From a virus (taxonomy: Duplodnaviria > Heunggongvirae > Uroviricota > Caudoviricetes), in IMG/VR virus record IMGVR_UViG_2870495154_000004, positions 1-51,251 of that record: a stretch of DNA of 51,251 bases. The stretch is one strand, 5' to 3'. Numbering within the stretch: the stretch's first letter is position 1; every line of letters starts with the position of its first letter. The notes beneath the pieces are model-generated. The model worked only from the letters and a program-made list of their open reading frames with translations. It did no database searches and was not told where the DNA came from. A program made the position numbers and the translations under genes. Of the stretch, positions 1-51,251 are shown piece by piece.

Positions 1-249
1 TCATCTGATCTGTATCCAGCAGAGAAGGTCACTTAACAACCATCCGCAAGATTTCTTTCCGATAGACTTACGTGGTGGAAATGTTCCCTCCCGTTCAAGT
101 TTCCACGCTTGTGTACGAGAAATTGACGTGATCTCATATCGTTCCTTTTCACGTACCAGTCTGTCGCATTCAATCCCATAAGCTTTCAAAATGACCAGAC
201 GCTGTTCATCTGTTAATGGAAGCCACATACTACCCTCCTGATATATCAA
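1..249 (-). CDS. AlpA-like small DNA-binding regulator (phage/island transcriptional regulator family)
   Basis: 82-aa ORF; the C-terminal GWLLSDLLCWI segment resembles the AlpA/Xis-type HTH family; lies outside the prophage in AT-rich flank. Confidence 0.45.
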   Translation of the reverse strand: MIYQEGSMWLPLTDEQRLVILKAYGIECDRLVREKERYEITSISRTQAWKLEREGTFPPRKSIGKKSCGWLLSDLLCWIQIR

Positions 250-918
250 TACTTTTTATTTCCGGCATGAGCATGAAATGACTAAGTTTCCCGGATAAAC
301 AATGAGTGAAAGTCACTATCATTCATCCAGTCAACACCTTACAAATAAAATGTAATACTATGATTTTTATAGGTCAAAATACTGAATTGAAATGTCAAAA
401 TGGCTTTTAATGGAAAAAATAAAGACATATAGAACCAAATAAAAACAATCCGCGACCAATAAAAACAAAAATTAATATTAAAAATCCATTATGACGATTT
501 TTGTTGACTAAAATTAGGTTGGGATATATAAATAAATCCATGTAAAATTCAAACAAAGCATGGAGGAGTCGCAGGAAGGTGAAATATTTCCATCTAATTT
601 GTGATAATCATCACAAAAATAAGCTACAACAAGCGGAGGAAAAGACAATCTGTTGCTGAACAGACAGAAGCAGGCTACGAATGATCGGAAAATGAAGCAA
701 ATACGCTTATACAGAAGACGCAGAGGTAACTGACGGAGACAATCACAATCAGGAGAAAATTATCGTAAATAATGTATAAAATCTCAGGATATAAACAAAT
801 GTACACAAGCTATCCACGTAATCAGCGGCTGGCTCAGGATTAACGTTTCATTTCAGTGGACAAGATCGATTCTGTCTGACAGCGGACCAATATGTAGCAA
901 GCAGAAACTTCTGACATC

Positions 919-2550
919 ATGGTAACTCGGACAATGCAACAAAAGTATCAGTATGATCGTGTTTTATCCGGCGAACTCCACCCATTCCCTGGCATATACG
1001 AGGCGGTTTCCGAACAAATCCTTTTGCTCATTTTTAAAGCACGTCAACTATATCAGGATCCAGAATATCGCCCCTGGTTTGAAGAACAGCACAGAGTACT
1101 CTCTGCATTACGTGCCAATACAGAGCTCCTGAGAATCTTTAGAGAACAAAGAAGCGCTGAAGAACCAAAGCTTACTATTGAAGAGTCTACCTCCCCCCAA
1201 CCCACTCCTTCTGCTCTTACAGATGCGCTTAATGTGATGTGCCATTTATACAATGGTTTTGATGAAGGAAATATCAGTCTGAAAACTTGGGGGGCGATGC
1301 AAGAGGTACAGACAACATCAACCTTTATCAGCCCAGGAACGAGAACCTGGAAAACACCTGAACTGGCAAAGTTTGTAGGAGATGATTTATTTAATATTCT
1401 GACTGAATGTAAGGCCTGGAGTTCACCAATTCCAGCAGAAACCCGACAGGGGTATTGCCATCAGGATCTGTCTGTTGCGCACTCCTGCACCTCAGAGTTG
1501 CTGGCACACCTGAAGCAGTATCATGAAATAGATGAATCAACAATACTTGCCATAACAATTGGTCTGGCGGTTAACGAATTCTACCAGAATAAGCAAAATA
1601 TTCCAGAATGGCTTTCCTGTTTTGAGAATAAGAACAAATGGCCCTGGGACTGCAGGAAGTCAGATACTGAAGATGTGCACAGACTGAGAGAACGACTATC
1701 GATAATCGGATGTACAGAATTCGTAAAAAATATGTTTTCAGTCGCCAGTCAGCGTGAAATACAGACAATGTACAATATTTATGTCCATATTTATGCAGCT
1801 GAAATCTGTGGTTGGGTAAAAACAAGTATGGCGTATTTTAAACCAACAGATTTCATCCAGTACACATGGAAATTCGCAACAGTTACTCCGGATAAAGATG
1901 AAAAAACCGAGAATACGACCGCATGGGAAAGGGATTATTGTCAGATAACCATACAACGAGATGAACTCCTTAGATTGATTCGCACTAATACTCTGCAGGA
2001 TGCCGCAATTCATCTTTCAGGCTGCCTGCAATATGCATATCTGGAGTCAGTAAAGCATGATATTGACTATCCAGGAATAGCCCCTAATGCTGAAGAAAAG
2101 AAAATGAAACACACAGATTCTATTGAATTTTCTGGAATTCGGAATAACATCATAAATGCAGTAAAACGGCTAGAATCATTTGAAAAATGGTATGAAACTA
2201 ATAAAGTTTTGTTGGTAAGTAATAAAAAAATACGAACAGAGAAGATTGACGTTGTTGTACGACTTGCAGGACTGAAAGCCTATGATTTGCAGGAAGGGGT
2301 TCCGGAAGGTCTGAAATGGAAAGTTAAAGATGGCATAAATGAACGCATCAAAACCGATACCAGTTTATGCCTGCCTCAGGATATCAGTGATACATCGCTA
2401 AACCGTTATCGTCACGCTGTGACGCGCATTGTCAACAACGAAATCGACACATTACTGATGGAACAGAAGAAAAAAAATAAAAGATTCCCCTACAGCAAAG
2501 ATCGACATGCGATCCAACCTTTATGGAGCAAATGCTTGATCGAGCAGTAG
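919..2550 (+). CDS. hypothetical protein, 543 aa, no recognised domain
   Basis: long uninterrupted ORF preceded by about 670 bp of very AT-rich leader; no motif recognised by eye. Confidence 0.5.
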   Translation: MVTRTMQQKYQYDRVLSGELHPFPGIYEAVSEQILLLIFKARQLYQDPEYRPWFEEQHRVLSALRANTELLRIFREQRSAEEPKLTIEESTSPQPTPSALTDALNVMCHLYNGFDEGNISLKTWGAMQEVQTTSTFISPGTRTWKTPELAKFVGDDLFNILTECKAWSSPIPAETRQGYCHQDLSVAHSCTSELLAHLKQYHEIDESTILAITIGLAVNEFYQNKQNIPEWLSCFENKNKWPWDCRKSDTEDVHRLRERLSIIGCTEFVKNMFSVASQREIQTMYNIYVHIYAAEICGWVKTSMAYFKPTDFIQYTWKFATVTPDKDEKTENTTAWERDYCQITIQRDELLRLIRTNTLQDAAIHLSGCLQYAYLESVKHDIDYPGIAPNAEEKKMKHTDSIEFSGIRNNIINAVKRLESFEKWYETNKVLLVSNKKIRTEKIDVVVRLAGLKAYDLQEGVPEGLKWKVKDGINERIKTDTSLCLPQDISDTSLNRYRHAVTRIVNNEIDTLLMEQKKKNKRFPYSKDRHAIQPLWSKCLIEQ

Positions 2551-2642
2551 AGAACTGAGGGGATAACCGTTCTGTTATCCCCTGTTTATTCTGCCAACTC
2601 TCAGGTCTGTCAGAGTTCCAAGAACACGATGCGGCTGGCAAA

Positions 2643-3158
2643 TTATGCGGCTTTTCCATTAACAGATTCGGCCACAAGAACAACACCGTGTTTATTTCGA
2701 TCAGGATGTTCACTCCAGATTTCTGATACAGGAATACTTTCCCCGTCATAGCAGATCCGATCGCCATCAAACGGATAATACCGTGCGGAATCAGTATCTA
2801 AAATAAACACTTTCAGATTCGTTGAACGACGCGCTATATGCTACCAGAGGGCTTTACCTCCTTCATATTGCTCGTTATCACTTAATAGTATAACGCCCGC
2901 TTTTGTGGCTATCGTTTCATAAACAAACGTCGCAAGGCCAACATCACGTACAGCGCCATCGACAACAATCCCTTCAATCTGAGCAACGTCCTGTTCTTCC
3001 CAGAATTTCCGGACAAACACCCCTTCAAGCTGTGAACGACGCTGAAGCTCCAGAGTGGCAACAACCTTATGGCGAATATCACCATCAATAACAGAAGGTG
3101 CAGCTTCGATTACCGCAGCGAACGGAGTCTTTGGATCCCAGATGATCTGGTAAAGCAC
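2643..3158 (-). pseudogene. ORF interrupted by a single in-frame amber codon (105 aa + TAG + 66 aa in the same frame)
   Basis: 105-aa ORF ends at TAG (2841-2843); the same frame stays open for 66 more codons to a TAA at 2643-2645. Confidence 0.35.
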
Positions 3159-3531
3159 ACCCTGAATAGTTACTCCATCCAGTATCGAAAAAGACGAGCT
3201 ACAGTAGCAGGGGAGTAAGACATTGGAATGACAGCCATTTTATGGCCTAAAATTTGAAAACATTAGTATCAATACTGACCTCATCAGTCTGAGCATATAT
3301 TGATAAAGTTTTTATGTTTACACTCAATAAATACCTTGCCAAACAACTAATAGCGATGTCTACATTGCCATTCGACATGCTTACAATTTTTGTCAACAAG
3401 AAAGTCAATTTATATCAACGATAAGAAGTAAACACGAGGACACCAAAACCAAATGTACACACTTTTGTGCTTTGTGTCCCCTGTGTGTACCCAAATGACA
3501 AACTGCAAGAAAATCTAGGCACACACTTATC

Positions 3532-3594
3532 TAACTTATTGATTTAAATGGTGCCGATAATAGGAGTCGAACCTACGACCTTCGCATTACGAAT
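3532..3594. repeat. att core copy distal to int (63 bp; carries the 3' 46 nt of tRNA-Thr plus 17 bp)
   Basis: exact 63-bp direct repeat of 49791-49853; flanking sequence diverges on both sides. Confidence 0.85.
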
Positions 3595-4133
3595 TATAAG
3601 AATCCGCTTCTAATTCAAAGCATTACCCCATCAACACTGCGCTCACACGTCCCACCACATCAAAACATGTAAAGCCTTGCAAGCCATTGCGAGGCCTTAT
3701 ATGTCTCAGTTTTGTCCCACCTTGTATTACGACTTGCATAGCCAATGAAGATAAACGTAACGACAAACGGCACTGCAGTCTTCTTTTCTTTCACGACTTC
3801 CCCACACCCAGCATGCATACCTTTCTGCCACAACTGTAGTGAATGTCTGTTATGAGCGAAATATAGTCATTGACTACCGAATCTCTTTTCGCCGAAACGC
3901 GCTACTAAATAGCTAGCGCGTGCGCAATGGCACGTTAGTGCTGATATACGTCAGGAGTAAAGCGTGATGTAAATTTTTCTGATGAATTTTCAGAATGTAT
4001 CATCCGGGCTTACCGATGGCAGTGTCGTTTCGGCTCAAAAAGGTGTGAAATATAAATAGCAGCGCTGATGTTTAAATAATTATCAAGTCTGGCATGATGA
4101 GAGAGAAACTTAACTTATGCGAGGATCGCAAGT

Positions 4134-5504
4134 ATGCTGAATCTTATCGTTGTCGGAACCCCCAAATACTACACTTTTTTTTCTGAACCCAGTGGCAATG
4201 ACTCTTTCCCTGTGTCGCGACTCTTCGAATCCACGCCAGAGTCTCTTAGAAGCAGATTGCTTCCCCTGACTGAAAAAACCTATCATTTTCTTCAGGAACT
4301 GCCCGTTGTATTTATGTCCGAGCCGGAAATTGAATTCGATGAAGATAATGAAAAAATAGGTTATTTCAGCCACATCCGCTTAGGAAAAATCAGCAAGATA
4401 AGTACGTCCGTGTATAACAGAGAAAAAGTTTTAGCGTTTGATTATGAGATTACCAGTGATATCGGCTACAAGCCCTTAACCAGCGATAAAGAGTACGTAA
4501 GTGAGCTGGAGCTGGGCAGTTTCGGACTAAACAGAACGTTCTGGGCGGTCAAAGAGATTTCCGTAAATGAGATTCTGCGTGTTTTAGGCCTTGAAGGCTA
4601 TTCTAATGTTGAGCCCGCAGCAGCGAGTGCGGAAGCACCGGAGAATAATGAAGAACTAGAGATCATTGCGAATATCAATCAGTACTTGCAGGTGATACTC
4701 GATCATACACAGGGAAACGATGAAGAGGTATTTTACCGCGGTCACTCGGACATCAACTACCAACTGGAACCCTCACTGTTCCGCAAGGATACTCAGGGTA
4801 ACTATCGCTACCGCCATCACGAATCGGACATGATAACAGAGCTGCTGACCGTGCAGCCCGCCGAGTTCAAAGACGATCGGTATATGCTAGATAAACTCGT
4901 GCGCATGCAACACTATGGCCTACCCACACGCCTGCTTGATGTATCAACAAACCCCTTGATCGCACTATATTTTGCCTGCTCTAAAATCAAGCACGATGAA
5001 AATAATCATGAAATTGACGGGAACGTCATTATTCTGACGACGCCCAAAAGTGAAATTAAGTTTTTCGACTCGGATACCGTAAGTTGCATAGCCAATCTTT
5101 CCCGTCTTCCCTCTCGTTTCAAAAGCAGCCTGAAAACTAATCTCACCATTCCGGCGTTTAACGAATCTGAAGAGTGCGGACAACTACTACACCTGATCCG
5201 CGATGAAAAGTCCTATTTCAAAAGCATCATCGATCCGGTCCACCTAAGTAAAATTGTTGTGGTCAAAGGTCGGCTCAGTAACGCACGTATTTCGTCCCAA
5301 TCAGGCGCTTTCCTGCTCTTTGGTGAAAACGTAGACCTACCGGAAACGGGACTCAGTACGCTGAACATCAAAAAGCTTGTTATTAGAAACAAAGAGCATC
5401 TGATGCAGCAACTGAGCCGCCTTGGCATTAACGAAAGCACGGTGTACCCCGGCATTGAGAAGGCTGCTACGGAAATTGCAAAACTATACGATGGACGAAT
5501 CTGA
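4134..5504 (+). CDS. FRG-domain protein with an uncharacterised N-terminal domain
   Basis: 456-aa ORF; C-terminal half carries the FRG signature (VFYRGHSD...YQLEPSLFR...QHYGLPTRLLDVSTNPLIALYFAC); SD-like GAGGA upstream. Confidence 0.6.
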   Translation: MLNLIVVGTPKYYTFFSEPSGNDSFPVSRLFESTPESLRSRLLPLTEKTYHFLQELPVVFMSEPEIEFDEDNEKIGYFSHIRLGKISKISTSVYNREKVLAFDYEITSDIGYKPLTSDKEYVSELELGSFGLNRTFWAVKEISVNEILRVLGLEGYSNVEPAAASAEAPENNEELEIIANINQYLQVILDHTQGNDEEVFYRGHSDINYQLEPSLFRKDTQGNYRYRHHESDMITELLTVQPAEFKDDRYMLDKLVRMQHYGLPTRLLDVSTNPLIALYFACSKIKHDENNHEIDGNVIILTTPKSEIKFFDSDTVSCIANLSRLPSRFKSSLKTNLTIPAFNESEECGQLLHLIRDEKSYFKSIIDPVHLSKIVVVKGRLSNARISSQSGAFLLFGENVDLPETGLSTLNIKKLVIRNKEHLMQQLSRLGINESTVYPGIEKAATEIAKLYDGRI

Positions 5505-5645
5505 TAGCGCTTTAGTCGCACGGCACGCCTGTGTGCCAGCGTGGGCCCATAGCCGCTTTAATCGCCGTGCAGAATGCAGTTTTCAGGTAACTTCAGAGAA
5601 ACAAGTGATCTCATTTCGTTGTATTTATTAGCTGCGGAGTCATTA

Positions 5646-6698
5646 ATGGAAAGAATCAAGAGGAATCCCGAACGATTTGAAGCCTTTGAGCTTTTTTCCT
5701 CGTTGGGCCAGATCTATAATTACGATATTAAAAACCCCGAGCACCAGGATGACTTTATACAAAAGGTCACCACGTCATTAATCGCTTCCCATCAGAATCC
5801 AATTCTGCTGAACGGGAAAAGAATAGAAAACCTATTTAAACACGTTTGCGCCGCACTGAACCACTGCCAGTTTCTTAAACAGGAAGACGCCGGAGACTTG
5901 ATGTCAGCCGATCCCGATCTGGTGGCACCTGACTATCGCATTATACTGAAGGATCGCCGTCAGATCTTTGTGGAAGTAAAAAACTTTAACGCGGATGACG
6001 TGGCTGACGATTATCGCCTGAAGAAATCGTACAGTGATAAGGTTGAAAAGTACGGTGAGCTCCATGGTATTCCAGTTTATTATGCCATCTACATCAGGAT
6101 GCTGCGCCGGTGGGCGCTGGTTGCACGCTCCTCAATGAAGGAGCTAGAGCGTGAACATACCTTGACGCAGGCCTCGGCGCTCGCAAAAAGTGAGATGTAC
6201 CTGCTGGGCGACCTATCGATAGCAACAGAACCCGATCTGGTTTTTGAGCTTATCCCCGACCGGACCAAAGAAGTTTCAGTTAGTCCCGAAGGCATCGCCC
6301 ATTTTACAATTGGCGAGATTAAAATTTACTGCAATGACAGACAAGTAACGGATAAATTTGAAATGAACACGGCGTTTCATCTGATGCGCTACGGAGAGTG
6401 GCTCTGCCCCGGATCGGAGGCAATATTCACTGATGGTCAGCTTGAGAGCATCCGATACACATTTTCCCCGGAAGACGACGAAAATTACAAAAGACAGGGT
6501 TTCGACTTTATAGGTACGCTGAGTTCGCTGGTCACGTCGGCCTTTAACGAGCAGACTGTACACGACAGCCAGATCAGGTCAGTTGACACCCGGCAGAATG
6601 TCAGACTTTTCACGGTAACCATCCCTGATGATTACAAAGGGGGAGGCCTGCCTCTGTGGCGTTTCTCAATGCGGCCAAACTATGAATTTACCGATTAA
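5646..6698 (+). CDS. PD-(D/E)xK nuclease-fold protein (restriction-endonuclease-like) with an unknown C-terminal domain
   Basis: ORF with GGAG 6 nt upstream of ATG 5646 (track ORF opens at 5574); motif order E...PD...(14 aa)...EVK in APDYRIILKDRRQIFVEVK. Confidence 0.5.
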   Translation: MERIKRNPERFEAFELFSSLGQIYNYDIKNPEHQDDFIQKVTTSLIASHQNPILLNGKRIENLFKHVCAALNHCQFLKQEDAGDLMSADPDLVAPDYRIILKDRRQIFVEVKNFNADDVADDYRLKKSYSDKVEKYGELHGIPVYYAIYIRMLRRWALVARSSMKELEREHTLTQASALAKSEMYLLGDLSIATEPDLVFELIPDRTKEVSVSPEGIAHFTIGEIKIYCNDRQVTDKFEMNTAFHLMRYGEWLCPGSEAIFTDGQLESIRYTFSPEDDENYKRQGFDFIGTLSSLVTSAFNEQTVHDSQIRSVDTRQNVRLFTVTIPDDYKGGGLPLWRFSMRPNYEFTD

Positions 6699-7174
6699 GA
6701 GTAATAGTGAGACATTTAATCGGGATAAATCGCTCGATAATTCGTTGCTACTTCAACAACTTATAAATGAGAAGACCCAGCCTAATAACCTCACAATCAA
6801 CTTCATTGCGGATCCCCAAAGATAGACGGGCATAGGCGGCTTTTTATCACCTAAGCGTCAGCGCAACATAAATGATCGGGTCAATGGAATGACCTGTTCC
6901 CCGTTAAACAACACAGATGGTTGTTAGCCACTTCCGCACTTGGCATGACTTGTCCCACCGTTTGATACGTTACTATCTTAGTAATGTCCGCTTCTGGCAC
7001 GAAGCTATCGTAGGTTAGGCCCAAGGACAGCTTTAAGCGAGGAGCGGACGCTGAATTCGAATTCATCGTAAAAATTTTTATGGCCAAGTAGCTCTATAAG
7101 GCCTTTCATTAAAGCTATCTTTGTCGCAAAGCTTATGCAAAAAGTTACTTTATCTTTAAATCTAATAAGATAAC

Positions 7175-7990
7175 ATGATTGACGAAACCCCAAAATCAAC
7201 TTTACTTAAGCAAAAACGAGGCATGCAATTGAAAAAGATTAGGAAAATCAATAAAAAAATTATTGATGAATTGCTATCTCTTCGCGAATCAAGAGGAGCT
7301 ATAGAAGACTTCTCAATGTCTTTCCTACTAAATTTTGCAGAAAATTGTCGACTTATGCATTCACTTATTTCAACGAAAGATAAGAAAATAGATATTTATA
7401 AAACAGCATATCGACAATATTTTGTATTTCTAATCAGTTGCTGGGAAACATATTTTAGAGACGTTTTTGTTTTCGTGCATTCAGTTGATGAATCTAGAAT
7501 TACAACACTACTATCTAAAATGAGAACAGAAACATCTATCAATATAAACACTGAGATAAATCTATCAGAGTTATTGAGTAAAAGCTTTAACTTTCAAAAC
7601 TTAAACGACCTTGAAGAAGCATATAATGGCATGTGGGGTGAGAGTTTTTTAAACTACATATGTACAACTAATATATCTCCTTGCGGTCTGAGTGGCCAAA
7701 TTTCCCAAAGCTTATCGATAGAAAATATATTTCCAGACTGGAGAGCCCTCATAGAGGAAGCATTTTACATTAGGCACAAAGTGGTTCATGATGCAAACTT
7801 CAGACCTAAAGTCAACATTGAATTAATCAGTAAGGTAGAGGCTTTGTTTTTAATAATCCCACAATTTGCAACGCATATCATATCAGAAAGATTCAACTTA
7901 AAAAAAATCGTCATTTCAGATGGTAAAAATAACCATACCTATATTTTCAATATCAGTGATATATTATCTGATGATTGGGTTGTTAGTTGA
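7175..7990 (+). CDS. AT-rich hypothetical protein with HEPN-like Rx4H motif (candidate RNase / abortive-infection protein)
   Basis: 271-aa ORF in markedly AT-rich DNA; C-terminal motif YIRHKVVHD fits the HEPN Rx4-6H signature. Confidence 0.4.
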   Translation: MIDETPKSTLLKQKRGMQLKKIRKINKKIIDELLSLRESRGAIEDFSMSFLLNFAENCRLMHSLISTKDKKIDIYKTAYRQYFVFLISCWETYFRDVFVFVHSVDESRITTLLSKMRTETSININTEINLSELLSKSFNFQNLNDLEEAYNGMWGESFLNYICTTNISPCGLSGQISQSLSIENIFPDWRALIEEAFYIRHKVVHDANFRPKVNIELISKVEALFLIIPQFATHIISERFNLKKIVISDGKNNHTYIFNISDILSDDWVVS

Positions 7991-8229
7991 TGATGGGATT
8001 GTAAGTATATTAACACAAAAAACAAAGAATCTAATGAAGTCCGCTTCTGGCACATAGCAGCCATAGAGACAGTGGCGTAAAGTCATGGAGGATCGGTGGG
8101 AGGAGGTGCAAATCCTCTCATGCAAAAATATGTAAAATCGGTAGCAACTGGAAATCATTCAATACTCGCACTATCGGAAGTTCACCAGCCAACCGCAGCA
8201 CGTTCCTACATACGACGTGTCTGCGGTTT

Positions 8230-8584
8230 TCTTTTTCGCTTAGATTGTGTCTGGTTCTTTCGGCCACTCAATATCAGGTGCAGTTGATGTATCAACACGG
8301 TTCAGCAACACCCGATACTTTTTCCAGGCTTCCACCACCAGCACGACAAGATGCCGCATACAGTGACCCAGTCAGTCCAGTTTCCAGACAACCAGTGCGT
8401 CACCTTTTTGAAGGCGCTTTAAAGCGCGTTTTAATCCTGGTCGGTCTGTCTTTGTCCCGCTTAATTTATCTTCAAATATTTGTTCACATCCTGCACAAAC
8501 AAGAGCGTTTCGTTGCAGGTCTGTATTCTGGTCATTTGTTGATACCCTTACATAGCCAATCAGCACACTGAATCTCCCGTCCAA
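8230..8584 (-). pseudogene. pin: Pin/Gin-family serine DNA invertase remnant (frameshifted and truncated)
   Basis: first 70 aa ([23 protein letters not shown]...LVVWKLD) match Pin-type invertase N-terminus; premature TGA; invertase-like residues continue in another frame; C-terminal HTH missing. Confidence 0.65.
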
Positions 8585-8620
8585 AAGCGCAAATCATGCC
8601 ATGCAGGCCAGAAACGGCCA

Positions 8621-8648
8621 TTATCTAAAACCTCGGTTTACAGGAAAC
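8621..8648. other. gix/pix-like invertase crossover site (orphan)
   Basis: TTATCTAAAACCTCGGTTTACAGGAAAC resembles Gin/Pin recombination sites; lies about 55 bp upstream of the pin remnant. Confidence 0.5.
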
Positions 8649-8973
8649 GGTAAATCAGGCTTCTGGCGCATTACAGAAAAAACAGAACGGCGCAGATATT
8701 CCAGGAAAAGATACCTTCACCAAAAATATTGGTGCCTGCCGCGCATATAGCGCATGGCTGAATATTGGTGGCGATAGTCAGACCTGGACAACTGCACAAT
8801 TCATTTCGTGGCTGGAGAGTCAGGGGGCATTTAACCATCCTTATCATCCTTCCTCAAGTCGTTAATCGCGTGCGTAGCCAAACTCAATACATCAACATGT
8901 CGAAGCATGATCTGCCCTCCCATATACTGTTTTTATATACAGCGGTTGCACTTTAAAGGCAGATCAATAGCTG

Positions 8974-9801
8974 CTACGGAAAGGTAGACGGATTTGTTGG
9001 GATCGTGTCGCCATAGTACTTCCCGCCTGAACTGAATCGCCTGTTAAAGATATCCTGTTCAGACGCCGTGGCCTCTGCCATGGTCATACCTGCTGCAGTG
9101 AGATCGATAAAATGCCATCTGTAAAGGACGTATGAACGACACAAATTGTTCAGTAGCGTACCGAAACCGCTAGGTGACCCCCAAACCATATGGTCGTAGT
9201 AGGCAGTTGCGACAGCCATATCTGTGCCTGTTTTTGCTGACGCTTGAGATTTCAGGGCTGGATTACCCGTCAACCCTCCATCCAGACTGGCAATCAGCAA
9301 CTTATTATTAGATGGAGCTGAGTTATGCGACATCAACACTTCTACAGGGTTCTGGCTCGTCGATGACGGCTTATCTCGAGTAATACGATGATGCACAAAC
9401 ACTGCGAACTGATGATCATTCTGATGTGCAACAACGTACGGCAGGATGCCAGGGCAGCGGAACCGGGCCAGGTGGCCAGATACCTGATTGACCTGAGAGA
9501 CTATGCCATGAATACCAAGCTTTGGTGTTCTCTCAAACTTAACTTCAGTGCTACCAAGTGTGTTTGAATACTTAAAGGCCAAATCAGCCTGCGATACGCC
9601 AGTTAAAGTGGCGGCTGGAATCGCGGCTAAATTTGGCGTTGTCGATATATCAGTACCTGTCGCTGATAAATTAAAATTTTCATCTACTTCATAAGCATCC
9701 AGCAGCCCAAGAGACCCATCAGTTAACCCAGGGTACGGATAAAAAATAGGCATTCTTGAATCTGTAAAATTAGCTCCATATAAAGGATTGGCGCGGCCCA
9801 T
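8974..9801 (-). CDS. hypothetical protein downstream of the tail fibre gene (possible tail-fibre-associated protein; not Tfa-like)
   Basis: 275-aa ORF immediately following stf on the same strand; no motif recognised. Confidence 0.4.
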   Translation of the reverse strand: MGRANPLYGANFTDSRMPIFYPYPGLTDGSLGLLDAYEVDENFNLSATGTDISTTPNLAAIPAATLTGVSQADLAFKYSNTLGSTEVKFERTPKLGIHGIVSQVNQVSGHLARFRCPGILPYVVAHQNDHQFAVFVHHRITRDKPSSTSQNPVEVLMSHNSAPSNNKLLIASLDGGLTGNPALKSQASAKTGTDMAVATAYYDHMVWGSPSGFGTLLNNLCRSYVLYRWHFIDLTAAGMTMAEATASEQDIFNRRFSSGGKYYGDTIPTNPSTFP

Positions 9802-9811
9802 ATTTTACTCC

Positions 9812-12800
9812 TCAAAAGAAAAAGTTATTGTTAAGCATTCCTGCAAGACCTTCGCTGGATGATATTGTGGAAAAACCTGATCCACCATTCGCAAGCGCAA
9901 GACCACCTGTGTTACTAAGGTGTGTCCGGTCTATTGATTTTTCAGACCATACACCGCCATTATTGTAAATAATGTTTCCAACTGTTCCGCCACCTATCCT
10001 GATGTAGTAATCCATAGAACTACCACCAGTTGGTAATACTGTGTCACTCCATGTACCTTTGTATACCAGGTCGTTTGTTGTGAACCCTGTAAATGACCCG
10101 CCATTGAAAAATGACCAGGGTAGAACGCCATAAGTAACAGCAACTTGTTTTTCGGTCATGCCCGGGAAAGTAGGATCAATTGCGTCAGTAGCAGCAGAAA
10201 GCATATTTTGGTATACGTTAAAGAAACGTCCTGGAAATATTCTTCTGTACCATTCTCCAAGCTCGTAAAGAACACCCGTTTTAGCGTACTGGTCCTCATG
10301 CTGCTGTACAACAATTCTTGAACCGTTCCATGTCTCTGTCCTTTGCCCCATAATTGTCAGGAATATATATCTGGCATCCCTGGCCCCAACCAATGCAGCC
10401 ATTTCAATAGAATCCTGCCTGATTTGTGCAGCATTTAAATCAGTTGTCGGCTGGTTATTTTGTCCGTGCCAAAAGCAGATGACCTGTCCGGCATAATTAT
10501 CCCCGTTAACAAGAATTTCCTGCTTTAACATACCGAGGACCTGATCGGAAGTAGAGCCGCCATAGGAGCGGACCTCCCCGGGCACGCTCACCTCTGAAAG
10601 GATTTGGTTGCCGGAATTTCCACTGCCGAAAAGAGAATCCCCGATCAAGAGAAGCTTACTCCCAAGAGATTTACGGATTGTCGTCATCACCTGAGCTTTC
10701 AGCCTTACACCGACAGGGCCAGAGCTCTTATCAGAACGCCGAATTTCCCACTCGTCAGAGTTTTGACTACAACGTAGGCTGATAGAGCTGCCTGCAGCAA
10801 CAGTAACGGATGCCTGACCTGCTATGCGAATCCACGCGGAGCCATCCCAGAGAGCGTAATCTCCGGCAGAAAAACTATTTCCTGAAATGGTACCCGCTGC
10901 GGATGCCTGATAAACCGAATTACGCAGTGGACTAGCAGGATAACCAGAGGCAGGAGCAAACTCCCCTGCGTAAACCAGTGCATCACTGGCTGATGACAGC
11001 AATACCCATCGTGGAGTCATGGATGCGCCACCGGCAGTTTGCAGTCCTGTATAGAGCAATTTGTCCCCTGCCTGCAGCGCCATGCCGTTGAACGTCCCAG
11101 CAGCAGTCACCTCATACCAGCTGTCCGCGATTTTAATCACACCGGTGCCCGGCCCACGCTGGATGACGAACTCTGTACCATTCCAGACAAGATTGTCGCC
11201 GCAGTACAGGCTCTGACTGCCCCAGGTGCCCGGTAGTGTCTCGGAGAGGTTTCCGTTTGTGTTATAGGCCTCGTAGCTATAGTAATCACCGACAGCAAAC
11301 GTCCCTGTCGGCGTGGTAACTGCGGTGGTGAGAAACCGCCCTTTTTTCGTCAGCGATGGCACCGCGCCTGGCGTAAACACGCCAGCCCGCGCTTTCCCGG
11401 TGAACAGCAGCCCGCTGGCCTGCCGGTATTCAATCGCGGTGCCGGTCGCATTAATTCCGAATGCGGCCTTACACACATGCGACGGCAGCGGAGACCAGGC
11501 AGAGCCGTCGCGTGCATTGGTCCGCACCGCGATTTCGGAGAGCGTTGAGCGCGTTGCATCCGGGCGGGCATCTACAACATCCTGTGGGTGTGCAATAATT
11601 TTATTCTGTACATCTTCAGTCAGCGTTGAGAAGCCGACGATGTCATCACCCAACAGAAGACGAGAAATAAATACATCGCCATCTGTCGTCACATAGCTGG
11701 ACATCCGCTTTGTCACCGGATCATAGTCGACGCTGACATAACCAGTATCAGGGTCAAGGTCCAGTGGAATGACCTGCTGAACTTCTGTGGAAAGTTGTGA
11801 GTTCCCGACGCTATTCTCAGGGACCTGTAGCAAGGGAATAAAAACCTGTCCATCCGTTGTGGTATATGAAGACATACGTCTGGTTACCGGATCGTAGTTG
11901 ATTTCTGAAAACCCAGTATCAGGGTCCAGTTCCTGAGATAAAATACTTTGAACATCCAGCGAAAGTTTTTCTGAGCTTACTGAGCCATTTTGAATATTAT
12001 TTCCAGTGACTGCATTTTCAGATAATTGCAGCAAAGGGATAAACACACGACCATCACGCATAGTGAACTTAGACATGCGCATGGAAACTGGGTCATATTC
12101 AACATCAACAATATCGAGACCATCATCCAGCTCAGTTGAGATTAATCCCCTTGATGCAAGATCATCAATATACCCCTTGGAAATCATTACCCGGCCAGTG
12201 GCAGATAATATCCCTGAATTATTGATAACTTCTATTGCAAGATATTTGTAATCGGAGTCTCGGTAATAAGCTGTTGACCCAACAGGAATATTGCCAGCAT
12301 CTGCGTCTGCCTGTGCCGCCGCCAGCGTCGGAAACTCGCGGATTGTCCCAGTTATAGCCGCTGTGCCTGGCTCAGAAGCCTGCAACACAGCTACGCCATC
12401 CTGGTTCTCGTAGGTTTTGAATGCCGCCGTCGCTTCCGGACCTTCCGCTACGCGGAACGACTGTCCGTTGGTCGTAGCAGCAAGGCCTGCAATTGTACCG
12501 TCCGGATCGCTCGGCGTTTTATAGAACGTGAACTTATTCAGCGCATATTCAGAAGCATTGCTCGCGAACTCTTCGGCCTGAGAGGCAGAAATAGCAGCCT
12601 CTGCCGTGTTCTGTGCCACCGCGGACGCGTTACGCGCCACTTCTTCCACCATCAGCTCAAAACGGCGCAGTGCCTCCGGACGGGCATCATCCTCCGTCAT
12701 GGCACCGAGAAAATCATTCAGCGTACCGGGTCGGGAATCTTCATACACGGTGATAATTCCGGCATGTGACGGCGGGAATCCCTCCACCAACAGAATAACG

Positions 12801-12982
12801 CTGTACTGACCGTACTCAACGTCCATACTGTAACGCCCGGCTTCATCCGGATTTTCTGAGGCCACCGTGTTCGCCACCACCGTGGTGCTGTTACGTTTTG
12901 CTTTCAGCTGGATTGTGCAGTTCTGTACCGGTTTACCTGCACCGTCTTTCAGTACACCTGAAATCTTTACTGCCATATTCAC
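9812..12982 (-). CDS. stf: side tail fibre protein, lambda Stf-like N-terminus, three internal tandem repeats, C-terminal GDSL/SGNH-like hydrolase motif
   Basis: first ~120 aa match lambda Stf; three ~35-aa repeats (DYDPVTxRMSSYxTTDGxVFIPLLQ); motif LLLIGDSLFGSGNS near residue 780. Confidence 0.8.
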   Translation of the reverse strand: MNMAVKISGVLKDGAGKPVQNCTIQLKAKRNSTTVVANTVASENPDEAGRYSMDVEYGQYSVILLVEGFPPSHAGIITVYEDSRPGTLNDFLGAMTEDDARPEALRRFELMVEEVARNASAVAQNTAEAAISASQAEEFASNASEYALNKFTFYKTPSDPDGTIAGLAATTNGQSFRVAEGPEATAAFKTYENQDGVAVLQASEPGTAAITGTIREFPTLAAAQADADAGNIPVGSTAYYRDSDYKYLAIEVINNSGILSATGRVMISKGYIDDLASRGLISTELDDGLDIVDVEYDPVSMRMSKFTMRDGRVFIPLLQLSENAVTGNNIQNGSVSSEKLSLDVQSILSQELDPDTGFSEINYDPVTRRMSSYTTTDGQVFIPLLQVPENSVGNSQLSTEVQQVIPLDLDPDTGYVSVDYDPVTKRMSSYVTTDGDVFISRLLLGDDIVGFSTLTEDVQNKIIAHPQDVVDARPDATRSTLSEIAVRTNARDGSAWSPLPSHVCKAAFGINATGTAIEYRQASGLLFTGKARAGVFTPGAVPSLTKKGRFLTTAVTTPTGTFAVGDYYSYEAYNTNGNLSETLPGTWGSQSLYCGDNLVWNGTEFVIQRGPGTGVIKIADSWYEVTAAGTFNGMALQAGDKLLYTGLQTAGGASMTPRWVLLSSASDALVYAGEFAPASGYPASPLRNSVYQASAAGTISGNSFSAGDYALWDGSAWIRIAGQASVTVAAGSSISLRCSQNSDEWEIRRSDKSSGPVGVRLKAQVMTTIRKSLGSKLLLIGDSLFGSGNSGNQILSEVSVPGEVRSYGGSTSDQVLGMLKQEILVNGDNYAGQVICFWHGQNNQPTTDLNAAQIRQDSIEMAALVGARDARYIFLTIMGQRTETWNGSRIVVQQHEDQYAKTGVLYELGEWYRRIFPGRFFNVYQNMLSAATDAIDPTFPGMTEKQVAVTYGVLPWSFFNGGSFTGFTTNDLVYKGTWSDTVLPTGGSSMDYYIRIGGGTVGNIIYNNGGVWSEKSIDRTHLSNTGGLALANGGSGFSTISSSEGLAGMLNNNFFF

Positions 12983-13040
12983 CCCACAAAAAAGCCCGCC
13001 TGAACCAGCGGGCTGTCATAACACTGTGTTACCTGGCTAA

Positions 13041-13640
13041 TCAGAACTTATAACCGACACCCACGATGAAACCGTCAGTGCGCCAGTCGCCACTGCCGGA
13101 GCCTTCATAAGCAATATCAATGGCCACGGATTCGGTCGGGTTAAACTGCACGCCAGCCCCCCACGCCAGAGACGTGTTGCTGCGGCGACCATCATCACTT
13201 CCGGTCAGCACTTCGTGCGTTTTCCCCTTGTTGTCAGTTACGCGGAGATAATCCCCGGAGAAAGTCGAAATACGGCTGTAAGCCACACCCGCCATCGCAT
13301 ACGCGCTGAACCATTCATTCACGCGCACAGACGGCCCCGCCATCACGCTGAACCAGCGGTTACGCACGGAATCTTCATGCCAGCGGGTATCGCTGTAACG
13401 GGTAAGCTGGCGATTCTTGTCTTCTGCATAGCTGAATGACGTCACCATCCCCAGCGTGTCCGTAAACTCATAACGGTATTTCATGTTAATCCCGTTAAGA
13501 TCATCGCTGCCGGGAACGTTCGTCGAGGCATGAAGATACCCCGCGCTTAGCGTGGACTGATGTTCAGACGCCCATGCAGGCGCACCGGATACGACCAGAC
13601 AGATGGCTGCGGACAAAATGGCTGCACAAACTTTACGCAT
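13041..13640 (-). CDS. lom: Lom/Ail family outer-membrane protein
   Basis: 199 aa with signal peptide; C-terminal [23 protein letters not shown] matches lambda Lom. Confidence 0.85.
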
Positions 13641-13710
13641 AATTACCTCTCGCTTTTCTGCAATAAAAAAGGCGTCATTCCTGACGCCCTTTATTGGGGT
13701 TATAAATATT

Positions 13711-16700
13711 TCAACGAATACTGATGCCGGAAGCAGCCTTTTTGGTCACAATCACCGTACAGTCGGTGATATTGCCTGCCCCCTGATTGCCTTTCTGGAA
13801 AATCTTAAACTCCAGAGTGACGCTTCCCCTGCCACTCGGCATATCAATAACCGCACTGTAACTACCGGGAATGGCCCCTTTAGTTTCTCTGGATGCGATT
13901 AATACGCCGTTTTTGCGAACTTCAAAACCATACCCCGTGTACCTTGTACCTCCCGGGTTATTACCACTTCCCGGATCGTCATACGCTATACCGTTAAAGA
14001 TAATGGGCGGAATAATGATTTGACGGTCAAAGTTATGATCATCACTGATGGTGACTGTAACCGTCCCGTCTGGTGTTTCCGTGTTACCCCACGTACCAGC
14101 CTGTTTCGGAAATGATTTGGATACAGCTTTAACGAAGTCACCTCTGACCTGAGTCGCCTCCAGCATGCCCTTAATCGTACAGTTTTCATTTACCGTGACA
14201 TTGTTGAGCGTCCCGGAGTTCGCATTCACACTACCACTGATATCCGCATTTTTAGCGGTCAGCTTTCCGTCCGGTGTCAGGGAAAATACCGGAGGACTGC
14301 CACCGCTGGTAATGGTGGGGGCCGTCAGGCGCTTCAGGAACACGTCGTTCATGAATATCTGGTTGCCCTGCGCCACAAACATCGGCGTTTCATTCCCGTT
14401 TGCCGGGTCAATAAACGCGATACGGTTAGCGGCAACCAGAAACTGGCTCAGTTTGCCTTCCTCCGTGTCCTCCATGCTGAGGCCAATACCCGCGACATAA
14501 TGTTTGCCGTCTTTGGTCTGCTCAATTTTGACAGCCCACATGGCATTCCACTTATCACTGGCGTCCTTCCACTCTTTCGAAAACTCCTCCAGTCTGCTGG
14601 CGTTATCCTCCGTCAGCTCGACTTTTTCCAGCAGCTCCTTGCCGAGATGGGATTCGGTTATCTTGCCTTTGAAAAAATCCAGGTAACCTTCCGCATCATC
14701 GCTCGCCCGACCGACGGCCTCCACGAATGCCGATTTGCCAACGGTGTTCACACTGCGGATATAAAAGTAATAATCATGGCCCGGTTTGATATTGATACTG
14801 GCGGCTATCCAGTACAGCCCCGTGCCAAGGTAGCGGGCTGTGGTTTCAACCTGCCTGATATCGGTAATCCGCTTTTCCGAGAACCAGAACTCAAACTGTA
14901 CCGTCGGATCGTAAACCGCAAGATGCGGCGTGGCGGTTATCTGAAAATAGCCCGGCGTCAGCTCAATCCGCGACGGCGCTGCCGGTGCGGCAATCCGGAA
15001 CGATACCGATGCCGGATCGCCCTGCTGTCCCCACGCATTTACCGCCCGGACCGTCAGCGTGTAACGCCCCAGCGCCAGTTGCCTGAAGCGGTATGTGGTT
15101 TCCGTCGTCCGGGCCGTGCTGACCAGCCGCTCACTGCCGTCATCCGCTGCCACGGTCAGGCGAAGCAGGAAGCTCACGCCCTTCACCACCTTCGGCGTGT
15201 CCCAGCGGGCCAGTACCTGATACTCCCCGCTGTCTGCGGTGACTTCGGCAGTCAGGTGCTGCACCGCTGGCGGCGTGACACCATTTACCGTGCCGCTCTG
15301 GTCGCCGTCAAAGTGCGCCCCGTTATCCACGATGGCCTCTTTTTCCGGTACATGCTGCACGGCGGTGATGGCATACGTGCCGTCGTCGTTCTCACGGATA
15401 CTCACGCAGCGGAACAGGCGCTGGCGCAACGTCGGCAGCTTCAGCCCCCATACGCTGTATTCAGCAACGCCGTCAGGAACACGGCTCACTTTCACCTTCA
15501 CGCCGTCGGTGACGGACTGAACCTCCACGCTGACCGGACTCCCCTGCCCGTCAACCAGGCTTATCAGCGTGGTACCGGAGGATGGCAGCGTGATTTCACG
15601 GTCGAGCGTCAGCGTCCGGGTCTGGCTGTTCACCGCCAGCACGCGACCACCGGTGCTGATACCGGCATAGTCATCATCGCAGATTTCAATGACATCGCCC
15701 GGTACATGGCGAAGCCCTTCTGCGCCCACGCTGAAGTCCACGGTCTGCGTCTCCAGCAGTTCCGTTTTAATCAGCCACAGCCCGGCGCGGTGTGCCTGCC
15801 CCCGGCTGGTACAGCCAAAGGCATCCATCTTCGTGACATTACGACCATAACGGGCAATGGCCTGCGTATCTTCAACAAGCTCTGTCGCCGTCTCCCAGCC
15901 GTTGTTCGGGTCAATCCAGTTCACCTCAACGGCATTATGGCGGTCCTTCAGGGCGCTGAAACTGTAGCGGAACGGCGCGCCATCATCCGGCATCACCACA
16001 TTACTGCGGTTATAGGTCCACACCTTATCTGATGGTCGGTCCTGCACGAACGTCAGCGTCTGCCCGTTCCATACCGGCATACAGCGCATCGCCGAGCAGA
16101 AATCACTGAGCACATCCCACGCCTTACGCTGTGTGGTCAGGTACGCATTACAGGTAATGCGCGGCTCCGTGCCGCCAAAGCCGTCCGGCACCGACTGGTC
16201 GCAGTACTGGCCGATGACATACAGCGCCCATTTATCCACATCCGCCGCACCAAGACGTTTCCCCATGCCGTAGCGCGGATGGGTCAGCATATCCCACAGA
16301 CACCAGGCCATGTTGTTGCTGTATGCTGGTTTTAACGTTCCGTCCCAGATACCGCTGTATTGTCGCGTCTGCGGGTTATAGTTCGACGGCACCTGCAGAA
16401 TGCGCCCGCGCAGATGATAATTACGGCTCACCTGCTGGCTACCGAACTGCTCCGAGTCCACCTGTACGCCGACCAGTGCCGTGTTCGGGTAGCACTGTTT
16501 CACATCGATGATTTCGGTGTATGACGACCAGAGCGTTTTGTTCTGCAGCTGGTCTGTGGTGCTGTCCGGCGTCATCCTGCGCATCCGGATATTAAACGGG
16601 CGCGGCGGCAGGTTATCCACCACCACCGAGGCCAGATACTGCGAGGTGGTTTTGCCTTTAATGGTGATGTCTTTTTCCGTCACCCAGCCACCATTACGCT

Positions 16701-17124
16701 GTATCTGAACCAGCAGGCGGACTTCCGACGGATTCCGGTCACCCTTTGAGGTGGTTTCCACCAGTGCCTGCACACCGAAGGTAAAGCGCAGACGGTCGAT
16801 GTTTGCCGACGTGATGGTGCGGGTGATCGGCGTGTCATATTTCACTTCCGTACCCAGCACAGTCTCGGAGCCGGAGGATTCAAAACCTTCCGGCGGTGTC
16901 TGCTCCTGCTCACCTGCCCGGAACACCACCGTGACGCCGGAGATGTTGGTATTCCCCTCACTGTCCAGCACCGGCGTACTGTTCAGCAGCACGCTTTTTA
17001 ATCCATCTACCGGACCTTCAACCGGCCCTTCGCTGATGGCATCGATCACACTCAGCAACTGCGTGGACTTCAGGTTGTCCTTCGCTTCGCGCGGGGTATG
17101 CCCCTTACTGCTTCCTTTACCCAT
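13711..17124 (-). CDS. J: tail tip / host specificity protein J
   Basis: 1137-aa ORF, lambda J-like throughout, correct position after I. Confidence 0.9.
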
Positions 17125-17184
17125 TCCTCACGCTCCATAAATGACAAAACCGCCCGCAGGCGGTTTCACATAAAACATTTTGCA

Positions 17185-17856
17185 TCAGCGACCAATCACC
17201 ACAACCTGACCACCGTCCCCTTCGTCTGCCGTGCTGATCTCCTGAGAAACCACACGTGATCCCACGCGCATTTCACCGTACAGAACGGGCAGAACATTGC
17301 CCTGGGCAACCATGTTATCCAGTGAGGAGAAATAGGTGTTTTGTTTGCCGTTATCCGTTGTCTGTGTACGGGGAGTTCTGGCTTTCGGTGCCAGCATCTG
17401 GGCCACACCACCGAGCACCATACTGGCACCGAGAGAAAACAGGATGCCGGTCATACCACCGGCCCCAATGGCTGCCCCCCATGCTGCAAGGGTGGCTCCG
17501 GCGGTAAAGAATGATCCGGCAATGGCGGCAGCCCCCAGGACAATCTGGAATACGCCACCTGACTTGGCCCCGGCGACTCTGGGAACAATATGAATCACAG
17601 CGCCATCAGGCAGAGTCTCATGTAACTGCGCCGTTAACCCGGACGTGCTGACGTCCCGCCCGGCAATCCGTACCTGATACCAGCCGTCGCTCAGTTTCTG
17701 ACGAAACGCCGGGAGCTGTGTGGCCAGTGCCCGGATGGCTTCAGCCCCCGTTTTCACACGAAGGTCGATGCGGCGACCAAATCGTTGTAAATCCCCGTAA
17801 AGGCAGATGCGCGCCATGCCCGGTGACGCCAGAGGGAGTGTGTGCGTCGCTGCCAT
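17185..17856 (-). CDS. I: tail assembly protein I
   Basis: 223 aa, lambda I-like. Confidence 0.85.
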   Translation of the reverse strand: MAATHTLPLASPGMARICLYGDLQRFGRRIDLRVKTGAEAIRALATQLPAFRQKLSDGWYQVRIAGRDVSTSGLTAQLHETLPDGAVIHIVPRVAGAKSGGVFQIVLGAAAIAGSFFTAGATLAAWGAAIGAGGMTGILFSLGASMVLGGVAQMLAPKARTPRTQTTDNGKQNTYFSSLDNMVAQGNVLPVLYGEMRVGSRVVSQEISTADEGDGGQVVVIGR

Positions 17857-18497
17857 TTGTCGGTGTACCTCTCTCGTTTGCTCAGTTGTTCAGGAATATG
17901 GTGCAGCAGCTCGCCGTCGCCGCAGTAAATTGCGGCGTGATTCGGCACTGATGAACCAAAACAGCACAGCAGCACATCGCCCGGCTGTGCCGCTGACAAC
18001 GGCACCTGATACAGCCCCGTCGCCTCCAGATTATCCAGATAGAGATTCTGGCCGTTACGCCACCAGTCATCCTCACGATGAAAGTCCGGCATCTCAATCC
18101 CCGCCAGATGATAAGCATCCCGGAACAGTGTGTAACAGTCCGTCACACCGTGCTCAAAGCGCCGCCCGGTGAGATGCGGCACACAGCGGAACTTATGAAT
18201 CGTCCCCCGGCAGACCAGCCACCACGGCAAATCACTCTGCACCTGCAGCCGCCGGTCGGCCTCACTCAGCCAGGGCAGACCACCGGGGTGGCTGTGGACC
18301 AGCGCCACAATCTCACCCTGCATCTCTGCCTGCAGCCAGTCCTCCGGAGCCATCCGGAAATAATCCTCCGGCTCACCGGAAATATTCACGCAGGGAAAAT
18401 ATCTTTCCCCCTCCGGCGCTCTCACCACGAAGCCGCACGACTCCGCTGGCGCACATCGCCGGGCGTGCGCCAGAATCGCTGATTCTGTCTCTGTCAT
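17754..18497 (-). CDS. K: tail assembly protein K (NlpC/P60-like)
   Basis: lambda K-like from MTETESAIL; track ORF has an N-terminal extension. Confidence 0.85.
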   Translation of the reverse strand: MTETESAILAHARRCAPAESCGFVVRAPEGERYFPCVNISGEPEDYFRMAPEDWLQAEMQGEIVALVHSHPGGLPWLSEADRRLQVQSDLPWWLVCRGTIHKFRCVPHLTGRRFEHGVTDCYTLFRDAYHLAGIEMPDFHREDDWWRNGQNLYLDNLEATGLYQVPLSAAQPGDVLLCCFGSSVPNHAAIYCGDGELLHHIPEQLSKRERYTDKWQRRTHSLWRHRAWRASAFTGIYNDLVAASTFV

Positions 18498-18501
18498 GGG
18501 T

Positions 18502-19200
18502 TTACTGCGAAAGTTTGTTAATGGAAAGGAAGCCGCCAAAGTTGCCGACGTTATTGCGAAACTTACAGCCGCTCAGGCATTTGCTGCATTTATCCTTCGT
18601 GATATCGGACGTTGGCTGGTCATATTCATCCGCGACCGCCGGACCGTGATAACCGCACTCATCGCCGCGATAGGTCCAGGTGCAGGTGTTGGCCAGCATG
18701 ATACGTCCCGGAAAAACAGCGCCGTCCGTTTCCGTCGGCGTGGACAGTACAAAAGAGGCACTCACCGCGCTCAGTTCGCTGCACTGCTCAATGCGCCAGC
18801 GGCTGATCACCTCCTGCTCCGGATCGGCGTCACTGTTTCCGTTGACGAAGTTCACCGCATCCAGAAAACAGGCGTAAACCTTACGCCGGACCACCGTTCC
18901 GCCGACCAGACTCTGCAGATCTTCCGCCATCCCGGTGACCATACCGTACAGGTTAGAAACCGTCAGCGTGGGGCGCGTACTGGTGCCTTTGCCATTCAGT
19001 TCAAAACCACTCCCCTGAATGGGATACGGCTGATACTGTCGCCCCTGCCAGGTGACCGGCTCACCTTTTTCGTTCTGCTCATTACAGAAAAAATAACGTT
19101 CTCCACCGACCTCTGTCAGGTCGATTTCCCAGAGCACCACGCTGGCCGACTGCTCCGCACGGGTGCATTCATTCAGTGTTTCCTGTCGGATATCCTGCAT
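18502..19200 (-). CDS. L: minor tail protein L
   Basis: 232 aa, lambda L-like. Confidence 0.9.
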   Translation of the reverse strand: MQDIRQETLNECTRAEQSASVVLWEIDLTEVGGERYFFCNEQNEKGEPVTWQGRQYQPYPIQGSGFELNGKGTSTRPTLTVSNLYGMVTGMAEDLQSLVGGTVVRRKVYACFLDAVNFVNGNSDADPEQEVISRWRIEQCSELSAVSASFVLSTPTETDGAVFPGRIMLANTCTWTYRGDECGYHGPAVADEYDQPTSDITKDKCSKCLSGCKFRNNVGNFGGFLSINKLSQ

Positions 19201-19529
19201 CAGTTCACCACCTGTTCAAACTCTGCGCTGAACTCAACACGCAACATACTGACCCGCGACGACCATTTTGCGCAGGTCACCTTTATCTGCCGGTAGCCAT
19301 AAGGCGGCGTCCACAGAAAGGATTTCCAGCCCCCGTGCTCAGCCAGAAACGACTCCAGCGCCGCGGCCTCCCAACGGGAGACAGACAGCGTCACGCTGTA
19401 CGTTTTCAGGTCAGCGTTCAGCCCGGCAGGCGCTCGCTGGGAATAGCCATCACCAAAGCGCACCTTTCTTACGGAAGGGGCCGAAGCCACATCCATACCG
19501 GGTTTCACTTTCCAGCGGAAGGTTTTCAT
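19200..19529 (-). CDS. M: minor tail protein M
   Basis: 109 aa, lambda M-like. Confidence 0.9.
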   Translation of the reverse strand: MKTFRWKVKPGMDVASAPSVRKVRFGDGYSQRAPAGLNADLKTYSVTLSVSRWEAAALESFLAEHGGWKSFLWTPPYGYRQIKVTCAKWSSRVSMLRVEFSAEFEQVVN

Positions 19530-22105
19530 CGTCCACCTCCGGAGAACAGACCACCATCACGCATCTGTGTCTGAATTTCATCACGGGCACCCTTGCGGGC
19601 CATGTCATACACTGCTTTCATCATCTGTGGACCTGGCAGACCATTCGTACCGTCGTTCTGAATCACCACGTGATTGTTCTGATTAAAATTAATGCCTTCC
19701 GCCCGCCGCATCTGCGCCGGACTTCCGGTGCCACCGACATAACCGCCGGTGGCATAGCCGCGCATCAGCCGGTAGAGATTTCCCACGCCAATCCGGCTGG
19801 TTGCCTCCTTCGTGAAGACAAACTCACCACGGTGAACAATCCCCGCTGGCTCATATTTGCCGCCGGTTCCCGTAAATCCTCCGGTCGCAAAATGGAATTT
19901 CGCCGCAGCTGCCTGAATGGCTGTACCGCCTGACGCTGATGCGCCGCCACCAACAGCCCCGCCAATGGCGCTGCCGATACTCCCGACAATCCCCACCATT
20001 GCCTGCTTAAGCAGAATTTCTGTCATCATGGACAGCACGGAGCGGGTGAAGCTGCGCCAGTTCTGTTCACTGCCGGTCAGCATCGCCGCCATATTCTGCG
20101 CAATACCATCAAAGGTCTGCGTGGCTGCACTTTTTACCTGCGACATACTGTCCGTGGCGCTCTCTTCCCACTCACTCCAGCCGGACTTCAGGCCTGCCAT
20201 CCAGCTCCCGCGAAGCTGGTCTTCAGCCGCCCAGGTCTTTTTCTGCTCTGACATGACGTTATTCAGCGCCTGCGGATTATCGCCATACTGTTCCTTCAGG
20301 CGCTGTTCCGTGGCTTCACGTTCTGCCTGCCGGTCAGTCAGCCCCCGGCTTTTCGCATCAATGGCGGCCCGTTTTGCCCGTTGCTGCTGTGCGAATTTAT
20401 CCGCCTGCTGCGCCAGCGCGTTCAGGCGCTCCTGATACGTAACCTTGTCGCCAAGTGCAGCCAGCTGGCGTTTGTACTCCAGCGTCTCATCTTTATGCGC
20501 CAGCAGGGATTTCTCCTGTGCAGACAGCTGGCGACGTTGCGCCGCCTCCTCCAGTACCGCGAACTGACTCTCCGCCTTCCACAAATCCCGGCGCTGCTGG
20601 CTGATTTTCTCATTTGCTCCGGCATGCTTCTCCAGCGTCCGGAGTTCTGCCTGAAGCGTCAGCAGGGCAGCATGAGCACTGTCTTCCTGACGATCGCCCG
20701 CAGACACCTTCACGCCGGACTGTTTCGGCTTTTTCAGCGTCGCTTCATAATCCTTTTTCGCCGCCGCCATCAGCGTGTTGTAATCCGCCTGCAGGATTTT
20801 CCCGTCTTTCAGTGCCTTGTTCAGTTCTTCCTGACGGGCGGTATATTTCTCCAGCGGCGTCTGCAGCCGTTCGTAAGCCTTCTGCGCCTCTTCGGTATAT
20901 TTCAGCCGTGATGCCTCAGACTCGGCCCAGTCCTTTGCTGCCATCTCTCTGGCCTTTTCAAGATCGGCCTGCAACGTGGCGGCTGAAAGCCCAAGTTGCG
21001 CATTCGCTCTGTCCTCCCATGCTCCCCGGAGATTGGCAAGAAATGCTGAGGTTTTACCGCGCCGGTGGCTCCGGCTCTGATACCACTGCCATTTTTTGTC
21101 CGCCTCATCAAAAGCCTTTTCTGCTTTCTCCAGCATTTCCTGGGCAGTGTCCGGGCGACCAATATCCAGCACCGAATCCCACATGGATTTGAATGCCCGT
21201 GCTGTCCTGTCTGCCCAGGTCTCCAGCGTGCCCATGTTCTCTTTCAGGCGGCGGGTCTGGTCATCAAACCCTTTCGTTGCAGCCTCGTTCGCCGCCTGCA
21301 ATGCCCCGGCCTCATCGCCGGAACGCTGCAACTGAGCAACATACGCAATCTGCTCCGCCGTCACGTTATGGAACTGACGTGCCATCGCTGTCAGTCCCGA
21401 CGTCGGGTCTGTGGTCAGCTTCCCGAAGGCTTCAGCGACCTTGTCCACCTCCACGCCGGATGCAGAGGAGAAACGCGCCACACTCTGGCTGATGGACGCA
21501 ATCTGAGCCTCACCGCTTACCCCCGCCTTAACCAGTGCGCTGAGTGACTCGCTGGTCTGGTTAAACGTCAGCCCTGCCGCCTGCCCGGCTCTGGACAGGA
21601 CCAGCATACGATCTGCCGTCAGCCCGGCCTGATTGCCGGAAAGGACCAGCGTTTTGTTGAAATCGGACAGGGTTGAGTTGCCCTGATACCAGGCATACGC
21701 CAGCGCACCGGTCGCCACCGCCAGCGAGGTGGCCCCCACCATCGGCAGGGTGATCGCACCGGCAAGCCCCCGGAACATGGGGATCATCCCGCCGAAGGAG
21801 TCCTTCACCTGACCCCCCTGTTGCAGCAGGATCAGCCACGGACTTTGCCCGCCTGCAAGCTGCGTGGCCACGTCGGTGAACTGTGCAGGAAGCATACGCA
21901 TGGCGGCTTTATACTGTCCGACGGAAATCCCCGCTTTCTGTGCAGCCAGCGCCTGTCGGCTCAGCGACTGTTCAACGACTGCCGCTGTTTTTTTCGCATC
22001 AGTTTCCGTACCGGAAAAATGACGCCTGACTCTGGCCATCTGCTCGTCAAATCTGGCCGCATCCAGACTTAAATCAACGACCAGATCGCCTACCGGTTCA
22101 GCCAT
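19526..22105 (-). CDS. H: tail tape measure protein H
   Basis: 859 aa, lambda H-like. Confidence 0.9.
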   Translation of the reverse strand: MAEPVGDLVVDLSLDAARFDEQMARVRRHFSGTETDAKKTAAVVEQSLSRQALAAQKAGISVGQYKAAMRMLPAQFTDVATQLAGGQSPWLILLQQGGQVKDSFGGMIPMFRGLAGAITLPMVGATSLAVATGALAYAWYQGNSTLSDFNKTLVLSGNQAGLTADRMLVLSRAGQAAGLTFNQTSESLSALVKAGVSGEAQIASISQSVARFSSASGVEVDKVAEAFGKLTTDPTSGLTAMARQFHNVTAEQIAYVAQLQRSGDEAGALQAANEAATKGFDDQTRRLKENMGTLETWADRTARAFKSMWDSVLDIGRPDTAQEMLEKAEKAFDEADKKWQWYQSRSHRRGKTSAFLANLRGAWEDRANAQLGLSAATLQADLEKAREMAAKDWAESEASRLKYTEEAQKAYERLQTPLEKYTARQEELNKALKDGKILQADYNTLMAAAKKDYEATLKKPKQSGVKVSAGDRQEDSAHAALLTLQAELRTLEKHAGANEKISQQRRDLWKAESQFAVLEEAAQRRQLSAQEKSLLAHKDETLEYKRQLAALGDKVTYQERLNALAQQADKFAQQQRAKRAAIDAKSRGLTDRQAEREATEQRLKEQYGDNPQALNNVMSEQKKTWAAEDQLRGSWMAGLKSGWSEWEESATDSMSQVKSAATQTFDGIAQNMAAMLTGSEQNWRSFTRSVLSMMTEILLKQAMVGIVGSIGSAIGGAVGGGASASGGTAIQAAAAKFHFATGGFTGTGGKYEPAGIVHRGEFVFTKEATSRIGVGNLYRLMRGYATGGYVGGTGSPAQMRRAEGINFNQNNHVVIQNDGTNGLPGPQMMKAVYDMARKGARDEIQTQMRDGGLFSGGGR

Positions 22106-22532
22106 ACCGGACTCCTCCTGCGATCCCTTCTGATACTGTCATCAGCATTACGTCATCCTCCGTCATGTCCGCCACATCCGGGGAAGCGGGGATAACTTCA
22201 TTCCCGTCCGGGCCAAAACGAACGCCTCCGGCAAGCCCTGCCGCTTTCTGCATCAGCACATCATCTTCAGGCTCTTCGTCAGCCTCGCGCCGGTTCAGCA
22301 GACTGAAATCCAGCGGATGCATATCCGGATCGCTGAAAAACAGGCTGAGCACGGTGTACGTCAGCCCGGAAAAGTGCATATCCAGCAGAACATCATGAAA
22401 ATAATGGGTACTGTAAAAGCGGTGCCAGTCGGCATACTCCGTGGATGACATCCCGGCAAGCATGGCACGCCAGTCGGGTCGCCCCATCTCACGCGCCAGT
22501 TTCAGGGCAAAACTCAGCTCACCGTCGAACAC
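22098..22532 (-). CDS. T: tail assembly chaperone T frame (made as G-T fusion by -1 frameshift)
   Basis: ORF in -1 frame relative to G beginning VFDGELSFALK as in lambda gpGT; slippery site just upstream. Confidence 0.8.
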   Translation of the reverse strand: MFDGELSFALKLAREMGRPDWRAMLAGMSSTEYADWHRFYSTHYFHDVLLDMHFSGLTYTVLSLFFSDPDMHPLDFSLLNRREADEEPEDDVLMQKAAGLAGGVRFGPDGNEVIPASPDVADMTEDDVMLMTVSEGIAGGVRYG

Positions 22533-22936
22533 TTTCCCGCAGAAACAGGCTCTGCAGGCCCGGCGTCCTCTGTCTGTTCAGGGGTATTATTCACAACAAA
22601 CTCATACATACCAGACAGCCGGTACACCACGTTTTCAGCATGAGAAATTGCCTCCGTGGGCCAGGTGGTAAGCACTTCCTGCTCAATCTGTTTAACGGCT
22701 TCATTCATGGACGGCATCTGCGTCTTCTGCGGATGGTTATGCCACAGGGACATCGCCACCAGAAACGCGCCGGTTCTGATGGCGTCTTCCACAGTAAACT
22801 TCCGGTTGCTGTCTGACTCCGCCTGTTCTGCCTGCCGTTTCATCAGGGCGAGATGCTCAATACGCTGCAGGGCTGACAGTTCAGAAAGCGTGACGGTCAC
22901 ACCGTTATGTTCAAATGATTCGGTTTTCAGGAACAT
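22514..22936 (-). CDS. G: tail assembly chaperone G
   Basis: 140 aa, lambda G-like. Confidence 0.9.
   Translation of the reverse strand: MFLKTESFEHNGVTVTLSELSALQRIEHLALMKRQAEQAESDSNRKFTVEDAIRTGAFLVAMSLWHNHPQKTQMPSMNEAVKQIEQEVLTTWPTEAISHAENVVYRLSGMYEFVVNNTPEQTEDAGPAEPVSAGKCSTVS
22532..22538 (-). promoter_or_regulatory. programmed -1 ribosomal frameshift slippery heptamer G GGA AAG (G to G-T)
   Basis: minus-strand GGGAAAG, in G frame as G GGA AAG at codons G133-K134. Confidence 0.8.
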
Positions 22937-22951
22937 CGCTGACTCTCCGGA

Positions 22952-23692
22952 TTAACTGGCGGTGACGGTGATTTCTGCAACCGCAGCAAACTCACCATTA
23001 CCGGATACGACCGGAATGTTGACCTTACCTGCAGCAACGCCATTCACGGTGATGGTCATACCACTGACCGACACGGTGGCTTTTGTTTTATCCGCTGACA
23101 CCGCACGGAAGCTCTTGTCGGTTGCGCCTTCCGGCTGGAATGCCACGGTCAGCGTGGTGCTCTTCCCTTTCACTACGGAAGCGCTGGCTGGCGTCACGGT
23201 CATACCGGTTGCCGCTGTTACCGTGCTGCGATCTTCTGCCATCGACGGACGTCCCACATTGGTGACTTTCACCGTACGGGTGATCACTTCCTTCGCCGTC
23301 ACCGCCTTACCGATACTGCTGACCCAGCCACGGAACACATCGACCGTGCCGTTCGGGAAGCGGATTTTATAGGCACGGGTATCGCCTTCATTAAACCACG
23401 CCAGCAGCGCCTGCTGCCCCTGCTCTCCGGGCATCCACGCCAGCGTGAAGCTGGTATCTCCGGCAGATTTCTGCCCCTGCCTGGTCGCGGTCCAGTCTGC
23501 ATCTTCATCATCGAGATAGCTGTCGTCATAGGACTCAGCGGTCAGTTCGCCGGGCGTCAGGTCTTTAACTTTAGCCAGACGCGACCAGTCAACGTCTGAA
23601 AGCGGGTTCGCATAAGGGTCACCGTTCCCCTTATAAACCCACAGGGTGGTCCCGGCCCCTTTCACCGGCATTACTGGATTTGGTACAGGCAT
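22952..23692 (-). CDS. V: major tail tube protein V
   Basis: lambda V-like from MPVPNP; Ig-like C-terminal region. Confidence 0.9.
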
Positions 23693-23699
23693 ATCGTCC

Positions 23700-24095
23700 T
23701 CACATTTCATAGGTAATGACATAAGTCATATCGGCTGAACTCCACAGGCCCGCATCATCGTCGCGCCGGTAGTCATAGCCGCTGGCCACCATACTGGTGA
23801 TCAAATCTGACAGTGCCGGGATATCACTCATCACCGGATAAATCCGGGACTCCATCCACGCATCCAGCTCTGAATCCGGCACCTGAGCAGGCAGGAAAAC
23901 TTCGATATGCAGCTCCGCCTGCCAGGTATCGCTGTCCAGCTCTTCGCCCGTGTATTCAGCGCCGGTGAGATAAACGGCAACTGCCGGAAAATCCGCCTCA
24001 TCAAAAACAGCGGGGCGACCATCAAAAAACGTCGCCCCGGTGTCATGCTTCTCCAGTGCATCCAGTACGGCTGCACGGAGTTCAGTATGTTTCAT
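23700..24095 (-). CDS. U: tail terminator protein U
   Basis: 131 aa, lambda U-like. Confidence 0.9.
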
Positions 24096-24670
24096 CGCTT
24101 TATTACCATTCTCAGTTGATGCTGCAGCGCATAGCCCAGCTCTTTCGGAAGACGTTCACGCCGTATCCGTTCAATATTCTGTTTAAACGCCGTGGTCAGC
24201 GGCACCGCCATCGGGATTTTCACTACATCAATGGGGTAACGGTTTTTCCCGGCCACACGCTGCATAACATGCCACCGGCCGTTTTTCAGTTGCTGAATAA
24301 ACGCGCCGGGAATACGACGGTTTCCCACCACAAGCACGCTGCCGCCACCTTTCAGGGCTGAACGCTGCCCCTTTTTACGACGCCTGCGTCGGGACAGGAC
24401 AACCCGCGCGTTACCCAGCTTGATTACGGGCAAATCCCCCCGGTTAACTTTGATTCTGGCCTGCGGATTTTTGACCGTGGCCCTTTTCAGCCTGGCCCTT
24501 TCCTTTACCAGTTTCCGGCGCACCTTTGTCTCACGGGCAACCTGTGACGCCGACTGCGATATCGCGGATGAAGCAACGCGGTTAATGGCCATTGCGGCGG
24601 CACCAGGCACCGCCGTTTTGCTGATACGGCTGAGGTTTTCAACGGCCTGCTCAAGACCTTTTATGGCCAT
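24092..24670 (-). CDS. Z: tail completion protein Z
   Basis: 192 aa, lambda Z-like. Confidence 0.9.
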   Translation of the reverse strand: MAIKGLEQAVENLSRISKTAVPGAAAMAINRVASSAISQSASQVARETKVRRKLVKERARLKRATVKNPQARIKVNRGDLPVIKLGNARVVLSRRRRRKKGQRSALKGGGSVLVVGNRRIPGAFIQQLKNGRWHVMQRVAGKNRYPIDVVKIPMAVPLTTAFKQNIERIRRERLPKELGYALQHQLRMVIKR

Positions 24671-24681
24671 ACATCCCCCTT

Positions 24682-25035
24682 TCAGCGGCGACGGTTAACG
24701 GCAGGCGGTACCCCCCGCCCAAGCCAGAGATGACAGCTTCCGCCATCATCCGGCGTAACCCGATCTACCCAGAAGTTTTCCTCACCGATGGTCAGCGTGT
24801 CTCCACGCCGCAGCTGCCGCACATCATCAGTCCGGACAAACAGGGACGGGCTGGAGCCTTCAACGCGCACGCCCTGTCCGGCATAGCTGATATTTTCAGG
24901 GTCATCAAAAACACCACGTATTACTGCGCCGGACTGCTCACCGGATGTCATGGTGGCTGACGTTCCCATGTACCCGCGTATCGTTTCATCGGCGCGGGCA
25001 ATGGCAGCATCGAACAGGTTATCGAAATCAGCCAC
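24682..25035 (-). CDS. FII: head-tail joining protein FII
   Basis: 117 aa, lambda FII-like. Confidence 0.9.
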   Translation of the reverse strand: MADFDNLFDAAIARADETIRGYMGTSATMTSGEQSGAVIRGVFDDPENISYAGQGVRVEGSSPSLFVRTDDVRQLRRGDTLTIGEENFWVDRVTPDDGGSCHLWLGRGVPPAVNRRR

Positions 25036-25046
25036 AGCGCCTCCCG

Positions 25047-25442
25047 TTATTGCATTCTGGCCAGGCCGCGCGCTGTCATTTCAGCTGCCACACCGGCAGA
25101 GACACGGAACGCCGTTCCCGGCAGCACAAATGCCACAGCCTCATCCCGCGTGGCGTGAAGTGCATCAGTATGCAGCGTCACCAGTGCCACAACCGTGACC
25201 AGAGCAGCCGTATCAGTCACGGTATCCGTCTGCGCTGATACCACCTCATTTTCATGTCCGGTCAGCGCATTTTCCCGGCTGACAGACGTGTCCAGACCGG
25301 CTGCGTCATCCGTGTCATCAAGCTCCTCTTCCAGCTCTGCCACACGGAGCGCCAGTTCTTCTTTCGTCCCCGTCAGGCTGACATCACGGTTCAGTTGCTC
25401 ACCCAGCGACCGGAGACGGGCAATCAGTTCATCTTTCGTCAT
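25047..25442 (-). CDS. FI: DNA packaging protein FI
   Basis: lambda FI-like from MTKDELIARL. Confidence 0.85.
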   Translation of the reverse strand: MTKDELIARLRSLGEQLNRDVSLTGTKEELALRVAELEEELDDTDDAAGLDTSVSRENALTGHENEVVSAQTDTVTDTAALVTVVALVTLHTDALHATRDEAVAFVLPGTAFRVSAGVAAEMTARGLARMQ

Positions 25443-25483
25443 GGATTCCTCCACAGAGAGAAAATGGCCCCGAAGGGCCATGA

Positions 25484-26509
25484 TTACGCCAGTTGAACGG
25501 ACACGAACTCATCAGGATCAGCCAGCAGCATCAGCGGTGCTGACTGAATCATGGTGAACTCTCGCGCCGGATCGCCGGATGTCTTCCAGTTTTTCGGATA
25601 ACGGGGAGACGCATTAATACCCTCACTCAATGCATCCGCATCCTGAATACAGCCATAGGTGCGCAGACCGCGTGCATGAGTGTTACCCAGCACCATCGTG
25701 TTGTCCGGCAGGAAGTTCTTTTTGACGCCGTTTTCCACGTACTGTCCGGAATACACGACGATGGCCACATCGCCATACATTCCCTTATAGGACACCGCTT
25801 TGCCCAGGTCTTTTACCGCTGTCTCCAGTTCGGAATGAGAGCCGCGACGGGTATCCAGCTTCTCCCTGACGGCTTTGAAGGAACGGAACAGCGCCCAGCC
25901 TTTCGGGTCAAACACGATGATATTCACCACGCCGCTGGCGTTCAGCGCGTAGGCTTCGATATCGTCGGTCGGGTCATACGTGGACTTGTCACGCTTGCTC
26001 CACTCCGTGACGCCGGACTGTGTGATGTTGTTCGCCGCACTGCGGCCCATATCCACCTCAACCGGATCGAAGGCTTCACCGGTCATGGTGTATTTGCCCT
26101 TGAGCACGGCAGAAACGGCCTGCATCTCTTCGACCTGAGCAATGGCCAGCTCTTCGTCTCGCATGTTCTGCATGATGATGCGACGGCGGCGGTAAGCCGG
26201 GTCCGCCAGATTCTGTGGATCTTCATCCGGCAGGCGACGCAGGGTCATCTGCGGATTCACCTCATGCTTGGGTTTGACATATCCCGGCGTAAATTCAGAG
26301 GTGGAGCCGCCACGGGAACGGATAACCTCACCGGAAACAATCGGCGAAACGTACAGCGCCATGTTTACCAGTCCCGGAATTTGTGAGAGATAGACTTTCT
26401 CCGTAGTGAAGGGATAGCTCTCACGGAAAAAGAGACGCAGAAACAGCGGATCAAACTTAAATTTCTGCTCATTTGCCGCCAGCAGCTGGGCGGTTGTGTA
26501 CATCGACAT
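25484..26509 (-). CDS. E: major capsid protein E
   Basis: lambda E-like from MSMYTTAQLL (341 aa). Confidence 0.95.
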   Translation of the reverse strand: MSMYTTAQLLAANEQKFKFDPLFLRLFFRESYPFTTEKVYLSQIPGLVNMALYVSPIVSGEVIRSRGGSTSEFTPGYVKPKHEVNPQMTLRRLPDEDPQNLADPAYRRRRIIMQNMRDEELAIAQVEEMQAVSAVLKGKYTMTGEAFDPVEVDMGRSAANNITQSGVTEWSKRDKSTYDPTDDIEAYALNASGVVNIIVFDPKGWALFRSFKAVREKLDTRRGSHSELETAVKDLGKAVSYKGMYGDVAIVVYSGQYVENGVKKNFLPDNTMVLGNTHARGLRTYGCIQDADALSEGINASPRYPKNWKTSGDPAREFTMIQSAPLMLLADPDEFVSVQLA

Positions 26510-26564
26510 AAAAAAATCCCGTAAAAAAAGCCGCACAGGCGGCCTTTAGTGATGAAGGGTCATG

Positions 26565-26897
26565 TTAAACGATGCTGATTGCCGTTCCGGCAAACGCGGT
26601 CCGTTTTTTCGCCTCGTCGCTGGCAGCCTCCGGCCAGAGCACATCCTCATAACGGAACGTGCCGGACTTGTAGAACGTCAGCGTGGTGCTGGTCTGGTCA
26701 GCAGCAACAGCAAGAATGCCAACGGCAGCACCGTCGGTGGTGCCATCCCACGCAACCAGCTTACGGGTGGAGGTATCCGGCATCAACGGAGTCATTGCTG
26801 GCGTTTTCTTACTCAATCCGCCGGGCGCGGTTGCGGTATGAGCCGGGTCACTGTTGCCCAGCGGCTGGTAATGGGTAAAGGTTTCTTTGCTCGTCAT
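26565..26897 (-). CDS. D: capsid decoration protein D
   Basis: lambda D-like from [10 protein letters not shown]. Confidence 0.9.
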
Positions 26898-26906
26898 AAA
26901 CATCCC

Positions 26907-28206
26907 TTACACTGGTGTGTTCAGCAAATCGTTAACGGCATCAGATGCCGGGTTACCTGCAGCCAGCGGTGCCGGTGCCCCCTGCATCAGACGATCCAGC
27001 GCAGTGTCACTGCGCGCCTGTGCACTCTGTGGTGCTGCGGCCAGAATGCGGCGGGCCGTTTCCACGGTCATACCGGGGGTTTCTGCCAGCACGCGGGCCT
27101 GTTCTTCGCGTCCGTGAGCCTCCTCACAGTTGAGGATCCCCATAATGCGGCTGTTTTCTGCCGCAACCGCAGCGGTGATCTGCGCGTTCACGTCCGGCTG
27201 CGCCGCGCTGGCGTTTTCGCCCTCCGTCGCTGGCACCACGTCAGTAACGTCAGCCTGAGAAGCAGTGGCTGAAACAGTTGTTGATTGAGTCTCTTTGGTC
27301 ATTCGCCCTCCTGAGAGACGGGATTTACGTGCATCCAGTGCATCACGCATAACGGTGATCGCATCGGTGCTGTTGACAAGTTCATCAGCCAGTCCGGCAT
27401 CAATGGCCTCCTGACCGCTGTACACTGCAGCCTCGGTATCCAGCACAGCCTGCACGGACAGGCCGGTATATGCCGACACCTTCTGCGCAAACATCCGGCG
27501 GGTTGCATCCATCCGGGACTGCAGTGTCTCCCGGACGTCATCCGGAAGATGGCTGTAGGGGTTGCCATCCACCTTATGGCTGCCGCTGTAAATCAGCGTG
27601 ATTTCCACGCCCTGTTTCTCCAGCGCAGCACCGTAATTACTGTGAGCCATCATGACGCCGATGGAGCCTGTCCGGGCGGTCTGCGTGACCAGACGCCGGG
27701 AGGCGGCGCTGGCAAGCAGCTGACCTGCACTGCAGTTCATGTCGTTGGCCAGCGCCCATACCGGTTTTATGTCTCGCACACGGGCGATGATGTCAGCACA
27801 GTCAAATGCTCCCGCCACCATCCCGCCCGGTGTGTCCATATCGAGCAGAATGCCGTCCACCATCGGATCGCTGGCAGCCTGTTGCAGACGGGCGATAATG
27901 CCGTTGTAACCGGTCATTCCCGAATACGGCTGCAGCGCCCGCGTCCGGCTGACCAGCGTACCGGACACCGGCAGCACGGCGATGCCGTTCATGACCTGAT
28001 AACTGCGGGCCTGTCGTGGTCCGTCATCATCACCGGATAACGCCAGCGCCGCGGGTGCCTCTCCGGCAGTCAGGCTGTCGCCGGACACCGCATCCGTCAG
28101 GCGACTGATCCCAAGCTGGCCTGCAAGCGCACAAAAGAAAACCCGCGCATAGGCGGGTTCAAGCATCAGCGGCTCATTAAAAGCCATGCTGGCAATATGC
28201 GGGAGA

Positions 28207-28226
<20 letters not shown>
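26907..28226 (-). CDS. C: capsid assembly protease C (scaffold Nu3 encoded in-frame in its 3' part)
   Basis: lambda C-like from (V)TAELRNLPH, probable GTG start; 20-nt overlap with B as in lambda. Confidence 0.9.
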
Positions 28227-31907
<3,681 letters not shown>

Positions 31908-31933
<26 letters not shown>

Positions 31934-32453
31934 TCAGCAACCCCGGTATCAGTTCATCCAGCGCGGCTGCTTTGTTCATGGCTTTGATGATATCCCGTTT
32001 CAGGAAATCAACATGTCGGTTTTCCAGTTCCGGAAAACGCCGCTGCACCGACAGGGGGATCCCGTCGAGAATACTGGCAATTTCACCTGCGATCCGCGAC
32101 AGCACGAAAGTACAGAATGCGGTTTCCACCACTTCAGCGGAGTCTCTGGCATTTTTCAGCTCCTGTGCGTCGGCCTGCGCACGCGTAAGTCGATGGCGTT
32201 CGTACTCAATAGTCCCTGGCTGGAGATCTGTCTCGCTGGCCTGCCGCAGTTCTTCAACTTCCCGGCGCAGCTTTTCGTTCTCAATTTCAGCATCCCTTTC
32301 GGCATACCATCTTATAACGGCGGCAGAGTCATAAAGCACCTCATTACCCTTGCCACCGCCTCGCAGAACGGGCATTCCCTGTTCCTGCCAGTTCTGAATG
32401 GTACGGATACTCGCACCGAAAATGTCAGCCAGCTGCTTTTTGTTGACTTCCAT
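31908..32453 (-). CDS. nu1: terminase small subunit Nu1
   Basis: 181 aa, lambda Nu1-like. Confidence 0.95.
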
Positions 32454-32630
32454 TGTTCATTCCACGGCCAAAAACAGAGAAAGGAAACGACAGAGGTCCA
32501 AAAGCTCGTTTTCAGCACCTGTCGTTTCCTTTCTTTTCAGGGGGTATTTTAAATAAAAACATTAAGTTACGACGAAGAAGAACGGAAATGCCTTAAACCG
32601 GAAAATTTTCATAAATAGCGAAAACCCGCG

Positions 32631-32642
32631 AGGTCGCCGCCC
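32631..32642. other. cosN 12-nt cohesive-end sequence (lambda type)
   Basis: minus-strand GGGCGGCGACCT at the lambda-equivalent distance upstream of Nu1; flanks match lambda left and right ends. Confidence 0.85.
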
Positions 32643-32841
32643 CGTAACCTGTCGGATCGCCGGAAAGGACCCGCAAAATGATAATAATTATCATCTACAT
32701 GTCACAACGTGCATCTACTCCATCAAACCACGTCAAATAATCAATTATGACGCAGGTATCGTATTAATTGATCTGCATCAACTTAACGTAAAAACAACTT
32801 CAGACAATACAAATCAGCGACACTGAATACGGGACAACCTC

Positions 32842-33075
32842 ATGTCAACGAAGAACAGAACCCGCAGAACAACAACCCGCAACATCCGCTTTCCTAACCA
32901 AATGATTGAACAAATTAACATCGCTCTTGAGCAAAAAGGGTCTGGGAATTTCTCAGCCTGGGTCATTGAAGCCTGCCGCCGGAGACTGTGCTCAGAAAAA
33001 AGAGTTTCGCCTGAAGCAAACAAAGAAAAGAGTGACATTACTGAATTGCTCAGAAAACAGATCAGACCAGATTGA
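32842..33075 (+). CDS. small ribbon-helix-helix-like protein (YlcI/YnfO-like, DUF3950-type)
   Basis: 77-aa ORF MSTKNRTRRTTTRNIRFPNQMIEQINIAL..., the type found beside cos in lambdoid prophages. Confidence 0.55.
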   Translation: MSTKNRTRRTTTRNIRFPNQMIEQINIALEQKGSGNFSAWVIEACRRRLCSEKRVSPEANKEKSDITELLRKQIRPD

Positions 33076-33116
33076 AGCAATTTAGATAATCGTGCAGACT
33101 ACGCCCCTCATATCAC

Positions 33117-33542
33117 ATGGAAGGTTTATCTATGGATCAGGTAGTCATTTTTAAACAAATATTTGATAAAGTTCGAAACGATTTAAACTATCAATGGTTT
33201 TATTCTGAGCTAAAACGTCACAATGTCTCACATTACATTTACTATTTAGCCACAGAGAATGTTCATATTGTATTAAAAAATGATAATACAGTGTTATTAA
33301 AGGACCTAAAAAACATTGTGTCTGTCAAATTTTCAAAGGATAGGCATCTTATAGAAACGACCTCTAATAAGCTGAAATCCAGAGAGATCACATTTCAGGA
33401 ATACAGAAGAAACCTTGCTAAAGCAGGAGTTTTTCGGTGGGTTACAAATATCCACGAACAAAAAAGATATTACTATACCTTTGATAATTCATTACTCTTT
33501 ACTGAGAACATTCAGAACACTACACAAATATTTCCGCACTAA
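33117..33542 (+). CDS. hypothetical protein (YbcV/YdfO-like, DUF1398-type)
   Basis: 141-aa ORF in AT-rich DNA, followed by hairpins at 33551-33580 and about 33800-33830. Confidence 0.45.
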
Positions 33543-34033
33543 ATCATAACGTCCGGTTTCTTCCGTGCCAGAACCGGACTCGCTGGCATGATGAAATATG
33601 TGTACCCGGTAACCCCGGTGTGCATCGTTTTTGATTATTCCCGCACACTCGCGCAGAAGGAGTTCCCCGTCGGGCTACGGTCTCTGTTAATACGGGAATA
33701 CGGCGACGATACAGCGCATGATGTGTCAGGCTTGAATACCTTTATCCTTTAAAAGGGATATCAGTTAAGTTATCCCGTGTAGGGTATAAGCCATTATCAA
33801 AGCCACTCTGTAGGGAGTGGCTTTTGTAATGGCAATAAAAAGCCCCGCGAATACGAGGCTAAATCCTGGTATTTGTAATGACTGGCTCTTATTTCAACGC
33901 AGCCCCTTACCGCGCGCCAGATGCTCAACTTCAAGCATCAGCAATGAGATGTTTAATCTGGATTCACTCCAGAAGTGATCACCACCCTGTCTACAGAGCC
34001 AAATGTGAAGGATGATGAGTAAAATTATCGCTA

Positions 34034-34516
34034 TCATCGAAGGCATTGCGTCCTGATATATTCCTGAAGCGTTCTTAGTGCTGTCTGGTCTCTGATGATT
34101 CCGTCCCGGATACCGAGAACGTTTCGTCCAGCAACTGGAGAGAGTTCGACGGTGGCATCATTGCCCATGCCGGAGGCGCTGGAGGTTTCGGCTGAGGATG
34201 GCACAGAGCATTTTCCTTTGACGAGCACCCAACCACCATTATCAAGCTTGCGCCGAAGAGCATCATTTTCAGCTTTCGCATCAGCCAACTCCTTCGTGTA
34301 TTTAGCATCGAGTACATCAGCAGCACGCTGGCGTTGCTGCATGTCAGTAATGGTGGCGGTCGCCTGCTTCAGCTCACTGACTTTTTTATCACGCTGTTCT
34401 TTGTAGGCGATGGCGTTATCACGGTAATGATTGACCGCCCACGACAGGCAGACGATGATGCAGATAACCAGAGCATAAATAATCGCGGCGACTCTGCTCA
34501 CTGATCTATCCCCCAA
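34034..34516 (-). CDS. Rz: i-spanin Rz
   Basis: lambda Rz-like N-terminal TM segment and coiled coil. Confidence 0.85.
34075..34281 (-). CDS. Rz1: o-spanin Rz1 (lipoprotein, embedded in Rz +1 frame)
   Basis: [21 protein letters not shown] lipobox and proline-rich segment, nested in Rz. Confidence 0.75.
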
Positions 34517-35031
34517 CAGGCTAATGCGCTTTCCTGGTCACGGCGAATAACCTGTCCATAGCAGTTATTTGAACGTATGCGGCAATCGCGCCCACCATCT
34601 TTTATCCACCAGCGAATCGCCTCGCATGCACCCTTACGATCACCGGCATTCAGCCGCTTATAAAACGTCGACGGGAAACACTTACCGGGGCCAATGTTAT
34701 AGGGACAAAATGACGCTATACCCGCTTTCTGTGGTTCGGTCAGTGGTACTTTAATATTGCGCTCCACCCATGCCAGCGCCTTATCACGCTCAATGGCGTT
34801 GACCTGGTCGCATTTTTCCTTCGACAGTTTCATACCGGGAAAAACGGGTTTTCCATCCACCATCGTGGCACCCCGACAGATGGTCCAGATGCCGGACCCA
34901 TCGCGGTATGCCGTTGTGTGGTTACCTTCTTTTTCATCCAGAAACTGGTCGAGAATATCAGGCGCGGGCGCACCGACGGCAATCAGTGCCAGAACGGCAG
35001 CCGACAGGCCGTATCTGATTTTTGCGTTCAT
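34498..35031 (-). CDS. R: SAR endolysin (lysozyme, phage 21 R-like)
   Basis: 177 aa; N-terminal SAR-type hydrophobic segment; T4-lysozyme-like region. Confidence 0.85.
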
Positions 35032-35094
35032 GGATATTTATCAGGATTTATCGGTTTCTGCCCACGGACAGGTTTATCTGTTCCGGTCAGTGAC

Positions 35095-35445
35095 TTAAGG
35101 TTGTGATTCCGGAGGAGTCTTCAGAGAACCAGTAATTCTTCCCGGTAGCTTTCCTTTGTAGGTTATCCATACATTCTGCGCCTCTAAAATTACGGGGCGC
35201 TTTTCCGGCGACTGCTCATCCCCTTCACATAACCCGGCAGCAACATCCAGGAAGACCTGTCTGATGCTCATTCTGGCTGCTGCCTCATAAAACTCCAGCG
35301 CGGCACCTTCAACACGGTCCAGCGAGATGTCCAGGTCAAAAATTTCACCGTCAAAGCGTTTTTTGTCCCGTAACGCTAAAGTTACCGTAACTTTATTCTC
35401 AAAATTGCGGATCCCTTTCACAATCAGTTCATAGTTTTGAGTCAT
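35095..35445 (-). CDS. hypothetical protein between holin and endolysin
   Basis: 116-aa ORF tightly packed in the lysis cassette; no motif recognised. Confidence 0.4.
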   Translation of the reverse strand: MTQNYELIVKGIRNFENKVTVTLALRDKKRFDGEIFDLDISLDRVEGAALEFYEAAARMSIRQVFLDVAAGLCEGDEQSPEKRPVILEAQNVWITYKGKLPGRITGSLKTPPESQP

Positions 35446-35449
35446 TGAA

Positions 35450-35665
35450 TTACTCTCCCCGTGCAGCCTTACGCTTGTCTTCTTTAATCTTGAAATAAAG
35501 ATTTGTCAGATACGTCAGCAGGCCAAACACCAGACTACCCAGCACACCTATTGCCGCCCACTGTGAGGGCGTGACTTTATCGAGCAACTGTAAAAACCAG
35601 TACCCGGCACTACCTGCTGAGGTGCCATAGGCGACACCCGTTGTTAACTTATCCATGGATTTCAT
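35450..35665 (-). CDS. S: pinholin (phage 21 S-like), dual-start MKSM motif
   Basis: [29 protein letters not shown]... closely resembles S21; two TM segments. Confidence 0.85.
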
Positions 35666-35735
35666 AACCCCACCTCGCAGACAAAGCGGGTGCTGTGTAA
35701 TGGAAATAAAAAGGCCACCTGACGTGGCCACCAAA

Positions 35736-36788
35736 TTATTTCCCCACCAGCTCGTTTATCTCTTTCACTGTCTGGTTAAACCGCTCTGACTCAAGCTCAA
35801 CACCTAAGGCCCGACGCCCCAGCGCCATTGCTGCTTTTATTGTGGAACCGGATCCCATAAAAAAATCAGCAACCAGATCACCAGGTCGACTACTGGCATT
35901 GATTATTTGCCTGAGCATATCCGCCGGTTTCTCACACGGATGTTTACCCGGGTAGAACTGAACGGGTTTATGCATCCAGACATCGGTATAAGGCACGGAG
36001 ACTGATACGGAGAAATAGCGCCGGAGAGATTTAAACTCATCCAGCAATTCAGAATATTTGCGATTCAGTGAATCATAAGATGCCACCAGCTGGTGGTGTG
36101 GTTGTTCCAGTTGTTGTTCCTGAAACTTCTCTGCCGCTATACGGGAAAACAGTGCCTGTAACTTCCGATAGTCAGCCTCATTCGGCAACTGCCACTGACT
36201 GGCACCAAACCAGTGGGAAACCATATTTTTCTTACCTGTGGCTTCGGCAATTTGTTTTGCCGTTATACCCAGTTCGGCACGAGCATCCCTGAAATACGAT
36301 ATCAGCGGTGCCATTATGTGCTGTTTGAGTTCCCTTTCTTTTGCCGCATAGCCGTCACTTTTGCCGCGATATGGCCCCTGGTAATGTTCAGCAAACAGAA
36401 CGCGCTCTGTGGCAGGAAAATATGCGCGCAGACTTTCTTTATTACATCCATTCCAACGTCCGGACGGCTTCGCCCAGATGATATGGTTAAGCACGTTGAA
36501 ACGTTCACGCATCATGATCTCAATATCAGATGCCAGACGATGCCCACAGAACAGGTAAAGGCTTCCGGCAGGTTTTAACACCCGCCAGAACTGGGCCAGA
36601 CAGTGGTCCAGCCACTTAAGGTAATCTTCGTCCCCTTTCCACTGATTGTCCCAACCGTTGGGTTTCACCTTGAAGTAAGGCGGATCGGTAACAATCAGGT
36701 CAATGGAATCATCAGGCAGGGACTGAATAAAATGCAGGCAATCAGCGTTGATTAAATCAACACTGTTTATTTTTACAGTATTTTTCAT
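35736..36788 (-). CDS. DNA methyltransferase (N6-adenine/N4-cytosine class, DPPY motif)
   Basis: 350 aa; LIVTDPPYF motif near N-terminus and FFMGSGST near C-terminus. Confidence 0.8.
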
Positions 36789-36938
36789 GGATCAGTAAGC
36801 GTAACTCTGGTAGGCTCACTCTGCTTTTGCGCTAAAGCAGTGGGCCGTGGTTCGCTTGTGACCAGTAAGCATGAGCGAATGGCTGGCAGGTGCTACCAAC
36901 ACCCACCAGCCGCCCATTTTCACAGCAGGAAACCGCCA

Positions 36939-37166
36939 TTACTGGCAGCGTCTGAATTTATTCCCATACCCGCCGTTATCCTTCGCCAGACCCGCCAGAA
37001 CTAACTGAGTCAGTATTAACTGGCACCGGGCTTCGCTTACTCCGGTAGTTCTCGTCATCATGCGTGGCGTTACCCACTTGTCAGCAGGTAGGAAATGAAG
37101 GACTACGGCGGCGGTTTCTGTCATATCTTGCTGTTTTAGCATGTCTTTTTCCCTTCTGGTTAACAT
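36939..37166 (-). CDS. FaeA-like small winged-helix regulator
   Basis: 75-aa ORF; AVVLHFL...WVTPRMMTRTTGVSEARCQLILTQLVLAGLA resembles FaeA-like HTH proteins. Confidence 0.4.
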   Translation of the reverse strand: MLTRREKDMLKQQDMTETAAVVLHFLPADKWVTPRMMTRTTGVSEARCQLILTQLVLAGLAKDNGGYGNKFRRCQ

Positions 37167-37264
37167 GACATACCAATAACTCTTGTCTAAAAAGCCAGCA
37201 AGATAAAAAGCCAGTATTCACGACCACCAGCGTGTTTACTGTACTGCACCAGGTTTACAGGTAC

Positions 37265-37289
37265 AAAAAAACCGCTCAACTGCGGTTTT
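37265..37289 (-). terminator. rho-independent terminator (minus-strand orientation)
   Basis: AACCGC-loop-GCGGTT hairpin followed by a T-run on the minus strand. Confidence 0.55.
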
Positions 37290-37355
37290 AAGGAAGGAGT
37301 CGAAGTAACCACTCTTAACATGATACAATTATTTTTGCGGACCGCGTAAGCGTTT

Positions 37356-37389
37356 ATATAGTGTCAACATGCCAAAGATGACACTATAT
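37356..37389. promoter_or_regulatory. palindromic operator-like element in a promoter-rich region upstream of the NYN gene
   Basis: 10-bp inverted arms ATATAGTGTC / GACACTATAT, 14-bp spacer; TTGACA hexamers at 37391 and 37433. Confidence 0.4.
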
Positions 37390-37542
37390 GTTGACAGCAG
37401 AAAAAATTTACATTTAAACAGTGCAAAATTTGTTGACAACGCAAATGTCAATAGTTAATTATTGCGTCACCAGCTCAGCACTGTTCGTAGATAATATTTA
37501 GGGTCTACTCAACGGTTCTGAGCTTTTTTTGTGAGTTTTTCA

Positions 37543-38406
37543 ATGAAGAAAACAGCAGTCTTGATTGACGGCGGCTACTTCATCCGTCGGATTGATTACT
37601 TTCTACGAAAACATTTCCCTGGGCATGAGTTAGACAGCCAACAACTTGTTAAAATAATCTGGCGAATTGTTAAATTTCATGTAGAGGTTCCACATGGTGC
37701 TCACGCTGACCGTGAACCACTTGAGCTTTACCGTATTTACTATTACGACTGCCCGCCGCTTGATAAACAGATTAAGTATCCTTTGCCTGATGGAGACAAC
37801 AAAACCCCATCAACTAAAAACTTCAAGACACATGCTCCGAATGTTTTACGAAACAAGCTTCATGAGGAGCTAAGGAAGAATCGTAAAACGGCACTTCGTA
37901 TGGGTATTCTTTCAAACGTCGGTAACTGGCAAATAAAAGAACATACTCTTAAGAAACTATTACGTAATGAAATTCAATGGTCTGAGTTAACTAACGACGA
38001 TTTCTACTACGAATATAAACAAAAAGCCGTCGATATTAAGCTTGGTATGGATATAACTATCCTTGCTCATGAGAAACTAGTTGATGTGATCGTCCTGATT
38101 GCTGGCGATGCTGATTTCGTTCCTGCCGCTAAACATGCCCGTATAAAGGGTGTGGATTTTATCCTCGATCCAATGAACCAACAAGTTCCTCCCTCACTGG
38201 CAGAGCACGTCGATGGAGTGCAATCGAGCAACATTGTTGTTGCAATTGCTGATATTTGCAGAATCGTCCCAACAGTAAAACCTGATTGGTGGGACGATTA
38301 TATTGACAGACGCAAAGAGAAAAAACTCAATCGTCAAAAGAAAACAAAATCATCTAAGAACGAGCCCAAGAAAAAAACACTTCAATCTGAAACATCCCCG
38401 GCTTAA
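37543..38406 (+). CDS. NYN-domain (PIN-like RNase fold) protein
   Basis: AVLIDGGYF ... DIKLGMDI ... LIAGDADFVPA acidic motifs; lysine-rich tail; AT-rich; opposite strand to flanking phage genes. Confidence 0.6.
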   Translation: MKKTAVLIDGGYFIRRIDYFLRKHFPGHELDSQQLVKIIWRIVKFHVEVPHGAHADREPLELYRIYYYDCPPLDKQIKYPLPDGDNKTPSTKNFKTHAPNVLRNKLHEELRKNRKTALRMGILSNVGNWQIKEHTLKKLLRNEIQWSELTNDDFYYEYKQKAVDIKLGMDITILAHEKLVDVIVLIAGDADFVPAAKHARIKGVDFILDPMNQQVPPSLAEHVDGVQSSNIVVAIADICRIVPTVKPDWWDDYIDRRKEKKLNRQKKTKSSKNEPKKKTLQSETSPA

Positions 38407-38413
38407 GCCGGGG
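38396..38413. terminator. perfect palindrome CCCCGGCTTAAGCCGGGG between convergent NYN and Q (likely bidirectional terminator)
   Basis: 7-bp GC stem, 4-nt loop containing the NYN stop codon; 5 bp from the Q stop. Confidence 0.5.
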
Positions 38414-38418
38414 TTTCA

Positions 38419-38784
38419 CTAATCCATTTCAAGTTTAACATCCAGAATTGAAAGGCATCCATCAATAAACCCCTCAGCCATCTGTATCTCAATGCGTATT
38501 AGTTTCTCATCCTTTCCACGCGCCTTTGCAATCTTACGCTTGGATATTCTGTATAAATAATGTGCCACAAGAAGCGAATGCTCATCAGGTCTTTTTTGCT
38601 TTAGACGTGCAAGACAACCTTCAATAATTAATGCATCACTATCTGAACAAGCCTGACGTGTTTTGCTTGTATAGGGAAGAAGCCCTTTAAACCCAGCAGC
38701 TATAGGAGAATAATCTACTCCTGAACTATCACTCGCCGCCCATGCTCCCCAACGATCCAGAACCATCTGAATATCACGCATCAC
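38419..38784 (-). CDS. Q: late antiterminator Q (phage 82 type)
   Basis: MRDIQMVLDRWGAWAA...IAAGFKGLL...EGCLARLK...LIRIEIQMAEGFIDGCLSILDVKLEMD matches Q82 family. Confidence 0.85.
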   Translation of the reverse strand: MMRDIQMVLDRWGAWAASDSSGVDYSPIAAGFKGLLPYTSKTRQACSDSDALIIEGCLARLKQKRPDEHSLLVAHYLYRISKRKIAKARGKDEKLIRIEIQMAEGFIDGCLSILDVKLEMD

Positions 38785-38799
38785 CTTTCTCCGAAAAAA

Positions 38800-39795
38800 T
38801 CAGGCCAGCACGCCAATTGCCAGCGCGCGATCGATAAAACGAAATATCAGCTCCAGCTGGGAGCCATACTTTTCTTCAAATGCCACGGTATCCGCATGCA
38901 GCTCGTCGTGATGCTTTCTGCACAAAGGCAACACAAAAAGGTCATGCGCTTTTGTTCCCATTCCACCCTGACCGTAACCTATCAGGTGGTGGGGATCATC
39001 AGCGGGCTTTCCACAACATGCACACGGCTGTGTCTTAACCCAGCGCGTGTACTTTTCATTAACCCAGCGGCGACGTTTTGGGCGTAACATAAAAGACTCC
39101 GGCGACTCCGGATCCACTTTCAGCGCCAGCACCTTTTTCGCCTTATCCTGGATGATGCTGGTGGCAGGAACCGAAGGCACAAGGTCACTTTCCCGGGTGA
39201 CAGACGGCACAACAGGCTTCGGTAATCTAAGTGCCTTACGGGCTGCACTTTCCGGTAAGGCATCCGCCAGGTCATTACGAATCAGCCACCAGCACAGTTC
39301 CGGCATTGTCACAACGTGACTGTCATCAAAACCGAGATCCCGACGCACAACAGACAACACCCAGCGGGCACAGTTATCCGTTGCCATTGATTCCAGCCGT
39401 TCCGTGAACTGATCGCGCAGCTGGTTATCGCAGTGCCAGCACAGACGGATTGCGCCCGGAGCGTGTCGCATTGTGGTCATGTTCTCGCTGTGCCAGTCGG
39501 AATGAGGCCACTGGCAGCCTTTTTCACGAAGTAACCAGCTTTCAAGACATTCCACGCCACCAGCACGACGGATCACTGCCTCATTGCGGAACACGGCCCG
39601 AACGGCAGGATCATCCGCCAGCGGTTGTGATGCCGCCGGAACGGCACCACTGGCGAAAGATGAATAACGTTCCGGCTCAGGCTCCAGCAGGACACGCCCC
39701 TGCATAAACAGGGGCATCAGCTCTGAACCTGGCCTGAACAATACGATCCCCATACGCGGGGCAATTTCAGGAGTCAGTAGTGCTCTCACGGTCAC
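38800..39795 (-). CDS. DUF968-family protein (YdfU-like) with C-terminal Cys/His HNH-like motif
   Basis: 331 aa; CACCGKPADDPHHL...CRKHHDELH; typical neighbour of Q. Confidence 0.6.
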   Translation of the reverse strand: MTVRALLTPEIAPRMGIVLFRPGSELMPLFMQGRVLLEPEPERYSSFASGAVPAASQPLADDPAVRAVFRNEAVIRRAGGVECLESWLLREKGCQWPHSDWHSENMTTMRHAPGAIRLCWHCDNQLRDQFTERLESMATDNCARWVLSVVRRDLGFDDSHVVTMPELCWWLIRNDLADALPESAARKALRLPKPVVPSVTRESDLVPSVPATSIIQDKAKKVLALKVDPESPESFMLRPKRRRWVNEKYTRWVKTQPCACCGKPADDPHHLIGYGQGGMGTKAHDLFVLPLCRKHHDELHADTVAFEEKYGSQLELIFRFIDRALAIGVLA

Positions 39796-39796
39796 C

Positions 39797-40594
39797 TCAA
39801 TGAACGGTATCGAGCAGCTTTAACAGCTCAGGGAATCGGGATTCGAAGAAATGCGGCTGCGTCTCGCGCGGATTTGCGGGACTGGTGATGTTCTTGCCGA
39901 ACATGCAGCCTTTCGCTGTCAGCGACCAGAATTTTTTGATGTTGTTAATCGCGGTACGGCTGTATCGTTCGCGCTGCTCGACGATCCCCAGCTTCGCCAT
40001 CTGGTGATATGCCTGATTAGCTGTCAGGCGGATACCATACTGTTTCAGCAGTGCACTCAGCGACAGCGTAGGGCGACTTGAGCCATCAGGCGCGTCAGCA
40101 GGAGCATCAATGGCATAGTGTGGTGCCAGATTCGGTAAGCCAACAGCCTCCTGGAGTTTCTGACAGGCCCCAAGCACAGATGAGTTAGACAGGTTTAACT
40201 CCCGGCGCATAAAGTCCAGCAGAATCACGCCAGCCTGCATCTTGTCAGCAGCCTGCCCGGATATTTTTTCCGGTGTGCTGGTTACCATATCGAAAGTACG
40301 GATCACCTTCAGATGGAATGACGGGCTGATCCACATTGCATAGGCATACACCAGTTCTTTGCAGACATACGTCCCCTGGTTATTTCCGCCACGACTAACG
40401 TTAACTGGCTCTATATTGACCGAGTTGCAAATCTGCAACTCGCTTATTAAACGTTCGGTTTGCTCATTGCGGAGCCAGAATGCAGGCTTATGCTTATCCT
40501 GAGAACCGGCAGCCCTGTGCAGATCGTTCAGGCTGTAACGCCCATAAGCATCACGACGAACTTCAATACCATCAATAACCATCAGATTATTCAT
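39797..40594 (-). CDS. KilA-N domain protein (antirepressor-like)
   Basis: N-terminal MVIDGIEVRRDAYGRYSLNDLHRAAG...KPAFWLRNEQT is KilA-N-like. Confidence 0.6.
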   Translation of the reverse strand: MNNLMVIDGIEVRRDAYGRYSLNDLHRAAGSQDKHKPAFWLRNEQTERLISELQICNSVNIEPVNVSRGGNNQGTYVCKELVYAYAMWISPSFHLKVIRTFDMVTSTPEKISGQAADKMQAGVILLDFMRRELNLSNSSVLGACQKLQEAVGLPNLAPHYAIDAPADAPDGSSRPTLSLSALLKQYGIRLTANQAYHQMAKLGIVEQRERYSRTAINNIKKFWSLTAKGCMFGKNITSPANPRETQPHFFESRFPELLKLLDTVH

Positions 40595-40613
40595 ACTTCG
40601 TTTCTCCTCTTAA

Positions 40614-41003
40614 TCAGGCGGCTGCACCCGCCGGTTTCTCATACTTACTGATAGTGATCTCGACCTTCCCTTCCGGGATAACCGGTCCCCACTCCACCAG
40701 CATTCTTTTCACCTGACTGTCGTCTTCCCACACCCCCGCGTGGGTCAGGGCGTCAAACAGCGCCTTGTTATAGTTGTCCAGATCGCGGATCCGGTTATCC
40801 GGAGGAAACAACACGATCTCCACTGAAGCAGGTGCCGACGTTGGTTTCGGCAGACGACGTAACTGCTCAACTATTGCTGCGCACGCCGCGCTCTGGAATT
40901 TTCGCCCCGCCGCGCTTATCAGACTCTTACCAGCAAACGCCCCTTTGTTGGGGTGTCGCCAGTACGTGTTCACGCTGGGCGGGAAAGGCAGGATCAGCTT
41001 CAT
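40614..41003 (-). CDS. rusA: Holliday junction resolvase RusA
   Basis: LPFPPSVNTYWRH...DLDNYNKALFDALTHAGVWEDDSQV matches RusA family. Confidence 0.85.
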   Translation of the reverse strand: MKLILPFPPSVNTYWRHPNKGAFAGKSLISAAGRKFQSAACAAIVEQLRRLPKPTSAPASVEIVLFPPDNRIRDLDNYNKALFDALTHAGVWEDDSQVKRMLVEWGPVIPEGKVEITISKYEKPAGAAA

Positions 41004-41326
41004 ACTTTCAGGCCCCTCTCATGTAACCAGTGGGCTGCACGCAGCCTGGCGTTTTCCTCACCGACAAGCAGTGAGCGGATAATCCCGACCGCCTCGCTGT
41101 CGTCGTCCTTCACCGCGGTATGAAGCGTGATGCCCCGGGCCACGCCACGCTTTATCGTGATGACGCCTTTTTTCTCCAGTGCGCGAAGATGCTCTACCGC
41201 TGCATTCACTGAACGGTATCCCAGCATGGTTGCCACCTCCTGATTGGTTGGCGGAAAGCCACGCTCTTTCTGATAAGAAATCAGCATATCCAGCACCTGC
41301 TGCTGGCATTGAGTTAACGTCGTCAT
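41000..41326 (-). CDS. LexA N-terminal DNA-binding-domain-like protein (no peptidase domain)
   Basis: LTQCQQQVLDMLISYQKERGFPPTNQEVATMLGYRSVNAAVEHLRALEKKGVI parallels the LexA winged-HTH; ORF ends about 108 aa; start overlaps upstream stop. Confidence 0.5.
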   Translation of the reverse strand: MTTLTQCQQQVLDMLISYQKERGFPPTNQEVATMLGYRSVNAAVEHLRALEKKGVITIKRGVARGITLHTAVKDDDSEAVGIIRSLLVGEENARLRAAHWLHERGLKV

Positions 41327-41820
41327 TACGCCCCCACGTAATTCCCTGACAGATACCACTCATCACTCGATACAGCGCGCTTGCTGCTTTTCCGTAAACA
41401 CTGCTCACGACGCGCCAGAAAATTGTTTCGTTCTGGCTGGGAATGGCTTTCACGGAATGCCGCCATCCACACCGTTGCAGCACGACGGTATAAGCCCCTG
41501 GACTCCAGTTCTTCAGCCTGGCGGGTCAGGCACAAAATCTCCCGCGGGTCGTTAGTGCCGACATAGAAATTGCGCACAGGTCTGGTTTCACGAACTGGTT
41601 GCGGTTCCGCCTCCTGCGCTCTCTCAGTCAGGCGCGGGAAATGTCTGCGTGTATCCCCTTCACAACGGTGAGCCACACGACCACTCTGACGTAACTTGCT
41701 TGCTGACTGCAGAACGCGCTGCCGTGAGTAACCTGCAAAAGCATCCGCAATGTCTCCGGAAGTACACCCCGGATGGGCTTCAATGTATTTCTGAACTTCA
41801 TTCAAAAGACTCATGATCAC
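41326..41820 (-). CDS. hypothetical protein, possible PerC-like regulator
   Basis: 164-aa ORF downstream of O-like gene; AEELESRGLYRRAATVWMAAF resembles PerC-type motifs (weak). Confidence 0.35.
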   Translation of the reverse strand: MIMSLLNEVQKYIEAHPGCTSGDIADAFAGYSRQRVLQSASKLRQSGRVAHRCEGDTRRHFPRLTERAQEAEPQPVRETRPVRNFYVGTNDPREILCLTRQAEELESRGLYRRAATVWMAAFRESHSQPERNNFLARREQCLRKSSKRAVSSDEWYLSGNYVGA

Positions 41821-42758
41821 CCCCTGAATCCTGCCGGGATCTGGCTGTAGTCCACGTTGTCGTAACTGGCTTTGAAGTACGGGTCTTCGCGTTTTTCGGT
41901 GTACGTGCTGACGGACGGCGATAAGCGCAGGGAAAGCTCATCCCATTTTTCCCGCAGCTTCGACGGGCTGAGCACGTTACGGCACCAGAACGGATCGCGG
42001 CTGACGCGGCTGTACATCTCGCAGATTTGTTTGTGAGTACGACCATCCTGCACACACATCAGGCGAATTTCGTTTGCCCAGGCTGTCCAGTTCGGTTCTT
42101 TGGGACGAACCACCTCGCCGTCACATTCGGCGGCCTGCTCGTACAGGGCGATGATTTTTTTCCAGAGCCACTGTGCGCAGGTCAAATCATCCTGCGTTCC
42201 CCACTGGCGCTTTTTAGGGCTGAATACAACCGCATTAGGATGGCGAGTTAAAAACTCCTGTTCAGCCGTCTGCGTGTCCGGTTGCGAAGCGTCCGGACGA
42301 GAAGTTTTTTTATCTGACGGATCATGTTTTGATTTTACTGACGGATCCCCGCCAGATTCTGACGGGTGAAAACCCGCTTTTTTGCCAGATTTCGACGCAT
42401 CAAATTTTGACGGGTCAGATTTTGATGCGTCAGATTTTGACGGGTCAGAATCTGACAATTGAGAAAATGCCGCTGCCTGAAGCTTCGCAACGTTAAGCTG
42501 ATAAACATTCGACGCATTGCGGTTACCCTGGCGACGCGCCTTACGCGTTAACCAGCCTTCTGCTTCCAGCCGTGCGATAGCCGTTCTGACGGTACTCATC
42601 CCCGCGCCAATCTGACGGGCAATGGTTTCAATTGATGGCCAGCACACACCTTCGTCATTACTGAAATCAGCCAGGCGGGCCATAATTGCCACGCTGGATA
42701 ATTTCATGCCTGACGCAGCGCAACCATCCCATACATAGCCGGTTAATTTAGTGCTCAT
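41817..42758 (-). CDS. replication initiation protein, lambda O-like N-terminal HTH, with internal iteron-encoded repeat
   Basis: N-terminus MSTKLTGYVWDGCAASGMKLSSVAIMARLADFSNDEGVCWPSIETIA is Phage_rep_O-like; internal SKSDASKSDPSKFDASKS repeat. Confidence 0.75.
   Translation of the reverse strand: MSTKLTGYVWDGCAASGMKLSSVAIMARLADFSNDEGVCWPSIETIARQIGAGMSTVRTAIARLEAEGWLTRKARRQGNRNASNVYQLNVAKLQAAAFSQLSDSDPSKSDASKSDPSKFDASKSGKKAGFHPSESGGDPSVKSKHDPSDKKTSRPDASQPDTQTAEQEFLTRHPNAVVFSPKKRQWGTQDDLTCAQWLWKKIIALYEQAAECDGEVVRPKEPNWTAWANEIRLMCVQDGRTHKQICEMYSRVSRDPFWCRNVLSPSKLREKWDELSLRLSPSVSTYTEKREDPYFKASYDNVDYSQIPAGFRG
42386..42457. repeat. replication origin iterons (five tandem ~15-bp repeats inside the O-like gene)
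   Basis: tandem CAGATTTTGACGGGT-like units; same arrangement as lambda ori. Confidence 0.6.
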
Positions 42759-42767
42759 GACCGACCT

Positions 42768-43106
42768 CTATTTCCCTGAATTTACGACGAAACTGTTCGA
42801 GCGGACTGAAGCATTCATGCTCATAGCCTTCGCGGAGGTAGATAACCCGTTGTGTTTCCGGCTCCCAACGAATGACTCTGACGGGTACTCCGTAGTGATC
42901 TTTGAACCAGCGGTTAACTTGTCGCAAAGGACTGTCTCCTTTTGCCGGTTAAAATCACCCACAGCCCACTCTGCAAAGCTGTGGGTTACAATTACCCTGC
43001 CACCTGGTACATTTACTGCATAGCAATACTCCACCTTCGCTTTTCCACCCGGTACAGGAAGCGCAATCAGTTGCGAGCGACGGTAGTGTGTTGTTAAACT
43101 GTTCAT
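42768..43106 (-). CDS. small hypothetical ORF between CII-like and O-like genes
   Basis: 112-aa ORF filling the gap; competing plus-strand ORF 42751-43023; no motif. Confidence 0.2.
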
Positions 43107-43699
43107 GCGTTAGTTTCTCCACAGTCACGACACGCCACGGCGCCCGGAGCTGCACACTCGCGGGCGTCACTACTTTCTGAAACGCAAAAGATTTTGTAGA
43201 CCAGAGCTGCATGCTCCTGCAGCTTCGAAATTGAGAGGTACAGCTCATCGTTAATTGCTGTCTTCTCATGCGGTTCCACTACACCGTCTTCAATTGCTGA
43301 ACGAATCTGTCTGGAATAACTGCCGATCTGTTCAATGACTTCCAGCAGACGCTGGTTAATATCGGCATTGTCCACATCCTCGACGTCAGGAAGAGACACA
43401 AAGATGCCATTTGCAGACTGCGCCACAGCGTCAGCAATGAAGTGAGTTCCACCAGCACGTTGCAAAATCATTGCCCATCCCAGCGGGAAAATCTGATCGC
43501 CATCGGCACGAAGGCGGTTAAATAATGCGTTCTCTGTTACATCCAGCCAGTCAGCTGCTTCAGCGTAACCACCCGGCAACTTTGCGATAGTTTTTCTGAC
43601 AGCTTTCACGTACCACTCAGGCTGTTTTTCTACTTTCCAGTGATGCTTACCCACGGTTAGCCTCATCGTTCTGTGGTTTCTGTTAATCGATTTATCCAT
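43103..43699 (-). CDS. CII-like regulatory protein (CP76 phage-regulator family)
   Basis: ATG overlaps cro stop (AATGGATAA coupling); [22 protein letters not shown]...FIADAVAQ resembles CP76-type CII; alternative starts 43711 and 43768. Confidence 0.5.
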
Positions 43700-43892
43700 T
43701 AGATTTTTCATAAAGCTCAGGTTTAAATGGCAACCGTCCGCAAGTTCTATATGCAGCTTCTGCTGCACGTCCTTTTGGAATTAACTGGCCCGGACGGTTT
43801 CGCCACTGATAAACGGCTTCAGTTGTTATGCCGAAAAAAGCAGCAACTTTCTCAATACTGCCGAAGTAGCTTTCGATATCGTCAGTTGTCAT
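43692..43892 (-). CDS. cro: Cro-like repressor
   Basis: 66-aa HTH protein divergent from cI across the operator region. Confidence 0.75.
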   Translation of the reverse strand: MTTDDIESYFGSIEKVAAFFGITTEAVYQWRNRPGQLIPKGRAAEAAYRTCGRLPFKPELYEKSNG

Positions 43893-43904
43893 ACGCCCTC
43901 CAAA

Positions 43905-43967
43905 CTAAGTTTTGTTAGATGCTAATTACAAATCTATCTTTGGTCAATAAAAACTAAGATTACTTAG
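43905..43967. promoter_or_regulatory. OR-like region with two CTAAG-N4-(C/G)TTAG operators between cro and cI
   Basis: CTAAGTTTTGTTAG (43905-43918) and CTAAGATTACTTAG (43954-43967) in the 97-bp divergent intergenic region. Confidence 0.55.
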
Positions 43968-43989
43968 CGATTAAAGAAATGGTGCTCCT

Positions 43990-44616
43990 ATGGAAACGGT
44001 TGGTCAGCGTATAAAAGCTCTGAGAAGAGTTACCAGAACGTCCCAGAAAGAATTGGGTAAATTTTGTGGAGTAAGCGACGTTGCTGTGGGGTACTGGGAG
44101 AAAGACATCAATACCCCTGGCGGGGAGGCACTTTCGAAATTAGCGAAGTTCTTCAATACGTCAATAGATTACATTCTTTACGGTGCTGAGTTTGAAGGCA
44201 AACTCGTCACAAACATGCGCAGAGTTCCTGTAATATCGTGGGTTCAGGCTGGGCAGTTTACTGAGTGCAGGGCAGCAGAAGTGTTTAGTGAAGTGGACAA
44301 GTGGGTAGATACATCATTAAAGGTTGGTGATAACTCATTTGCATTAGAGGTTAAAGGTGACTCCATGACTAACCCTAATGGCCTCCCAACAATACCAGAA
44401 GGCGCAACAGTGATTGTAGATCCAGATGCAGAACCTCGTCATGGAAAAATAGTCATCGCTCGACTTGATGGAACAAACGAAGCTACAGTAAAAAAATTAG
44501 TCATCGATGGCCCTCAAAAGTTTTTAGTGCCATTAAATCCTCGGTATCCCAACATCCCTATCAATGGTAATTGCCTTATCATTGGTGTAGTCAAAGGAGT
44601 TCAATACGAACTCTAA
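43990..44616 (+). CDS. cI: CI-type prophage repressor (HTH + S24 LexA-like peptidase)
   Basis: 208 aa; N-terminal HTH, C-terminal S24-like domain with GDSM serine motif. Confidence 0.85.
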   Translation: METVGQRIKALRRVTRTSQKELGKFCGVSDVAVGYWEKDINTPGGEALSKLAKFFNTSIDYILYGAEFEGKLVTNMRRVPVISWVQAGQFTECRAAEVFSEVDKWVDTSLKVGDNSFALEVKGDSMTNPNGLPTIPEGATVIVDPDAEPRHGKIVIARLDGTNEATVKKLVIDGPQKFLVPLNPRYPNIPINGNCLIIGVVKGVQYEL

Positions 44617-44669
44617 GACCTCTCTTCTCTAACTAAGGCACCGAACCAAGAAAAGTTTGGTGTTTTCTC

Positions 44670-44698
44670 TTGTCATGATAACTAAGTTAAGTTAGATT
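44670..44698 (+). promoter_or_regulatory. candidate pL/OL: TTGTCA -35, 17-bp spacer containing a third CTAAG-type operator, TAGATT -10
   Basis: operator CTAAGTTAAGTTAG at 44682-44695, same family as the OR sites, 66 bp after the cI stop. Confidence 0.4.
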
Positions 44699-44781
44699 TT
44701 ATATCAAAGATAACGAACAGGCAGGACGCCCACGAAGTAGCCGCCTGGGGCATATGAAGTCCAGGATGATTCGTTAGCAAC

Positions 44782-44804
44782 AAAAAAGCGCCCTACAGGA
44801 CGCT
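44782..44804 (-). terminator. rho-independent terminator for the minus-strand gene 44844-45335
   Basis: minus-strand hairpin AGCGTCC-TGTA-GGGCGCT followed by TTTTTT, 40 bp after the stop. Confidence 0.5.
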
Positions 44805-44843
44805 TAGCTCTTTAACAATCTGGATATCCACAACAGTAGTAAT

Positions 44844-45335
44844 CTACAGATTGCCGTTAAGTTTTCTGGACAACTCCTCAATGGATGGAGGCGATACGTA
44901 ATCCGGATTTTTATTCATCAGAAACTTATTTTCACAGTGGAGGCACCTGCTTTTATGAAAAAGCTCATCTTCGCTAACCGGGAATGGTTGAAGTATCGAT
45001 ACTATCTTTTGTCCAAAACATTTTGGGCAAAGATGCATGGTTATGCTGCCACCGTTCACGATTACCTCCTTCGAGTATACAAAAGTACCCGACTCAAGTT
45101 GGTTAAGGATATAGCCTTCCGTCTGAGCCTCAAAGTTTTCGAATTCTGCAATTTTAGCTTTGAGAGAAGCATTTATTTCTTGATAAGAGCCCACCAGTTC
45201 AACGAGAGACACGCATTCGCGCTGAATAGACGCAAGCTTTGAGTTCAGCTCACCAATAGCCGCATTTACTTCAGCTTGAGTTTTTGCCTCGTTCATTAGT
45301 TTTGCAATCTGGGCTGTTTCACGAATAGCCGTCAT
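44844..45335 (-). CDS. hypothetical coiled-coil protein with C-terminal CxxC...CxxC zinc-ribbon
   Basis: about 163 aa from MTAIRETAQIAKL; CPKCFGQK ... CLHCENKF; opposite strand to cI and the early-left genes. Confidence 0.45.
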   Translation of the reverse strand: MTAIRETAQIAKLMNEAKTQAEVNAAIGELNSKLASIQRECVSLVELVGSYQEINASLKAKIAEFENFEAQTEGYILNQLESGTFVYSKEVIVNGGSITMHLCPKCFGQKIVSILQPFPVSEDELFHKSRCLHCENKFLMNKNPDYVSPPSIEELSRKLNGNL

Positions 45336-45373
45336 TGCTGCCGTTAATTCAGCGATCACATTGAATACTCTTA

Positions 45374-45419
45374 TTGTTGTTGGGGATATCCAGATTAACC
45401 GAATCCTTGTTGTTGGGGA
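45374..45419. repeat. two 13-bp direct repeats TTGTTGTTGGGGA spaced 33 bp apart, upstream of the Zn-ribbon gene
   Basis: exact copies at 45374-45386 and 45407-45419. Confidence 0.5.
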
Positions 45420-45692
45420 ATAACCAGGTCCACCTCGCCTGATGTGGCTAAAAGCAGGCACATAACAGCTAAGTATTTTCAACCAGAGAGAATCCTTAGC
45501 GTTGTGGTGAATGCGGCTCAGCGCACGCGGGTTAAGGTTGAGGCTGACAGTCGACCTTCTGTGGATACCCACCCGCCTGGTGTGCAACCTTCGCCAGGCA
45601 CCGGGAGGCACCCGGCACCACAACTTTATGCTGTGTGTAGTCCTGGCGGTATCAGCTTGTACCCTTGCTTCCGGCTGGTACCGTCCTTTTTA

Positions 45693-45779
45693 CAAAACAG
45701 AGAAGAGTATCACCGGACGACGGGCTCATAACCCAATCCATCCGGGCGGCTGCCACCGCAGGTGTTCTTCTCTGTTTTG
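45693..45779 (+). ncRNA. structured element: 14-bp perfect inverted repeat enclosing two GC-rich hairpins (candidate cis-acting RNA)
   Basis: CAAAACAGAGAAGA (45693-45706) pairs with TCTTCTCTGTTTTG (45766-45779); internal hairpins CCGGAC...CCGGG and GCGG-CTGCCA-CCGC. Confidence 0.3.
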
Positions 45780-45828
45780 TGGAGAAACCAACCGACCTTG
45801 CAGGGTCGATATGATGGGGAGCAGCAAA

Positions 45829-46191
45829 ATGGCTAGCGAACGCAGTACTGATGTGCAGGCATTTATCGGGGAGCTGGACGGCGGCGTATTTGAAACCAAA
45901 ATCGGCGCAGTTCTCAGTGAAGTCGCTTCCGGTGTGATGAACACGAAAACCAAAGGTAAGGTCTCGCTCAACCTGGAAATCGAACCGTTTGATGAGAACC
46001 GTGTAAAAATCAAACACAAACTCTCATATGTTCGCCCGACTAACCGCGGGAAAATTTCCGAAGAAGACACCACCGAAACGCCGATGTATGTCAATCGCGG
46101 TGGTCGCCTGACTATTCTGCAGGAAGACCAGGGACAATTACTGACTCTTGCCGGTGAACCTGACGGAAAACTCCGCGCAGCAGGTCGTTAA
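45829..46191 (+). CDS. hypothetical early protein (YfdP-like)
   Basis: GGAG 7 nt upstream of ATG 45829; about 120 aa; first gene of the plus-strand early-left cluster. Confidence 0.5.
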   Translation: MASERSTDVQAFIGELDGGVFETKIGAVLSEVASGVMNTKTKGKVSLNLEIEPFDENRVKIKHKLSYVRPTNRGKISEEDTTETPMYVNRGGRLTILQEDQGQLLTLAGEPDGKLRAAGR

Positions 46192-46256
46192 TATCGTTTT
46201 TAATAAACTGATTATTTATCTCATCACTGAATATCTTTATATAGTGAGGACTTATT

Positions 46257-47081
46257 ATGTCTCAGAACTTAGACGCAACCGCAATTAATCAAATCCATGC
46301 CCTTATTTCTGCTCAGGGTGTTAATGAAATTATCAGTAAGATTGGTGCCGATGCTGTGGCATTGCCTGAGAATTTCCGCATTCATGATCTGGAAAAATTT
46401 AATTTAAATCGCTTCCGTTTCCGTGGTGCGCTTTCCACTGCCAGCATCGATGACTTTACCCGTTATTCTAAAGATCTTGCAGATGAAGGCACCCGCTGCT
46501 TTATCGATGCTGATAATATGCGAGCCGTCAGTGTGCTTAACCTGGGTACTATTGATGAACCAGGTCACGCAGATAACACCGCCACTCTCAAACTGAAAAA
46601 GACAGCACCGTTCTCTGCCCTGTTGTCTGTTAACGGCGAGCGTAACTCCCAGAAGTCACTGGCAGAATGGATTGAAGACTGGGCCGACTACCTTGTGGGC
46701 TTTGATGCTAATGGTGACGCCATTCAGGCAACAAAAGCGGCTGCGGCGGTCCGTAAAATCACGATTGAAGCAAACCAGACCGCTGATTTTGAAGACAATG
46801 ACTTCAGCGGCAAACGCTCTCTGATGGAGTCTGTCGAAGCGAAAACCAAAGACATTATGCCAGTAGCATTTGAGTTTAAATGCGTTCCGTTTGAAGGCCT
46901 GAAAGAACGTCCGTTTAAATTACGCCTCAGCATTATCACTGGTGATCGCCCTGTACTGGTTCTGCGCATTATTCAGCTGGAAGCAGTGCAGGAAGAAATG
47001 GCTAACGAATTTCGTGATCTGCTTGTTGAAAAATTCAAAGACAGCAAAGTAGAAACCTTTATTGGTACTTTCACCGCCTGA
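46257..47081 (+). CDS. DUF2303-type protein (YfdQ-like)
   Basis: 274-aa ORF with strong SD; size and position match YfdQ-type prophage proteins. Confidence 0.5.
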
Positions 47082-47208
47082 TTTCATTACTGCAAATGCC
47101 CCTGCGGGGGCATTTATGGAAACGTAATTAACTCAATAATCGCCTGATGGCGAGGGTTTTCTTTAACCAAAATTCAGCGCGGTGCAGCGCATATACGTGG
47201 AGAACAAA

Positions 47209-47745
47209 ATGTCATTTATTAAAACTTTTTCCGGGAAGCATTTTTATTATGACAGGATAAATAAAGACGACATCGATATTAACGATATCGCGGTTTCCCT
47301 TTCAAATATCTGTCGCTTTGCCGGTCATCTTTCGCACTTCTACAGCGTCGCCCAACATGCGGTTCTTTGCAGCCAGCTGGTGCCGCAGGAATTTGCTTTT
47401 GAAGCGTTAATGCATGATGCAACAGAAGCGTATTGCCAGGACATTCCCGCACCACTGAAACGCCTTCTTCCTGACTATAAACAAATGGAAGAAAAAATAG
47501 ACGCCGTAATCCGTGAGAAATACGGGTTACCCCCAGTTATGAGTACGCCCGTGAAATATGCCGATCTCATCATGCTGGCAACCGAACGCCGCGATCTCGG
47601 GCTTGATGATGGCTCTTTCTGGCCTGTACTGGAAGGTATCCCGGCAACAGAGATGTTCAACGTGATTCCACTGGCACCGGGCCATGCCTACGGGATGTTT
47701 ATGGAACGCTTTAACGAGTTATCGGAGTTACGCAAATGCGCATGA
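47209..47745 (+). CDS. HD-domain phosphohydrolase (YfdR-like 5'-deoxynucleotidase family)
   Basis: H...HD metal-binding signature (VAQHAVL ... LMHDATEAY); GGAGA SD before ATG 47209. Confidence 0.65.
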   Translation: MSFIKTFSGKHFYYDRINKDDIDINDIAVSLSNICRFAGHLSHFYSVAQHAVLCSQLVPQEFAFEALMHDATEAYCQDIPAPLKRLLPDYKQMEEKIDAVIREKYGLPPVMSTPVKYADLIMLATERRDLGLDDGSFWPVLEGIPATEMFNVIPLAPGHAYGMFMERFNELSELRKCA

Positions 47746-48098
47746 ATGTTTTCGAAATGGAAGGGTTTCTTCGTGGGAGATGTGTACCGCGAGATCTGAA
47801 AGTAAATGAAACAGATGCTGAATACCTGGTGCGTAAATTCGATGCGCTTGAAGCTAAATGTGCAGCACAGGAAAACAAAGTAATACCAGTGTCAACTGAA
47901 CTGCCACCAGCAAATGAAAGTGTTTTGTTATTCGATGCTAACGGAGAAGGCTGGCTAATTGGCTGGCGTTCTCTCTGGTACACCTGGGGACAAAAAGAAA
48001 CCGGAGAATGGCAGTGGACATTTCAGGTCGGGGACCTTGAAAACGTCAATATCACTCACTGGGCAGTAATGCCAAAAGCACCGGAGGCTGGAGCATAA
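47736..48098 (+). CDS. DUF551-like small protein (YfdS-like)
   Basis: 120-aa Trp-rich ORF overlapping the upstream stop. Confidence 0.45.
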   Translation: MRMNVFEMEGFLRGRCVPRDLKVNETDAEYLVRKFDALEAKCAAQENKVIPVSTELPPANESVLLFDANGEGWLIGWRSLWYTWGQKETGEWQWTFQVGDLENVNITHWAVMPKAPEAGA

Positions 48099-48403
48099 TG
48101 ACCACTTTTACCGACAAAGAACTGATTAAAGAAATTAAAGAGCGTATCAGCAGCCTTGACGTGCGAGACGATATTGAGCGCTGTGCTTATGAAATCGCAC
48201 TCCTATCTCTGGAAGTAGAACCAGATGAACGCGAAGCTTATGAATTATTCATGGAAAAGCGTTTCGGTGACTTAGTAGATCGTCGGAGAGCAAAAAACGG
48301 CGATAACGAATACATGGCATGGGATATGACTCTCGGTTGGATCGTCTGGCAGCAACGAGCTGGTATCCATTTTTCAACAATGTCACAGCAAGAGGTGAAA
48401 TAA
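48098..48403 (+). CDS. hypothetical early protein
   Basis: 101-aa acidic ORF; stop overlaps xis start (TAATG). Confidence 0.45.
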   Translation: MTTFTDKELIKEIKERISSLDVRDDIERCAYEIALLSLEVEPDEREAYELFMEKRFGDLVDRRRAKNGDNEYMAWDMTLGWIVWQQRAGIHFSTMSQQEVK

Positions 48404-48753
48404 TGGAGCCATACAGCCTCACACTCGATGAGGCCTGTCATTTTCTCAAGATATCCAGACCGACTGCCATTAACTGGATACGCACAGGGCGTCTTCAGGC
48501 AACACGCAAAGATCCCACTAAGAATAAATCTCCTTACCTCACAACACGACAAGCCTGCATTGCGGCTCTTCAGTCTCCGCTGCATACTGTCCAGGTGAGC
48601 GCGGGTGATGGCATAACAGAGGAAAGAAAATGTCACTCTTCCGCAGAGGTGAAATATGGTACGCCAGTTTCACATTGCCGAACGGTAAAAGATTTAAACA
48701 GTCTCTTGGAACAAAGGACAAAAGGCAGGCGACAGAACTCCATGACAAGCTAA
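48403..48753 (+). CDS. xis: excisionase (P22 Xis-like HTH)
   Basis: [33 protein letters not shown] directly upstream of and overlapping int. Confidence 0.7.
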
Positions 48754-49793
48754 AGGCTGAAGCATGGCGGGTCAGCAAACTTGGTGAAATACCTGATATA
48801 ACGTTCGAGGAAGCGTGTATCAGGTGGCTTGAAGAGAAAGCACATAAAAAATCACTGGACGATGACAAAAGCCGGATCGGATTCTGGCTTCAACATTTCG
48901 CAGGAATGCAACTAAGAGACATTACTGAATCAAAAATTTATTCAGCAATGCAGAAAATGACGAACCGGCGTCATGAGGAAAACTGGAAACTCAGGACAGA
49001 AGCATGCAGAAAAAAAGGGAAACCTGTTCCAGAATACACGCCAAAACCAGCGTCCGTTGCAACGAAGGCTACGCATCTTTCATTTATAAAAGCCCTACTA
49101 AGAGCCGCAGAGCGTGAATGGAAAATGCTGGATAAGGCACCAATTATTAAAGTGCCTCAACCAAAGAATAAACGGATCCGCTGGCTGGAGCCCCATGAAG
49201 CACAAAGGCTGATTGATGAATGTCCGGAGCCATTAAAGTCTGTTGTTGAATTTGCACTGGCAACAGGCTTAAGACGCTCGAACATCATCAACCTTGAATG
49301 GCAACAAATAGACATGCAGCGCCGGGTGGCATGGATAAACCCGGAAGAGAGTAAATCAAACCGCGCAATTGGCGTTGCGCTGAATGATACTGCATGTCGC
49401 GTTTTGAAAAAACAAATCGGGAATCATCACCGTTGGGTATTTGTGTACAAGGAAAGCTGTACCAAACCAGACGGAACGAAAGCGCCAACAGTAAGGAAGA
49501 TGCGGTATGACGCAAACACAGCCTGGAAAGCGGCGCTGAGACGGGCTGGTATTGATGATTTCAGATTTCACGACTTGAGACACACCTGGGCAAGTTGGCT
49601 GGTTCAAGCCGGAGTCCCGTTGTCAGTGTTACAGGAAATGGGAGGCTGGGAGTCTATCGAAATGGTTCGTCGATATGCTCACCTTGCACCTAATCACCTT
49701 ACCGAACACGCACGGCAAATAGACTCGATCCTGAACCCATCGGTCCCAAATTCGTCCCAGTCAAAAAATAAGGAAGGTACTAATGATGTGTAA
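48630..49793 (+). CDS. int: tyrosine integrase, P22 Int-like, thrW-specific
   Basis: 387 aa; arm-binding N-terminus and catalytic HDLRHTWAS...VRRYAH; stop codon is the first 3 nt of the att core. Confidence 0.9.
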
Positions 49794-49853
49794 CTTATTG
49801 ATTTAAATGGTGCCGATAATAGGAGTCGAACCTACGACCTTCGCATTACGAAT
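49791..49853. repeat. att core copy adjacent to int, overlapping the 3' 46 nt of thrW
   Basis: exact 63-bp direct repeat of 3532-3594. Confidence 0.85.
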
Positions 49854-49883
49854 GCGCTGCTCTACCAACTGAGCTATATCGGC
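49808..49883 (-). tRNA. thrW: tRNA-Thr (anticodon CGU)
   Basis: 76-nt cloverleaf ending CCA; anticodon loop TTCGTAA; next to proA. Confidence 0.9.
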
Positions 49884-49997
49884 CCTGAAAGGACATGTTC
49901 ACGAACGTGAATCACGGTGGGCAAGGTTAAAACTAACCGGGCGATGCGTCAATGGCCTTGTGAATCAAATGGCTACTTTTGCATCACCCGGTTTTAT

Positions 49998-51251
49998 TTA
50001 CGCACGAATGGTGTAATCACCAATGCCGATCCACTTGTAAGTGGTCAGTGCTTCCAGCCCCATTGGGCCACGCGCGTGGAGTTTTTGTGTGCTTACCGCC
50101 ACTTCCGCACCCAGACCAAACTGGCCGCCGTCGGTAAAACGCGTAGAGGCGTTAACGTAAACAGCGGACGAATCCACTTCGTTAACAAAACGCTGGGCGT
50201 TGCGCATATCGCGGGTCAGGATCGCATCGGAGTGTTGTGTGCCGTGTTCACGAATATGGGCGATGGCATCGTCAAGATCGCTGACGATTTTGACGTTCAA
50301 ATCTAATGACAGAAACTCATCGTCATACTCTTCGGCTTTAACAGCAACCACCTTCGCAGGGCCTGCCTGCAACTGCGCCAGTGCAGCTGCATCTGCGTGT
50401 AATGTCACGCCGCTTTCCGCCATTTGTTTGCTTAATGCGGGCAGGAAGCTATCGGCGATGTTTTTATTCACCAGCAACGTTTCAACCGTATTACATGTGC
50501 TCGGACGCTGAGTTTTCGCGTTGACGATCACTTTTAATGCTTCAGCGATCTCTACACTTTCATCAACGTAAATATGGCATACGCCTATACCACCTGTGAT
50601 CACCGGGATTGTCGACTGTTCACGGCACAGTTTATGCAAACCAGCGCCACCACGCGGGATCAGCATGTCGATGTATTTATCCATACGCAGCATTTCACTG
50701 ACCAGCGCACGGTCAGGATTATCAATCGCCTGCACGGCACCCGCCGGTAAGCCGCAGGATTTCAGGGCGTCCTGAATCACCGCCACCGTTGCAGCGTTAG
50801 TGCGACACGTTTCTTTGCCACCGCGCAGGATCACCGCATTACCGGTTTTCAGGCACAGCGAAGCGACATCAACCGTCACGTTCGGGCGCGCTTCATAAAT
50901 CACGCCAATAACCCCCAGCGGTACGCGACGACGCTCAAGACGCAGGCCGCTGTCCAGTACGCCGCCATCGATTACCTGCCCCACCGGATCGGCGAGGTTG
51001 CACACCTGACGTACATCGTCGGCAATGCCTTTCAGCCGTGCGGGCGTCAGTGCCAGACGGTCAAGCATCGCTTCGCTAAGGCCATTGGCTCGCGCGTCAG
51101 CAACATCCTGGGCGTTAGCGTTGAGGATGATTTCGCTTTGTGCTTCCAGTTCATCGGCGATTTTTTCCAGCACGCGATTTTTTTCGCGGCTGGAGAGTTG
51201 CGCTAATTTATACGAGGCTTGCTTCGCGGCAATGCCCATTTGTTCCAGCAT
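49998..51251 (-). CDS. proA: gamma-glutamyl phosphate reductase
   Basis: 417 aa, ProA-like along the whole length; start codon at the window edge. Confidence 0.95.

Follow-up and report, generated by a model that had tools for sequence, protein, structure and literature searches.

The described elements closest to the locus analyzed here are the CP4-57 and CP4-6 islands of Escherichia coli K-12 and a group of thrW-integrating phages. CP4-57 lies at ssrA, possesses an integrase and has the K-12 map order intA – yfjH – alpA – yfjI – yfjJ … yfjX, yfjY, yfjZ/ypjF. CP4-6 extends from thrW to an att copy next to yagP and carries intF. The Shigella phages SfIV, SfII, SfI and SfV and P22-like phages are thrW integrants that duplicate the 3′ end of this tRNA gene, and an island and a phage in tandem at one tRNA gene are a familiar pattern. 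thrW itself is among the most used tDNA sites of E. coli (PMC7545054).

The window, i.e. the whole stretch of DNA that was analyzed (51,251 nucleotides), contains such an arrangement. Its AT-rich flank at positions 1–3531 had been read in the initial annotation as a second, degenerate thrW-associated island beyond the distal att copy of a prophage. Our analysis supports this interpretation: with a probability of about 0.9, the flank represents the end, on the thrW side, of a CP4-57/CP4-6-type island of ~42 kb that has no integrase and is partly pseudogenised. The complete account, which joins this island end to a later prophage, a decayed flank gene and our reading of a 543-aa gene, is given high confidence as well.

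The distal att copy proved real, as an exact 63-nt direct repeat was found at 3532–3594 (att copy 2) and 49791–49853 (att copy 1), both on the minus strand. Copy 2 consists of a displaced thrW 3′ end (46 nt, 3549–3594) plus 17 nt of downstream sequence and forms the boundary between island and prophage; copy 1 overlaps the intact thrW gene for tRNA-Thr(CGU) (49808–49883, minus strand). The repeat brackets an SfIV/SfV-type prophage of 46.26 kb located between flank and thrW, which duplicates the thrW 3′ end like the Shigella Sf phages and P22-like integrants do, and whose integrase (48630–49793, plus strand) is 98–99% identical to Int of SfIV, SfII, SfI and SfV. The flank itself has nothing in common with them or with P22-like phages. 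About 42 kb away, between CbtA and yagP′, lies a third att copy, which is degenerate (29 of 33 positions, one gap). The order is thus thrW – prophage – att copy – island – degenerate att copy – yagP′, and the island is bounded by direct repeats of the thrW end, with thrW on one side and the degenerate copy at the other. According to this map, the island would originally have lain directly against thrW, and the SfIV/SfV-type lambdoid prophage would have integrated later into the same tRNA gene, regenerating thrW and pushing the older element 46,259 bp away from it. We infer a past site-specific integration of the island at thrW from these repeats and from the empty site described below.

The flank is an insertion and not core chromosome, because the reconstructed empty site (yagP′ – native flank – thrW – proA) is intact in many genomes, where it was recovered in one piece of 785 nt at 100% identity. 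Among 5426 complete E. coli genomes, the set used for all presence/absence counts, 948 cover the empty site to at least 80%, and thrW there directly abuts yagP′/paoD. The flank was present at ≥80% coverage in 343 to 350 of the 5426 genomes. Furthermore, its GC content of 40.4% departs from that of the prophage (51.3%), the window (50.5%) and the proA side (53.7%), an atypical base composition that is characteristic of tRNA-associated islands. The initial annotation had itself named core status of the flank in thrW-empty strains as the observation that would contradict it; we searched for the flank as conserved syntenic core in such strains, or in all E. coli, and did not find it. We therefore assign next to no probability to the view that 1–3531 is ordinary conserved chromosome beside thrW that is AT-rich by chance. 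The sole support for this view is the position of the flank outside the prophage att repeat. The flank is carried by only a small fraction of genomes, is absent between thrW and yagP′ in the 948 mentioned above, is contiguous with hallmark island genes and has a GC content 10 points lower; the empty-site result refutes the ordinary-chromosome reading.

The flank also adjoins the prophage end, and the family of its 198-aa protein occurs in PHROGs and on P1-like phage-plasmids, as would be expected if 1–3531 were a prophage moron region outside a mis-called att boundary. However, many strains join positions 1–3594 to thrW without any prophage (e.g., ECO11, where they continue straight into thrW), the 46,259-bp insert is cleanly delimited by the 63-nt repeat, and a search of 50,697 phage genomes yielded no homologue of the 543-aa gene. 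Since prophage-free strains carry the flank, a moron origin is contradicted and must be rated as very improbable.

Leftward extension, as the initial annotation had proposed, revealed a continuous island of ~42 kb. Its genes encode AlpA, DUF3987/YfjI, YfjJ, a TOTE-primase fragment, IS fragments, a frameshifted reverse transcriptase, Hhe, two DUF262 proteins, a type I R-M system, a GTPase, an Ag43 pseudogene, antirestriction, RadC/JAB, DUF987, YeeU and CbtA, followed by the degenerate att and yagP′. The CP4-type backbone is present, with alpA identified by Pfam and yfjI/DUF3987, yfjJ/yagK, antirestriction, radC and cbeA/cbtA by RefSeq annotation. Pseudogenes are frequent, and because so many of its genes are pseudogenes, "degenerate" is a fair description of the island. 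With CP4-57 it shares the backbone and order AlpA, YfjI (DUF3987), YfjJ/YagK and, at the far end, antirestriction, RadC/JAB, DUF987 and the CbeA/CbtA toxin–antitoxin pair; in both, a gene divergent from alpA lies between the integrase position and alpA. Unlike CP4-57, which sits at ssrA with an integrase and has yfjH in this slot, the present island sits at thrW, lacks an integrase, holds the 543-aa gene and a 198-aa GNAT-like gene in the slot, and is heavily interrupted by IS elements and pseudogenes. With CP4-6 it shares the identical site, from thrW to the att copy next to yagP, and the families ykfI/yafW (CbtA/CbeA), ykfH (DUF987), ykfG (RadC), yafZ (DUF932), ykfA (GTPase) and yagK. In contrast to the present island, CP4-6 has intF, lacks alpA as well as the 543-aa and 198-aa genes, and shows a reversed gene order relative to thrW, with the toxin–antitoxin end beside thrW and the integrase beside yagP.

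The initial annotation had seen no integrase in the window. None is encoded in 1–3531, and the only one in the window is that of the prophage. None is annotated across the whole island, and a tblastn search with a related P4-type integrase matched the prophage integrase only, so that the leftward extension yielded the further att copy next to yagP′ and no integrase in ~42 kb. A tyrosine integrase at one end is hence missing, which fits a decayed member of the class. The island would thus be unable to move on its own, and alpA is an orphan excision regulator because no integrase accompanies it. Given the degenerate far att copy and the lack of an integrase in the island, its past integration at thrW is read from the repeats and the empty site.

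The alpA-543-198 block was also found together with a P4-type integrase at nfeF in E. coli ST131, E. coli O103:H2 and Salmonella. This nfeF(yqjH)-adjacent island has the order int – 198 aa – ~540 aa – alpA, exhibits 76–94% nucleotide identity to the flank block and holds the same CRP-type palindrome in its spacer. It encodes an intact 438-aa P4-type integrase (Arm-DNA-bind_3 + Phage_integrase), whereas the thrW copy has an AT-rich 289-bp junction (3243–3531) instead, which is peculiar to this type of thrW island. Homology to the integrase-bearing version ends at 3242. The junction occurs in 278 of the 5426 genomes, and a distant-mode search for further relatives returned the same 278 only. The block may thus derive from, or share ancestry with, the nfeF-site island, and its integrase may have been lost through deletion or recombination at 3242/3243. 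These relationships also qualify the earlier description of the 543-aa gene as a candidate cargo gene. It is no free-floating cargo, as in E. coli and Salmonella it and the 198-aa gene are fixed companions of the nfeF P4-type integrase.

The closest relatives of the flank genes sit at another chromosomal site with another integrase, and for this reason the island end may be a recombinant patch and not the product of in-situ decay. An older CP4-6-type thrW island could have taken the block from the nfeF-site island by homologous recombination in the shared alpA, yfjI and yfjJ genes and an illegitimate join at 3242/3243; the block would then never have had a thrW-specific integrase beside it. 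We put this scenario somewhat below even odds; it concerns the history of the island and not the identity of the flank. It agrees with the 88% identity of 1–3242 to the nfeF-site island, with the end of homology 4 nt past the 198-aa start codon, with the nfeF-site version being the common one and always having the integrase, with the restriction of the junction to 278 genomes without any other match, and with the different content and opposite gene order of K-12 CP4-6 at the same site. On the other hand, the order thrW-[int]-x-x-alpA-yfjI-yfjJ...TA fits the canonical CP4-57 layout, a simple deletion of the thrW-side integrase explains the data equally well, and no donor–recipient pair was identified. 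Either history leaves 1–3531 as the thrW-proximal end of a CP4-type island.

The leftmost gene of the flank, alpA (1–228, minus strand; stop codon at 1–3, alternative TTG start at 249 extending the ORF to 1–249), is the first gene of the island's leftward operon. Its assignment as an AlpA-like regulator was borne out by matches to Pfam PF05930 (Phage_AlpA, E 2e-13) and PHROG 2790 ("excisionase and transcriptional regulator", E 7e-23), and RefSeq annotates the product as a 75-aa HTH/AlpA regulator. Between alpA and the divergent 543-aa gene lies the AT-rich leader previously given as roughly 670 bp, which measures 690 bp (229–918) at 34% GC with a core (300–620) of 27%. No conserved small ORF or coding remnant was detected in it, the small ORFs differing between alleles, and Rfam gave no match on 1–4200. 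A structured RNA was rejected as an explanation of the leader (folding z = –0.77). A sigma-70 promoter scan of 1–3700 returned 8 matches compared to 10 ± 3.5 in shuffled sequences and was thus uninformative.

The spacer does contain a CRP-type palindrome, TGTGATAATCATCACA, at 600–615, a perfect TGTGA-N6-TCACA that is the only match in 51 kb (0.07 expected) and a conserved cis-element of the 543-aa gene family. A perfect or near-perfect version was observed upstream of the homologue in all but one family locus examined, the exception being Siccibacter. In most clades the palindrome ends just 13–17 nt ahead of the start codon; in E. coli, E. albertii and Salmonella it keeps a near-constant 372–389 nt from the alpA start. 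Its reading as an RNA hairpin was discarded, since variants disrupt pairing without compensation. Compared to cAMP-CRP sites (consensus AAATGTGATCTAGATCACATTT), the element at 600–615 and its counterparts agree exactly in both half-sites and in the 6-bp spacing, and A/T-rich flanks complete the operator sequence; the hosts of the family are presumably all Gammaproteobacteria that have CRP. The placement at 13–17 nt, however, is repressor-like or autoregulatory and not the classical activator position of cAMP-CRP. It would be suited to a different dimeric protein that acts by repression or autoregulation, and the 543-aa protein could be this regulator. Judging from the motif, the chances that CRP controls the 543-aa gene through this candidate operator are about even. 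We picture the 543-aa gene as a self-contained accessory module whose transcription may be gated by the conserved TGTGA-N6-TCACA operator, most simply via cAMP-CRP.

Beyond the 543-aa gene, the amber-interrupted ORF pointed out earlier corresponds to a pseudogene of a 198-aa protein (2643–3238, minus strand; PHROG 7522), of which strain A23 carries an intact allele. It contains the amber TAG at 2841–2843, where intact alleles have CAG, and in addition a 1-bp deletion near codon 16 (~3192/3193). Read from these two lesions, the gene is dead in this lineage. Its product probably adopts a divergent GNAT fold: the top Foldseek matches of the predicted model (pLDDT 70) were all GNATs, though the matches were weak (E 0.026–0.3, TM 0.3–0.4), R98-D-V-G-L-A103 fits GNAT motif A (R/Q-x-x-G-x-G/A), and one source names the protein N-acetyltransferase. 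The match to Pfam Acetyltransf_1 (E 0.05) fell below the cut-off. We also considered whether the 198-aa gene is obligatorily linked to the 543-aa gene and rejected this, as the 198-aa family also occurs alone, e.g., on P1-like phage-plasmids, and 543-aa homologues outside E. coli lack a 198-aa gene.

The 543-aa gene (919–2550, plus strand) is intact and belongs to a rare uncharacterised family of Gammaproteobacteria. Eight nucleotides past its stop codon, between the convergent genes, lies an intrinsic-terminator-like hairpin (2558–2583, plus strand) with a 10-bp stem followed by a T-rich tail. Its dN/dS is 0.36–0.48 overall and below 1 in every segment; diversifying selection was rejected on this basis, and uneven dS points to allelic mosaicism instead. 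The exact protein was found on 384 contigs. Purifying selection, this recurrence and its own terminator establish that the gene is real and selectively maintained. The initial annotation had recognised no kind of protein in it and had called for sensitive homology and structure searches. These yielded no recognisable family or fold: there was no match in Pfam, NCBIfam or PADLOC, PHROGs gave a single non-significant match (phrog_28806, E 0.06), and a Pfam scan of 41 family members at E ≤ 10 returned nothing consistent. PADLOC-DB v2 contained no defence family at E ≤ 0.1, and in the same scan the prophage gene 4134–5504 matched PDC-S15 (E 8e-99) as a positive control. A profile search of PDB sequences reached a best E of 0.36. 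The AF2 (AlphaFold) model (pLDDT 83.6, pTM 0.86) gave best Foldseek E values of 0.28 (PDB) and 0.09 (BFVD) at a TM of about 0.1. The 543-aa protein is thus an orphan without known domain or fold match. Its family nevertheless preserves a set of invariant residues, R176-x2-Y179-x-H181, E32, R42, D115, D456 and R496.

Searches of 5.8 and 1.84 billion proteins revealed about 40 clusters of this family, and a further profile search with 26 diverse members added no homologue to these ~40 clusters. The family was detected in 7 of 185,579 species genomes, and all named relatives are Gammaproteobacteria. Homologues occur in int–alpA islands of Vibrio and Aeromonas, on IncF plasmids next to CBASS, DUF4145 and AbiEii, in ICE/T4SS regions of Proteus and Pectobacterium, and as 2–3-gene chromosomal islets (e.g., in Serratia, Atlantibacter and Citrobacter). 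The 543-aa gene thus behaves as a mobile module. Elsewhere it is usually accompanied by a small divergent partner. This is in some cases a ~149-aa protein of highly acidic composition and in others a putative membrane protein of ~105 aa that is rich in Gly/Ala; the latter is 79–84% conserved while the large proteins are only 37–44% identical to one another. The E. coli-clade gene has no partner, and tblastn with four partner types (acidic 149 aa, Gly-rich 105 aa, 88 aa and Proteus 118 aa) gave no match in the window.

With regard to function, our best guess, at clearly less than an even chance, is that the 543-aa product takes part in conflicts of mobile elements with one another or with phage, be it in defence, exclusion or addiction, possibly through the invariant R176...H181 site. 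The neighbourhood evidence for such a role is anecdotal, given the many gene classes that mobile elements carry in their cargo slots. The lack of a defence HMM match and of any region with dN/dS above 1 speaks against it.

By analogy to SaPI Stl, or to yfjH in CP4-57, the protein could instead be a housekeeping regulator of island excision or replication that is encoded divergently from the alpA operon and responds to a helper element. In E. coli, E. albertii and Salmonella the gene is always divergent from alpA over a ~700-bp spacer, with the palindrome at its near-constant distance from the alpA start; a C-terminal ISD-SLQRY resembles an HTH recognition helix when read by eye, and the gene was kept although the neighbouring one decayed. 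But no HTH family was matched even at E up to 10, and homologues without alpA, integrase or island exist on plasmids, as ICE cargo and as islets in Serratia, Atlantibacter and Citrobacter. We consider such a regulator unlikely.

Quite unlikely, too, is a HEPN-like RNase serving as a toxin or abortive-infection effector with a catalytic R176-x4-H181. R176-QGYC-H181 does conform to the HEPN Rx4-6H motif, its R176, Y179 and H181 do not vary among 26 members whose identities go down to 20%, and in the predicted model it lies at a loop–helix junction of an all-alpha region. The contexts include defence-rich elements, and the small partners are variable, being acidic or Gly-rich putative membrane proteins. 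However, Rx4-6H is short and can arise by chance, none of 41 members matched a HEPN Pfam family at E ≤ 10, no HEPN structure was among the Foldseek PDB matches listed, and the partner-less state of the E. coli clade indicates that the protein is not overtly toxic.

Taken as a site, the locus records how elements accumulated step by step at a single tRNA gene, first the old and now immobilised island and then an SfV-type phage, which is a routine genome feature; the island is one more CP4-type relic at a well-known hotspot. The boundary map with its three att copies and empty site allows the correct annotation of about 280 E. coli genomes with the same junction. The part that merits follow-up is the 543-aa gene, which is intact amid decayed neighbours, under purifying selection, rare, structurally unmatched and tied to a conserved CRP-type operator, and whose family is restricted to mobile DNA of Gammaproteobacteria. 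With these properties it is a single-gene candidate for a new accessory function that lends itself to study. In the boldest reading, which we regard as fairly unlikely, it would found an undescribed mobile module, a new system for defence, exclusion or addiction that is gated by nutrient state, and the E. coli copy would be its partner-less derivative. The modelled protein would be soluble and mostly alpha-helical, with a fold unlike PDB or BFVD entries and a catalytic-looking invariant R...Y.H/E/D constellation, and its gene would always bring along a CRP-type operator of its own and, in most cases, a small divergent partner. The island is thus ordinary, and the 543-aa gene a modest lead.

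The only tRNA gene in the window is thrW (tRNA-Thr CGU, 49808-49883, minus strand), and 46 nt of its 3' end plus 17 nt of downstream sequence form an exact 63-nt direct repeat at 3532-3594 and 49791-49853. A lambdoid prophage of 46.26 kb with tail genes fills the space between the two copies. Its integrase (48630-49793) showed 98-99% identity to Int of Shigella phages SfIV, SfII, SfI and SfV and about 90% identity to that of the P22-like phage L; the prophage junction was common to only three genomes among those listed. In prophage-free strains such as ECO11, positions 1-3594 continue straight into thrW and proA. Just inside the prophage, beside the distal att copy, lies a gene for a 456-aa FRG-domain protein (4134-5504, plus strand) that matched the PADLOC candidate defence family PDC-S15 (E 8e-99). 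It is followed by a gene for a 374-aa protein without known function (5574-6698, plus strand), and the pair has the appearance of a defence moron sited where the prophage ends. Elsewhere in the prophage, 42386-42460 holds four tandem 15-nt units resembling CAGATTTTGACGGGT, which look like iterons and possibly represent a replication origin or an operator array.

The AT-rich flank left of the prophage (1-3531; 40.4% GC vs. 50.5% for the window) had been proposed to be a second, degenerate thrW-associated island, and distribution, context and boundaries all bear this out. The window is E. coli DNA, with a flank 100% identical to that of strain CREC-532; among 5426 complete E. coli genomes, just 343 to 350 contained at least 80% of the flank. 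Beyond it, leftward annotation revealed an unbroken island backbone: alpA, a DUF3987 fragment, YfjI, YfjJ/YagK, a TOTE-primase fragment, IS1/IS3/IS5 fragments, a frameshifted reverse transcriptase, Hhe, two DUF262 genes, a type I R-M system, a GTPase, an Ag43 pseudogene, IrmA, DUF932, antirestriction, JAB/RadC, DUF987, YeeU and CbtA. Past CbtA follow the truncated LysR gene yagP', paoD-A, yagU and the ecp operon. The leftward extension also yielded the further att copy it had been meant to look for: between CbtA and yagP', AACTCTTTGATTTTAATGGTGC-GATAATAGGA agrees at 29 of 33 positions with the thrW end plus the native sequence downstream of it, and so represents a degenerate copy. We joined the sequence left of this copy to thrW-proA, and the resulting 785-nt construct matched many genomes in a single piece at 100% identity, with at least 80% coverage in 948 of 5426. 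The reconstructed junction is thus the empty site, and it exists without the flank, which is an island and not conserved core chromosome. The layout here reads yagP', degenerate att copy, island of ~42 kb, att copy at 3532-3594, prophage, att copy at thrW, proA.

The island interior outside the window encodes Hhe, the two DUF262 proteins and the type I R-M system (2184-11592 and 32589-38594 of two comparison loci, L001 and L003), together with remnants of a second R-M system and the frameshifted reverse transcriptase; with several defence genes in its interior, the relic would still function as a defence island. In strain A23, RefSeq calls the att copy (L004, 15550-15661) a 112-nt "tRNA-Ser". 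This tRNA call looks aberrant, and the neighbours of the feature, namely a different integrase, a gene of the dynamin family and an element bearing TrbL, would be a third kind of thrW occupant stacked on the same island.

All three features that the initial annotation had placed in the flank were recovered. An alpA gene (minus strand; Pfam Phage_AlpA, E 2e-13) occupies 1-228, of which 1-3 form the stop codon. A spacer of 690 bp with 34% GC and a core of 27%, previously put at roughly 670 bp, separates it from an intact ORF of 543 codons (919-2550, plus strand), after which comes a strong terminator hairpin (2558-2583). Convergent with this ORF is a disrupted gene of 198 codons (2643-3238, minus strand), in which the amber codon was confirmed as a CAG-to-TAG change at 2841-2843 relative to the intact A23 allele; a 1-bp deletion near codon 16 is the sole addition to the first observation. 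An AT-rich segment of 289 bp (3243-3531) leads up to the att copy at 3532.

No tyrosine recombinase is annotated across the whole ~42-kb island, and tblastn with the integrase from the most closely related island returned only the prophage integrase, weakly. Many island genes carry pseudogene flags. Elsewhere, in E. coli ST131, O103:H2, other E. coli lineages and Salmonella (in a record filed among plasmids but carrying chromosomal genes), the block of alpA, ~540-aa gene and 198-aa gene is intact and always followed by a 438-aa P4-type integrase beside nfeF (yqjH). In these islands the integrase sits at the nfeF end, and no tRNA gene was found beside it. Window positions 1-3242 are 88% identical to the nfeF-site version, and homology ends 4 nt past the start codon of the 198-aa gene. 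The 289 bp that stand in place of the integrase occur in 278 genomes only, and a search for relatives of this junction retrieved nothing else alike in E. coli, even in a distant mode. These data fit a history in which an integrase once separated thrW from the 198-aa gene until it was deleted, and they equally fit recombination of the block into the thrW island from an nfeF-type island. Under either history alpA is now an orphan regulator, and the island would be unable to excise by itself.

The site and its occupant are both of known types. thrW is a recognised E. coli integration hotspot (PMC7545054), and tRNA hotspots are well known to harbour elements that carry defence genes (PMC10121019). 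CP4-6 of K-12 (L024, MG1655 260500-300500) occupies exactly the same thrW-yagP site, likewise with a second att copy, and shares several gene families with the present island. However, CP4-6 has kept intF, lacks alpA and the 543-aa and 198-aa genes, and runs in reversed order relative to thrW, with its CbtA/CbeA end beside thrW and intF beside yagP. K-12 has no member of the 543-aa family. The island also resembles CP4-57 of K-12, whose gene order is tRNA, (int), one or two genes, alpA, yfjI, yfjJ and, further along, antirestriction, radC and toxin-antitoxin genes; the RefSeq product names of the island agree with this. Within this familiar class the island is an ordinary example that has decayed. 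It integrated at thrW and decayed, and an SfV-type phage later took the same attB, pushing the island away from the tRNA gene. What the flank keeps is one functional-looking accessory gene, that of the 543-aa protein.

Its convergent neighbour is not an obligatory partner, since the 198-aa family (PHROG 7522) also occurs alone on P1-like phage-plasmids, e.g., Salmonella phage SJ46. The copies on such phage-plasmids (SJ46 gp016, P0109) are about 88% identical. Intact copies show dN/dS values of 0.02-0.12, indicating strong purifying selection, and the gene is a pseudogene in the lineage of the window. On weak evidence, the 198-aa protein is probably a divergent GNAT.

The 543-aa ORF is a real gene. 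Between E. coli alleles dN/dS was 0.36-0.48, with values below 1 in all five segments, and the uneven dS points to allelic mosaicism rather than diversifying selection. Exact copies of the protein appear on 384 contigs, named "hypothetical" every time. The sensitive homology and structure searches that had been suggested for this candidate cargo gene were in line with its description as a protein of unknown function. Pfam, NCBIfam and PADLOC gave zero matches and PHROGs a single non-significant one (E 0.06); a Pfam scan of all 41 family members at E up to 10 found nothing consistent, and a sequence-profile search of the PDB came back empty. The family is rare: a search of 5.8 billion proteins produced 41 clusters, one of 1.84 billion produced 41 representatives, of which many are fragments, and 185,579 species genomes contained 7 loci. 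A profile built from 26 diverse members recovered no additional relatives. Members with a named organism belong to the Gammaproteobacteria without exception. AlphaFold2 with the family alignment produced a confident model (pLDDT 83.6, pTM 0.86) in which helices predominate and the stretches near residues 318-344 and 433-442 make up a small beta element. Foldseek with this model gave a best E of 0.28 in the PDB and 0.09 in BFVD, with TM near 0.1. Residues E32, Q33, R42, D115, R176, Y179, H181, W317, D456, S490, R496 and Q516 are invariant down to 20% identity. The spacing of R176-x4-H181 is compatible with the Rx4-6H signature of HEPN proteins; because neither a profile nor a structure backs it, we regard a HEPN assignment as improbable.

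In the leader of this gene, TGTGATAATCATCACA (600-615) forms a perfect TGTGA-N6-TCACA palindrome, the sole instance in 51 kb (0.07 expected). The motif accompanies the family in nearly all genera. Of the first 24 loci fetched, 18 had exactly one copy, situated upstream of the homologue; in the remainder, the gene was missing or a scored half-site carried a single mismatch. A later genome scan found it perfect in four loci, with one mismatch in Proteus, and absent in Siccibacter only. Its positions are about 9970-9986 in comparison loci L005-L012, 8956-8971 in L021, 2907-2922 in L022, 7968-7983 in L023, 9653-9668 in L015, 4622-4637 in the integrase-bearing nfeF-type island L018, 6573-6588 in L025 and 6735-6750 in L026. 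In non-E. coli clades 13-17 nt separate the end of the palindrome from the start codon, and this gap includes a GGAG Shine-Dalgarno sequence; the E. coli and Salmonella copies are 304-376 nt ahead of the start codon, at a distance of 372-389 nt from alpA. An RNA hairpin was rejected because, where the arms vary, pairing is lost with no compensating change, a pattern that points to a protein-binding DNA site. Half-sites and spacing equal the cAMP-CRP consensus, and control by CRP would thus be the simplest reading, although a dimeric protein, possibly the 543-aa protein itself, may instead use the site for autoregulation. H-NS silencing, which the initial annotation had raised, would be plausible for leader DNA with 27-34% GC. 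Outside the palindrome, the leader contained no conserved ORF, matched no Rfam family, was not unusual in RNA stability and had no more promoter-like matches than expected by chance. The 543-aa gene is a true orphan with a conserved operator.

Homologues of the 543-aa protein reside in diverse contexts. The Vibrio gene lies between a P4-type integrase and alpA, that of Aeromonas adjoins an integrase and a tRNA cluster, those of Klebsiella and Citrobacter are found on IncF plasmids beside a CBASS operon, DUF4145 and AbiEii, that of Pectobacterium adjoins a T4SS, and that of Proteus is inserted between tra genes of an ICE. The Serratia and Atlantibacter homologues and that of contig L022 form islets of 2-3 genes amid housekeeping genes. 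None of 50,697 phage genomes encoded a homologue; 18 plasmid records did.

Outside the E. coli/Salmonella clade, a small divergent neighbour of one of three kinds is located ~330-350 bp from the homologue. The first is a highly acidic protein of 136-149 aa that is 65-72% identical across Vibrio, Klebsiella, Pectobacterium and Aeromonas (L007 9246-9656, L009 9215-9664, L011 465-914 and L012 9203-9652, all minus strand). Siccibacter has a 69%-identical copy, and Citrobacter plasmids carry a 149-aa gene in the equivalent position. This protein matched no known family and might be a DNA mimic or an antitoxin. The second, a Gly/Ala-rich protein of ~105 aa that is probably membrane-embedded, has its gene divergent from those of distant homologues and mostly accompanied by one for an 88-aa protein (L005 9330-9653, L022 2274-2588 and L023 7346-7669, all minus strand; L029 and L031 at about 3314-3642), is present in Citrobacter murliniae too and belongs to no Pfam or NCBIfam family. 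Among Serratia, Atlantibacter and L022 it is 79-84% identical, whereas the adjoining large proteins share only 37-44%, which suggests an ancestral two- or three-gene module. The third, a 118-aa protein in Proteus, is unrelated to the others. None of these small partners, including the 88-aa protein, is present in the window.

Taken with its own operator and terminator, the 543-aa gene would constitute a self-contained module that travels among islands, ICEs and plasmids, and its expression may follow nutritional state through CRP. The protein might act in conflict between mobile elements or with phage, a role to which we assign a probability of roughly 0.35. We propose it on the basis of a distribution restricted to mobile elements, defence-rich neighbourhoods, variable small partners and sporadic occurrence (some or all of the alpA-543-198 block was matched in 13% of E. 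coli genomes); the negative PADLOC scan and the lack of any dN/dS above 1 weaken it. The island itself is ordinary, but the 543-aa gene deserves a simple cloning experiment.

Follow-up and report, generated by a model that had tools for sequence, protein, structure and literature searches.

The window (i.e., the whole 51,251-nucleotide stretch of DNA that was analyzed) is E. coli chromosome, and it carries a minus-strand pseudogene in an older genomic island at the thrW tRNA-Thr site (Table 1). An amber codon on the minus strand (TAG at 2843 to 2841; the plus strand reads cta) takes the place of codon 133, immediately 3' of the invariant Trp132, and differs from the CAG of intact alleles by a single C-to-T transition at window position 2843. 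Past the TAG, the frame stays open for 65 sense codons until a TAA, and upstream of it the frame is open from GTG 3158 and further; the list of open reading frames (ORFs) holds two pieces of the gene (2841..3158, 105 aa from the GTG; and 2643..2810, 55 aa). The original prediction described one in-frame TAG splitting an otherwise continuous frame of about 172 codons, with 66 codons following the stop. The stop and the open frame beyond it are as described; the count, however, is 65, and the gene is 198 codons long, begins at a native ATG, and is broken a second time, in codon 16, by the loss of one nucleotide. With GTG 3158 taken as the start, both the frameshift and the true start had gone unnoticed. 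Because of the deletion, the native-ATG frame ends at a TAA after 22 codons. A missense change (E171V), 3' of the amber, is confined to the lineage of the window.

Table 1. Features of the pseudogene locus, its surroundings, and two compared phage genes (window coordinates unless stated otherwise).
Feature	Position	Strand	Description or basis
543-aa gene	919-2550	+	Convergent with the pseudogene
Terminator-like GC-rich hairpin followed by a T run	2558..2583	+	Consensus scan only
Whole pseudogene	2643..3238	-	596 bases versus 597 bases in the intact gene (198 codons plus stop); aligned with intact alleles
Original TAA stop of the gene	2643..2645	-	Comparison with intact alleles
65 codons 3' of the amber (intact residues 134-198)	2646..2840	-	Homologue alignments, structure model, dN/dS
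GTA (Val) versus GAA (Glu171) in all other alleles	2727..2729	-	Gene nucleotide 512, alignment column 535
Amber TAG replacing CAG (Gln133)	2841..2843	-	Alignment with intact alleles; 61-mer counts
TAA closing the shifted native-ATG frame	3170..3172	-	22 codons, MAVIPMSYSPATVARLFRYWME then stop; read from sequence
Site of 1-nt deletion (G lost, codon 16)	3192..3193	-	CGTCGTTTTT to CGTCTTTTT, -1 frameshift; alignment column 70
Native ATG start codon	3236..3238	-	Shared with the annotated intact CDS of strains 2-1, 2014C-4423, and A20
63-base direct repeat	3532-3594 and 49791-49853		3' part of tRNA-Thr thrW plus 17 bases
tRNA-Thr(CGT)	49808-49883
proA	49998-51251
pmgF of P1	3995-4291		Coordinates of the compared P1 stretch
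gp016 of SJ46	4965-5597		Coordinates of the compared SJ46 stretch

The island has a recurring module order, namely, (integrase), the 198-aa gene, a convergent hypothetical gene of about 540 aa, an AlpA-type regulator, and a YfjI-family protein. On E. coli chromosomes, this module is found at thrW and also adjoining nfeF, where its integrase is intact. In the window, the convergent gene encodes 543 aa and is intact, while strain 19-5 carries an internal stop in it; its product had no match in Pfam, NCBIfam, PHROGs, or PADLOC. A 92-base spacer containing the hairpin separates this gene from the pseudogene, and the promoter/terminator scan returned only that hairpin. The 543-aa and 198-aa genes travel together in both E. 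coli islands (i.e., at thrW and next to nfeF). We did not treat them as one system, because they are convergent and the neighbor is missing from the phage-plasmid copies. An AlpA-type regulator (Pfam Phage_AlpA, E = 2e-13) lies at the edge of the window (1-249, minus strand), and in the matching RefSeq genome it is followed by a DUF3987 fragment and then by YfjI-family and inovirus Gp2-type genes. This gene order is that of a CP4-57-like island which, in the window, lacks an integrase of its own.

The 63-base direct repeat brackets an insertion of about 46.2 kb (3595-49790), which strains 19-5 and 2-1 lack. According to the RefSeq annotation of an identical genome, the insertion is a complete lambdoid prophage, from integrase to tail fiber plus cargo, whose integrase adjoins thrW and for which head, tail, lysis, and lom genes are annotated. 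The pseudogene is located beyond the distal repeat, at a distance of about 294 bases, and its placement with respect to the thrW att repeat and the convergent 543-aa gene is that of the intact copies. The prophage carries cargo at its far end (4134-7990, plus strand), which encodes an FRG-domain protein matching the PADLOC candidate family PDC-S15 (E = 8e-99), a 374-aa protein without a match, and a 271-aa protein with a subthreshold RiboL-PSP HEPN match (25.9 bits; cutoff, 28.4 bits). This cargo is possibly a defense-gene cluster, and we list it as a candidate on the basis of these profile matches.

An open tail of 65 codons is not remarkable by itself: counted over all six frames of the window, 6.8% of the stop-to-stop intervals reach this length or exceed it. 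Its coding status rests on homology, and on that basis we accept the downstream 65 codons as real coding sequence. Their translation aligns position by position with the last third of the intact 198-aa proteins. When 1.84 billion representative proteins were searched, 189 relatives came up; the full-length ones are 196 to 224 aa long and alignable through residue ~190. Invariant residues lie on either side of codon 133 in alignments of both 30 and 52 homologues (Q87, Y107, S120, D121, W132, Y164, and W175), and G166 is nearly invariant among the 52. The comparison with orthologues that the original prediction had proposed gave a sense codon at position 133 in every full-length homologue of the two alignments, all 52 of the larger one included (mostly Gln or Lys; CAG in intact E. 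coli alleles). Orthologues ending at the TAG position would have marked the downstream frame as fortuitous; instead, the full-length homologues continue past it. When the intact allele of the chromosome was set against the SJ46 allele, dN/dS was 0.040 for codons 134-198 and 0.035 for codons 1-132, in a comparison whose synonymous sites are near saturation (dS, about 1.6 to 1.9). At the level of codon substitution, these comparisons show that purifying selection acts on the tail throughout the family, which is why losing it matters.

The intact protein belongs to phrog_7522, a PHROG family with no assigned function (E = 1.3e-126, full length). Some copies of the WP_001325785.1 and WP_000268401.1 type are named N-acetyltransferase; the others are called "hypothetical protein." In the structure model, the intact protein has the alpha/beta fold of GNAT enzymes. 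GNAT motif A, (Q/R)-x-x-G-x-(G/A), binds the pyrophosphate of acetyl-CoA. The intact protein has this motif as RDVGLA (residues 98-103), placed after a strand (84-93) and at the start of a helix (102-113); in the homologue alignments, position 101 is almost always G, and position 98 is often R or Q. Curated GNAT sequence profiles in Pfam and NCBIfam gave no significant match: for the 198-aa protein, Pfam Acetyltransf_1 scored 14.2 bits (cutoff, 20.7 bits; E = 0.055), and NCBIfam returned nothing meaningful (one match, E = 0.085). A sequence search of the PDB with the same protein gave no match below E = 0.2, and neither it nor the 543-aa neighbor matched a PADLOC defense profile. We infer that the intact protein is a putative acyl-CoA-dependent acyltransferase. 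A GNAT toxin of a type II toxin-antitoxin pair (TacT/AtaT type) was considered and rejected, as no antitoxin gene lies immediately upstream in an operon; an antitoxin-like partner gene was absent from every genomic context examined.

Projected on the structure model, the amber falls in helix alpha4 (residues 126-138) and removes the final two strands of the core (142-148 and 186-192), the conserved loop between residues 149 and 185, and the invariant Tyr164 and Trp175. The last third of the GNAT-like fold is thus cut off by the stop, and the model points to a loss of function.

The family is common to P1-like phage-plasmids, integrase-AlpA-YfjI islands, and scattered enterobacterial chromosomes, and several of its database members are frameshifted or truncated elsewhere (at about residues 52, 99, 129, and 151). 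These breaks suggest repeated independent inactivation in other lineages and a gene that decays often. One could read the family as a phage/island accessory acyltransferase engaged in phage-host conflict, with the recurrent chromosomal inactivation, including that of the window copy, reflecting selection against the gene instead of neutral decay; we consider this very unlikely. Besides the frameshift, the window-specific changes are four silent ones and the one missense change, and two of the four silent states equal those of the SJ46 allele. A ratio of four silent changes to one missense change does not look like free drift, with numbers too small to mean much.

Still less probable, in our estimation, is a useful short product (i.e., an N-terminal fragment acting like P1 PmgF). 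A short form does exist in a working phage, since the similarity of the 98-aa PmgF to the family (43% identity) is confined to the N-terminal third. However, P1 pmgF was scored as nonessential in a CRISPRi screen (PMC10695390), which leaves the short form without a demonstrated function, and the codon-16 frameshift removes exactly this N-terminal stretch from the native-ATG frame. The many independently frameshifted or truncated database copies also resemble general decay.

We aligned the window with the alleles of strains CREC-532, 19-5, and 2-1 and with intact alleles from 2014C-4423 and A20. A 741-base segment surrounding the feature shows 100% identity to the chromosomes of E. coli CREC-532 and three other strains, and the window copy shows ~98 to 99% nucleotide identity to intact E. 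coli alleles. With these 741 bases as the query, the locus was found at ≥90% identity in 693 of 5,426 complete E. coli genomes. RefSeq annotates the identical locus of CREC-532 as a pseudogene ("frameshifted; internal stop"), that of strain 19-5 with "internal stop" only, and that of strain 2-1 as an intact 198-aa CDS (WP_001325785.1); public annotation already flags the locus as a pseudogene. The exact 61-mer centered on the TAG occurs in 27 of the 5,426 genomes, and its CAG version occurs exactly in 164. The deletion accompanies the TAG in 26 of the 27 genomes, which matched the 741-base query with no length difference; the remaining one, strain 19-5, is one base longer, as the intact alleles are, and carries the TAG alone. 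Among public contigs, the 105-aa product of the window type was called on 184 and the 132-aa product of an amber-only allele on 17, while two intact alleles are found on at least 1,000 and on 636 contigs.

These counts dispose of the sequencing error that the original prediction had allowed for. Single-base assembly errors do occur, and nothing more specific speaks for a gene that is truly intact in the genome of the window; against such an error, the 27 TAG genomes are complete, independently assembled, and from different laboratories, hosts, and countries, all but one of them share the deletion, the lost G stood alone next to a T run rather than within a homopolymer, and the truncated products recur on public contigs. 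The chance that either lesion is an artifact is negligible. On this evidence, both lesions are real inherited alleles of a clone sampled across several countries and hosts. Equally negligible is a programmed read-through or recoding of the TAG (by a suppressor tRNA or a nonstandard amino acid) to give a full-length protein, for which the 65 open codons past the stop could be cited, given that the codon was originally an ordinary CAG, as at least 164 genomes still have it, that no homologue has a stop at codon 133, that no suppressor tRNA is encoded in the window, that an Rfam scan of 2400-4200 found no known RNA element, and that ribosomes initiating at the native ATG are already put out of this frame by the upstream frameshift before they come to the TAG.

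The locus is almost certainly a two-hit pseudogene in decay, derived from an accessory gene for a 198-aa protein that an old genomic island carries at E. coli thrW, and we found nothing that contradicts this reading. The order of the hits can be read from strain 19-5, which has the TAG without the deletion and shares three further substitutions with the window, so that the nonsense change came first and the frameshift later. By this allele comparison, the TAG is older than the split of the window's lineage from strain 19-5. The original prediction of a "recent nonsense mutation" therefore holds as to the nonsense change, intact alleles having CAG at that codon, while "recent" needs qualification: since the split, the window allele has gained the frameshift, the four silent changes, and E171V. 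We propose that a C-to-T change first turned Gln133 (CAG) into an amber codon, cutting the protein inside helix alpha4; that a G in codon 16 was later deleted in the clone of the window, such that ribosomes starting at the native ATG would stop after 22 codons; and that E171V lies in what would now be an untranslated tail. No functional product is expected from the locus, judging from the two lesions. A restart at GTG 3158 could give the 105-aa fragment that gene callers predict. We further infer that the intact protein is dispensable cargo of mobile elements.

The locus is an ordinary accessory gene in decay on an island of E. coli and matters little in itself. It has two practical aspects: gene callers split it into spurious short proteins (e.g., the 105-aa fragment on 184 contigs), and the two lesions together serve as a convenient marker of the clonal lineage carrying them. 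The function of the intact GNAT-fold family related to P1 PmgF is a matter beyond what a dead copy can address.

Compared with its known relatives, the window copy is closest to the E. coli proteins WP_001325785.1 and WP_000268401.1, with which it shares the length, start, and stop of the intact gene and the same island module; it differs from them in the amber at Gln133, the 1-nt deletion in codon 16, and E171V. It also resembles SJ46 gp016 and its RCS47 homologue (88% amino acid identity over all 198 residues). The SJ46 gene, unlike the window copy, is intact, and it is annotated as 12 codons longer at the N terminus. In these phage-plasmids, the gene follows one annotated as bplB, and the 543-aa neighbor is absent. 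More distant homologues offered no conserved partner gene, each of the three whose genomic contexts were inspected standing alone in an unrelated neighborhood. Relative to the GNAT superfamily, the phrog_7522 family has, in the structure model, an extra N-terminal beta-rich part and the long loop between residues 149 and 185. P1 presents the most reduced form. There, PmgF fills the slot after bplB that gp016 fills in SJ46; its residues 3-67 align at the identity given above with the N terminus of the family (residues 4-66 only), and it is without the whole GNAT core and the C terminus. PmgF has long been annotated as having a "putative morphogenetic function." Set beside the family that holds SJ46 gp016 (198 to 210 aa, with a GNAT fold), P1 PmgF is probably itself a truncated remnant rather than a morphogenesis protein.

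What the first reader, a model, noticed from the sequence alone, without database searches (positions are those of the whole stretch)
4134..6698. FRG-domain gene followed by a PD-(D/E)xK nuclease-like gene in the prophage accessory end: candidate uncharacterised two-gene defence module
Two same-strand genes sit between the tail-fibre region and the distal att copy, the lambda b-region position where lambdoid prophages carry exchangeable cargo. The first (456 aa) has a clear FRG signature (FYRGHSD, LEPSLFR, QHYGLPTRLLDVSTNPLIALYFAC) fused to an unrecognised N-terminal domain. The second (about 350 aa) has the E...PD...EVK order of a restriction-endonuclease-fold active site plus an unknown C-terminal domain. 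Neither belongs to the phage core, and I do not recognise this pairing as a named defence system. A 142-bp gap with a short GGCAC/GTGCC inverted repeat separates them, so co-transcription is not certain.
Basis: partly seen in the sequence, partly recalled or inferred. Interest (0 to 1): 0.8.

Follow-up and report, generated by a model that had tools for sequence, protein, structure and literature searches.

The report
Prophage cargo: FRG gene plus nuclease
Two cargo genes at the end of an E. coli prophage, one a catalogued but untested anti-phage candidate and the other a previously unnamed DNA-cutting enzyme, travel together between phages, plasmids and chromosomes, but each also occurs on its own, so they are more likely two neighbouring defence genes than one two-part machine.

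Summary
Genes 4134-5504 (456 aa) and 5646-6698 (350 aa) lie on the + strand between a partial thrW att copy (3550-3594) and the tail-fibre end of a lambdoid E. coli prophage.

**Gene 1** is a Pfam FRG protein. It matches PADLOC's untested single-gene candidate PDC-S15. Its N-terminal domain folds like EVE/YTH modified-base readers, but that support is weak.

**Evidence for a pair:**
- The two genes moved as one block (window 4065-6710) into a Serratia island, a plasmid-like contig and a Pectobacterium element.
- They are also carried by phage PhiR11_1.

**Evidence against an obligate pair:**
- FRG orthologues at 77-88% identity stand alone, next to Hachiman or CBASS.
- Gene-2 homologues at 49% identity or less never sit beside FRG.

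In other clades gene 2 pairs with SIR2, STAND NTPase, SMEK or GIY-YIG proteins.

Verdict: this is a co-transferred cassette of two separable candidate defence genes. Obligate cooperation is not shown. No function has been tested. Interest is moderate.

The parts
3550..3594 (-). Partial copy of the 3' end of tRNA-Thr(CGU) thrW. This is the distal att copy and the prophage boundary.
   Evidence: It matches 49809-49853 exactly over 45 bp, with 0 matches expected by chance. The full tRNA lies at 49808-49883. Homology with the ECONIH1 cassette starts at 3532.
4065..4133 (+). Conserved leader of the FRG gene with a promoter-like element: TTTAAA (4071-4076), a 16-nt spacer, then TGn-CATGAT (4090-4098, extended -10 type).
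   Evidence: This stretch is conserved in five contexts, paired or FRG-only, while sequence further upstream is unrelated. All homology blocks start at 4042-4088. It scores 8/12 to consensus, below the scanner's 9/12 threshold, so one search does not list it. The promoter function is inferred.
4134..5504 (+). Gene 1, a 456-aa FRG-domain protein. Residues 1-~170 form a beta-rich N-terminal domain. Residues ~171-452 form the FRG/PDC-S15 core.
5505..5645 (+). The 141-bp spacer. It contains a 5-bp inverted repeat, GGCAC 5522-5526 / GTGCC 5533-5537, and a GGAG ribosome-binding site about 9 nt before the ATG.
   Evidence: Sequence was read directly. No terminator-like site lies on the + strand. The fold z-score is +0.91. 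Position-equivalent hairpins occur in two other loci (a 9-bp stem in L014) but not in Serratia.
5646..6698 (+). Gene 2, 350 aa. It has an N-terminal helical bundle (residues 8-71), a PD-(D/E)xK nuclease core (residues ~52-173) and a C-terminal alpha/beta domain (residues ~175-350) with no recognisable relative.
7175..7990 (+). Neighbouring third cargo gene, 271 aa, GC about 32%. It is a HEPN-like candidate RNase and is not part of the conserved pair.
   Evidence: Pfam HEPN_RiboL-PSP scores 25.9 bits against a cut-off of 28.4. An R-x4-H motif, IRHKVVHD, is visible in the translation. The gene accompanies the pair only in E. coli and phage PhiR11_1, and is absent from the Serratia, plasmid-like and Pectobacterium loci.
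8372..8584 (-). Remnant of a pin-type serine invertase, marking the inner edge of the cargo region.
   Evidence: Pfam Resolvase N-terminal domain matches at 9e-20 over only 70 aa. An intact pinE occupies this position in ECONIH1 and ECCHD184.
49808..49883 (-). Intact tRNA-Thr(CGU), the proximal att, next to the integrase at 48630-49793.
   Evidence: ARAGORN identifies the tRNA. Pfam Phage_integrase matches at 5.8e-48.

Best explanation
The region 3595-8370 is the exchangeable cargo end of a thrW-integrated lambdoid prophage. It carries three candidate anti-phage genes. The first two form an old, co-transferred cassette (about 4065-6710), probably transcribed from one promoter upstream of the FRG gene. 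They are two separable effectors rather than an interdependent machine.

Gene 1 (inferred mechanism): a sensor-effector fusion. An N-terminal PUA-like (EVE/YTH-like) barrel would recognise a nucleic-acid cue, possibly a modified base of an invading phage. It would then release the FRG domain. The FRG domain is an ADP-ribosyltransferase-superfamily fold predicted to consume NAD+ or to ADP-ribosylate a target, which would abort the infection.

Gene 2 (inferred mechanism): a Mg2+-dependent DNA endonuclease with an Hjc/RecU-like PD-(D/E)xK core. Its novel C-terminal domain would set specificity or regulation, so that it attacks phage DNA, perhaps branched replication or recombination intermediates.

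Shown: the folds, motifs, linkage, mobility and purifying selection. Inferred: promoter use, every biochemical activity and the defence phenotype.
For: Identity of the parts:
- FRG matches Pfam and PDC-S15.
- Gene 2 has the Hjc-like fold with invariant catalytic residues.

Cargo and defence context:
- The att copy and integrase bound the prophage.
- The identical cassette lies next to pinE of a myovirus-type prophage and in phage PhiR11_1.
- Only 28 of 5,426 complete E. coli genomes carry it.
- Neighbours elsewhere are a TerB / BrxC-like ATPase / DEAD helicase trio, Hachiman and CBASS in a P2-type prophage.

Linkage:
- A single 2,659-bp block matches Serratia at 75.6% identity over 4065-6710.
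- The pair is also on a ParA-bearing plasmid-like contig.
- Pectobacterium keeps the last ~40 FRG codons, cut by an IS element, upstream of an intact gene 2.
- No terminator lies between the genes.
- dS exceeds 1 and dN/dS is 0.05-0.13 for both genes.

Separability:
- FRG-only orthologues (K. pneumoniae, E. coli LR-03, ECCHD184) are interleaved with paired ones in the tree. For example, paired Serratia versus FRG-only LR-03 is 88% identical, closer than the two paired loci are to each other at 80%.
- FRG-only genes are equally constrained, and their homology stops at 5505/5506.
- Same-architecture FRG proteins number at least 2,750.
- Gene-2 relatives at 49% identity or less sit without FRG on 43 plasmids, on prophage ends and in metagenomes.
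Against: - No experiment exists for either gene. PDC-S15 is one of 145 explicitly untested candidates, and no paper mentions these proteins.
- The adjacency has survived saturating synonymous divergence and at least five transfers with tight block boundaries. Selection on the pair would also produce this pattern.
- A distant gene-2 clade is translationally coupled (4-bp overlap) to a SIR2-like protein in at least four contigs. A Burkholderia homologue lies 38 bp from a 461-aa RES protein. Recurrent NAD+-enzyme partners hint at functional coupling.
- The promoter reading is sub-threshold.
Confidence: 0.5

Rival explanations
1. The two genes are a true cooperative two-gene system. The FRG protein and the Hjc-like nuclease would work together: for example, NAD+-derived chemistry (an ADP-ribose signal or ADP-ribosylated DNA) would license or direct the nuclease, or the nuclease would sense phage DNA and trigger the NAD+-consuming partner. 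FRG-only loci would then be reduced or re-partnered versions.
For: - Every locus examined in the gene-2 clade at 65% identity or more is or was paired with FRG. These are two E. coli prophage backbones, PhiR11_1, Serratia, the plasmid-like contig, and Pectobacterium with an FRG stub.
- In all of them the genes share a strand, are 98-141 bp apart and have no terminator between them.
- The homology block boundaries coincide with the two-gene unit.
- In a distant clade, the gene-2 homologue overlaps by 4 bp a SIR2-like gene (Pfam SIR2_2 3.2e-11; PADLOC Aga_SIR2 7e-20), and the contigs have different flanks.
- An RES (ART-superfamily) protein lies next to the Burkholderia homologue.
- Other clades sit 39 bp downstream of nSTAND3 NTPases or beside SMEK proteins. 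The family behaves like a partnered effector.
Against: - FRG orthologues nested within the paired clade are intact, abundant and under equal purifying selection without gene 2. One cluster has 192 member sequences, and 18 E. coli genomes carry an FRG-only version.
- PADLOC models FRG as a single-gene candidate.
- Many gene-2 homologues have no conserved partner.
- The FRG partner is upstream and not overlapping, whereas the SIR2 partner is downstream and overlapping. These are independent arrangements.
- NAD+ enzymes are common in defence islands, so three such neighbours among about 18 contexts could be chance.
Confidence: 0.3
2. The genes are not anti-phage defence. They would serve the mobile element itself: for example an Hjc-like resolvase for recombination or DNA processing, an ART-type enzyme acting on host targets for lysogenic conversion, addiction or anti-defence, or a toxin-antitoxin-like stabilisation pair.
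For: - The structural best match of gene 2 is a Holliday-junction resolvase.
- Both genes are carried by phages, plasmids and integrative elements.
- No phenotype is known.
Against: - The genes lie in the cargo end, not in the recombination or replication module.
- Gene 2 is 350 aa with two extra domains, unlike Hjc or RecU at about 130-200 aa, and has no sequence similarity to them.
- Neighbours are overwhelmingly defence genes.
- Each gene occurs without the other, which argues against a toxin-antitoxin pair.
- The FRG family was recovered by its embedding in BREX, DISARM or type I RM loci.
Confidence: 0.12

Closest known systems
PADLOC phage defence candidate PDC-S15 (FRG-domain single-gene candidates; Payne et al., bioRxiv 10.1101/2024.01.29.577857)
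   Same: Gene 1 matches 14 PDC-S15 profiles. The best is 8.4e-99 over residues 171-452. Like that entry, its relatives occur as single genes in defence loci.
   Different: PDC-S15 is untested. Its profiles do not cover the 170-residue N-terminal domain. The entry says nothing about a downstream nuclease partner.
ART-superfamily NAD+-using toxins and effectors (RES of RES-Xre; pertussis/cholera-type toxins; FRG placed in this superfamily by Iyer et al., PMC9503650)
   Different: The structural scores are low. No antitoxin-like partner is present. No catalytic triad was mapped here and no activity is known.
Modification-dependent (type IV-like) restriction enzymes built from a PUA-like reader plus an effector: EVE-HNH VcaM4I, YTH-like McrB N-domain, PD-T4-3
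   Different: The effector here is an ART-like FRG domain, not a nuclease. The aligned region was not reported by the tool, so its assignment to the N-domain is inferred from domain size and beta content.
Archaeal Hjc and bacterial RecU Holliday-junction resolvases (PD-(D/E)xK)
   Different: Gene 2 has an extra three-helix N-terminal bundle and a ~175-residue C-terminal domain. It has no sequence similarity to any PDB chain. It sits in defence-island contexts rather than with repair genes.
SIR2-containing defence operons (short pAgo-associated SIR2, SIR2-HerA, Thoeris ThsA, DSR)
   Same: A distant gene-2 clade is followed, with a 4-bp overlap, by a SIR2-like protein matching PADLOC Aga_SIR2 and SIR2 profiles. 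This is an NAD+-enzyme plus partner layout, like FRG plus gene 2.
   Different: There is no Argonaute, HerA or ThsB partner. The partner is the Hjc-like protein. That operon is not in this window.
Prophage and satellite cargo hotspots for defence genes (P2 and lambdoid accessory loci)
   Same: The cassette lies between att and the tail-fibre/pin end. A 58%-identical FRG gene sits beside CBASS between the replication gene and ogr/portal of a P2-type Yersinia prophage.
   Different: This describes only the location. It does not establish any mechanism.

Membership tests
Pfam FRG domain (PF08867) | A match to the family profile above the curated gathering score | tested here: met
   79.2 bits against a cut-off of 25, E 4.7e-22, residues 198-289 covering profile positions 2-93 of 94. 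The Y-R-G-H motif has R202, G203 and H204 invariant in 41 homologues.
PADLOC PDC-S15 | A match to PDC-S15 protein profiles | tested here: met
   Fourteen profiles match. The best are 8.4e-99 and 1.7e-98 over residues 171-452.
PADLOC PDC-S15 | Acts as an anti-phage system | not testable with these tools
   The source paper lists PDCs as 145 untested candidates. No paper in the library reports a test.
ADP-ribosyltransferase (ART) superfamily | ART split beta-sheet fold | tested here: inconclusive
ADP-ribosyltransferase (ART) superfamily | NAD+ binding and catalysis | not testable with these tools
   This needs an enzyme assay.
PUA-like modified-base readers (EVE / YTH / ASCH) | PUA-like beta-barrel fold | tested here: inconclusive
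PUA-like modified-base readers (EVE / YTH / ASCH) | Sequence-profile membership or a conserved binding pocket | tested here: not met
   No Pfam family recurs among 18 N-domain sequences at E <= 10. A profile search finds no PDB chain. The pocket residues were not mapped.
PD-(D/E)xK nuclease superfamily | Alpha-beta-beta-beta-alpha-beta core fold | tested here: met
PD-(D/E)xK nuclease superfamily | Catalytic E ... (P)D ... (D/E)-x-K residues conserved | tested here: met
   D96, E110 and K112 are invariant. E61 and P95 are at least 90% conserved across 35 and across 20 more diverse homologues. They fall on helix 52-71, strand 97-101 and strand 106-114 of the model.
Hjc / RecU Holliday-junction resolvase families | Compact single-domain protein (~120-200 aa) with detectable family sequence similarity | tested here: not met
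   Gene 2 is 350 aa with additional N- and C-terminal domains. A profile of 35 homologues finds no PDB sequence at E <= 10, and there is no Pfam hit.
Hjc / RecU Holliday-junction resolvase families | Cleaves four-way junctions | not testable with these tools
   This needs a nuclease assay on synthetic junctions.
Obligate two-gene defence system | The partners co-occur throughout both families | tested here: not met
   FRG occurs without gene 2 at 77-88% identity. Gene 2 occurs without FRG in every context at 49% identity or less. Co-occurrence holds only within the gene-2 clade at 65% identity or more.
Obligate two-gene defence system | Listed as a system in a defence database | tested here: not met
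   Gene 2 has no significant PADLOC hit; the best is E 0.013 to PDC-S05 over 27 residues. DefenseFinder was not available.
Type II toxin-antitoxin pair | The toxin is never maintained without its antitoxin | tested here: not met
   Intact FRG occurs alone. Intact gene 2 occurs beside an IS-truncated FRG.
HEPN (neighbouring gene 7175-7990) | Profile match above the cut-off and an R-x4-6-H motif | tested here: inconclusive
   HEPN_RiboL-PSP scores 25.9 bits, below the cut-off of 28.4. The motif IRHKVVHD is present in the translation.

The most novel reading that the evidence does not exclude
The unnamed 350-aa Hjc-like family is a general nuclease partner for NAD+-consuming immune enzymes: FRG here, SIR2 in soil bacteria, RES in Burkholderia. 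It may also partner STAND NTPases. On this reading, FRG plus gene 2 is a real two-component system that couples NAD+/ADP-ribose chemistry to DNA cleavage. One possibility is a nuclease licensed by an ADP-ribose-derived signal. Another is a nuclease directed to ADP-ribosylated phage DNA, with the PUA-like domain of the FRG protein reading a phage base modification.
Probability: 0.2. Interest if true: 0.8.

Novelty: new variant of a known kind. Interest (0 to 1): 0.5.

Why it matters
If the genes protect against phage, three things would follow.

- It would be the first functional evidence for the FRG domain. FRG is a widespread ART-like fold with at least 2,750 close relatives of this architecture, predicted but never shown to be an immune NADase.
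- It would name a large, unannotated family of Hjc-like nucleases, about 1,260 clusters at 50% identity, found across Proteobacteria and Actinobacteria on plasmids, prophages and islands.
- The separable-yet-linked pair is a clean natural experiment on whether adjacent defence genes cooperate. FRG-only, nuclease-only and paired versions all exist at about 80% identity.

The predicted reader-plus-ART layout would extend modification-dependent sensing beyond nucleases. The cassette is carried by a sequenced 49-kb phage (PhiR11_1) whose GenBank record names E. coli K-12 MG1655 as host, so experiments should be straightforward.

Tried and rejected
Searches that gave little or nothing:
- The genome-contig scan for gene-2 relatives returned only 2 loci because the peptide patterns were narrow.
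- A word-indexed search with the FRG N-domain alone returned only fragments. Whether that domain is fused to other effectors therefore remains unknown.
- No Pfam or PDB sequence hit was found for the N-domain.
- Literature searches for FRG domain, PF08867, PDC-S15, PhiR11 and the three RefSeq accessions found no functional study. DefensePredictor's main text does not mention FRG.

Ideas rejected:
- The GGCAC/GTGCC repeat as a terminator or regulatory hairpin. It is 5 bp with no T-run, the fold z-score is +0.91, and it is absent in Serratia.
- The third gene (7175-7990) as part of the unit. It is absent from all non-E. coli paired loci and has a different GC content.
- A toxin-antitoxin pair, because each gene is kept without the other.
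- Pectobacterium as an independent 'gene 2 alone' case. It keeps an FRG stub cut by an IS element, so it is a decayed pair.
- A conserved small upstream partner for distant gene-2 homologues. The upstream proteins are unrelated between contexts.
Full report
**What is there.** The window is E. coli and is 100% identical to strain CREC-629. The two ORFs exist as described: 4134-5504 (+, 456 aa) and a second gene whose true start is ATG 5646 (350 aa, stop at 6698). Homologue alignment and RefSeq agree on that start. The spacer is 141 bp. The GGCAC/GTGCC repeat (5522-5526 / 5533-5537) is present but is 5 bp with no T-run. It is not called as a terminator or a repeat, and the spacer folds no better than shuffled sequence.

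Positions 3550-3594 are an exact copy of the 3' part of tRNA-Thr(CGU) at 49809-49853. The intact tRNA lies at 49808-49883, beside an integrase. The lambdoid prophage (J, Lom, side tail fibre) therefore spans about 3550-49883, and the genes lie in its att-proximal cargo end. A third same-strand cargo gene sits at 7175-7990, and a pin-invertase remnant at 8372-8584. Upstream of the att copy begins a different element, a CP4-57-like island with AlpA at 1-249.

**Gene 1.** Pfam FRG matches residues 198-289 (4.7e-22). PADLOC's PDC-S15 profiles match residues 171-452 (8.4e-99), and phrog_4962 matches full length. PDCs are 145 explicitly untested candidates, found by their embedding in BREX, DISARM or type I RM loci (bioRxiv 10.1101/2024.01.29.577857). 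Iyer et al. place FRG in the ADP-ribosyltransferase superfamily and predict it to be an NADase-type antiviral effector (PMC9503650).

It is not an Hjc-family member. It has an extra helical bundle, a ~175-residue C-terminal domain with no detectable relative, and no sequence similarity to any PDB chain. The word-indexed search found only 49 relatives. An exhaustive profile search found 1,261 representatives at 50% identity (568 at E <= 1e-30), and nearly all of the 150 best listed are about 340-365 aa. This is a large, uniform and unnamed family.

**Is it a two-gene module? Evidence for linkage.** The cassette occurs in 28 of 5,426 complete E. coli genomes, and there gene 2 is always with FRG. 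It sits in at least two prophage backbones: this lambdoid one and a myovirus-type prophage next to intact pinE in ECONIH1. It is also in the sequenced phage PhiR11_1.

Serratia carries FRG (456 aa) plus gene 2 (353 aa) in a chromosomal island. The island also holds a TerB / BrxC-like ATPase / DEAD helicase trio, which resembles Shango from my own knowledge. The homology is a single 2,659-bp block covering window 4065-6710. A ParA-bearing plasmid-like contig has the pair as well. The Pectobacterium locus looked like gene 2 alone, but it retains the last ~40 FRG codons cut by an IS element. So every locus examined in the gene-2 clade at 65% identity or more is or was paired. A ~65-bp leader with an extended -10-like element is conserved upstream of FRG in all contexts, and no terminator separates the genes. 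Both genes are under purifying selection (dN/dS 0.05-0.13), with synonymous sites saturated between paired loci.

**Evidence against interdependence.** FRG orthologues at 77-88% identity lack gene 2. In each case homology ends at the FRG stop codon.
- K. pneumoniae and E. coli ECCHD184 / 2017.06.05CC carry FRG beside Hachiman.
- E. coli LR-03 carries it as the last gene of a small integrative element.

These FRG-only lineages are interleaved with paired ones. Paired Serratia and FRG-only LR-03 are 88% identical, closer than the two paired loci (E. coli and Serratia) are to each other at 80%. This implies at least two losses of gene 2, with FRG still constrained. More distant same-architecture FRG genes are single genes beside CBASS in a P2-type Yersinia prophage and in a Morganellaceae island. 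The architecture has at least 2,750 relatives.

Conversely, none of the gene-2 homologues at 49% identity or less has an FRG gene within the 3.5-8 kb of flank examined. These include:
- a Pantoea prophage end, Providencia, and 43 plasmids including MOBH conjugative plasmids;
- Yersinia, Rhizobium, Ensifer, Burkholderia, Bradyrhizobium, Streptomyces and Nocardia plasmids;
- 56 metagenomic loci.

**A complication worth keeping.** Distant gene-2 clades have their own lineage-specific partners.
- A SIR2-like protein lies downstream with a 4-bp overlap in at least four contigs with different flanks.
- nSTAND3 NTPases of ~1,100 aa lie 39 bp upstream in three loci.
- A SMEK or SMEK-STAND protein is adjacent in two loci.
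- A GIY-YIG protein lies upstream on Rhizobium plasmids.
- A 461-aa RES protein is convergent, 38 bp away, in Burkholderia.

Three of about 18 independent contexts therefore place the family next to an NAD+-using enzyme (FRG, SIR2, RES). That is suggestive of coupling, but it is not decisive, because such enzymes are common in defence islands. Most neighbours have no known family.

**Conclusion.** The most likely reading (about 0.5) is a long-lived, co-transcribed and co-transferred cassette of two separable candidate defence effectors, stacked with a third HEPN-like gene in the prophage's cargo slot. A genuinely cooperative NAD+-enzyme-plus-nuclease system remains plausible (about 0.3). A non-defence role for the mobile element is less likely (about 0.12), given the context. 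All biochemical activities and the defence phenotype are inferred. Nothing has been tested experimentally for either protein.

**Novelty and interest.** The FRG half is catalogued already. The nuclease family and the conserved pairing are not. This is a good, tractable candidate among many such candidates, so interest is moderate.

Noticed in passing
window 7175-7990 (+): A 271-aa gene with GC of about 32%, against about 46% for its neighbours. It gives a sub-threshold HEPN_RiboL-PSP match (25.9 bits, cut-off 28.4) and has an R-x4-H motif (IRHKVVHD), so it is a candidate abortive-infection RNase. It accompanies the FRG/nuclease pair only in E. coli and phage PhiR11_1.
   Followed up: partly
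window 8283-8584 (-): A 70-aa N-terminal remnant of a pin-type resolvase lies at 8372-8584. Next to it is a sub-threshold Rfam IS009 match at 8283-8362 (47.5 bits, gathering score 117). An intact pinE occupies this position in related prophages.
   Followed up: partly
window 1-3540: This is the end of a separate CP4-57-like island integrated in tandem at thrW, with AlpA at 1-249 (-). It contains a 543-aa ORF (919-2550) with no hit in Pfam, NCBIfam, PHROGs or PADLOC, and a fragment of phrog_7522 (2841-3158, -) that RefSeq flags as a frameshifted pseudogene. In CREC-629 the island continues upstream with Hhe, a frameshifted reverse-transcriptase-domain pseudogene and a TOTE primase fragment.
   Followed up: partly
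window 9812-12982 (-): The side tail-fibre ORF is intact here (1056 aa, GTG start). It carries a GDSLFGSG motif, typical of GDSL/SGNH esterases, in its C-terminal part. RefSeq annotates only an N-terminal fragment of this gene as a pseudogene in the identical strain.
   Followed up: no
L005 1091-3207; L050 211-2333; L052; contig of P0046: In soil metagenomes, a clade 31-33% identical to gene 2 forms a conserved operon with a SIR2-like protein: a 4-bp overlap, with different flanks on each contig. This is an unnamed candidate two-gene system in its own right.
   Followed up: partly
L081, L087, L089 (57-4532); L038 3962-6959; L034 4909-7062: Other gene-2 relatives sit 39 bp downstream of ~1,100-aa nSTAND3 NTPases, or next to SMEK-domain proteins. 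The family may therefore serve as an effector for STAND-type sensors.
   Followed up: partly
L037 4001-6479 (Burkholderia gladioli plasmid): A gene-2 homologue is convergent with, and 38 bp from, an unusually long (461-aa) RES-domain protein that carries a ~215-residue N-terminal extension. This is a sensor-plus-ART layout reminiscent of the FRG protein.
   Followed up: no
L016, L024, L025 (K. pneumoniae, E. coli): FRG-only orthologues travel with a convergent Hachiman (HamA/HamB) locus. They also lie near an inverted copy of the same thrW fragment (window 3548-3594, 100% identical), which suggests a shared thrW-associated cargo pool across species.
   Followed up: partly
L011 5476-6899 (Serratia, Logan assembly): The FRG gene is split into two ORFs in one Serratia assembly but is intact in two others with otherwise identical loci. 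This is either an assembly error or a recent frameshift.
   Followed up: no

Follow-up and report, generated by a model that had tools for sequence, protein, structure and literature searches.

The DNA analysed here, a stretch of 51,251 nucleotides that we refer to as the window, is an Escherichia coli lambda-like prophage, and those parts of it that were queried are 100% identical to a prophage of strain CREC-532. The prophage is delimited by a pair of att repeats, of which the copy at 49791-49853 overlaps a tRNA-Thr gene (49808-49883). Between attL and the tail-fibre genes sit three accessory genes, all on the plus strand, which code for an FRG-domain protein, a 350- or 374-aa protein and a RiboL-PSP-HEPN protein (Table 1); the homologues of the last suggest that it starts at M17 (7223). 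Along the plus strand the order is left border, truncated h2, FRG and 350-aa genes, h1-h2 junction, HEPN gene, h1 and right border with the tfa remnant, where h1 and h2 denote two short hairpin sequences characterized below. The left border is common to phage lambda (27336-27480) and 30+ viral contigs.

Table 1. Coordinates of features in the window that bear on the accessory-gene region
Feature	Position	Strand	Remarks
attL	3532-3594	.	63 nt, repeated directly at 49791-49853
Left (att-side) conserved border of accessory-gene hotspot	3690-3844	.	ends ...ACTGTAGTGAAT
Truncated h2, GTCTGTTATGAGCGA	3845-3859	+	5' arm and loop kept, 3' arm lost
Cassette 1, FRG and 350-aa genes	3860-6985	+	3862-6855 92% identical to L009
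FRG-domain protein gene	4134-5504	+	PADLOC candidate family PDC-S15
350/374-aa protein gene	5574/5646-6698	+	without family match
Degenerate h1, TCCGCACTTGGCAT	6933-6946	+	inside cassette 1
Composite junction element, h1-spacer-h2	6986-7049	+	h1 is the left repeat copy
Junction h1	6986-7000	+	
Junction h2, GACAGCTTTAAGCGAGGAGCGGAC	7026-7049	+	
Cassette 2, RiboL-PSP-HEPN	7050-8038	+	core common to relatives elsewhere, 7190-8013
RiboL-PSP-HEPN gene, 271 aa	7175-7990	+	AT-rich
h1, right repeat copy	8039-8053	+	inner end of right border; last border of array
Right conserved border	8054-8345	-	non-coding part, hairpin and tfa remnant
Non-coding part of right border	8054-8190		equivalent to lambda 24162-24335
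Right-border hairpin	8193-8226		terminator stem of CssrB-like and tfa transcripts
tfa C-terminal remnant	8240-8344	-	
Pin/Gin-type invertase gene, truncated	8372-8584	-	tail-fibre genes further right
gix-like crossover site of Pin-type invertase	8621-8646	-	
Third h1-like hairpin, GTCCGGTTCTGGCACGGAAGAAACCGGAC	33551-33579	-	module border, Rz / DUF1398 gene

A direct repeat on either side of the HEPN gene

The initial annotation had pointed to a 13-bp direct repeat bracketing the HEPN gene, and exact copies of this 13-mer, CCGCTTCTGGCAC, indeed lie at 6988-7000 and 8041-8053. The exact identity extends further, to the 15 nt GTCCGCTTCTGGCAC at 6986-7000 and 8039-8053. The tetranucleotide AATG, said to precede each copy, is found upstream of both, directly adjacent on the left (TAATG-TCCGC) but 3 nt further off on the right (TAATGAAG-TCCGC). 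When translated on the minus strand the two copies read FVPEADI and YVPEADF, which agrees with the (F/Y)VPEAD(I/F) peptides described earlier. Across the 51 kb, with the att repeat excluded, 4 exact 15-mer pairs were seen against ~1.2 expected, and 2 pairs lay no more than 1.5 kb apart against ~0.07 expected; the repeat taken alone is only moderately unusual. We detected no similarity between the two flanks outside the 15-mer (449 of 1000 shuffles score equally well), so that a dot-plot would reveal the short repeat alone. Similarity of the left flank is confined to ~23 nt shared with lambda and ~15 nt shared with the right flank, with nothing longer.

It had been proposed that the cassette was inserted or exchanged by recombination between these copies, and that related genomes might preserve an empty site with a single copy. 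Deletion through the direct copies would leave TAATG-TCCGCTTCTGGCAC-ATAGCAG. Neither an empty site with one repeat copy nor a left flank without the HEPN gene was found in 5,426 E. coli genomes, and the left flank (6650-7175) is present in only 27 of these, always contiguous with the HEPN gene; insertion or excision through the two direct copies finds no support. All 27 share an identical two-cassette arrangement, a uniformity that speaks against exchange of the cassettes, and in no case did we see a recombination event as such. A transposon or insertion sequence with a target-site duplication was likewise rejected, given the lack of a one-copy empty site, the conservation of the outer flanks while the interior varies, and the occurrence of HEPN relatives elsewhere without the repeats.

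Acquisition of the cassette as a separate unit with genuine borders is, by contrast with recombination between the direct copies, supported. Five relatives of the HEPN gene, with 80-89% nucleotide identity, have DNA in common with the window only over 7190-8013 and lie in five unrelated contexts; they sit in other hotspots, including the S-V region of P2-like phages. Searches for HEPN relatives recovered none in genome contigs, and in viral contigs only the same element. The pair of FRG and 350-aa genes also occurs without the HEPN gene. One such locus, L009, is homologous to the window from 3862 to 6855, but in the slot after this pair L009 has another gene, of 360 aa, which lies between an h2 (3622-3644) and an h1 (4903-4924). 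No h1/h2 motif was found around the nearest HEPN-gene relatives in their protein-based contexts, and this lack of framing counts against the explanation favoured below. Absence of the repeats from close relatives, which had been named beforehand as an outcome that would refute the insertion, is thus seen in the closest HEPN relatives, although these lie in other genomic contexts.

A recurrent mosaic border and paired hairpin-type elements

The right copy is the exact outer limit of a segment common to phage lambda (24162-24349) and E. coli prophages. Some part of 8040-8345 was matched in 4,904 of the 5,426 E. coli genomes, and no E. coli match reached left of 8039/8040 except in carriers of the same HEPN cassette. 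When 21 viral contigs were anchored within this segment, close to its end, the DNA joined to TCCGCTYYTRGCAC proved to be of at least 10 unrelated kinds, all meeting it at one and the same nucleotide, and in strain AR435 the slot beside this border is occupied by a SMODS+SLATT pair instead. A motif-only scan of those loci showed that L002, L016, L017 and L027 carry a further copy, which lies 1.0-2.5 kb upstream and points the same way; on the opposite strand no comparable match falls inside an array, the one match there, with 1 mismatch, being located ~2.4 kb beyond the right border. In a wider set of 127 distinct h1 sites we distinguished 97 clusters of upstream flanks versus 44 of downstream flanks, one downstream flank being joined to as many as 25 different upstream sequences. 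A tRNA-derived att site at the tRNA-3'-like sequence 8096-8122 was considered and rejected, since neither ARAGORN nor Rfam makes a call at that place and there are ~45 nt between it and the mosaic border.

These comparisons bear directly on the view that the repeat is accidental, or that its copies are remnants of duplicated VPEAD-coding sequence. The window does contain several chance 15-mer pairs, and VPEAD can be read in frame from either copy on the minus strand. However, chance, which the initial annotation had allowed for, is rejected because the right copy stands exactly at a recurrent mosaic breakpoint and the motif recurs upstream, in the same orientation, in independent prophages. 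The coding reading fares no better: the motif in lambda has a 1-nt, frameshifting deletion, variants of it would replace E by G or K and P by L, such non-synonymous substitutions compensate within a hairpin stem, the flanks are dissimilar, and both the lambda and the RefSeq annotation treat the region as non-coding. We accordingly give this view almost no weight, and on comparative sequence evidence, which is decisive here, regard the repeat as neither chance nor coding.

The repeat corresponds to the 5' arm and loop of a hairpin, h1, with the sequence TCCGCTYYTGGCAC[N]GAGCGGA. In three of the loci with an upstream copy it takes the form of a perfect local hairpin, TCCGCT-5N-CAC-N-GAGCGGA. About 18 nt past h1 begins a second element, h2 (GTCYGCTNNGAGCGANNAGCGGA), which follows the pattern GTCYGCT-NN-GAGCGA-NN-AGCGGA and is an inverted repeat of h1. 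The two are inverted repeats of ~21 nt whose ...AGCGGA and TCCGCT... ends face inward, and the offset from h1 to h2 is 39 nt in the window and a constant 41 nt in the other arrays. Between the outer h2 and h1 borders 17 of 21 positions match, and only 0-2 of 500 shuffles are as good in L027, L172 and lambda; the outer inverted pair is weaker in the window, owing to the truncation of its left h2. The tail of the left copy resembles the junction unit of L027, mainly through h2, to a degree reached by only 5 of 1000 shuffles. What brackets a cassette is the inverted pair h2...h1, which for the HEPN gene consists of the h2 at 7026-7049 and the h1 at 8039-8053, and not the pair of direct copies. 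With two cassettes in tandem, both of them terminated by h1, the direct repeat is a by-product of the framing.

The 64-nt junction unit folds into a single long hairpin with imperfect pairing (-14.9 kcal/mol, z = -2.2), and the local hairpins are stable, with energies of -14.7 and -14.9 kcal/mol; the h1 of a lambda-type right border gave no fold on its own (z = +0.9). Compensatory changes were noted in the stems of L161 (TCTGCT...AGCAGA) and of the window copy at 33551-33579 (GTCCGG...CCGGAC, a C:G to G:C change). Many h1 sites were fetched by a pattern forcing both stem arms, which biases the stem statistics of that set; the copies in L161 and at 33551-33579 were retrieved without reference to the stem, and they show selection for stem pairing. 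With this third copy, too, a mosaic border coincides: it separates the Rz side from a DUF1398/ydfO-type gene, and E. coli matches break at 33580. G:U pairing, taken as a guide to the strand whose RNA folds, gave signals that conflict between copies. A search of Rfam matched neither h1 nor h2; its only matches, partial and sub-threshold, were to IS009 and CssrB and fell on the tfa remnant and the associated terminator. The ERIC primer sequences raised a suspicion that h1 and h2 may be related to ERIC/IRU repeats.

The tails that follow the hairpins are only (C/A)GTT or GTTTTG, and a scan for consensus terminators called none. The position and stability of the hairpins nevertheless suggest, if weakly, that they may also act as inward-facing terminators or insulators. 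It could be argued that this is all they do, as terminators or RNA-stabilizing stem-loops under purifying selection, while the cargo turns over by random illegitimate recombination and the border marks the limit of selection. Such a reading accommodates the compensatory stem changes, the inward orientation of both border hairpins, the location of h1 ~75-190 nt beyond the stop codon of tfa, as read along the tail operon, and the GTTTTG that follows h1 in P2-EC30 (see below). Yet independent terminators would not share sequence, whereas the same 22-nt family lies beside unrelated genes and between unrelated cargos; and random joins would give ragged borders rather than one nucleotide in more than 90 flank classes. 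We hence consider it quite unlikely that termination is the sole function of these elements.

Cassette arrays and the probable exchange of their cargo

Using two anchors, a left border ending in ...ACTGTAGTGAAT followed by h2 and a right border in which h1 is followed by ATAGCAG..., we located arrays of one or two h2-ORF(s)-h1 units in the window, lambda, L016, L017, L021, L027, L036, L118, L161 and L172. By these sequence anchors, at least 9 independent lambdoid prophages, including lambda, frame accessory genes between the att-side border and the tfa remnant. The lambda unit holds ea59 and ea31, with h2 at 27323-27345 and h1 at 24336-24349. Where two cassettes adjoin, they are linked through an h1-spacer-h2 unit. 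Cargo is found on either strand and includes FRG/PDC-S15, HEPN, SMODS+SLATT and dCTP deaminase genes. Beyond these arrays, members of the h1/h2 family occur beside such unrelated genes as tfa (of both P2 and lambda types), dinI and Rz/DUF1398, and at the att-side border.

Pairwise comparison of the arrays showed that they differ by swaps that break at the elements. L027 and L118 have both borders and the second cassette in common and carry unrelated first cassettes, the homology ending 4 nt past h2 and returning 4 nt before h1. In L016 versus L017 the first cassette is common and the sequences diverge inside h2, in its loop, and L027 and L021 share the borders alone. One and the same cargo end meets a P2-type tfa border in L132, whereas in L118/L151 its neighbour is a lambdoid junction unit. 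A breakpoint after GAGCGA is seen both in the left h2 of the window and in the L039-L057 series. The truncation of the left h2 at this point has the appearance of an illegitimate rather than a homologous join, which does not favour homologous exchange at that end. An allele lacking the hotspot was detected in 17 E. coli genomes, where neither hairpin is present and the two borders, left and right, are fused at a CATA microhomology. Within one array the h1 copies usually differ by 1-3 nt; the pair in the window is identical at 15/15 positions.

The framing of cargo by h2 and h1, its recurrence across prophages and the swaps breaking at the elements are evident from the sequence comparisons. Taking these together, we think it probable that each copy represents the h1 half of a conserved border element, and that exchangeable h2-cargo-h1 cassettes are framed by this element, between the att-side border and tfa, in temperate enterobacterial phages. 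Cassettes would be gained, lost and swapped through recombination inside the short conserved h1 and h2. The partners would be co-resident phages or prophages, the simplest route being short-homology recombination through lambda Red, RecET-type enzymes or RecA, and the exchange would move cargo among lambda-like, P2-like and other prophages. The hairpins may at the same time serve as insulators that keep late tail-operon and att-side transcription out of the cargo. Short-homology recombination is favoured given that no recombinase travels with the cargo and that cargo occurs in both orientations. At 22-27 nt, the hairpins are at the lower limit for homologous exchange, which weighs somewhat against this route.

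An integron-like, site-specific system would account for some of the same facts. Here a recombinase supplied in trans would act on h1/h2, possibly in the form of an extruded hairpin or cruciform, and a circular one-site cassette would integrate with duplication of the core, producing the identical 15-mers. The borders are nucleotide-sharp in dozens of contexts, the breaks fall inside hairpins (in the h2 loop for L016 versus L017, and after GAGCGA in both the L039-L057 series and the window), inverted repeats provide the frame, and the h1 copies of the window are themselves identical. Site-specific recombination is also what the title of a 2004 paper on P2-like phages puts forward (Nilsson, Karlsson and Haggard-Ljungquist, Mol Biol Evol 21:1). 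On the other hand, no recombinase travels with the cassettes and the nearby pin remnant uses an unrelated gix; cargo lies on either strand, the h1 copies of an array usually differ, and no circular or one-site empty form was found. We therefore regard a site-specific system as a possibility, though a doubtful one.

Two links to the neighbouring invertase were examined and set aside. The h1 and h2 sequences are unlike the gix-like site at 8621-8646, and so do not represent a Din-family (Pin/Gin) crossover site of the 26-bp type TTATCNNAAACCNNGGTTTACAGGAA. An inverted match of the repeat to 8607-8623, beside gix, is borderline (15/17) and was judged coincidental.

Relation to known phage border elements and accessory loci

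In blastn searches the h1-h2 junction matched a 'left inverted repeat' annotated in the record of the P2-EC30 Z region (AJ512676), which belongs to the 2004 paper by Nilsson and co-workers and in which a hairpin at 92-115 matches the window motif at 13 of 14 positions. The left repeat of P2-EC30 ends in GTCCGCTCTGTGCCAGAGGCGGAC, the reverse complement of h1, and its limit coincides to the nucleotide with the inner end of the h1 hairpin. The right repeat, the second one annotated, opens with the reverse complement of h2, and here the limit coincides with the inner end of h2. An AT-rich foreign ORF with its own promoter occupies the interval. In P2-EC30 h1 is followed by GTTTTG, and in P2-like contigs it lies ~75 nt past the tfa stop. 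The P2-EC30 Z locus and the window thus agree in the sequence family, in the position just past the tail-fibre-assembly gene and in the role of framing a foreign gene. They differ in that the window is a lambda-like prophage with the frame between tfa and the att-side border, and in that it has two tandem cassettes with a composite junction and a tfa-side h1 without a local 3' arm. The features of a P2-type Z-locus border element found in the window are the repeat match, the tfa-distal position abutting variable DNA and the framing by an inverted pair. As judged by this likeness, a border element for which annotation already exists in P2-like phages has a lambdoid example, in tandem form, in the window.

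The cassettes also resemble the morons of lambdoid phages and the lambda b region (Juhala et al. 2000; Hendrix) in being autonomous accessory genes, often AT-rich and bounded by stem-loops, between conserved genes, and the b-region genes ea59-ea31 of lambda lie in exactly the same frame. Classical morons, however, have been described as unique insertions, each having a terminator of its own, whereas in the present arrays a single conserved border sequence is common to cargos that are unrelated to one another. With integron cassettes and their attC sites they have in common the arrays of promoter-poor or independent genes, the intervening imperfect palindromes of ~60 nt and the breakpoints inside a palindrome. 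Unlike integrons, they show no integrase or attI, no R'/R'' (GTTRRRY) core, cargo in both orientations and arrays of only one or two units; within 3500-8700 we found no integron integrase or attI, the only recombinase there being the Pin remnant. The defence hotspots of P2-like phages and P4-like satellites are comparable in being small loci (1-5 kb) between conserved genes with a high turnover of anti-phage genes, and differ from the present one, which is a tail-fibre-proximal hotspot of lambdoid phages. In the account of those hotspots neither hairpins nor inverted repeats are mentioned, and the mechanism of exchange is left open (Rousset et al. 2022, PMC9122126). Among the papers searched, none describes these hairpins for lambdoid phages.

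The border element of P2-like phages thus also frames cassettes in lambda-like prophages, in reference lambda and at other module borders. Hotspots in prophages and satellites are now recognized as major reservoirs of genes for defence against phages, and the turnover of their cargo has been described as still to be explained (Rousset et al. 2022, PMC9122126). The accessory cargo of the border-framed cassettes, situated beside the tail-fibre genes of lambda-like and P2-like prophages, is mostly anti-phage. The h1/h2 pair provides a searchable marker that delimits cassettes, and with it a route to new candidate defence genes and defined sites at which recombination and termination can be studied. 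If the site-specific reading were true, there would be an uncharacterized integron-like system across lambda-like, P2-like and other enterobacterial temperate phages and islands, and it would provide a physical mechanism for the shuffling of defence genes between phage hotspots.

The hotspot-less allele and carriers of the complete block

An allele lacking the hotspot was recovered in the comparison locus L020 and in 17 E. coli genomes (for example, NZ_AP021893, 3686653-3686727), with the att-side border directly abutting the right border in the junction ...CAGCATACATA/GCAGTCC..., where the slash marks the join. This border-to-border join falls at a microhomology of 4-5 nt, and the allele is without either of the hairpin-type elements, h1 and h2, that frame the accessory cassettes. 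The complete block of FRG, 350-aa and HEPN genes, inclusive of its borders, recurs with 98-99% identity in carriers of different kinds (L003, L004/L005 and PV340547): a prophage adjoining bioA/ybhB, another prophage whose tail module is of the baseplate type and whose pinE is intact, and PhiR11_1, an isolated phage.

Additional elements in and around the hotspot

Two further h1-like elements were noted in the window. The degenerate copy, perhaps left over from a cassette since lost, falls within a segment of 130 nt (6856-6985) that is missing in L009, a relative with a similar FRG and 350-aa unit. The third hairpin displays a compensatory change in its stem; the adjacent DUF1398 gene is of the ydfO/ybcV type, and blocks of E. 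coli homology end nearby, at 33580 and ~33611.

Within the conserved right border, GGTGCAAATCCTCTCATGC (8096-8122) resembles the T-arm and 3' end of a tRNA, and tRNA finders run on the window called no tRNA for this stretch. A better tRNA-3'-like fragment, GGAAGTTCAAATCCTCTCGTGCCGACCA, is seen in strain AR435 (L002, 5835-5870), within the cargo and ~130 nt from h1. Such a tRNA-like stretch may be an old att remnant.

The region 8372-8870 is a decayed tail-fibre inversion switch, made up of the truncated invertase gene, the gix-like site and the tail-fibre fragment listed in the table. Positions 1-3500, outside attL, constitute a separate island with an unknown 543-aa ORF (919-2550), together with an HTH regulator and a DUF3987 pseudogene in the RefSeq annotation of strain CREC-532; this island looks like the remnant of a P4-type satellite beside the prophage.

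Additional features detected in the window
Feature	Position	Strand	Details
Degenerate extra h1	6933-6946		TCCGCACTTGGCAT; 53 nt ahead of left h1 copy
Pin/Gin-type invertase gene, truncated	within 8372-8870		70 aa; part of inversion switch
gix-like site, intact	8621-8646		TTATCTAAAACCTCGGTTTACAGGAA
Variable tail-fibre C-terminus fragment	~8650-8870	plus	
Third h1-like hairpin	33551-33579	minus	GTCCGGTTCTGGCACGGAAGAAACCGGAC; between Rz spanin gene and plus-strand DUF1398 gene

Related elements in lambda and other islands

In phage lambda (L015), ea59-ea31 is framed by h2 (27323-27345) and h1 (24336-24349), and ea47 is flanked by two direct copies of the post-tfa terminator hairpin (22573-22608 and 24162-24197; 83% identity). 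The lambda record also annotates a misc_recomb feature at 24389^24390.

A second conserved inter-cassette hairpin, CATACTCAAAT...ATTTGAGTATG, with a stem of 14-15 bp, immediately precedes an h2-like element in the unrelated islands of L009 (3575-3620) and L002 (2945-3000). Among viral contigs from enterobacterial prophages other than those of E. coli (L038-L057), an h1-spacer-h2 unit immediately follows a dinI-like gene, and divergence into varied cargo, which in L057 includes a CBASS-like operon, begins past the GAGCGA of h2.

Follow-up and report, generated by a model that had tools for sequence, protein, structure and literature searches.

When its R-x4-6-H motif is intact, a HEPN domain is typically an endoribonuclease that works without metal, with an active site formed by two motifs that meet across a dimer (Anantharaman et al. 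2013, PMC3710099). Within this superfamily, the Ribo L-PSP-HEPN family was predicted to attack mRNA and was placed as a distant relative of AbiD/AbiF (PMC3710099). HEPN proteins that act alone against phages have been described in detail elsewhere. HepS, a solo HEPN abortive-infection protein of the Salmonella prophage Gifsy-1, rests as a latent tetramer that is opened by the siphovirus tail-tip protein J, and the activated enzyme cuts tRNA anticodon loops (PMC13043305). DARNA, also known as PD-T7-3, is a HEPN anticodon nuclease activated by SSB-bound single-stranded DNA (bioRxiv 10.64898/2026.02.22.705581). One review gives PF18735, the Pfam family HEPN_RiboL-PSP, as the 'HEPN' label for PD-T4-2, PD-T4-5, PD-T7-3 and ApeA. 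We found no experimentally characterized member of PF18735 in the searched literature, and no functional study in the literature on PF18735, the temperate phage PhiR11_1 or the protein accession considered here.

The window, that is, the whole 51,251-nucleotide stretch of Caudoviricetes DNA analysed in this study (IMG/VR record IMGVR_UViG_2870495154_000004), carries an AT-rich gene that an initial annotation, made from the sequence alone, had proposed as a candidate abortive-infection RNase. Our analysis leaves very little doubt that its product has a HEPN fold and belongs to this family, and suggests that it is one of a rare group of stand-alone HEPN proteins carried by unrelated temperate phages.

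The gene and its predicted fold

Over positions 6900-8100, the sequence of E. coli CREC-532 is identical to the window. The features of the gene and its product are as follows, with residues numbered on the 271-aa ORF.

7175..7990 (+): maximal ORF with an ATG start, 271 aa; RefSeq WP_023150044.1, hypothetical protein
7218..7221 (+): GAGG, a Shine-Dalgarno-like element 7 nt 5' of the TTG at 7229
7229..7990 (+): probable true CDS with a TTG start, 253 aa, after the start in the PhiR11_1 record and the homologue N-termini (MKKIRK...)
7346..7837 (+): HEPN domain, residues 58-221, aligned to profile positions 7-174 of 191 of Pfam PF18735
7772..7789 (+): predicted catalytic motif R200-H201-K-V-V-H205, followed by the invariant D206, N208 and R210
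7892..7987 (+): C-terminal module of ~30 residues (~240-271), a beta-hairpin and a short helix, with W268 invariant
7969..8006 (+): 19-nt tandem duplication across the stop codon; the last codons read DDWVVS and stop, followed by the degenerate repeat DDGIVS

The low GC content that drew attention to this gene is borne out by comparison with the rest of the window. The intact ORF has a GC content of 0.316, whereas the window averages 0.505 (sd 0.067 in 816-bp windows); just 3 of 1009 such windows reach so low a value, and all three overlap the gene. The upstream region is AT-rich as well, as had been claimed, for the AT-rich block runs from ~7089 to ~8040 and takes in the proximal upstream DNA. 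The neighbouring FRG and 374-aa genes have a GC content of 0.45-0.47.

The sequence YIRHKVVHD, in which the HEPN R-x4-6-H signature had been noticed, is present at residues 198-206, with R200 and H205 in the predicted catalytic positions. As a bare pattern, Rx4H is within chance, occurring in 25% of shuffles of the 271-aa protein (Rx4-6H in 58%, and the stricter R[NHD]x3H in 3.8%), and the weight of the R200-x4-H205 motif therefore comes from its conservation and from the fold. Across 25 aligned sequences, reaching down to 37% identity, R200, H201, H205, D206, N208 and R210 are invariant, as are R80-Q81-Y82, E91-T92, R95-D96 and N139-F140-Q141. We searched 1.84 billion cluster representatives exhaustively with HMMER. 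At E<=1e-3 the family comprises 455 clusters, of which 168 remain at E<=1e-10 and 71 at E<=1e-30; almost all are stand-alone proteins of 220-290 aa. Among the matches listed, Rx4H is found in all 106 representatives of at least 220 aa, and R-H/N-x3-H-[D/N/E] stands at the homologous position in about 105 of these 106, with one clear exception (P0123). A motif that varied among homologues had been named as evidence against the abortive-infection reading; the R and H are instead near-universal, in the 25 aligned sequences as in the wider set.

The window protein matches PF18735 with an E value of 1.1e-5 and 25.9 bits, which is 2.5 bits below the curated gathering threshold of 28.4. The profile is matched by 21 of the 25 aligned homologues, several of them above the cut-off at 34-40 bits, which is the range scored by homologues 50-58% identical to the window protein. 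A precomputed PF18735.7 match is attached to cluster P0001, which is 99% identical, and most database relatives likewise carry a precomputed PF18735 match. By this transitive evidence through its homologues, the window protein is a member of PF18735. The AlphaFold2 (AF2) model, built as a monomer only on the 25-sequence alignment, is confident (pLDDT 83.5, pTM 0.82) and contains the four-helix HEPN core that a structure prediction was expected to reveal: an all-alpha core of helices at ~43-65, 72-104, 189-205 and 215-240, with the R-x4-H at the end of the third core helix and ahead of helix 215-240, as expected of HEPN domains. A subdomain of ~80 residues (106-185) is inserted between the second and third core helices, and the beta-hairpin and short helix lie at the C-terminus.

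Given the PF18735 match and the helix layout of the model, the HEPN domain covers most of the protein. Contrary to the initial annotation, the N-terminal two thirds are recognizable, as the profile already covers residues 58-221. Other searches returned little: Foldseek found nothing significant for the model in PDB or BFVD, the profile matches among PDB sequences were all spurious (e.g. T4 beta-glucosyltransferase, E 0.03), NCBIfam, PADLOC and PHROGs hold no family for the product, and the longer family members (294-354 aa) have no recognizable additional domain. Judging from the conserved residues and the predicted fold, the protein is probably a catalytically competent RNase.

The start of the gene most likely lies at the TTG at 7229, giving a predicted product of 253 aa. 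Homologues are mostly 250-260 aa long and their N-termini match residue 17-19 of the long ORF; the GenBank record of PhiR11_1 starts the gene at the equivalent TTG; and at the closest foreign locus (L032, 79% protein identity) an ATG just 5' of the TTG is followed directly by TAA. The spacing of the GAGG element points to the same start. DNA similarity between L032 and the window begins only ~45 nt 5' of the TTG, and residues 1-18 of the long ORF are the sole part of the AF2 model with pLDDT below 50. Rare start codons are common in the group, with TTG or GTG in 8 of 12 close homologues (position 7229 of the window and position 8001 of L003, L004, L005, L006, L008, L032 and L033), and the homologous genes keep a GC content of 0.28-0.37 despite host flanks of 0.35-0.57. 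The start codons, together with a base composition independent of the host, suggest a horizontally moving gene whose expression is held low. A simple scan recognized no promoter or terminator around the gene.

Cassette edges, neighbours and carriers

The AT-rich cassette is bracketed by two copies of a direct repeat, 81% identical to each other.

6979..7005 (no strand assigned): left copy of the 27-nt direct repeat, with the 15-nt exact core GTCCGCTTCTGGCAC
8032..8058 (no strand assigned): right copy of the 27-nt direct repeat, at the right edge of the cargo

We place the right edge of the cargo at the right copy because common prophage sequence resumes at ~8040: from there rightwards, on the tail-fibre-assembly/pin side, the window is similar to thousands of E. 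coli prophages and to the lambdoid phages HK629, HK630 and mEp460. The repeat may be the footprint of the cassette's recombination into the prophage, and together with the step in GC it suggests that the HEPN gene came in independently of the FRG and 374-aa genes beside it. A third, partial copy of the repeat occurs at 8659-8676. The tail-fibre-assembly/pin remnant also gave two sub-threshold Rfam matches on the minus strand, IS009 at 8283-8362 (47.5 bits against a gathering score of 117) and CssrB at 8194-8268 (25.5 bits against 76), which probably reflect a conserved prophage remnant and not functional RNAs.

The gene had been described as lying in one accessory stretch with an FRG/nuclease pair and the pin remnant. 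The FRG gene and the pin remnant are indeed there, but the 'nuclease' is not recognizable as such: the 374-aa ORF at 5574-6698 (+), to which RefSeq gives 350 aa, matches nothing in Pfam, NCBIfam, PADLOC or PHROG. The FRG-domain protein at 4134-5504 (+) matches PDC-S15 (E 8e-99), a candidate single-gene defence system in PADLOC, as well as phrog_4962, which brings the independent defence candidates of this stretch to at least two. The 543-aa ORF that lies to the left of the FRG gene (919-2550, +) has no match in Pfam or PADLOC, and in CREC-532 YfjI/DUF3987 and HTH genes are found further left of this ORF.

The distribution of the HEPN gene is rare and extremely patchy. Of 5,426 complete E. coli genomes, 27 carry it, with an identity never below 99%, and in all 27 the FRG, 374-aa and HEPN genes form one block, the 374-aa ORF travelling with the other two throughout. 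The same block is present in the temperate phage PhiR11_1 and a variant of it (PV340547, PV340548; host fields MG1655 and ECOR13), where it lies beyond the side tail-fibre genes, near the genome end. PhiR11_1 is inducible and forms plaques on MG1655. Beyond E. coli, a pattern-based scan found relatives of the gene in 17 of 185,579 species-representative genomes, spanning Gammaproteobacteria, Desulfobacterota, Bacteroidota, Myxococcota, Acidobacteriota and Bacillota, and a scan of the same kind found them in 3 of 2.9 million viral contigs.

Several of these relatives sit in prophages of other types. In two P2-like prophages (L033 and L003), the gene lies on the opposite strand between gpV (baseplate spike) and gpS (tail completion), a site that we take to be the variable 'orf30' position of P2; in L033 it is the only cargo between the two genes, and in L003 it adjoins a nucleoside deoxyribosyltransferase-like gene. 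In Cronobacter malonaticus (L008), the homologue is found beside a gpV remnant (7123-7835), with putA on one flank and what looks like the rut operon on the other; this is apparently the relic of a P2-like prophage that its cargo gene has outlived. An L-PSP gene 3.6 kb away at this locus looks like rutC, going by the gene order of the cluster. In an arbitrium-type prophage, aimR and the integrase gene flank a distant relative, and a further prophage relative stands behind an S24 repressor, with KAP-NTPase and SNase genes after it. Elsewhere the gene is found in defence islands alongside TIR/Thoeris, MmeI, OLD-TOPRIM ATPase, NACHT, AbiGi-like and SduA-like genes, and at one locus it has been inserted singly, with a thiamine-biosynthesis gene on one side and a class I aminoacyl-tRNA synthetase gene on the other. 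The combined prophage and defence-island location is suggestive of an anti-phage role.

Candidate function and rival explanations

We lean towards reading the gene as a stand-alone RiboL-PSP-HEPN RNase, an accessory prophage gene that would exclude rival phages, and consider an anti-phage defence role as such to be somewhat better than an even prospect. The abortive-infection RNase of the initial annotation is thus upheld as a candidate by the fold, the conservation of the motif, the lack of a partner and the mobile and defence-related contexts. In the mechanism that we propose, a lambdoid temperate phage carries the independently acquired AT-rich HEPN gene beside its tail-fibre genes, and the lysogen would make the protein at a low level from the rare TTG start. 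The protein would be latent, so that no antitoxin would be needed, until a cue from an infecting phage switches on a composite R-x4-H site across a HEPN dimer. The activated enzyme would then cut tRNA or mRNA and stop translation, aborting the infection and excluding rivals of the prophage. The RNase activity, latency, trigger and anti-phage role in this scheme are steps that we infer. A latent enzyme woken by a phage cue is the most economical model given that no antitoxin-like partner was found and that the gene can sit alone in a chromosome.

If the gene were instead the toxin of a cryptic toxin-antitoxin or addiction module that stabilizes the prophage, one would look for its antitoxin in a small RNA, similar to the type III-like arrangement of AbiF, or in a tiny ORF. 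Such a module would fit with the distant relationship to AbiD/AbiF stated for the family (PMC3710099), with the neutralization of C. difficile AbiF by an upstream RNA, with rare start codons implying that expression must stay low, and with a tightly abutting or overlapping neighbour ORF in several distant relatives. However, the neighbourhood search for an antitoxin, called for when the gene was first described as a single gene, found no conserved partner in ~27-29 loci. No family was seen more than once in a Pfam scan of 38 flanking ORFs from 15 further loci, and when 802 flanking ORFs from 27 non-redundant loci were compared all against all by BLAST, no family recurred in three or more loci, except P2 gpV, which is a marker of the insertion site only. 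An Rfam scan of 6500-8700 (E<=1) and of eight homologous loci found neither abiF nor any other family, no tandem repeat array lies upstream of the gene, and upstream and downstream DNA is not conserved among the homologous loci beyond the ~45 nt shared with L032. An adjacent MNT nucleotidyltransferase gene is absent from the window and from every homologous locus, so that nothing points to a HEPN-MNT system. At two loci the gene stands alone among housekeeping genes. With no recurring neighbour, RNA motif, conserved flank or MNT gene, the HEPN gene behaves as a self-contained unit, and we consider an addiction module unlikely. The two housekeeping loci could equally be cited for an RNA-processing or regulatory RNase that serves the prophage or the host, or for a non-catalytic HEPN protein, with no phage exclusion in either case; HEPN domains are known in RNA processing outside defence and in inactive forms (PMC3710099), and PADLOC holds no known defence model that matches the protein. 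Against such a role stand the near-universal catalytic residues, the rarity and patchiness of the family (17/185,579; 27/5,426; 3 of 2.9 million), its persistently foreign composition and its placement in variable accessory slots of unrelated temperate phages, which is typical of conflict genes, and we therefore hold it to be improbable.

The C-terminal module raises another alternative, namely a signal-gated effector that senses a TIR-made nucleotide messenger through a Tad2-like element, with the prophage copy using signals from elsewhere in the cell. The module, with the pattern P-Y-I-F-x3-D-I-L-x2-D-W, occurs in 105 of 168 full-length family members; the branch of shorter and more distant proteins lacks it. 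Weak matches to the Pfam Tad2-like profile (PF11195) come from 12 of 25 homologues, always between the last ~30 residues and the C-terminal third of the profile; the best (E 1.2e-4, 23 bits) and all others fall short of the curated 25 bits, and none comes from the window protein itself. In Tad2 (Thoeris anti-defence 2), the pocket that binds gcADPR is built in part by strand beta4, the beta4-alpha3 loop and helix alpha3, and we infer that these elements correspond to the matched stretch of PF11195. At 4 of ~29 loci, TIR-domain genes lie no more than two genes away from the homologue, in the same orientation and separated by short gaps:

TIR genes near a HEPN homologue: L005 7012-9433; L006 8855-10296; L012 2434-6171; L023 7496-8350

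These neighbours are ThsB-like, with ThsA_Macro also present in L006, and in L012 the homologue ends a TIR/Nmad2/LD_cluster2/MazG_C/UDG-like cluster. The proximity may be a sign of signal sensing, or it may be a defence-island coincidence, as TIR genes are common in such islands anyway. Thirty residues are too few for a whole Tad2 fold, the Thoeris system of L006 already has its own ThsA effector, and most loci lack a TIR gene; positions 1-9800 of the window contain none, so that no Thoeris-type TIR (ThsB) is co-encoded near the window gene. A signal-gated effector thus appears very unlikely, and we give just as little credence to its ligand-gated form, in which the Tad2-like hairpin, possibly together with a beta-hairpin of the inserted subdomain, would bind the TIR-derived signal. 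If true, a single prophage gene would plug into Thoeris-like signalling made elsewhere, representing a new effector class for TIR immunity and a use of the Tad2 sponge motif by the defence side.

Comparison with known HEPN systems

The closest match in sequence is to the PF18735 HEPN_RiboL-PSP family, with which the protein shares a profile match over nearly the whole domain, the R-x4-H and the predicted fold. However, the fusion to an endoRNase L-PSP domain and the ParB operon, contexts from which PF18735 takes its name but which are not required, are lacking in the family members we examined, and the subfamily has the additional C-terminal module of ~30 residues. Among the systems that share the 'HEPN' label, PD-T4-2, PD-T4-5, PD-T7-3 and ApeA have PADLOC models to which the protein has no detectable relation: the window protein had no match in PADLOC-DB v2.0.0 (2023) at E<=10, and the 25 homologues had scattered weak single matches, none of them to PD-T4-2, PD-T4-5, PD-T7-3, ApeA or Abi.

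With AbiD/AbiF (Abi_2) and PD-T4-5, the protein has in common that it is a single-protein HEPN carried on mobile elements. None of 25 members has an Abi_2 Pfam match at E<=1, and the abiF RNA motif found upstream of AbiD/AbiF is absent at the HEPN gene. Lactococcal AbiD/AbiF proteins are roughly 350 aa long, against ~250 aa for the present product. HepT-MntA differs in having an adjacent MNT gene, and the HEPN protein is about twice the size of HepT. DARNA is also of a different build, being a 456-aa protein that joins an N-terminal HEPN domain to a large Pds5-like sensor domain and assembles as a dodecamer (bioRxiv 10.64898/2026.02.22.705581).

HepS offers the nearest parallel. Both proteins are single and partnerless, occupy an accessory slot of a lambdoid prophage and have a canonical R-x4-H. 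A search of PDB chains with the A1 profile at E<=10 gave just six spurious matches, none of them to HepS (PDB 9OIJ), whose presence in the searched copy is unconfirmed. The Gifsy-1 record NC_010392 contains no ORF with the R100/H105 of HepS, and STM14_3211 is apparently absent from, or different in, this LT2 phage record. On present evidence, the protein would be most similar to HepS in its working, yet stand outside the HepS family.

HepS and DARNA are cases in which one polypeptide both senses the phage and shuts down translation. The gene described here may follow the same lifestyle in a different, rare and uncharacterized HEPN family, one carried by lambdoid, P2-like and arbitrium-type temperate phages and absent from the 2023 defence catalogue of PADLOC-DB v2.0.0. 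As it sits on PhiR11_1, an inducible coliphage that grows on E. coli K-12, the gene is directly testable. Its trigger and RNA target, once found, would add a new sensor-effector pair to prophage superinfection exclusion, alongside those of HepS and DARNA, and would provide a first function for PF18735.

Follow-up and report, generated by a model that had tools for sequence, protein, structure and literature searches.

What is a 64-codon "recombinase family protein" doing beside the tail-fibre genes of a lambdoid prophage, and can the switch to which it seems to belong still be thrown? The initial annotation of this DNA had proposed a fossil invertible-segment switch, decayed and locked. We analyzed the locus within the whole stretch of 51,251 nucleotides in which it lies (the window) and consider it very probable that it is the stranded right-hand end of a Mu-type (Gin/gix) tail-fibre inversion cassette, the loss of which was completed by a module swap.

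The window matches the chromosome of Escherichia coli CREC-532 (NZ_CP024830.1) at 100%. It contains the gene for tRNA-Thr(CGU) at 49808-49883, which is the integration site of the prophage (thrW), and a perfect direct repeat of 63 bp (3532-3594 and 49791-49853) which includes the 3' part of this tRNA gene and marks the prophage ends. The element therefore spans approximately positions 3532-49853, and the relic lies inside it. On the minus strand at the distal end of the prophage the gene order is J, lom and then the side tail-fibre gene stf. The host element of the relic is a lambdoid (J/lom/stf) prophage. Beyond the left repeat, positions 1-3531 belong to another island with YfjI-family, DUF3987 and HTH genes (PGAP annotation), and the thrW site is thus apparently occupied in tandem. 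Three cargo genes lie on the plus strand (4134-7990) in the part of the att-bounded element that separates the relic from attR. They code for an FRG-domain protein of 456 aa, a protein of 374 aa without a Pfam match and a protein of 271 aa with a sub-threshold Pfam match to HEPN RiboL-PSP. They appear to be candidates for anti-phage or abortive-infection cargo and occupy a position like that of the lambda b region.

The relic is made up of the following parts, given from the recombination site onwards.

8621-8646, strand not assigned: gixR-type site, TTATCTAAAACC-TC-GGTTTACAGGAA, unique in the window
8567-8620, minus strand: leader of 54 nt from the gix site to the gin' start codon, which aligns with the leaders of Mu, a P2-like prophage and the prophage of strain FDAARGOS_1077
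8376-8566, minus strand: 5' part of gin', 191 nt, with a GTG start and the catalytic Ser9
8331-8375, minus strand: pinE-like patch, codons ~64-79, which holds a TGA; delimited by alignment to e14 pinE nt 162-236
8240-8334, minus strand: tfa', the 3' end of a tail-fibre assembly gene, ~30 codons and the TAA at 8240-8242, joined to the invertase remnant without a change of frame

The sequence TTATCTAAAACCTCGGTTTACAGGAA at 8621-8646 has the architecture of a gixR-type recombination site, that is, two inverted half-sites of 12 bp around a 2-bp core, 26 bp in all. It matches gixR of phage Mu at 25 of 26 bases and is identical to the gixR of two relatives, the prophages of strains FDAARGOS_1077 and ZH142. 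At up to three mismatches the site is found once in the window, with none expected in shuffled sequence. Its outer half-site faces gin' and its inner half-site the former invertible segment. The initial annotation had placed a gix-like site about 55 bp upstream of an invertase start and had allowed that the sequence might not be gix-related. The site is indeed there, 54 nt from the GTG, and the near identity to Mu gixR speaks for its relatedness.

The invertase gene itself starts on the minus strand with the GTG at 8566, which is also the start chosen by PGAP, and codes for the N-terminus of a Gin/Pin-type serine invertase, as had been claimed. The Pfam Resolvase profile matches with E = 2.7e-22, but only with profile positions 2-91 of 145, and no DNA-binding domain follows downstream; the C-terminal helix-turn-helix reported missing is thus truly absent. 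Over nt 1-191 of Mu gin the identity is 98% (4 mismatches, two of them synonymous and two non-synonymous), and the wider stretch 8376-8843, which takes in gixR and the first ~200 nt of S' besides gin nt 1-191, shares 94.9% identity with Mu. The intact locus for a 196-aa invertase in a P2-like prophage (L008) matches 8702-8376 at 99% (323/327), and this homology breaks off abruptly at 8376. Here the pinE-like patch of 45 nt begins. Its last 32 nt are nearly identical to e14 pinE, and it keeps the frame of gin'. The differences from pinE cluster around an in-frame TGA at 8372-8374 (CGG to TGA, CGT to CAC, AGT to TGT). This is the premature stop noticed earlier; it follows codon 64 and closes the annotated 64-codon open reading frame. 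After it the same frame runs on for ~14 more pin-like codons (8371-8331). In total the first 236 nt of an invertase gene survive (191 gin-like and 45 pinE-like), about the first third. Ser9 is present, but the catalytic domain, which in a complete enzyme extends through the E-helix, ends at about codon 79, and after ~8331 there is C-terminal tfa sequence instead of a DNA-binding domain.

In one point the initial annotation has to be corrected, namely that the gene continues in another frame. Translation of all three minus-strand frames gave a continuation in the same frame only, and we dropped the frameshift reading. Because this frame runs directly into the C-terminal end of tfa, the truncation is a recombination joint and not a frameshift. 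The joint is located at about 8331-8334 and shows a TGGA microhomology. Since the invertase gene ends at this in-frame joint, neither a catalytically complete nor a DNA-binding invertase can be made. In the alignment with e14 pin and Mu gin that had been called for, gin' is Mu-like and the likeness to pinE is that of the 45-nt patch. We also considered e14 as the source of the relic and rejected it, as the identity over pin nt 2-236 is only 76% and e14 is absent from CREC-532.

On the other side of the joint, tfa' matches PHROG tail-fibre assembly families and the end of the Pfam profile Caudo_TAP (positions 104-130 of 131, E = 3.7e-12). It is far from a full-length chaperone such as lambda Tfa or Mu U (~130-200 aa), and PGAP annotates 8240-8344 as a tfa pseudogene without N-terminus. 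Five copies of the relic, taken from different prophages and insertion sites, agree base for base in the TGA and the gin'::tfa' joint, and their pinE-like patches also coincide without indels. This points to a single origin of a relic that is both old and shared. With a probe of 181 nt across the TGA and the joint (at least 80% coverage) we found the joint in 537 of 5,426 complete E. coli genomes, thus in about 10%.

Such a spread may raise the question whether the 64-codon frame is maintained as a functional small protein, for instance as a modulator of other invertases. The frame stays open as far as the same TGA in every copy examined and is as widespread as the joint. However, the product would lack the dimerisation helix and the DNA-binding domain, the substitutions relative to Mu gin are balanced between synonymous and non-synonymous, and the copies of the relic differ non-conservatively at codons 38-42. 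Furthermore, a simple promoter scan of positions 8100-9000 returned no sigma-70-like site. We therefore regard a functional small protein as extremely improbable.

With the sequence downstream of it, the tfa' end recurs in ~1,029 genomes, for example in an O157:H7 prophage. This would fit with an origin of tfa' as the lambdoid tfa gene's own 3' end, which stayed in place when a cassette was captured or swapped in upstream. The sequence downstream of tfa' (8126-8239, minus strand) is conserved and moves with the relic as well as with the right ends of other lambdoid prophages. In the O157:H7 strain 7.1_Anguil (L010, 4745-8055) the 3' end of tfa' and its downstream sequence, with a dinI-like gene after them, flank espM2 and espW. 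The latter are type III effector genes, and the location is the ssrA-side end of the prophage. In several prophages a gene for a class I SAM-dependent methyltransferase has been inserted beside the relic and is flanked on either side by a copy of a duplicated tfa' fragment (L002, 6001-7265; L007, 4930-6083). A second lambdoid prophage of CREC-532, at potB, has a similar order of methyltransferase, DinI and tfa' without gin' (L013, 2707-3886); IS3 and a group II intron disrupt its tail-fibre region. The tfa' remnant appears to be a general marker of the point at which cargo is exchanged at the right ends of lambdoid prophages.

An inversion switch needs two inverted sites. Within the 51-kb window we found a single one: no second gix was detected by the exact 26-mer search (up to three mismatches), by the search for the core palindrome or by the inverted-repeat search. 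In addition, we compared every 26-mer of the 51 kb with four half-site variants and did the same with 20 shuffled sequences. The next best candidate in the 51 kb has 7 mismatches in 24 positions, which is within chance as the best candidates in the shuffles have 6-8. A degenerate partner site was thus rejected for the 51-kb window by all four types of search. The pattern search of the whole element that had been proposed hence bears out the earlier failure to find an inverted partner.

Three more features describe what now stands in place of the segment and next to it.

8629-8842, plus strand: stub of an alternative tail-fibre C-terminal exon (S'-type), recognized by its identity to Mu and to the FDAARGOS_1077 and ZH142 prophages and by PHROG tail-fibre matches
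8843-12600, minus strand: foreign distal tail-fibre module of 3.76 kb, without DNA homology to the relic-bearing relatives
12601-12982, minus strand: conserved N-terminal part of stf, shared with the relic-bearing relatives (Pfam phage_tail_N, E = 2.2e-70)

FDAARGOS_1077 (L002) and ZH142 (L003) carry the same relic beside a complete Mu-style segment. One strand holds the variable part of stf with a tfa gene, the other a second tfa with an S'-type exon (Sv-tfa/tfa-S'v), and the partner gix is situated inside stf. In FDAARGOS_1077 both gix sites lie within an 82-bp inverted repeat. The window shares with these two prophages only positions 8126-8843 and then the DNA from 12601 onward. The homology begins at 8126-8129 with 96-97% identity up to 8843 and resumes with 89-90% identity over 12601-13689, that is, the N-terminal part of stf and lom. 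What remains of the invertible segment is 222 bp (8621-8842) consisting of gixR and ~200 nt from the start of the alternative fibre exon. The frame of the exon starts inside the gix site (NLGLQETVNQASGALQKKQNGADIPGKD...), is cut at 8842/8843 and runs into foreign DNA up to a TAA at 8863-8865. Apart from this stub, the segment has neither alternative fibre C-termini nor assembly chaperones.

The foreign module supplies stf (gene 9812-12982) with its distal ~930 codons and also contains an open reading frame of 275 aa (8974-9801) and a region with an SOS box (8925-8944). It is rare: three of the 5,426 complete genomes have it. The two other carriers are L005, which is a contractile-tail prophage located at bio/ybhB, and L006, which lies in a Qin-like region. 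The homology to the contractile-tail prophage starts exactly at 8842, one base from the end of the homology to FDAARGOS_1077 and ZH142. As these two relatives match only outside of 8843-12600 and the contractile-tail carrier from 8842 on, the module has taken the place of gixL, of the two variable exons and of both tfa genes. To judge from these alignments, the partner site was removed by the swap, which extends from about codon 127 of stf to 197 nt past gix, and did not degenerate. The contractile-tail carrier implies module exchange between sipho-type and myo-type prophages.

Some properties of the module may be recorded here. The stf open reading frame (9812-12982, minus strand) is uninterrupted and codes for 1,056 aa, whereas PGAP gives only an N-terminal pseudogene of 148 codons. 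In this fibre Pfam recognizes the N-terminal domain only, and the C-terminal 362 aa found no match when searched against PDB sequences. A GDS-type motif (LLLIGDSLFGSG) hints at an SGNH-like esterase, for which neither Pfam nor the PDB sequence search offers support. The 275-aa open reading frame (minus strand) occupies the usual place of the tail-fibre assembly gene. It has no Pfam match, a match to phrog_18370 (function unknown) and a weak match to the C-terminus of a minor tail protein. The SOS box, TACTGTTTTTATATACAGCG, is a near-consensus LexA site directly upstream of a short minus-strand open reading frame (8831-8923), which is cut off by the joint at 8842/8843. In strain PRO_A-1028 the same box precedes an intact gene for 79 aa and then a gene for an S24/S26 peptidase (L006, 3455-4011).

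With both ends of the locus at hand, the notion of decay in place can be weighed. According to it, a complete pin gene suffered a nonsense mutation, a frameshift and the loss of its 3' part, while the partner gix was mutated beyond recognition. The TGA does break the reading frame, and the 45-nt stretch does have clustered differences from pinE. On the other hand, there is no frame change, the invertase homology ends sharply at tfa with a joint that is identical in unrelated prophages, and the partner region is absent and not degraded, its place being taken by a rare foreign module. Decay in place is thus very unlikely in our view. We favor instead a cassette end stranded by recombination, and we suggest the following two steps. 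A Mu-type cassette would have been captured in a lambdoid prophage, where the invertase was cut by an illegitimate in-frame joint to tfa. In a second event the foreign 3.76-kb module would have been swapped in and gixL, both variable exons and both tfa genes would have gone. The order of joint formation and module swap is what we infer and is not proven; the anatomy, the joints, the absence of the partner and the distribution of the joint among genomes are direct observations. With a single site left and no enzyme to act on it, the switch can no longer work, and the prophage has the 1,056-aa open reading frame as its fixed fibre. The earlier description of a decayed and locked fossil next to the tail-fibre genes is therefore well supported for this prophage, with its truncated invertase and an orphan gix without partner in 51 kb.

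In the relatives which have both gix sites the situation may be different. We constructed a synthetic query in which the relic is joined to the opposite end of the FDAARGOS_1077 segment, that is, the junction expected after inversion. It matches strain WS1933D with 100% identity over all 772 nt. The prophage of this strain and its trp/yciE/ompW insertion locus are those of FDAARGOS_1077, as is the 64-aa product (WP_071598134.1). Between the two strains the flanks align collinearly at 99.4-99.97% identity, and the 3.2-kb segment lies in the opposite direction with the outer half-sites in place. The orientation in WS1933D is opposed to that of FDAARGOS_1077 and five others with the same prophage and locus. 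More generally, the relic adjoins an S'-type exon in 132 genomes and a Mu S-type exon in 139, some of the latter being deleted prophages. In E. coli AR434, for instance, a heavily deleted prophage at prfC has kept the relic and both variable exon/tfa pairs (L015, 5979-9098); it appears to be without the constant part of stf, a layout which is common among the 139 genomes. The invertase-less relic with its site and enhancer region is widespread and is associated with segments in both orientations. Both orientations in spite of a dead invertase suggest that inversion is carried out by invertases encoded elsewhere in the genome, although homologous recombination across the 82-bp repeat could yield the same inverted product. 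The switch may thus not be dead in these relatives.

Which elements could the relic still contribute? For hin the Fis-binding, cis-acting enhancer lies in the N-terminal coding region, ~100 bp from hixL (PMC2724282, PMC3798978), and for gin the title of Kahmann et al. 1985, as cited in PMC3378877, places it "within the invertase gene". We positioned the enhancer in gin' by homology and from the statements on hin. Over the corresponding region (8566-8376) the DNA of gin' has 4 differences from Mu gin in 191 nt. As the relic keeps this part of gin, site and enhancer could still be supplied, and gin' could have retained a working Fis-dependent enhancer. The invertases Gin, Cin, Pin and Hin cross-complement each other. 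CREC-532 has one other locus which matches a chimeric probe for the 3' half of a gin/pinE/pinQ-type invertase. e14 can be ruled out as this locus, since iraM directly follows an intact icd. A walk along the chromosome led to the potB-site lambdoid prophage, in which no invertase was found. Given the second locus, a trans-acting enzyme may exist, and the orphan site is perhaps a usable DNA substrate.

One could go further and suppose that the locus is active in cis in CREC-532, in that the orphan gixR and the enhancer region are used by an invertase from elsewhere and recombine with the gix sites of other prophages, giving large inversions or deletions. The second invertase locus and the segment inverted in WS1933D beside the same dead gin' speak in favor, and trans action of a prophage invertase is documented for PinQ, a Qin enzyme that inverts the P segment of e14 (PMC12529663). 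Yet there is no partner site within 51 kb, and invertases of the Din family work only when both sites and the enhancer share one supercoiled domain, with a strong bias towards nearby inverted sites (PMC2724282). Moreover, e14 is missing from CREC-532, the second locus is known only as a 3'-half match, and the inversion in the relatives could come from recombination across the repeat. Ongoing activity at this site therefore appears very unlikely. We rate somewhat higher, though still as a tentative idea that is probably incorrect, that one lambdoid lineage captured the gin'::tfa' relic as a cis-acting module of gixR and enhancer, that this module spread to the ~10% of genomes as a host-range switch which shares the enzymes of others, and that the window later lost its partner. 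If so, lambdoid fibre segments would be flipped by the invertases of other resident prophages in a distributed switch of which the window is one member.

The locus can be compared with several known systems. With the G-segment of phage Mu (Gin, gixL/gixR, sis enhancer, S/U and S'/U') the locus shares the fibre exon, site, leader and invertase gene in the same order and orientation. Unlike in Mu, only 236 nt of the invertase gene remain before the fusion to tfa, there is neither a gixL nor an invertible segment, and the host element is lambdoid. The Pin/P-segment of e14 in E. coli K-12 is likewise a Din-family switch in a defective lambdoid element, and it resembles the 45-nt patch. In contrast to our locus, of which the invertase part is only 76% identical, pinE is intact in e14 and the P segment inverts (PMC4272514, PMC12529663). 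The prophages of FDAARGOS_1077, WS1933D and ZH142 have relics which are 95-97% identical (gix, leader, gin', TGA, patch and tfa'), but these prophages keep gixL in stf and the Sv-tfa/tfa-S'v segment, both lost from the window. Finally, PinR of Rac and PinQ of Qin are also uncoupled halves of fibre inversion systems beside stf/tfa in lambdoid remnants. They are the mirror image, as there an intact enzyme lacks its own segment whereas here a site and an enhancer region lack the enzyme.

In summary, the locus is a decayed copy of the Mu/P2-type Gin-gix system, an ordinary relic of a kind already known, and the 64-codon "recombinase" and the tfa pseudogene are explained as remains of this well-known switch. 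Beyond the single prophage, invertible fibre segments without an invertase are common in lambdoid prophages of E. coli and are seen in both orientations. Host-range switching of a prophage may therefore depend on co-resident prophages, and the bacterial use of chimeric fibre proteins, as reported for StfE2 of e14, may likewise depend on them.

Follow-up and report, generated by a model that had tools for sequence, protein, structure and literature searches.

A lambda-anchored side tail fibre of an Escherichia coli prophage with a Klebsiella-shared body and a predicted SGNH-hydrolase-fold head

Where the body of the side tail fibre in this prophage comes from, and whether its distal end is an enzyme or a binding head, are the questions raised by this locus. 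The window analysed here is the whole 51,251-nt stretch of the IMG/VR record IMGVR_UViG_2870495154_000004, and all features given below by position lie on its (-) strand. The Stf-like side tail fibre gene (9812..12982) is an uninterrupted open reading frame of 1056 aa when counted from the GTG at 12982. The real start is likely the ATG at 12976 (MAVKISG...), which has a GGGGTGA Shine-Dalgarno sequence 5' of it and would give a protein of 1054 aa. A scan for promoters and terminators returned a terminator-like hairpin after lom, between lom and the fibre start, and nothing besides. The gene follows J and Lom in a lambdoid prophage located at a tRNA-Thr next to proA, which keeps its integrase, repressor, Q, lysis, terminase, portal, capsid and tail genes and is apparently complete. 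The 4,009-nt segment holding the fibre gene and its downstream partner gene (window 8974-12982) is 100% identical to E. coli CREC-532 (NZ_CP024830.1).

In the RefSeq annotation of the identical CREC-532 region, produced by PGAP, the fibre is recorded only as an N-terminal 'partial' pseudogene, 'incomplete; missing C-terminus', and this label would favour the view that a decaying prophage has left the gene as a non-functional relic. Downstream of the cassette, the ORF list and the RefSeq annotation of the identical region place the remnants of a displaced ancestral module (8240..8584), which consist of a 70-aa N-terminal fragment of a serine invertase (8372-8584) and a fragment of a tail-fibre-assembly (Tfa) gene (~8240-8344). 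Since these broken pieces lie there, this end of the prophage has been rearranged. The truncated fragments also agree with decay, as does a second E. coli genome, H27, in which the gene is split by an IS3 element. However, the 3171-nt frame is open, the fibre body is 95% identical in protein sequence to intact Klebsiella copies, Shine-Dalgarno sequences stand ahead of both the fibre and the partner genes, and the integrase, repressor, Q, lysis, packaging, head and tail genes are retained. A relic is thus considered very unlikely, and the PGAP pseudogene label looks like an annotation artefact.

The first-pass annotation had described the gene as a chimera of a lambda Stf anchor and a foreign body, which was borne out by both protein and DNA comparisons. 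The N-terminal anchor domain (aa 3-136, 12575..12976) matched PF08400 'Prophage tail fibre N-terminal' in Pfam with an E value of 2.2e-70 and shows ~90% identity to a 94-residue chain of known structure named 'Tail fiber protein' (PDB 9e7m). Among the phage DNA in INPHARED, lambdoid similarity, found in many phages at 95-98% identity, is confined to nt 1-382 of the gene, and similarity to E. coli prophage DNA extends to gene nt ~709-770. Klebsiella DNA similarity begins at window 12559 (aa ~142). This point falls within a shaft module (aa ~117-276, 12155..12634) which matches PHROG 19652/38670/31000, is common to E. coli and Klebsiella fibres, and is the probable recombination zone. Because lambdoid similarity ends and Klebsiella similarity starts there, the fibre gene is, as judged from these alignments, a recombinant whose seam lies in the shaft segment common to both lineages, just after the PF08400 anchor. 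The collection of 232 proteins and 54 loci contains a single copy with a lambda-type anchor at high identity, that of CREC-532. The resemblance to the lambda Stf/Tfa system is restricted to the PF08400 anchor and the position after J and lom, whereas past aa ~140-250 the present fibre is unrelated to lambda Stf and has no OmpC-binding distal part, and instead of an adjacent intact Tfa gene there is the tfa fragment only.

The foreign part was traced by blastn to a 3.6-kb cassette (8926..12559), which comprises the fibre from aa ~142 to its end together with a 275-aa ORF and is 94.4% identical in DNA to a K. pneumoniae prophage, the identity running to 48 nt beyond the 275-aa gene (8926). This prophage is of the myovirus type, with a contractile-tail baseplate (Baseplate_J, Phage_Wedge1, sheath initiator). 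Over aa 440-1056, copies at 85-100% identity are frequent, for the most part in genomes of K. pneumoniae, and their N-termini are of several kinds. The fibre body was found in only 3 of 5,426 complete E. coli genomes; one of these copies lies in a myovirus-type prophage near bioA, and another is the interrupted one of H27. At a larger distance, Mydovirus phages such as KpS8, Seu621 and KB57 have a 'tail spike protein' to which the distal 662 aa show 57% identity. The fibre homologues sit in tail and baseplate gene clusters.

Three repeats of ~35 aa had been proposed within the body. Three diverged tandem repeats are real at the protein level (aa 283-465, 11588..12136), but they recur at intervals of 67 and 57 aa and share a conserved core of ~45-52 aa. 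The cores (DPV..RMS) are located at aa 297, 364 and 421 and gave pairwise local BLOSUM62 scores of 91-157; no tandem repeat was found at the DNA level over this region. The middle region that follows (aa 466-769, 10676..11587) gave no Pfam or PHROG match and is conserved with the distal module, being kept in distant homologues from aa ~300-350 on. Four 'G..f..GD.l.w.G' motifs (aa 565, 595, 639 and 707) were noticed in it by eye, without statistical support. A BLAST self-comparison of aa 440-1056 showed no significant internal repeats.

The C-terminal domain (aa ~770-1056, 9815..10675) is predicted to have the SGNH-hydrolase fold. The motif positions reported earlier are exact (GDS at 10634-10642, LLLIGDSLFGSGNS at 10613-10654, HGQNN at aa 839-843, 10454-10468), but that inventory, correct in its GDS and HGQNN blocks, had overlooked two further blocks. 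Conservation was counted over 188 unique family sequences, down to ~19% identity. Block I (G781-D782-S783, 10634..10642) contains the putative nucleophile Ser783, which aligns with S10 of TesA and is kept in 166/166 sequences, with D782 kept in 164/166. Block II (G808-G809, 10556..10561), one of the two missed before, contains a putative oxyanion-hole Gly, aligned with TesA G44 and retained as Gly809 in 153 of 168 sequences. Block III (G840-Q-N842-N843, 10454..10465) is of the GxND type, and its putative oxyanion-hole residue Asn842, opposite TesA N73, is present in all but one of 168. Block V (D1018-R-T-H1021, 9920..9931), the other block missed, would supply the catalytic Asp and His, an assignment made from conservation (159/166 for Asp1018, 165/166 for His1021) and position. 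In an alignment of 13 diverse homologues (47-83% identity to the query), D782-S783, G786, G808-G809, G840-Q-N842-N843 and D1018..H1021 are invariant.

HMM searches for SGNH/GDSL families, which had been suggested as a check of this assignment, failed, as standard libraries detected nothing in the distal part. Pfam (Lipase_GDSL, Lipase_GDSL_2 and SASA), NCBIfam and PHROG gave no match on aa 440-1056 even at E<=10, and scans of the distal 617 and 317 aa with Pfam, NCBIfam, PHROG and PADLOC gave nothing useful. A phmmer search of PDB with the C-terminal domain returned no match, and the C-terminal profile reached only E 0.24 in PDB, to an SGNH-fold-like designed protein. When 1.84 billion representative proteins were searched exhaustively with a profile, only 107 clusters were obtained, nearly all of 600-1400 aa and matched at their C-terminal end, and there was no strong match outside the C-terminal end of long proteins. 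When the family profile was compared with E. coli TesA (a sequence identical to PDB 1ivn) by local hhalign, S783, G809 and N842 fell opposite S10, G44 and N73, with weak values (E 0.009, probability 4.7%). Blocks I-III are in register with TesA in this comparison, and block V remained outside the alignment because of an insertion before it. Sequence comparison by itself would thus give weak evidence for SGNH membership.

The structure prediction of the C-terminal ~300 aa, also suggested earlier, recovered the SGNH fold. The AlphaFold2 model of aa 740-1056 (pLDDT 86, pTM 0.83) has the three-layer alpha/beta/alpha arrangement expected of SGNH/GDSL hydrolases, and a Foldseek search with it returned SGNH/GDSL hydrolases only (best E 9e-6), the first 43 matches being all SGNH. 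In the model, Ser783 is placed where strand 38-42 gives way to helix 44-48, and block V lies just ahead of the C-terminal helix 285-293, which fits the canonical SGNH layout. The beta-rich insertion ahead of block V (aa ~934-1017) is atypical for SGNH proteins. Identity to E. coli TesA/TAP (PDB 1ivn) and to the GDSL esterases 4rsh, 4rw0 and 1yzf is 10-18%, and the present domain differs from them by this insertion, a ~35-aa C-terminal tail and its embedding in a fibre. Because the motifs are invariant across the family and the fold matches as well, they are more than a chance occurrence, and the predicted model together with the residue counts gives good support to an SGNH fold and catalytic residue set in the fibre C-terminus. 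The original SGNH/GDSL assignment is therefore upheld by four almost invariant blocks and by a predicted fold that matches SGNH hydrolases only.

A domain with this fold might still be a catalytically dead carbohydrate-binding head that serves receptor binding only. The silence of the standard SGNH HMMs, the unusual beta insertion and a block III reading GQNN rather than GxND would agree with such a head. However, a pure binding domain is not expected to retain the whole catalytic set, and down to ~19% identity Ser783, Asn842 and His1021 persist in 165-167 of 166-168 sequences and Asp1018 in 159/166. A dead head is hence regarded as quite unlikely, and an active esterase is the reading followed below.

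A gap of 10 nt separates the fibre stop codon from the 275-aa ORF (8974..9801), which has GAGGAG as its Shine-Dalgarno sequence and is probably translationally coupled to the fibre gene. This ORF had been noted as an unknown one standing in place of a typical Tfa gene; it does follow the fibre and is not Tfa, but rather than a random unknown it is a conserved partner. Of the 54 fibre-family loci collected (44 IMG/VR contigs included), 50 have room for it, and 46 of these carry a homologue as the next gene downstream of the fibre. The linked loci include Siphonobacter and Flectobacillus (Bacteroidota) as well as Marinibacterium and a Geminicoccaceae MAG (Alphaproteobacteria), and a further weak match is present in a Spirosoma locus. 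Copies with 98-99% identity to the ORF occur in hundreds of K. pneumoniae contigs. The divergence of fibre and ORF from the window copies is correlated with a Pearson coefficient of 0.98 (n=47, the samples not being independent), and the conserved unit is made up of fibre aa ~300-1056 and the 275-aa ORF.

The protein is predicted to be a lectin/CBM-like beta-sandwich with a C-terminal helix. It gave no Pfam, NCBIfam or PADLOC match, and its family profile found only spurious ribosomal protein matches in PDB. Identification as a known defence or Tfa protein was rejected after no matches to either were obtained, and a duplicate of the fibre C-terminus was rejected for want of similarity. Residues H98, H110, H126, H130, E90, R91, D233 and K261 are near-invariant in the family. 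We infer that this protein, encoded where Tfa would be expected, is a dedicated partner of the fibre and serves as a subunit at its tip or helps in its assembly. Because so many His, Arg, Asp and Glu residues are near-invariant, the partner could, from its sequence, itself be catalytic. It is tentatively possible that fibre body (aa ~300-1056) and partner form an obligate two-component receptor module, an SGNH esterase with a lectin-like or enzymatic companion, which would have been passed on as a unit in lineages ranging from Enterobacterales to Bacteroidota and Alphaproteobacteria and which escapes current HMM libraries. Discussion of the partner gene was not found in the SGNH-fibre literature examined.

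The adsorption apparatus of phage G7C, an N4-like podovirus, is branched; in its tailspike gp63.1 the SGNH domain is presumably not a C-terminal one with a beta insertion, and gp63.1 is not known to have a 275-aa partner gene. An SGNH domain inside a virion fibre or spike, as in the gp63.1 type, is also predicted for the present protein. The present domain shares 13% identity with this O-antigen deacetylase tailspike (PDB 4qnl). It has been reported that SGNH tail fibres occur in Klebsiella prophages, with examples active on pNPA (PMC13123978). Like these, the present fibre ends in an SGNH domain instead of a beta-helix depolymerase, but its body is attached to a lambda Stf anchor and it belongs to a siphovirus-type prophage of E. 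coli. Furthermore, the two active Klebsiella fibres, 174_38 and 164_08, are members of subfamilies that Pfam detects (Lipase_GDSL_2 and SASA), whereas the present domain is detected by no HMM library, and motif searches in the supplements of PMC13123978 gave no match to the present fibre. Since the tested Klebsiella fibres belong to other SGNH subfamilies, their esterase activity cannot be transferred by homology. By analogy, an enzymatic receptor-modifying fibre, as proposed in the first-pass annotation, nevertheless fits the published phage SGNH fibres (PMC13123978; G7C gp63.1, PDB 4qnl) and is supported by them.

The substrate of such an enzyme would most naturally be a surface polysaccharide. 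An alternative is an active enzyme acting on a non-polysaccharide ester, i.e., an LPS lipid, an outer-membrane phospholipid or a peptidoglycan O-acetyl group. The fold matches do include lysophospholipases, acyloxyacyl hydrolase, and peptidoglycan O-acetylesterases and O-acetyltransferases, but carbohydrate acetyl-esterases (CE2, CE3, CE16, sialate and xylan esterases) are equally prominent among them. The near-identical cassettes in E. coli and Klebsiella, and the report that the same SGNH receptor-binding protein is found in strains with different K loci (PMC12115436), hint at a target which is not K-type-specific. Against a lipid or peptidoglycan target, the distal fibre domain meets the polysaccharide layer first, and the one phage receptor-binding protein of the SGNH kind that has been characterised, G7C gp63.1, deacetylates a polysaccharide, as cited in PMC13123978. 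A non-polysaccharide ester is accordingly judged unlikely. From the near-identical copies in both genera it is also tentatively possible that the target is an acetylated glycan common to E. coli and Klebsiella rather than a K-type-specific capsule.

The reading we prefer, with a probability of roughly 70%, is a modular fibre in which a lambda anchor, a Klebsiella-shared body and an SGNH esterase head that deacetylates surface polysaccharide are combined. It builds on the architecture, fold, residue conservation, cassette origin and gene linkage described above. In this proposal, the lambda Stf anchor (aa 1-~140) would mount the fibre on a lambda-type tail tip, and homologous recombination in the common shaft segment would have joined this anchor to the ~900-aa body and the partner gene. 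The cassette is also in circulation among Klebsiella prophages of the myovirus type and among virulent phages of the Mydovirus group. The distal domain would be an SGNH-fold serine esterase using Ser783, Gly809, Asn842, Asp1018 and His1021, whose heads would bind an O-acetylated surface polysaccharide (capsule or O-antigen) and strip its acetyl groups. Deacetylation would then allow reversible, processive attachment, as shown for G7C gp63.1, before J engages the membrane receptor. The 275-aa beta-sandwich protein would act with the fibre, as a lectin-like tip subunit or as a dedicated assembly factor replacing Tfa. Catalytic activity, substrate and partner role are what we infer from these likenesses.

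Deacetylating SGNH fibres are already established, and the present case brings no new principle. Particular to it are the lambda Stf anchor, the cross-genus cassette, an SGNH subfamily invisible to HMMs and an almost universally linked partner gene. The subfamily and its linked partner are hereby exposed, Pfam, PHROGs and NCBIfam having models for neither. With the gene mis-annotated by PGAP as a truncated pseudogene, surveys of E. coli prophages probably count too few such fibres. The locus documents a recent swap of a whole enzymatic receptor-binding cassette across genera and tail types, the donor being a Klebsiella prophage of the myovirus type or a Mydovirus and the recipient a lambda-type siphovirus of E. 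coli. Such a swap and the location of its seam can help in predicting host range and in engineering new specificities into lambda-based particles.

Downstream of the cassette that carries the fibre body and the 275-aa partner ORF, two gene remnants were found on the window, namely a fragment of a tail-fibre-assembly gene (approximately 8240-8344) and a 70-aa N-terminal fragment of a Pin/Hin-like serine invertase (8372-8584, minus strand). These fragments (8240-8584) are the remains of an ancestral invertible stf/tfa module which was displaced by the cassette. On the upstream side, an intact gene for a Lom/Ail outer-membrane protein (13041-13640, minus strand; PF06316, E = 4.5e-122) is followed by a terminator-like hairpin (12993-13014) immediately upstream of the fibre gene.

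Relatives of the cassette were located in other genomic settings. In E. coli Eco_70239 (NZ_CM160040.1), a myovirus-type prophage ends with the same fibre body and the 275-aa ORF, directly next to ybhB-bioA, the part of the chromosome that harbours the classical lambda attachment site. In the Mydovirus Klebsiella phage Seu621 (11023-12877), an SGNH "tail spike" is followed by two consecutive 828-nt ORFs; only the first of them matches the 275-aa partner family, and the second is annotated as "L-shaped tail fiber".

The middle region of the fibre (aa 466-769; window 10676-11587) contains four loose repeats of the form G..f..GD.l.w.G..W, with GD at aa 565, 595, 639 and 707. Self-BLAST of aa 440-1056 yielded no significant match. 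The beta insertion of the fibre's SGNH domain shows a strand pattern resembling that of this region, and the GD motifs may represent a small, repeated beta module.

Beyond the fibre genes lies a cargo region of low GC content (33-47%), which includes a plus-strand gene encoding a 456-aa FRG-domain protein (4134-5504). With E = 8e-99, this protein matches PDC-S15, which PADLOC lists as a candidate defence system. The FRG gene is flanked by two large plus-strand ORFs of 543 aa (919-2550) and 374 aa (5574-6698), for which Pfam and PADLOC searches returned no match. A 271-aa ORF (7175-7990, plus strand) shows a sub-threshold match to HEPN_RiboL-PSP (E = 1e-5; 25.9 bits versus a cut-off of 28.4) and may be a further defence or toxin gene of this region.

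In the RefSeq record of E. coli CREC-532 (NZ_CP024830.1), the entry for the fibre gene (window 9812-12982) spans just the first ~445 nt (1972864-1973308) and is labelled by PGAP as [quoted passage not shown], leaving about 2.7 kb of the intact ORF without annotation. This partial call looks like an annotation artefact, and artefacts of this type would conceal such fibres from surveys.

Follow-up and report, generated by a model that had tools for sequence, protein, structure and literature searches.

An inserted NYN gene and a lambdoid late promoter share a divergent control region that holds a candidate protein-binding palindrome

The palindrome and clustered TTGACA hexamers noted at positions 37356–37440 of the prophage sequence analysed here (the window, 51,251 nt in full) were confirmed, and their interpretation was supported in part. 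Most of this is an ordinary region. It belongs to a known general class of divergent control region, in which the promoter of an inserted gene stands back to back with a lambdoid late promoter. The flagged 85 bp would represent the middle of this compact region, which would extend over ~155 bp. To the right, on the plus strand, the promoter of the NYN gene (P_NYN) would direct transcription into a 51-nt hairpin and a run of seven U residues (U7), so that mostly an RNA of ~60 nt would be made and NYN would be produced by read-through. To the left, on the minus strand, would lie the late module of this Q subfamily, with Q acting at GCGGTCCGC, a start site at ~37313 and the terminator tR' ending at ~+49. 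The palindrome between both promoters may be a symmetric protein-binding site, either an upstream operator or an insulator, that was brought by the version of the NYN cassette present at this site. Comparison of related loci tips the balance in favor of this explanation as a whole, i.e., divergent P_NYN and leader, late module, and palindrome as a candidate protein-binding dyad or insulator, if only slightly. The palindrome is a modest regulatory puzzle, and the NYN leader RNA and the insertion hotspot between Q and the late promoter pR' are the more notable by-products of the analysis.

The window represents a lambdoid prophage whose late operon is on the minus strand. The NYN-domain gene (37543–38406, plus strand, 287 aa) is an inserted gene, or "moron", situated between the late promoter and the antiterminator gene Q (38419–38784, minus strand; 121 aa, PF06530, Q21/933W family), with which it is convergent. 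Its ATG at 37543 agrees with the RefSeq annotation in identical E. coli copies, and the flagged stretch lies within the 370-bp gap to its left. The late side, on the minus strand, comprises a 75-aa ORF (36939–37166), a DNA methylase, an S21-like holin and a lysozyme-like ORF. The 75-aa ORF, which is the first of the late operon and had been called FaeA-like in the original prediction, had no match in Pfam, NCBIfam or PADLOC; it adjoins the methylase, and this arrangement is kept in cdtI, SfV and Stx2_EH1846. A 40-aa minus-strand ORF at 37329–37451 was rejected as a gene because stop codons interrupt it in two diverged loci, L018 and L020.

The NYN product appears, from its sequence, to have a single NYN-type nuclease domain and a lysine-rich tail; its Pfam match covers residues 105–208 only, and searches against PADLOC and NCBIfam returned weak, sub-threshold matches only. 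As with morons of other lambdoid phages, such as those in the Q-to-lysis region and at the rexAB position, the insert is one gene that has a sigma-70 promoter of its own and whose transcription does not depend on the late operon. It differs from them in that its terminator, being part of the leader, precedes rather than follows the gene, and in that the gene converges on Q, whose stop codon is only 12 nt away from its own (38406–38419). In ev099 and Brookers, homologues of NYN with 59–60% identity are located after cI. Read-through transcripts of NYN would be antisense to Q, which recalls the annotated paQ antisense promoter of phage 21.

The two plus-strand TTGACA hexamers that had been reported, at 37391–37396 and 37433–37438, were both present, and two further copies that had been missed were observed on the minus strand (37362–37367 and 37446–37451). 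TTGACA is depleted in the window, with 17 copies found compared to 32 expected, and four of these 17 lie within 37362–37451; in none of 150 first-order simulations were four observed within 90 bp. The hexamer at 37433 is, by comparison between loci, the -35 of the NYN gene's own predicted sigma-70 promoter (37433–37462, plus strand), as it is followed after 17–18 nt by a -10 of TAATTA/AATTAT (37456–37462), with transcription predicted to start at ~37469. In a consensus scan this promoter scored 10/12, with AATTAT placed 18 nt after TTGACA, and its hexamers and spacing are close to the sigma-70 consensus. In 26 of 28 distinct NYN loci from Enterobacterales, Pseudomonas and Pasteurellaceae (homologues from phages, viral contigs and genomes), TTGACN was followed, after 16–18 nt, by a -10 in which A2 and T6 are present and which ended 6–12 nt ahead of the leader hairpin.

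The proposal of a tightly regulated promoter upstream of NYN was thus borne out as regards the promoter, and not as regards the palindrome as its core operator. The palindrome neither overlaps nor abuts the core of P_NYN; it spans about -113 to -80, with its center ~97 bp upstream of the predicted start. Tight regulation is plausible, and the conserved terminator in the leader is a better-supported device for it than the palindrome. The promoter core is instead overlapped by another dyad, TTGACA-N7-TGTCAA at 37433–37451. An exact inverted copy of the -35 pentamer was present in the spacer at 9 of the 28 NYN loci (chance, ~1.3% per locus), and its spacing varied among loci between 3, 6 and 9 nt.

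On the plus strand, the TTGACA at 37391 has the appearance of a degenerate copy of the NYN promoter's -35 segment. Both are included in a direct repeat of 18 nt (37386–37403 and 37428–37445, 78%), and in the diverged cassettes the hexamer reads TTGATA or TTGATT, with no conserved -10 after it. Promoters built from this hexamer, from TTTACA or from the TATAGT arms were considered and rejected, as no -10/-35 partner was conserved across the three cassette variants. Two A/T-rich conserved blocks on the plus strand, AAAATTTACA (37403–37412) and TGCAAAA (37422–37428), lie at ~-67 to -41 of the NYN start, which would be the position of an UP element for the NYN promoter.

The NYN leader (37473–37530, plus strand) consists of a three-helix hairpin of 51 nt (37473–37523; -20.2 kcal/mol) and U7 (37524–37530). 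The hairpin begins two to four nt past the predicted start, and the U-tract ends 12 nt before the ATG. In an RNAalifold analysis of 24 aligned leaders, 11 of the 15 consensus pairs had compensatory double changes and almost none were broken, and a loop motif, AAUNGUUAG, was conserved. A covariance model of the leader scored 75.8 bits in the window and gave one strong match (52–85 bits) per NYN locus at 32 loci, while no match was found in six non-NYN cassettes. In the rest of the window, its only hits were 19.8 bits at 12986–13015 and the reverse strand of the leader itself, both near E = 0.1. The conserved leader precedes NYN homologues in several gammaproteobacterial lineages, and more distant homologues from other phyla have analogous, but different, hairpins. 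Because a conserved hairpin and U7 follow P_NYN, most transcripts should end as an RNA of ~60 nt, with NYN made by read-through only, and the leader terminator probably keeps NYN low. The leader suggests that NYN nucleases are restrained at the RNA level, and it provides a small, testable RNA-protein pair.

There is a known family to which this arrangement can be compared. The Rfam family RF03535 (TEG147) likewise consists of a hairpin and U-tract directly upstream of an NYN homologue, and the NYN leader of a Streptococcus locus (L141) scored 57.6 bits against it, above its gathering score of 56.1. In S. aureus, Teg147 was observed as an RNA of 60 nt (PMC5826253). In contrast, the leader in the window, which is of a proteobacterial form, matched neither TEG147 nor any other Rfam family at E ≤ 10, and its sequence and loop motif are unlike those of TEG147. 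The layout of promoter, small structured RNA, intrinsic terminator and nuclease gene is shared with type III toxin-antitoxin (ToxIN-like) systems, whose terminator between RNA and nuclease has its counterpart in the conserved U7 of the window, 12 nt before the ATG. The leader is a single hairpin without the tandem repeats of type III toxin-antitoxin RNAs, however, and NYN is not a ToxN/AbiQ-type toxin, so that the likeness would be one of layout only.

The late promoter was not found inside 37356–37440, where it had been suspected to lie in displaced form; the pR'-qut-tR' module, which travels with Q, is by comparison located directly to the left, at 37350–37265 on the minus strand. The predicted pR' (37320–37350) has a -35-like CTTACG (37350–37345), the palindromic GCGGTCCGC (37345–37337), a -10 of TATCAT (37325–37320) and a likely start at ~37313. 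Its -35 is poor and is separated from the -10 by 19 nt. The initial transcribed region and tR' follow (37265–37317), with TAAGAG at 37317–37312, CCGC at 37285–37282, GCGG at 37275–37272 and T7 at 37271–37265. The terminator thus has the form CCGC-N6-GCGG plus T7, ends at ~+49 from the predicted start and is annotated as a terminator in SfV. On the opposite strand, an Rfam match below threshold to STnc130, an sRNA of Salmonella, overlaps tR' (37161–37297, plus strand; 25.5 bits, E = 0.5). Homology with cdtI, vB_EcoS-569R4, SfV and Stx2_EH1846 extends from 37170 to ~37358 and stops at the palindrome.

The same block was observed downstream of Q in 75 of 80 viral contigs with this Q subfamily, whatever insert intervenes, and has the order A-tract, TCAYTAACGCGGTCCGCA, ~15 variable A/T-rich nt, TGTTAAGAGTGGTTAC and terminator. 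The distance from the Q stop codon to the block was 26–45 nt in the 11 of these 75 loci that have no insert, and in the rest the two are separated by 857–2756 nt of varied DNA. As the block is constant and the intervening DNA varied, the gap between Q and the block represents an insertion hotspot and the block represents the late control module. This is a busy insertion site, as most of the 80 sampled loci carry one of many cassettes. In the loci L027–L106, the gap (37352–38418 in the window) had 38 distinct junction sequences, insert-free loci included, and the inserts of cdtI and vB_EcoS-569R4 are two-gene cassettes on the opposite strand.

Across the 38 variants, column conservation revealed T-A-n-n-n-T within the variable stretch, i.e., the pattern of a -10 hexamer, which corresponds to TATCAT at 37325–37320 in the window. 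Also invariant was GCGGTCCGCA at -32 to -23, a palindrome and candidate Q-binding element, and an A-tract lies at -46 to -40; GCGGTCCGC is probably the site at which Q binds. A different late promoter, for which the A-tract would be the -10, was considered and set aside, as it fits the T-A-n-n-n-T conservation and the annotation in VT2-Sakai less well. Comparison places the likely start of late transcription. Insertion of the NYN cassette has separated Q from the late module, so that the late promoter lies 1.1 kb from Q, yet is intact, and Q must act at that distance across a gene on the opposite strand.

The late control module of phage 21 has the order pR'-QBE-SDPE-tR' (GenBank OL657228 annotation; Shi et al. 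2019, PMC6606751). In the curated record, its -35 begins 7 nt past the Q stop codon, a Q-binding element lies between -35 and -10, a pause element, TAAGCT, is at +2 to +7, and the terminator is at +3 to +50. A 2019 study by Yin et al. is reportedly another source for this module, whereas a 2018 study of pR' regions (Olavesen et al., PMC6266700) had no data on start sites or qut sequences of use for this comparison. Both phage 21 and the window have a Q from PF06530 and, downstream of it, a compact module that carries a conserved element between -35 and -10, a -10-like motif of the TAAG type close to the start site and an intrinsic terminator that ends at ~+50. They differ in that the candidate Q-binding element of the window is the palindromic GCGGTCCGC, compared to two direct repeats, (A/T)TGAGCA, in phage 21, and in that the window's module has a poor -35 and is separated from Q by a 1.1-kb opposite-strand gene. 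The Q of the window is only distantly related to the Q21 chains, with a marginal match of 20 bits in a PDB sequence search. TAAGAG lies at -4 to +2 of the predicted start compared to +2 to +7 for the phage 21 pause element, and therefore the position of either the start site or the pause element in the window is uncertain.

Another counterpart was found in VT2-Sakai/933W (AP000422), which has TTTACG-16-TATCAT, then GATAAGAGTGGTTAC and a terminator, the late promoter annotated there being only putative. The window and VT2-Sakai have an identical -10, TATCAT, followed by (G)ATAAGAGTGGTTAC and a terminator, and in both a palindrome overlaps the -35 side. The 933W-type Q of VT2-Sakai is 47% identical to that of the window, its palindrome is TACGATCGTA compared to GCGGTCCGC, its spacer is 16 nt compared to 19 nt, and it has no cassette between Q and the promoter. 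Three branches of PF06530 Q differ in the element between -35 and -10: it is GCGGTCCGC in the window (37337–37345, minus strand), TACGATCGTA in VT2-Sakai/933W and, in phage 21, a pair of direct repeats, ATTGAGCA/AATGAGCA (1128–1139 in L278 and 1147–1162 in L279 are the coordinates in the compared loci). A TAAG(A/C) motif near the start site is common to all three.

The palindrome itself is real, and its arms are 11 nt long, not the 10 that had been reported. The left arm, ATATAGTGTCA (37356–37366), is complementary at 11 of 11 positions to the right arm, TGACACTATAT (37379–37389), across a spacer of 12 nt (37367–37378), and thus has the full dyad symmetry expected of a repressor operator. Three places in the window have a perfect inverted repeat with arms of 11 bp or more and a loop of 3–30 nt, compared to a mean of 0.35 per window in first-order Markov simulations. 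Because 24% of these simulations contained one or more, a single repeat of this kind somewhere in the window is not rare; the chance of one in the 370-bp intergenic gap is ~0.0025. The other two places are 32481–32531 (13-bp arms, 25-nt loop) and 42394–42431 (11-bp arms, 16-nt loop). Among near-identical copies in E. coli and viral contigs, three of the six variable sites in 225 nt fall within the 12-nt loop (37370, 37371 and 37373, substituted in different strains) and one falls in an arm, at 37380, in one strain only. Only three of the 11 pairs in the stem are G-C, and as there is no T-run on either strand the palindrome is not an intrinsic terminator. An Rfam scan of 36700–38900 at E ≤ 10 gave no match at the palindrome or at the leader.

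The palindrome was found only in NYN cassettes that lie between a Q gene and a late promoter, i.e., in the window type, in L020, whose Q is 82% identical, and in L018/L108, an Edwardsiella prophage with a Q of the lambda family (PF03589) and in which the stretch upstream of the -10 has been replaced. It was absent from all other loci with the Q subfamily of the window; no comparable inverted repeat was observed upstream of the late block in 37 other cassette variants at the Q/late-promoter site; and NYN cassettes elsewhere, whether at chromosomal loci or, as in ev099 and Brookers, after cI, lack it. By this distribution the palindrome belongs neither to the late block nor to the minimal NYN cassette. 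In all three diverged cassettes the order is the same: the pR' -10, 30 nt, the 34-bp dyad, 43 nt and the NYN -35. Relative to the predicted late start, the dyad spans -76 to -43 and abuts the -35-like region of pR', with its center at ~-59.5 and its proximal arm, at -53 to -43, beside the expected position of RNA polymerase.

The outer 7-mers, ATATAGT and ACTATAT, are identical in the window and L018, and the loop and inner arm positions differ. In L020, the outer 7-mers are ATTTGGT and ACCACAT in equal register; here the arms have changed at matching positions, with two pairs compensated. Geometry and outer half-sites have thus survived ~35% divergence of the surrounding sequence and the presence of two Q families. 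In the window, the palindrome folds as single-stranded DNA with -8 kcal/mol and z = -3.75 compared to shuffled sequences. The corresponding hairpins of L018 and L020 are weak or do not exceed shuffled sequences in stability, and the comparison is weaker for L018 because the segment used was missing part of the left arm. That half-site sequence and spacing are conserved while the hairpin is only weakly so favors a symmetric site for protein binding over a folded structure.

Several other readings of the palindrome have to be weighed against this one. If it were an operator at which a dimeric prophage repressor (CI, Cro or a small downstream protein) tightly represses the NYN promoter, its perfect dyad symmetry, the conservation of arms compared to loop and the real promoter downstream would all be explained. 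We nevertheless regard this as decidedly unlikely, since the center lies outside the promoter core and the cassette encodes NYN only, with no cognate regulator nearby. The idea of CI or Cro as the repressor, raised in the original prediction, was not supported, as their putative operators have the form CTAAG-N4-CTTAG, which is unlike the palindrome and was found only between cro (43692–43892, minus strand) and cI (43990–44616, plus strand), at 43905–43918 and 43954–43967, and downstream of cI, at 44682–44695. The half-site of the palindrome, searched in the window with up to two mismatches, had matches no more often than by chance, and there was no second copy. The small downstream candidate, the 75-aa ORF, lacks a match to any Pfam or NCBIfam family, the same outer half-sites are present in an Edwardsiella prophage with a different Q, and NYN promoters elsewhere do without the palindrome. 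Less probable still is that the late promoter has been displaced into the palindrome and TTGACA cluster, where the minus-strand TTGACA at 37367–37362 could, for instance, serve as its -35. This hexamer, inside the left arm, is of consensus sequence, on the correct strand and upstream of tR', but at 16–18 nt downstream of it the sequence is CGGTCC and no -10 is present. It lies at -54 to -49 of the predicted pR' start, and is therefore not the -35 of pR'; it is missing in L018, L020 and every other locus with this Q; the Q-linked block begins to the left of the palindrome; and the promoter annotated in VT2-Sakai aligns with 37350–37320.

The folding result in the window, the two compensatory arm changes in L020 and the bias of polymorphism toward the loop would suit a palindrome that acts as a structure, either in DNA, as a cruciform or hairpin, or in RNA, as a hairpin that serves as a processing or stability signal in early minus-strand read-through. 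This is an unlikely reading given the poor hairpins of the diverged cassettes, the loss of the four inner pairs in L018 where the outer 7-mers keep their sequence, and the lack of a T-run on either strand. The palindrome could also be without a function of its own, as a cassette-exchange junction that, together with a degenerate copy of the -35 segment, simply moves with the cassette. Its position exactly at the boundary of homology with other phages, the direct repeat at 37386–37403 and 37428–37445, and the function of NYN cassettes elsewhere without it are consistent with this; its geometry and outer half-sites, kept over so much surrounding divergence and two Q families, and a polymorphism that spares the arms argue against it, and we consider it improbable, if marginally less so than a structural role. 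A symmetric protein-binding site therefore seems to us the better reading, although its half-sites, 27 bp apart center to center, would be unusual for a simple dimer, and the dispensability of the palindrome in other NYN cassettes and the lack of a regulator gene in this one also count against it. More speculatively, NYN and its leader hairpin could form a two-part RNA-nuclease module for prophage defense, with a new antitoxin-like or sensor RNA and an NYN RNase, that the palindrome at the Q/pR' site couples to, or insulates from, firing of the late promoter. We regard this as quite unlikely; if true, the output of NYN would shift when the prophage or an invading relative enters late transcription.

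A search of viral contigs for TATATAGT-N19-CACTATAT gave >120 matches. As this pattern is of low complexity, these matches are uninformative on the palindrome; beyond copies of the same locus, they consisted of paired CACTATATATAGTG boxes. During this search we noted that many large, mostly AT-rich viral contigs (loci L158–L277) have pairs of the self-complementary CACTATATATAGTG ~33 bp apart. These box pairs, which are unrelated to NYN, were often observed just upstream of start codons.
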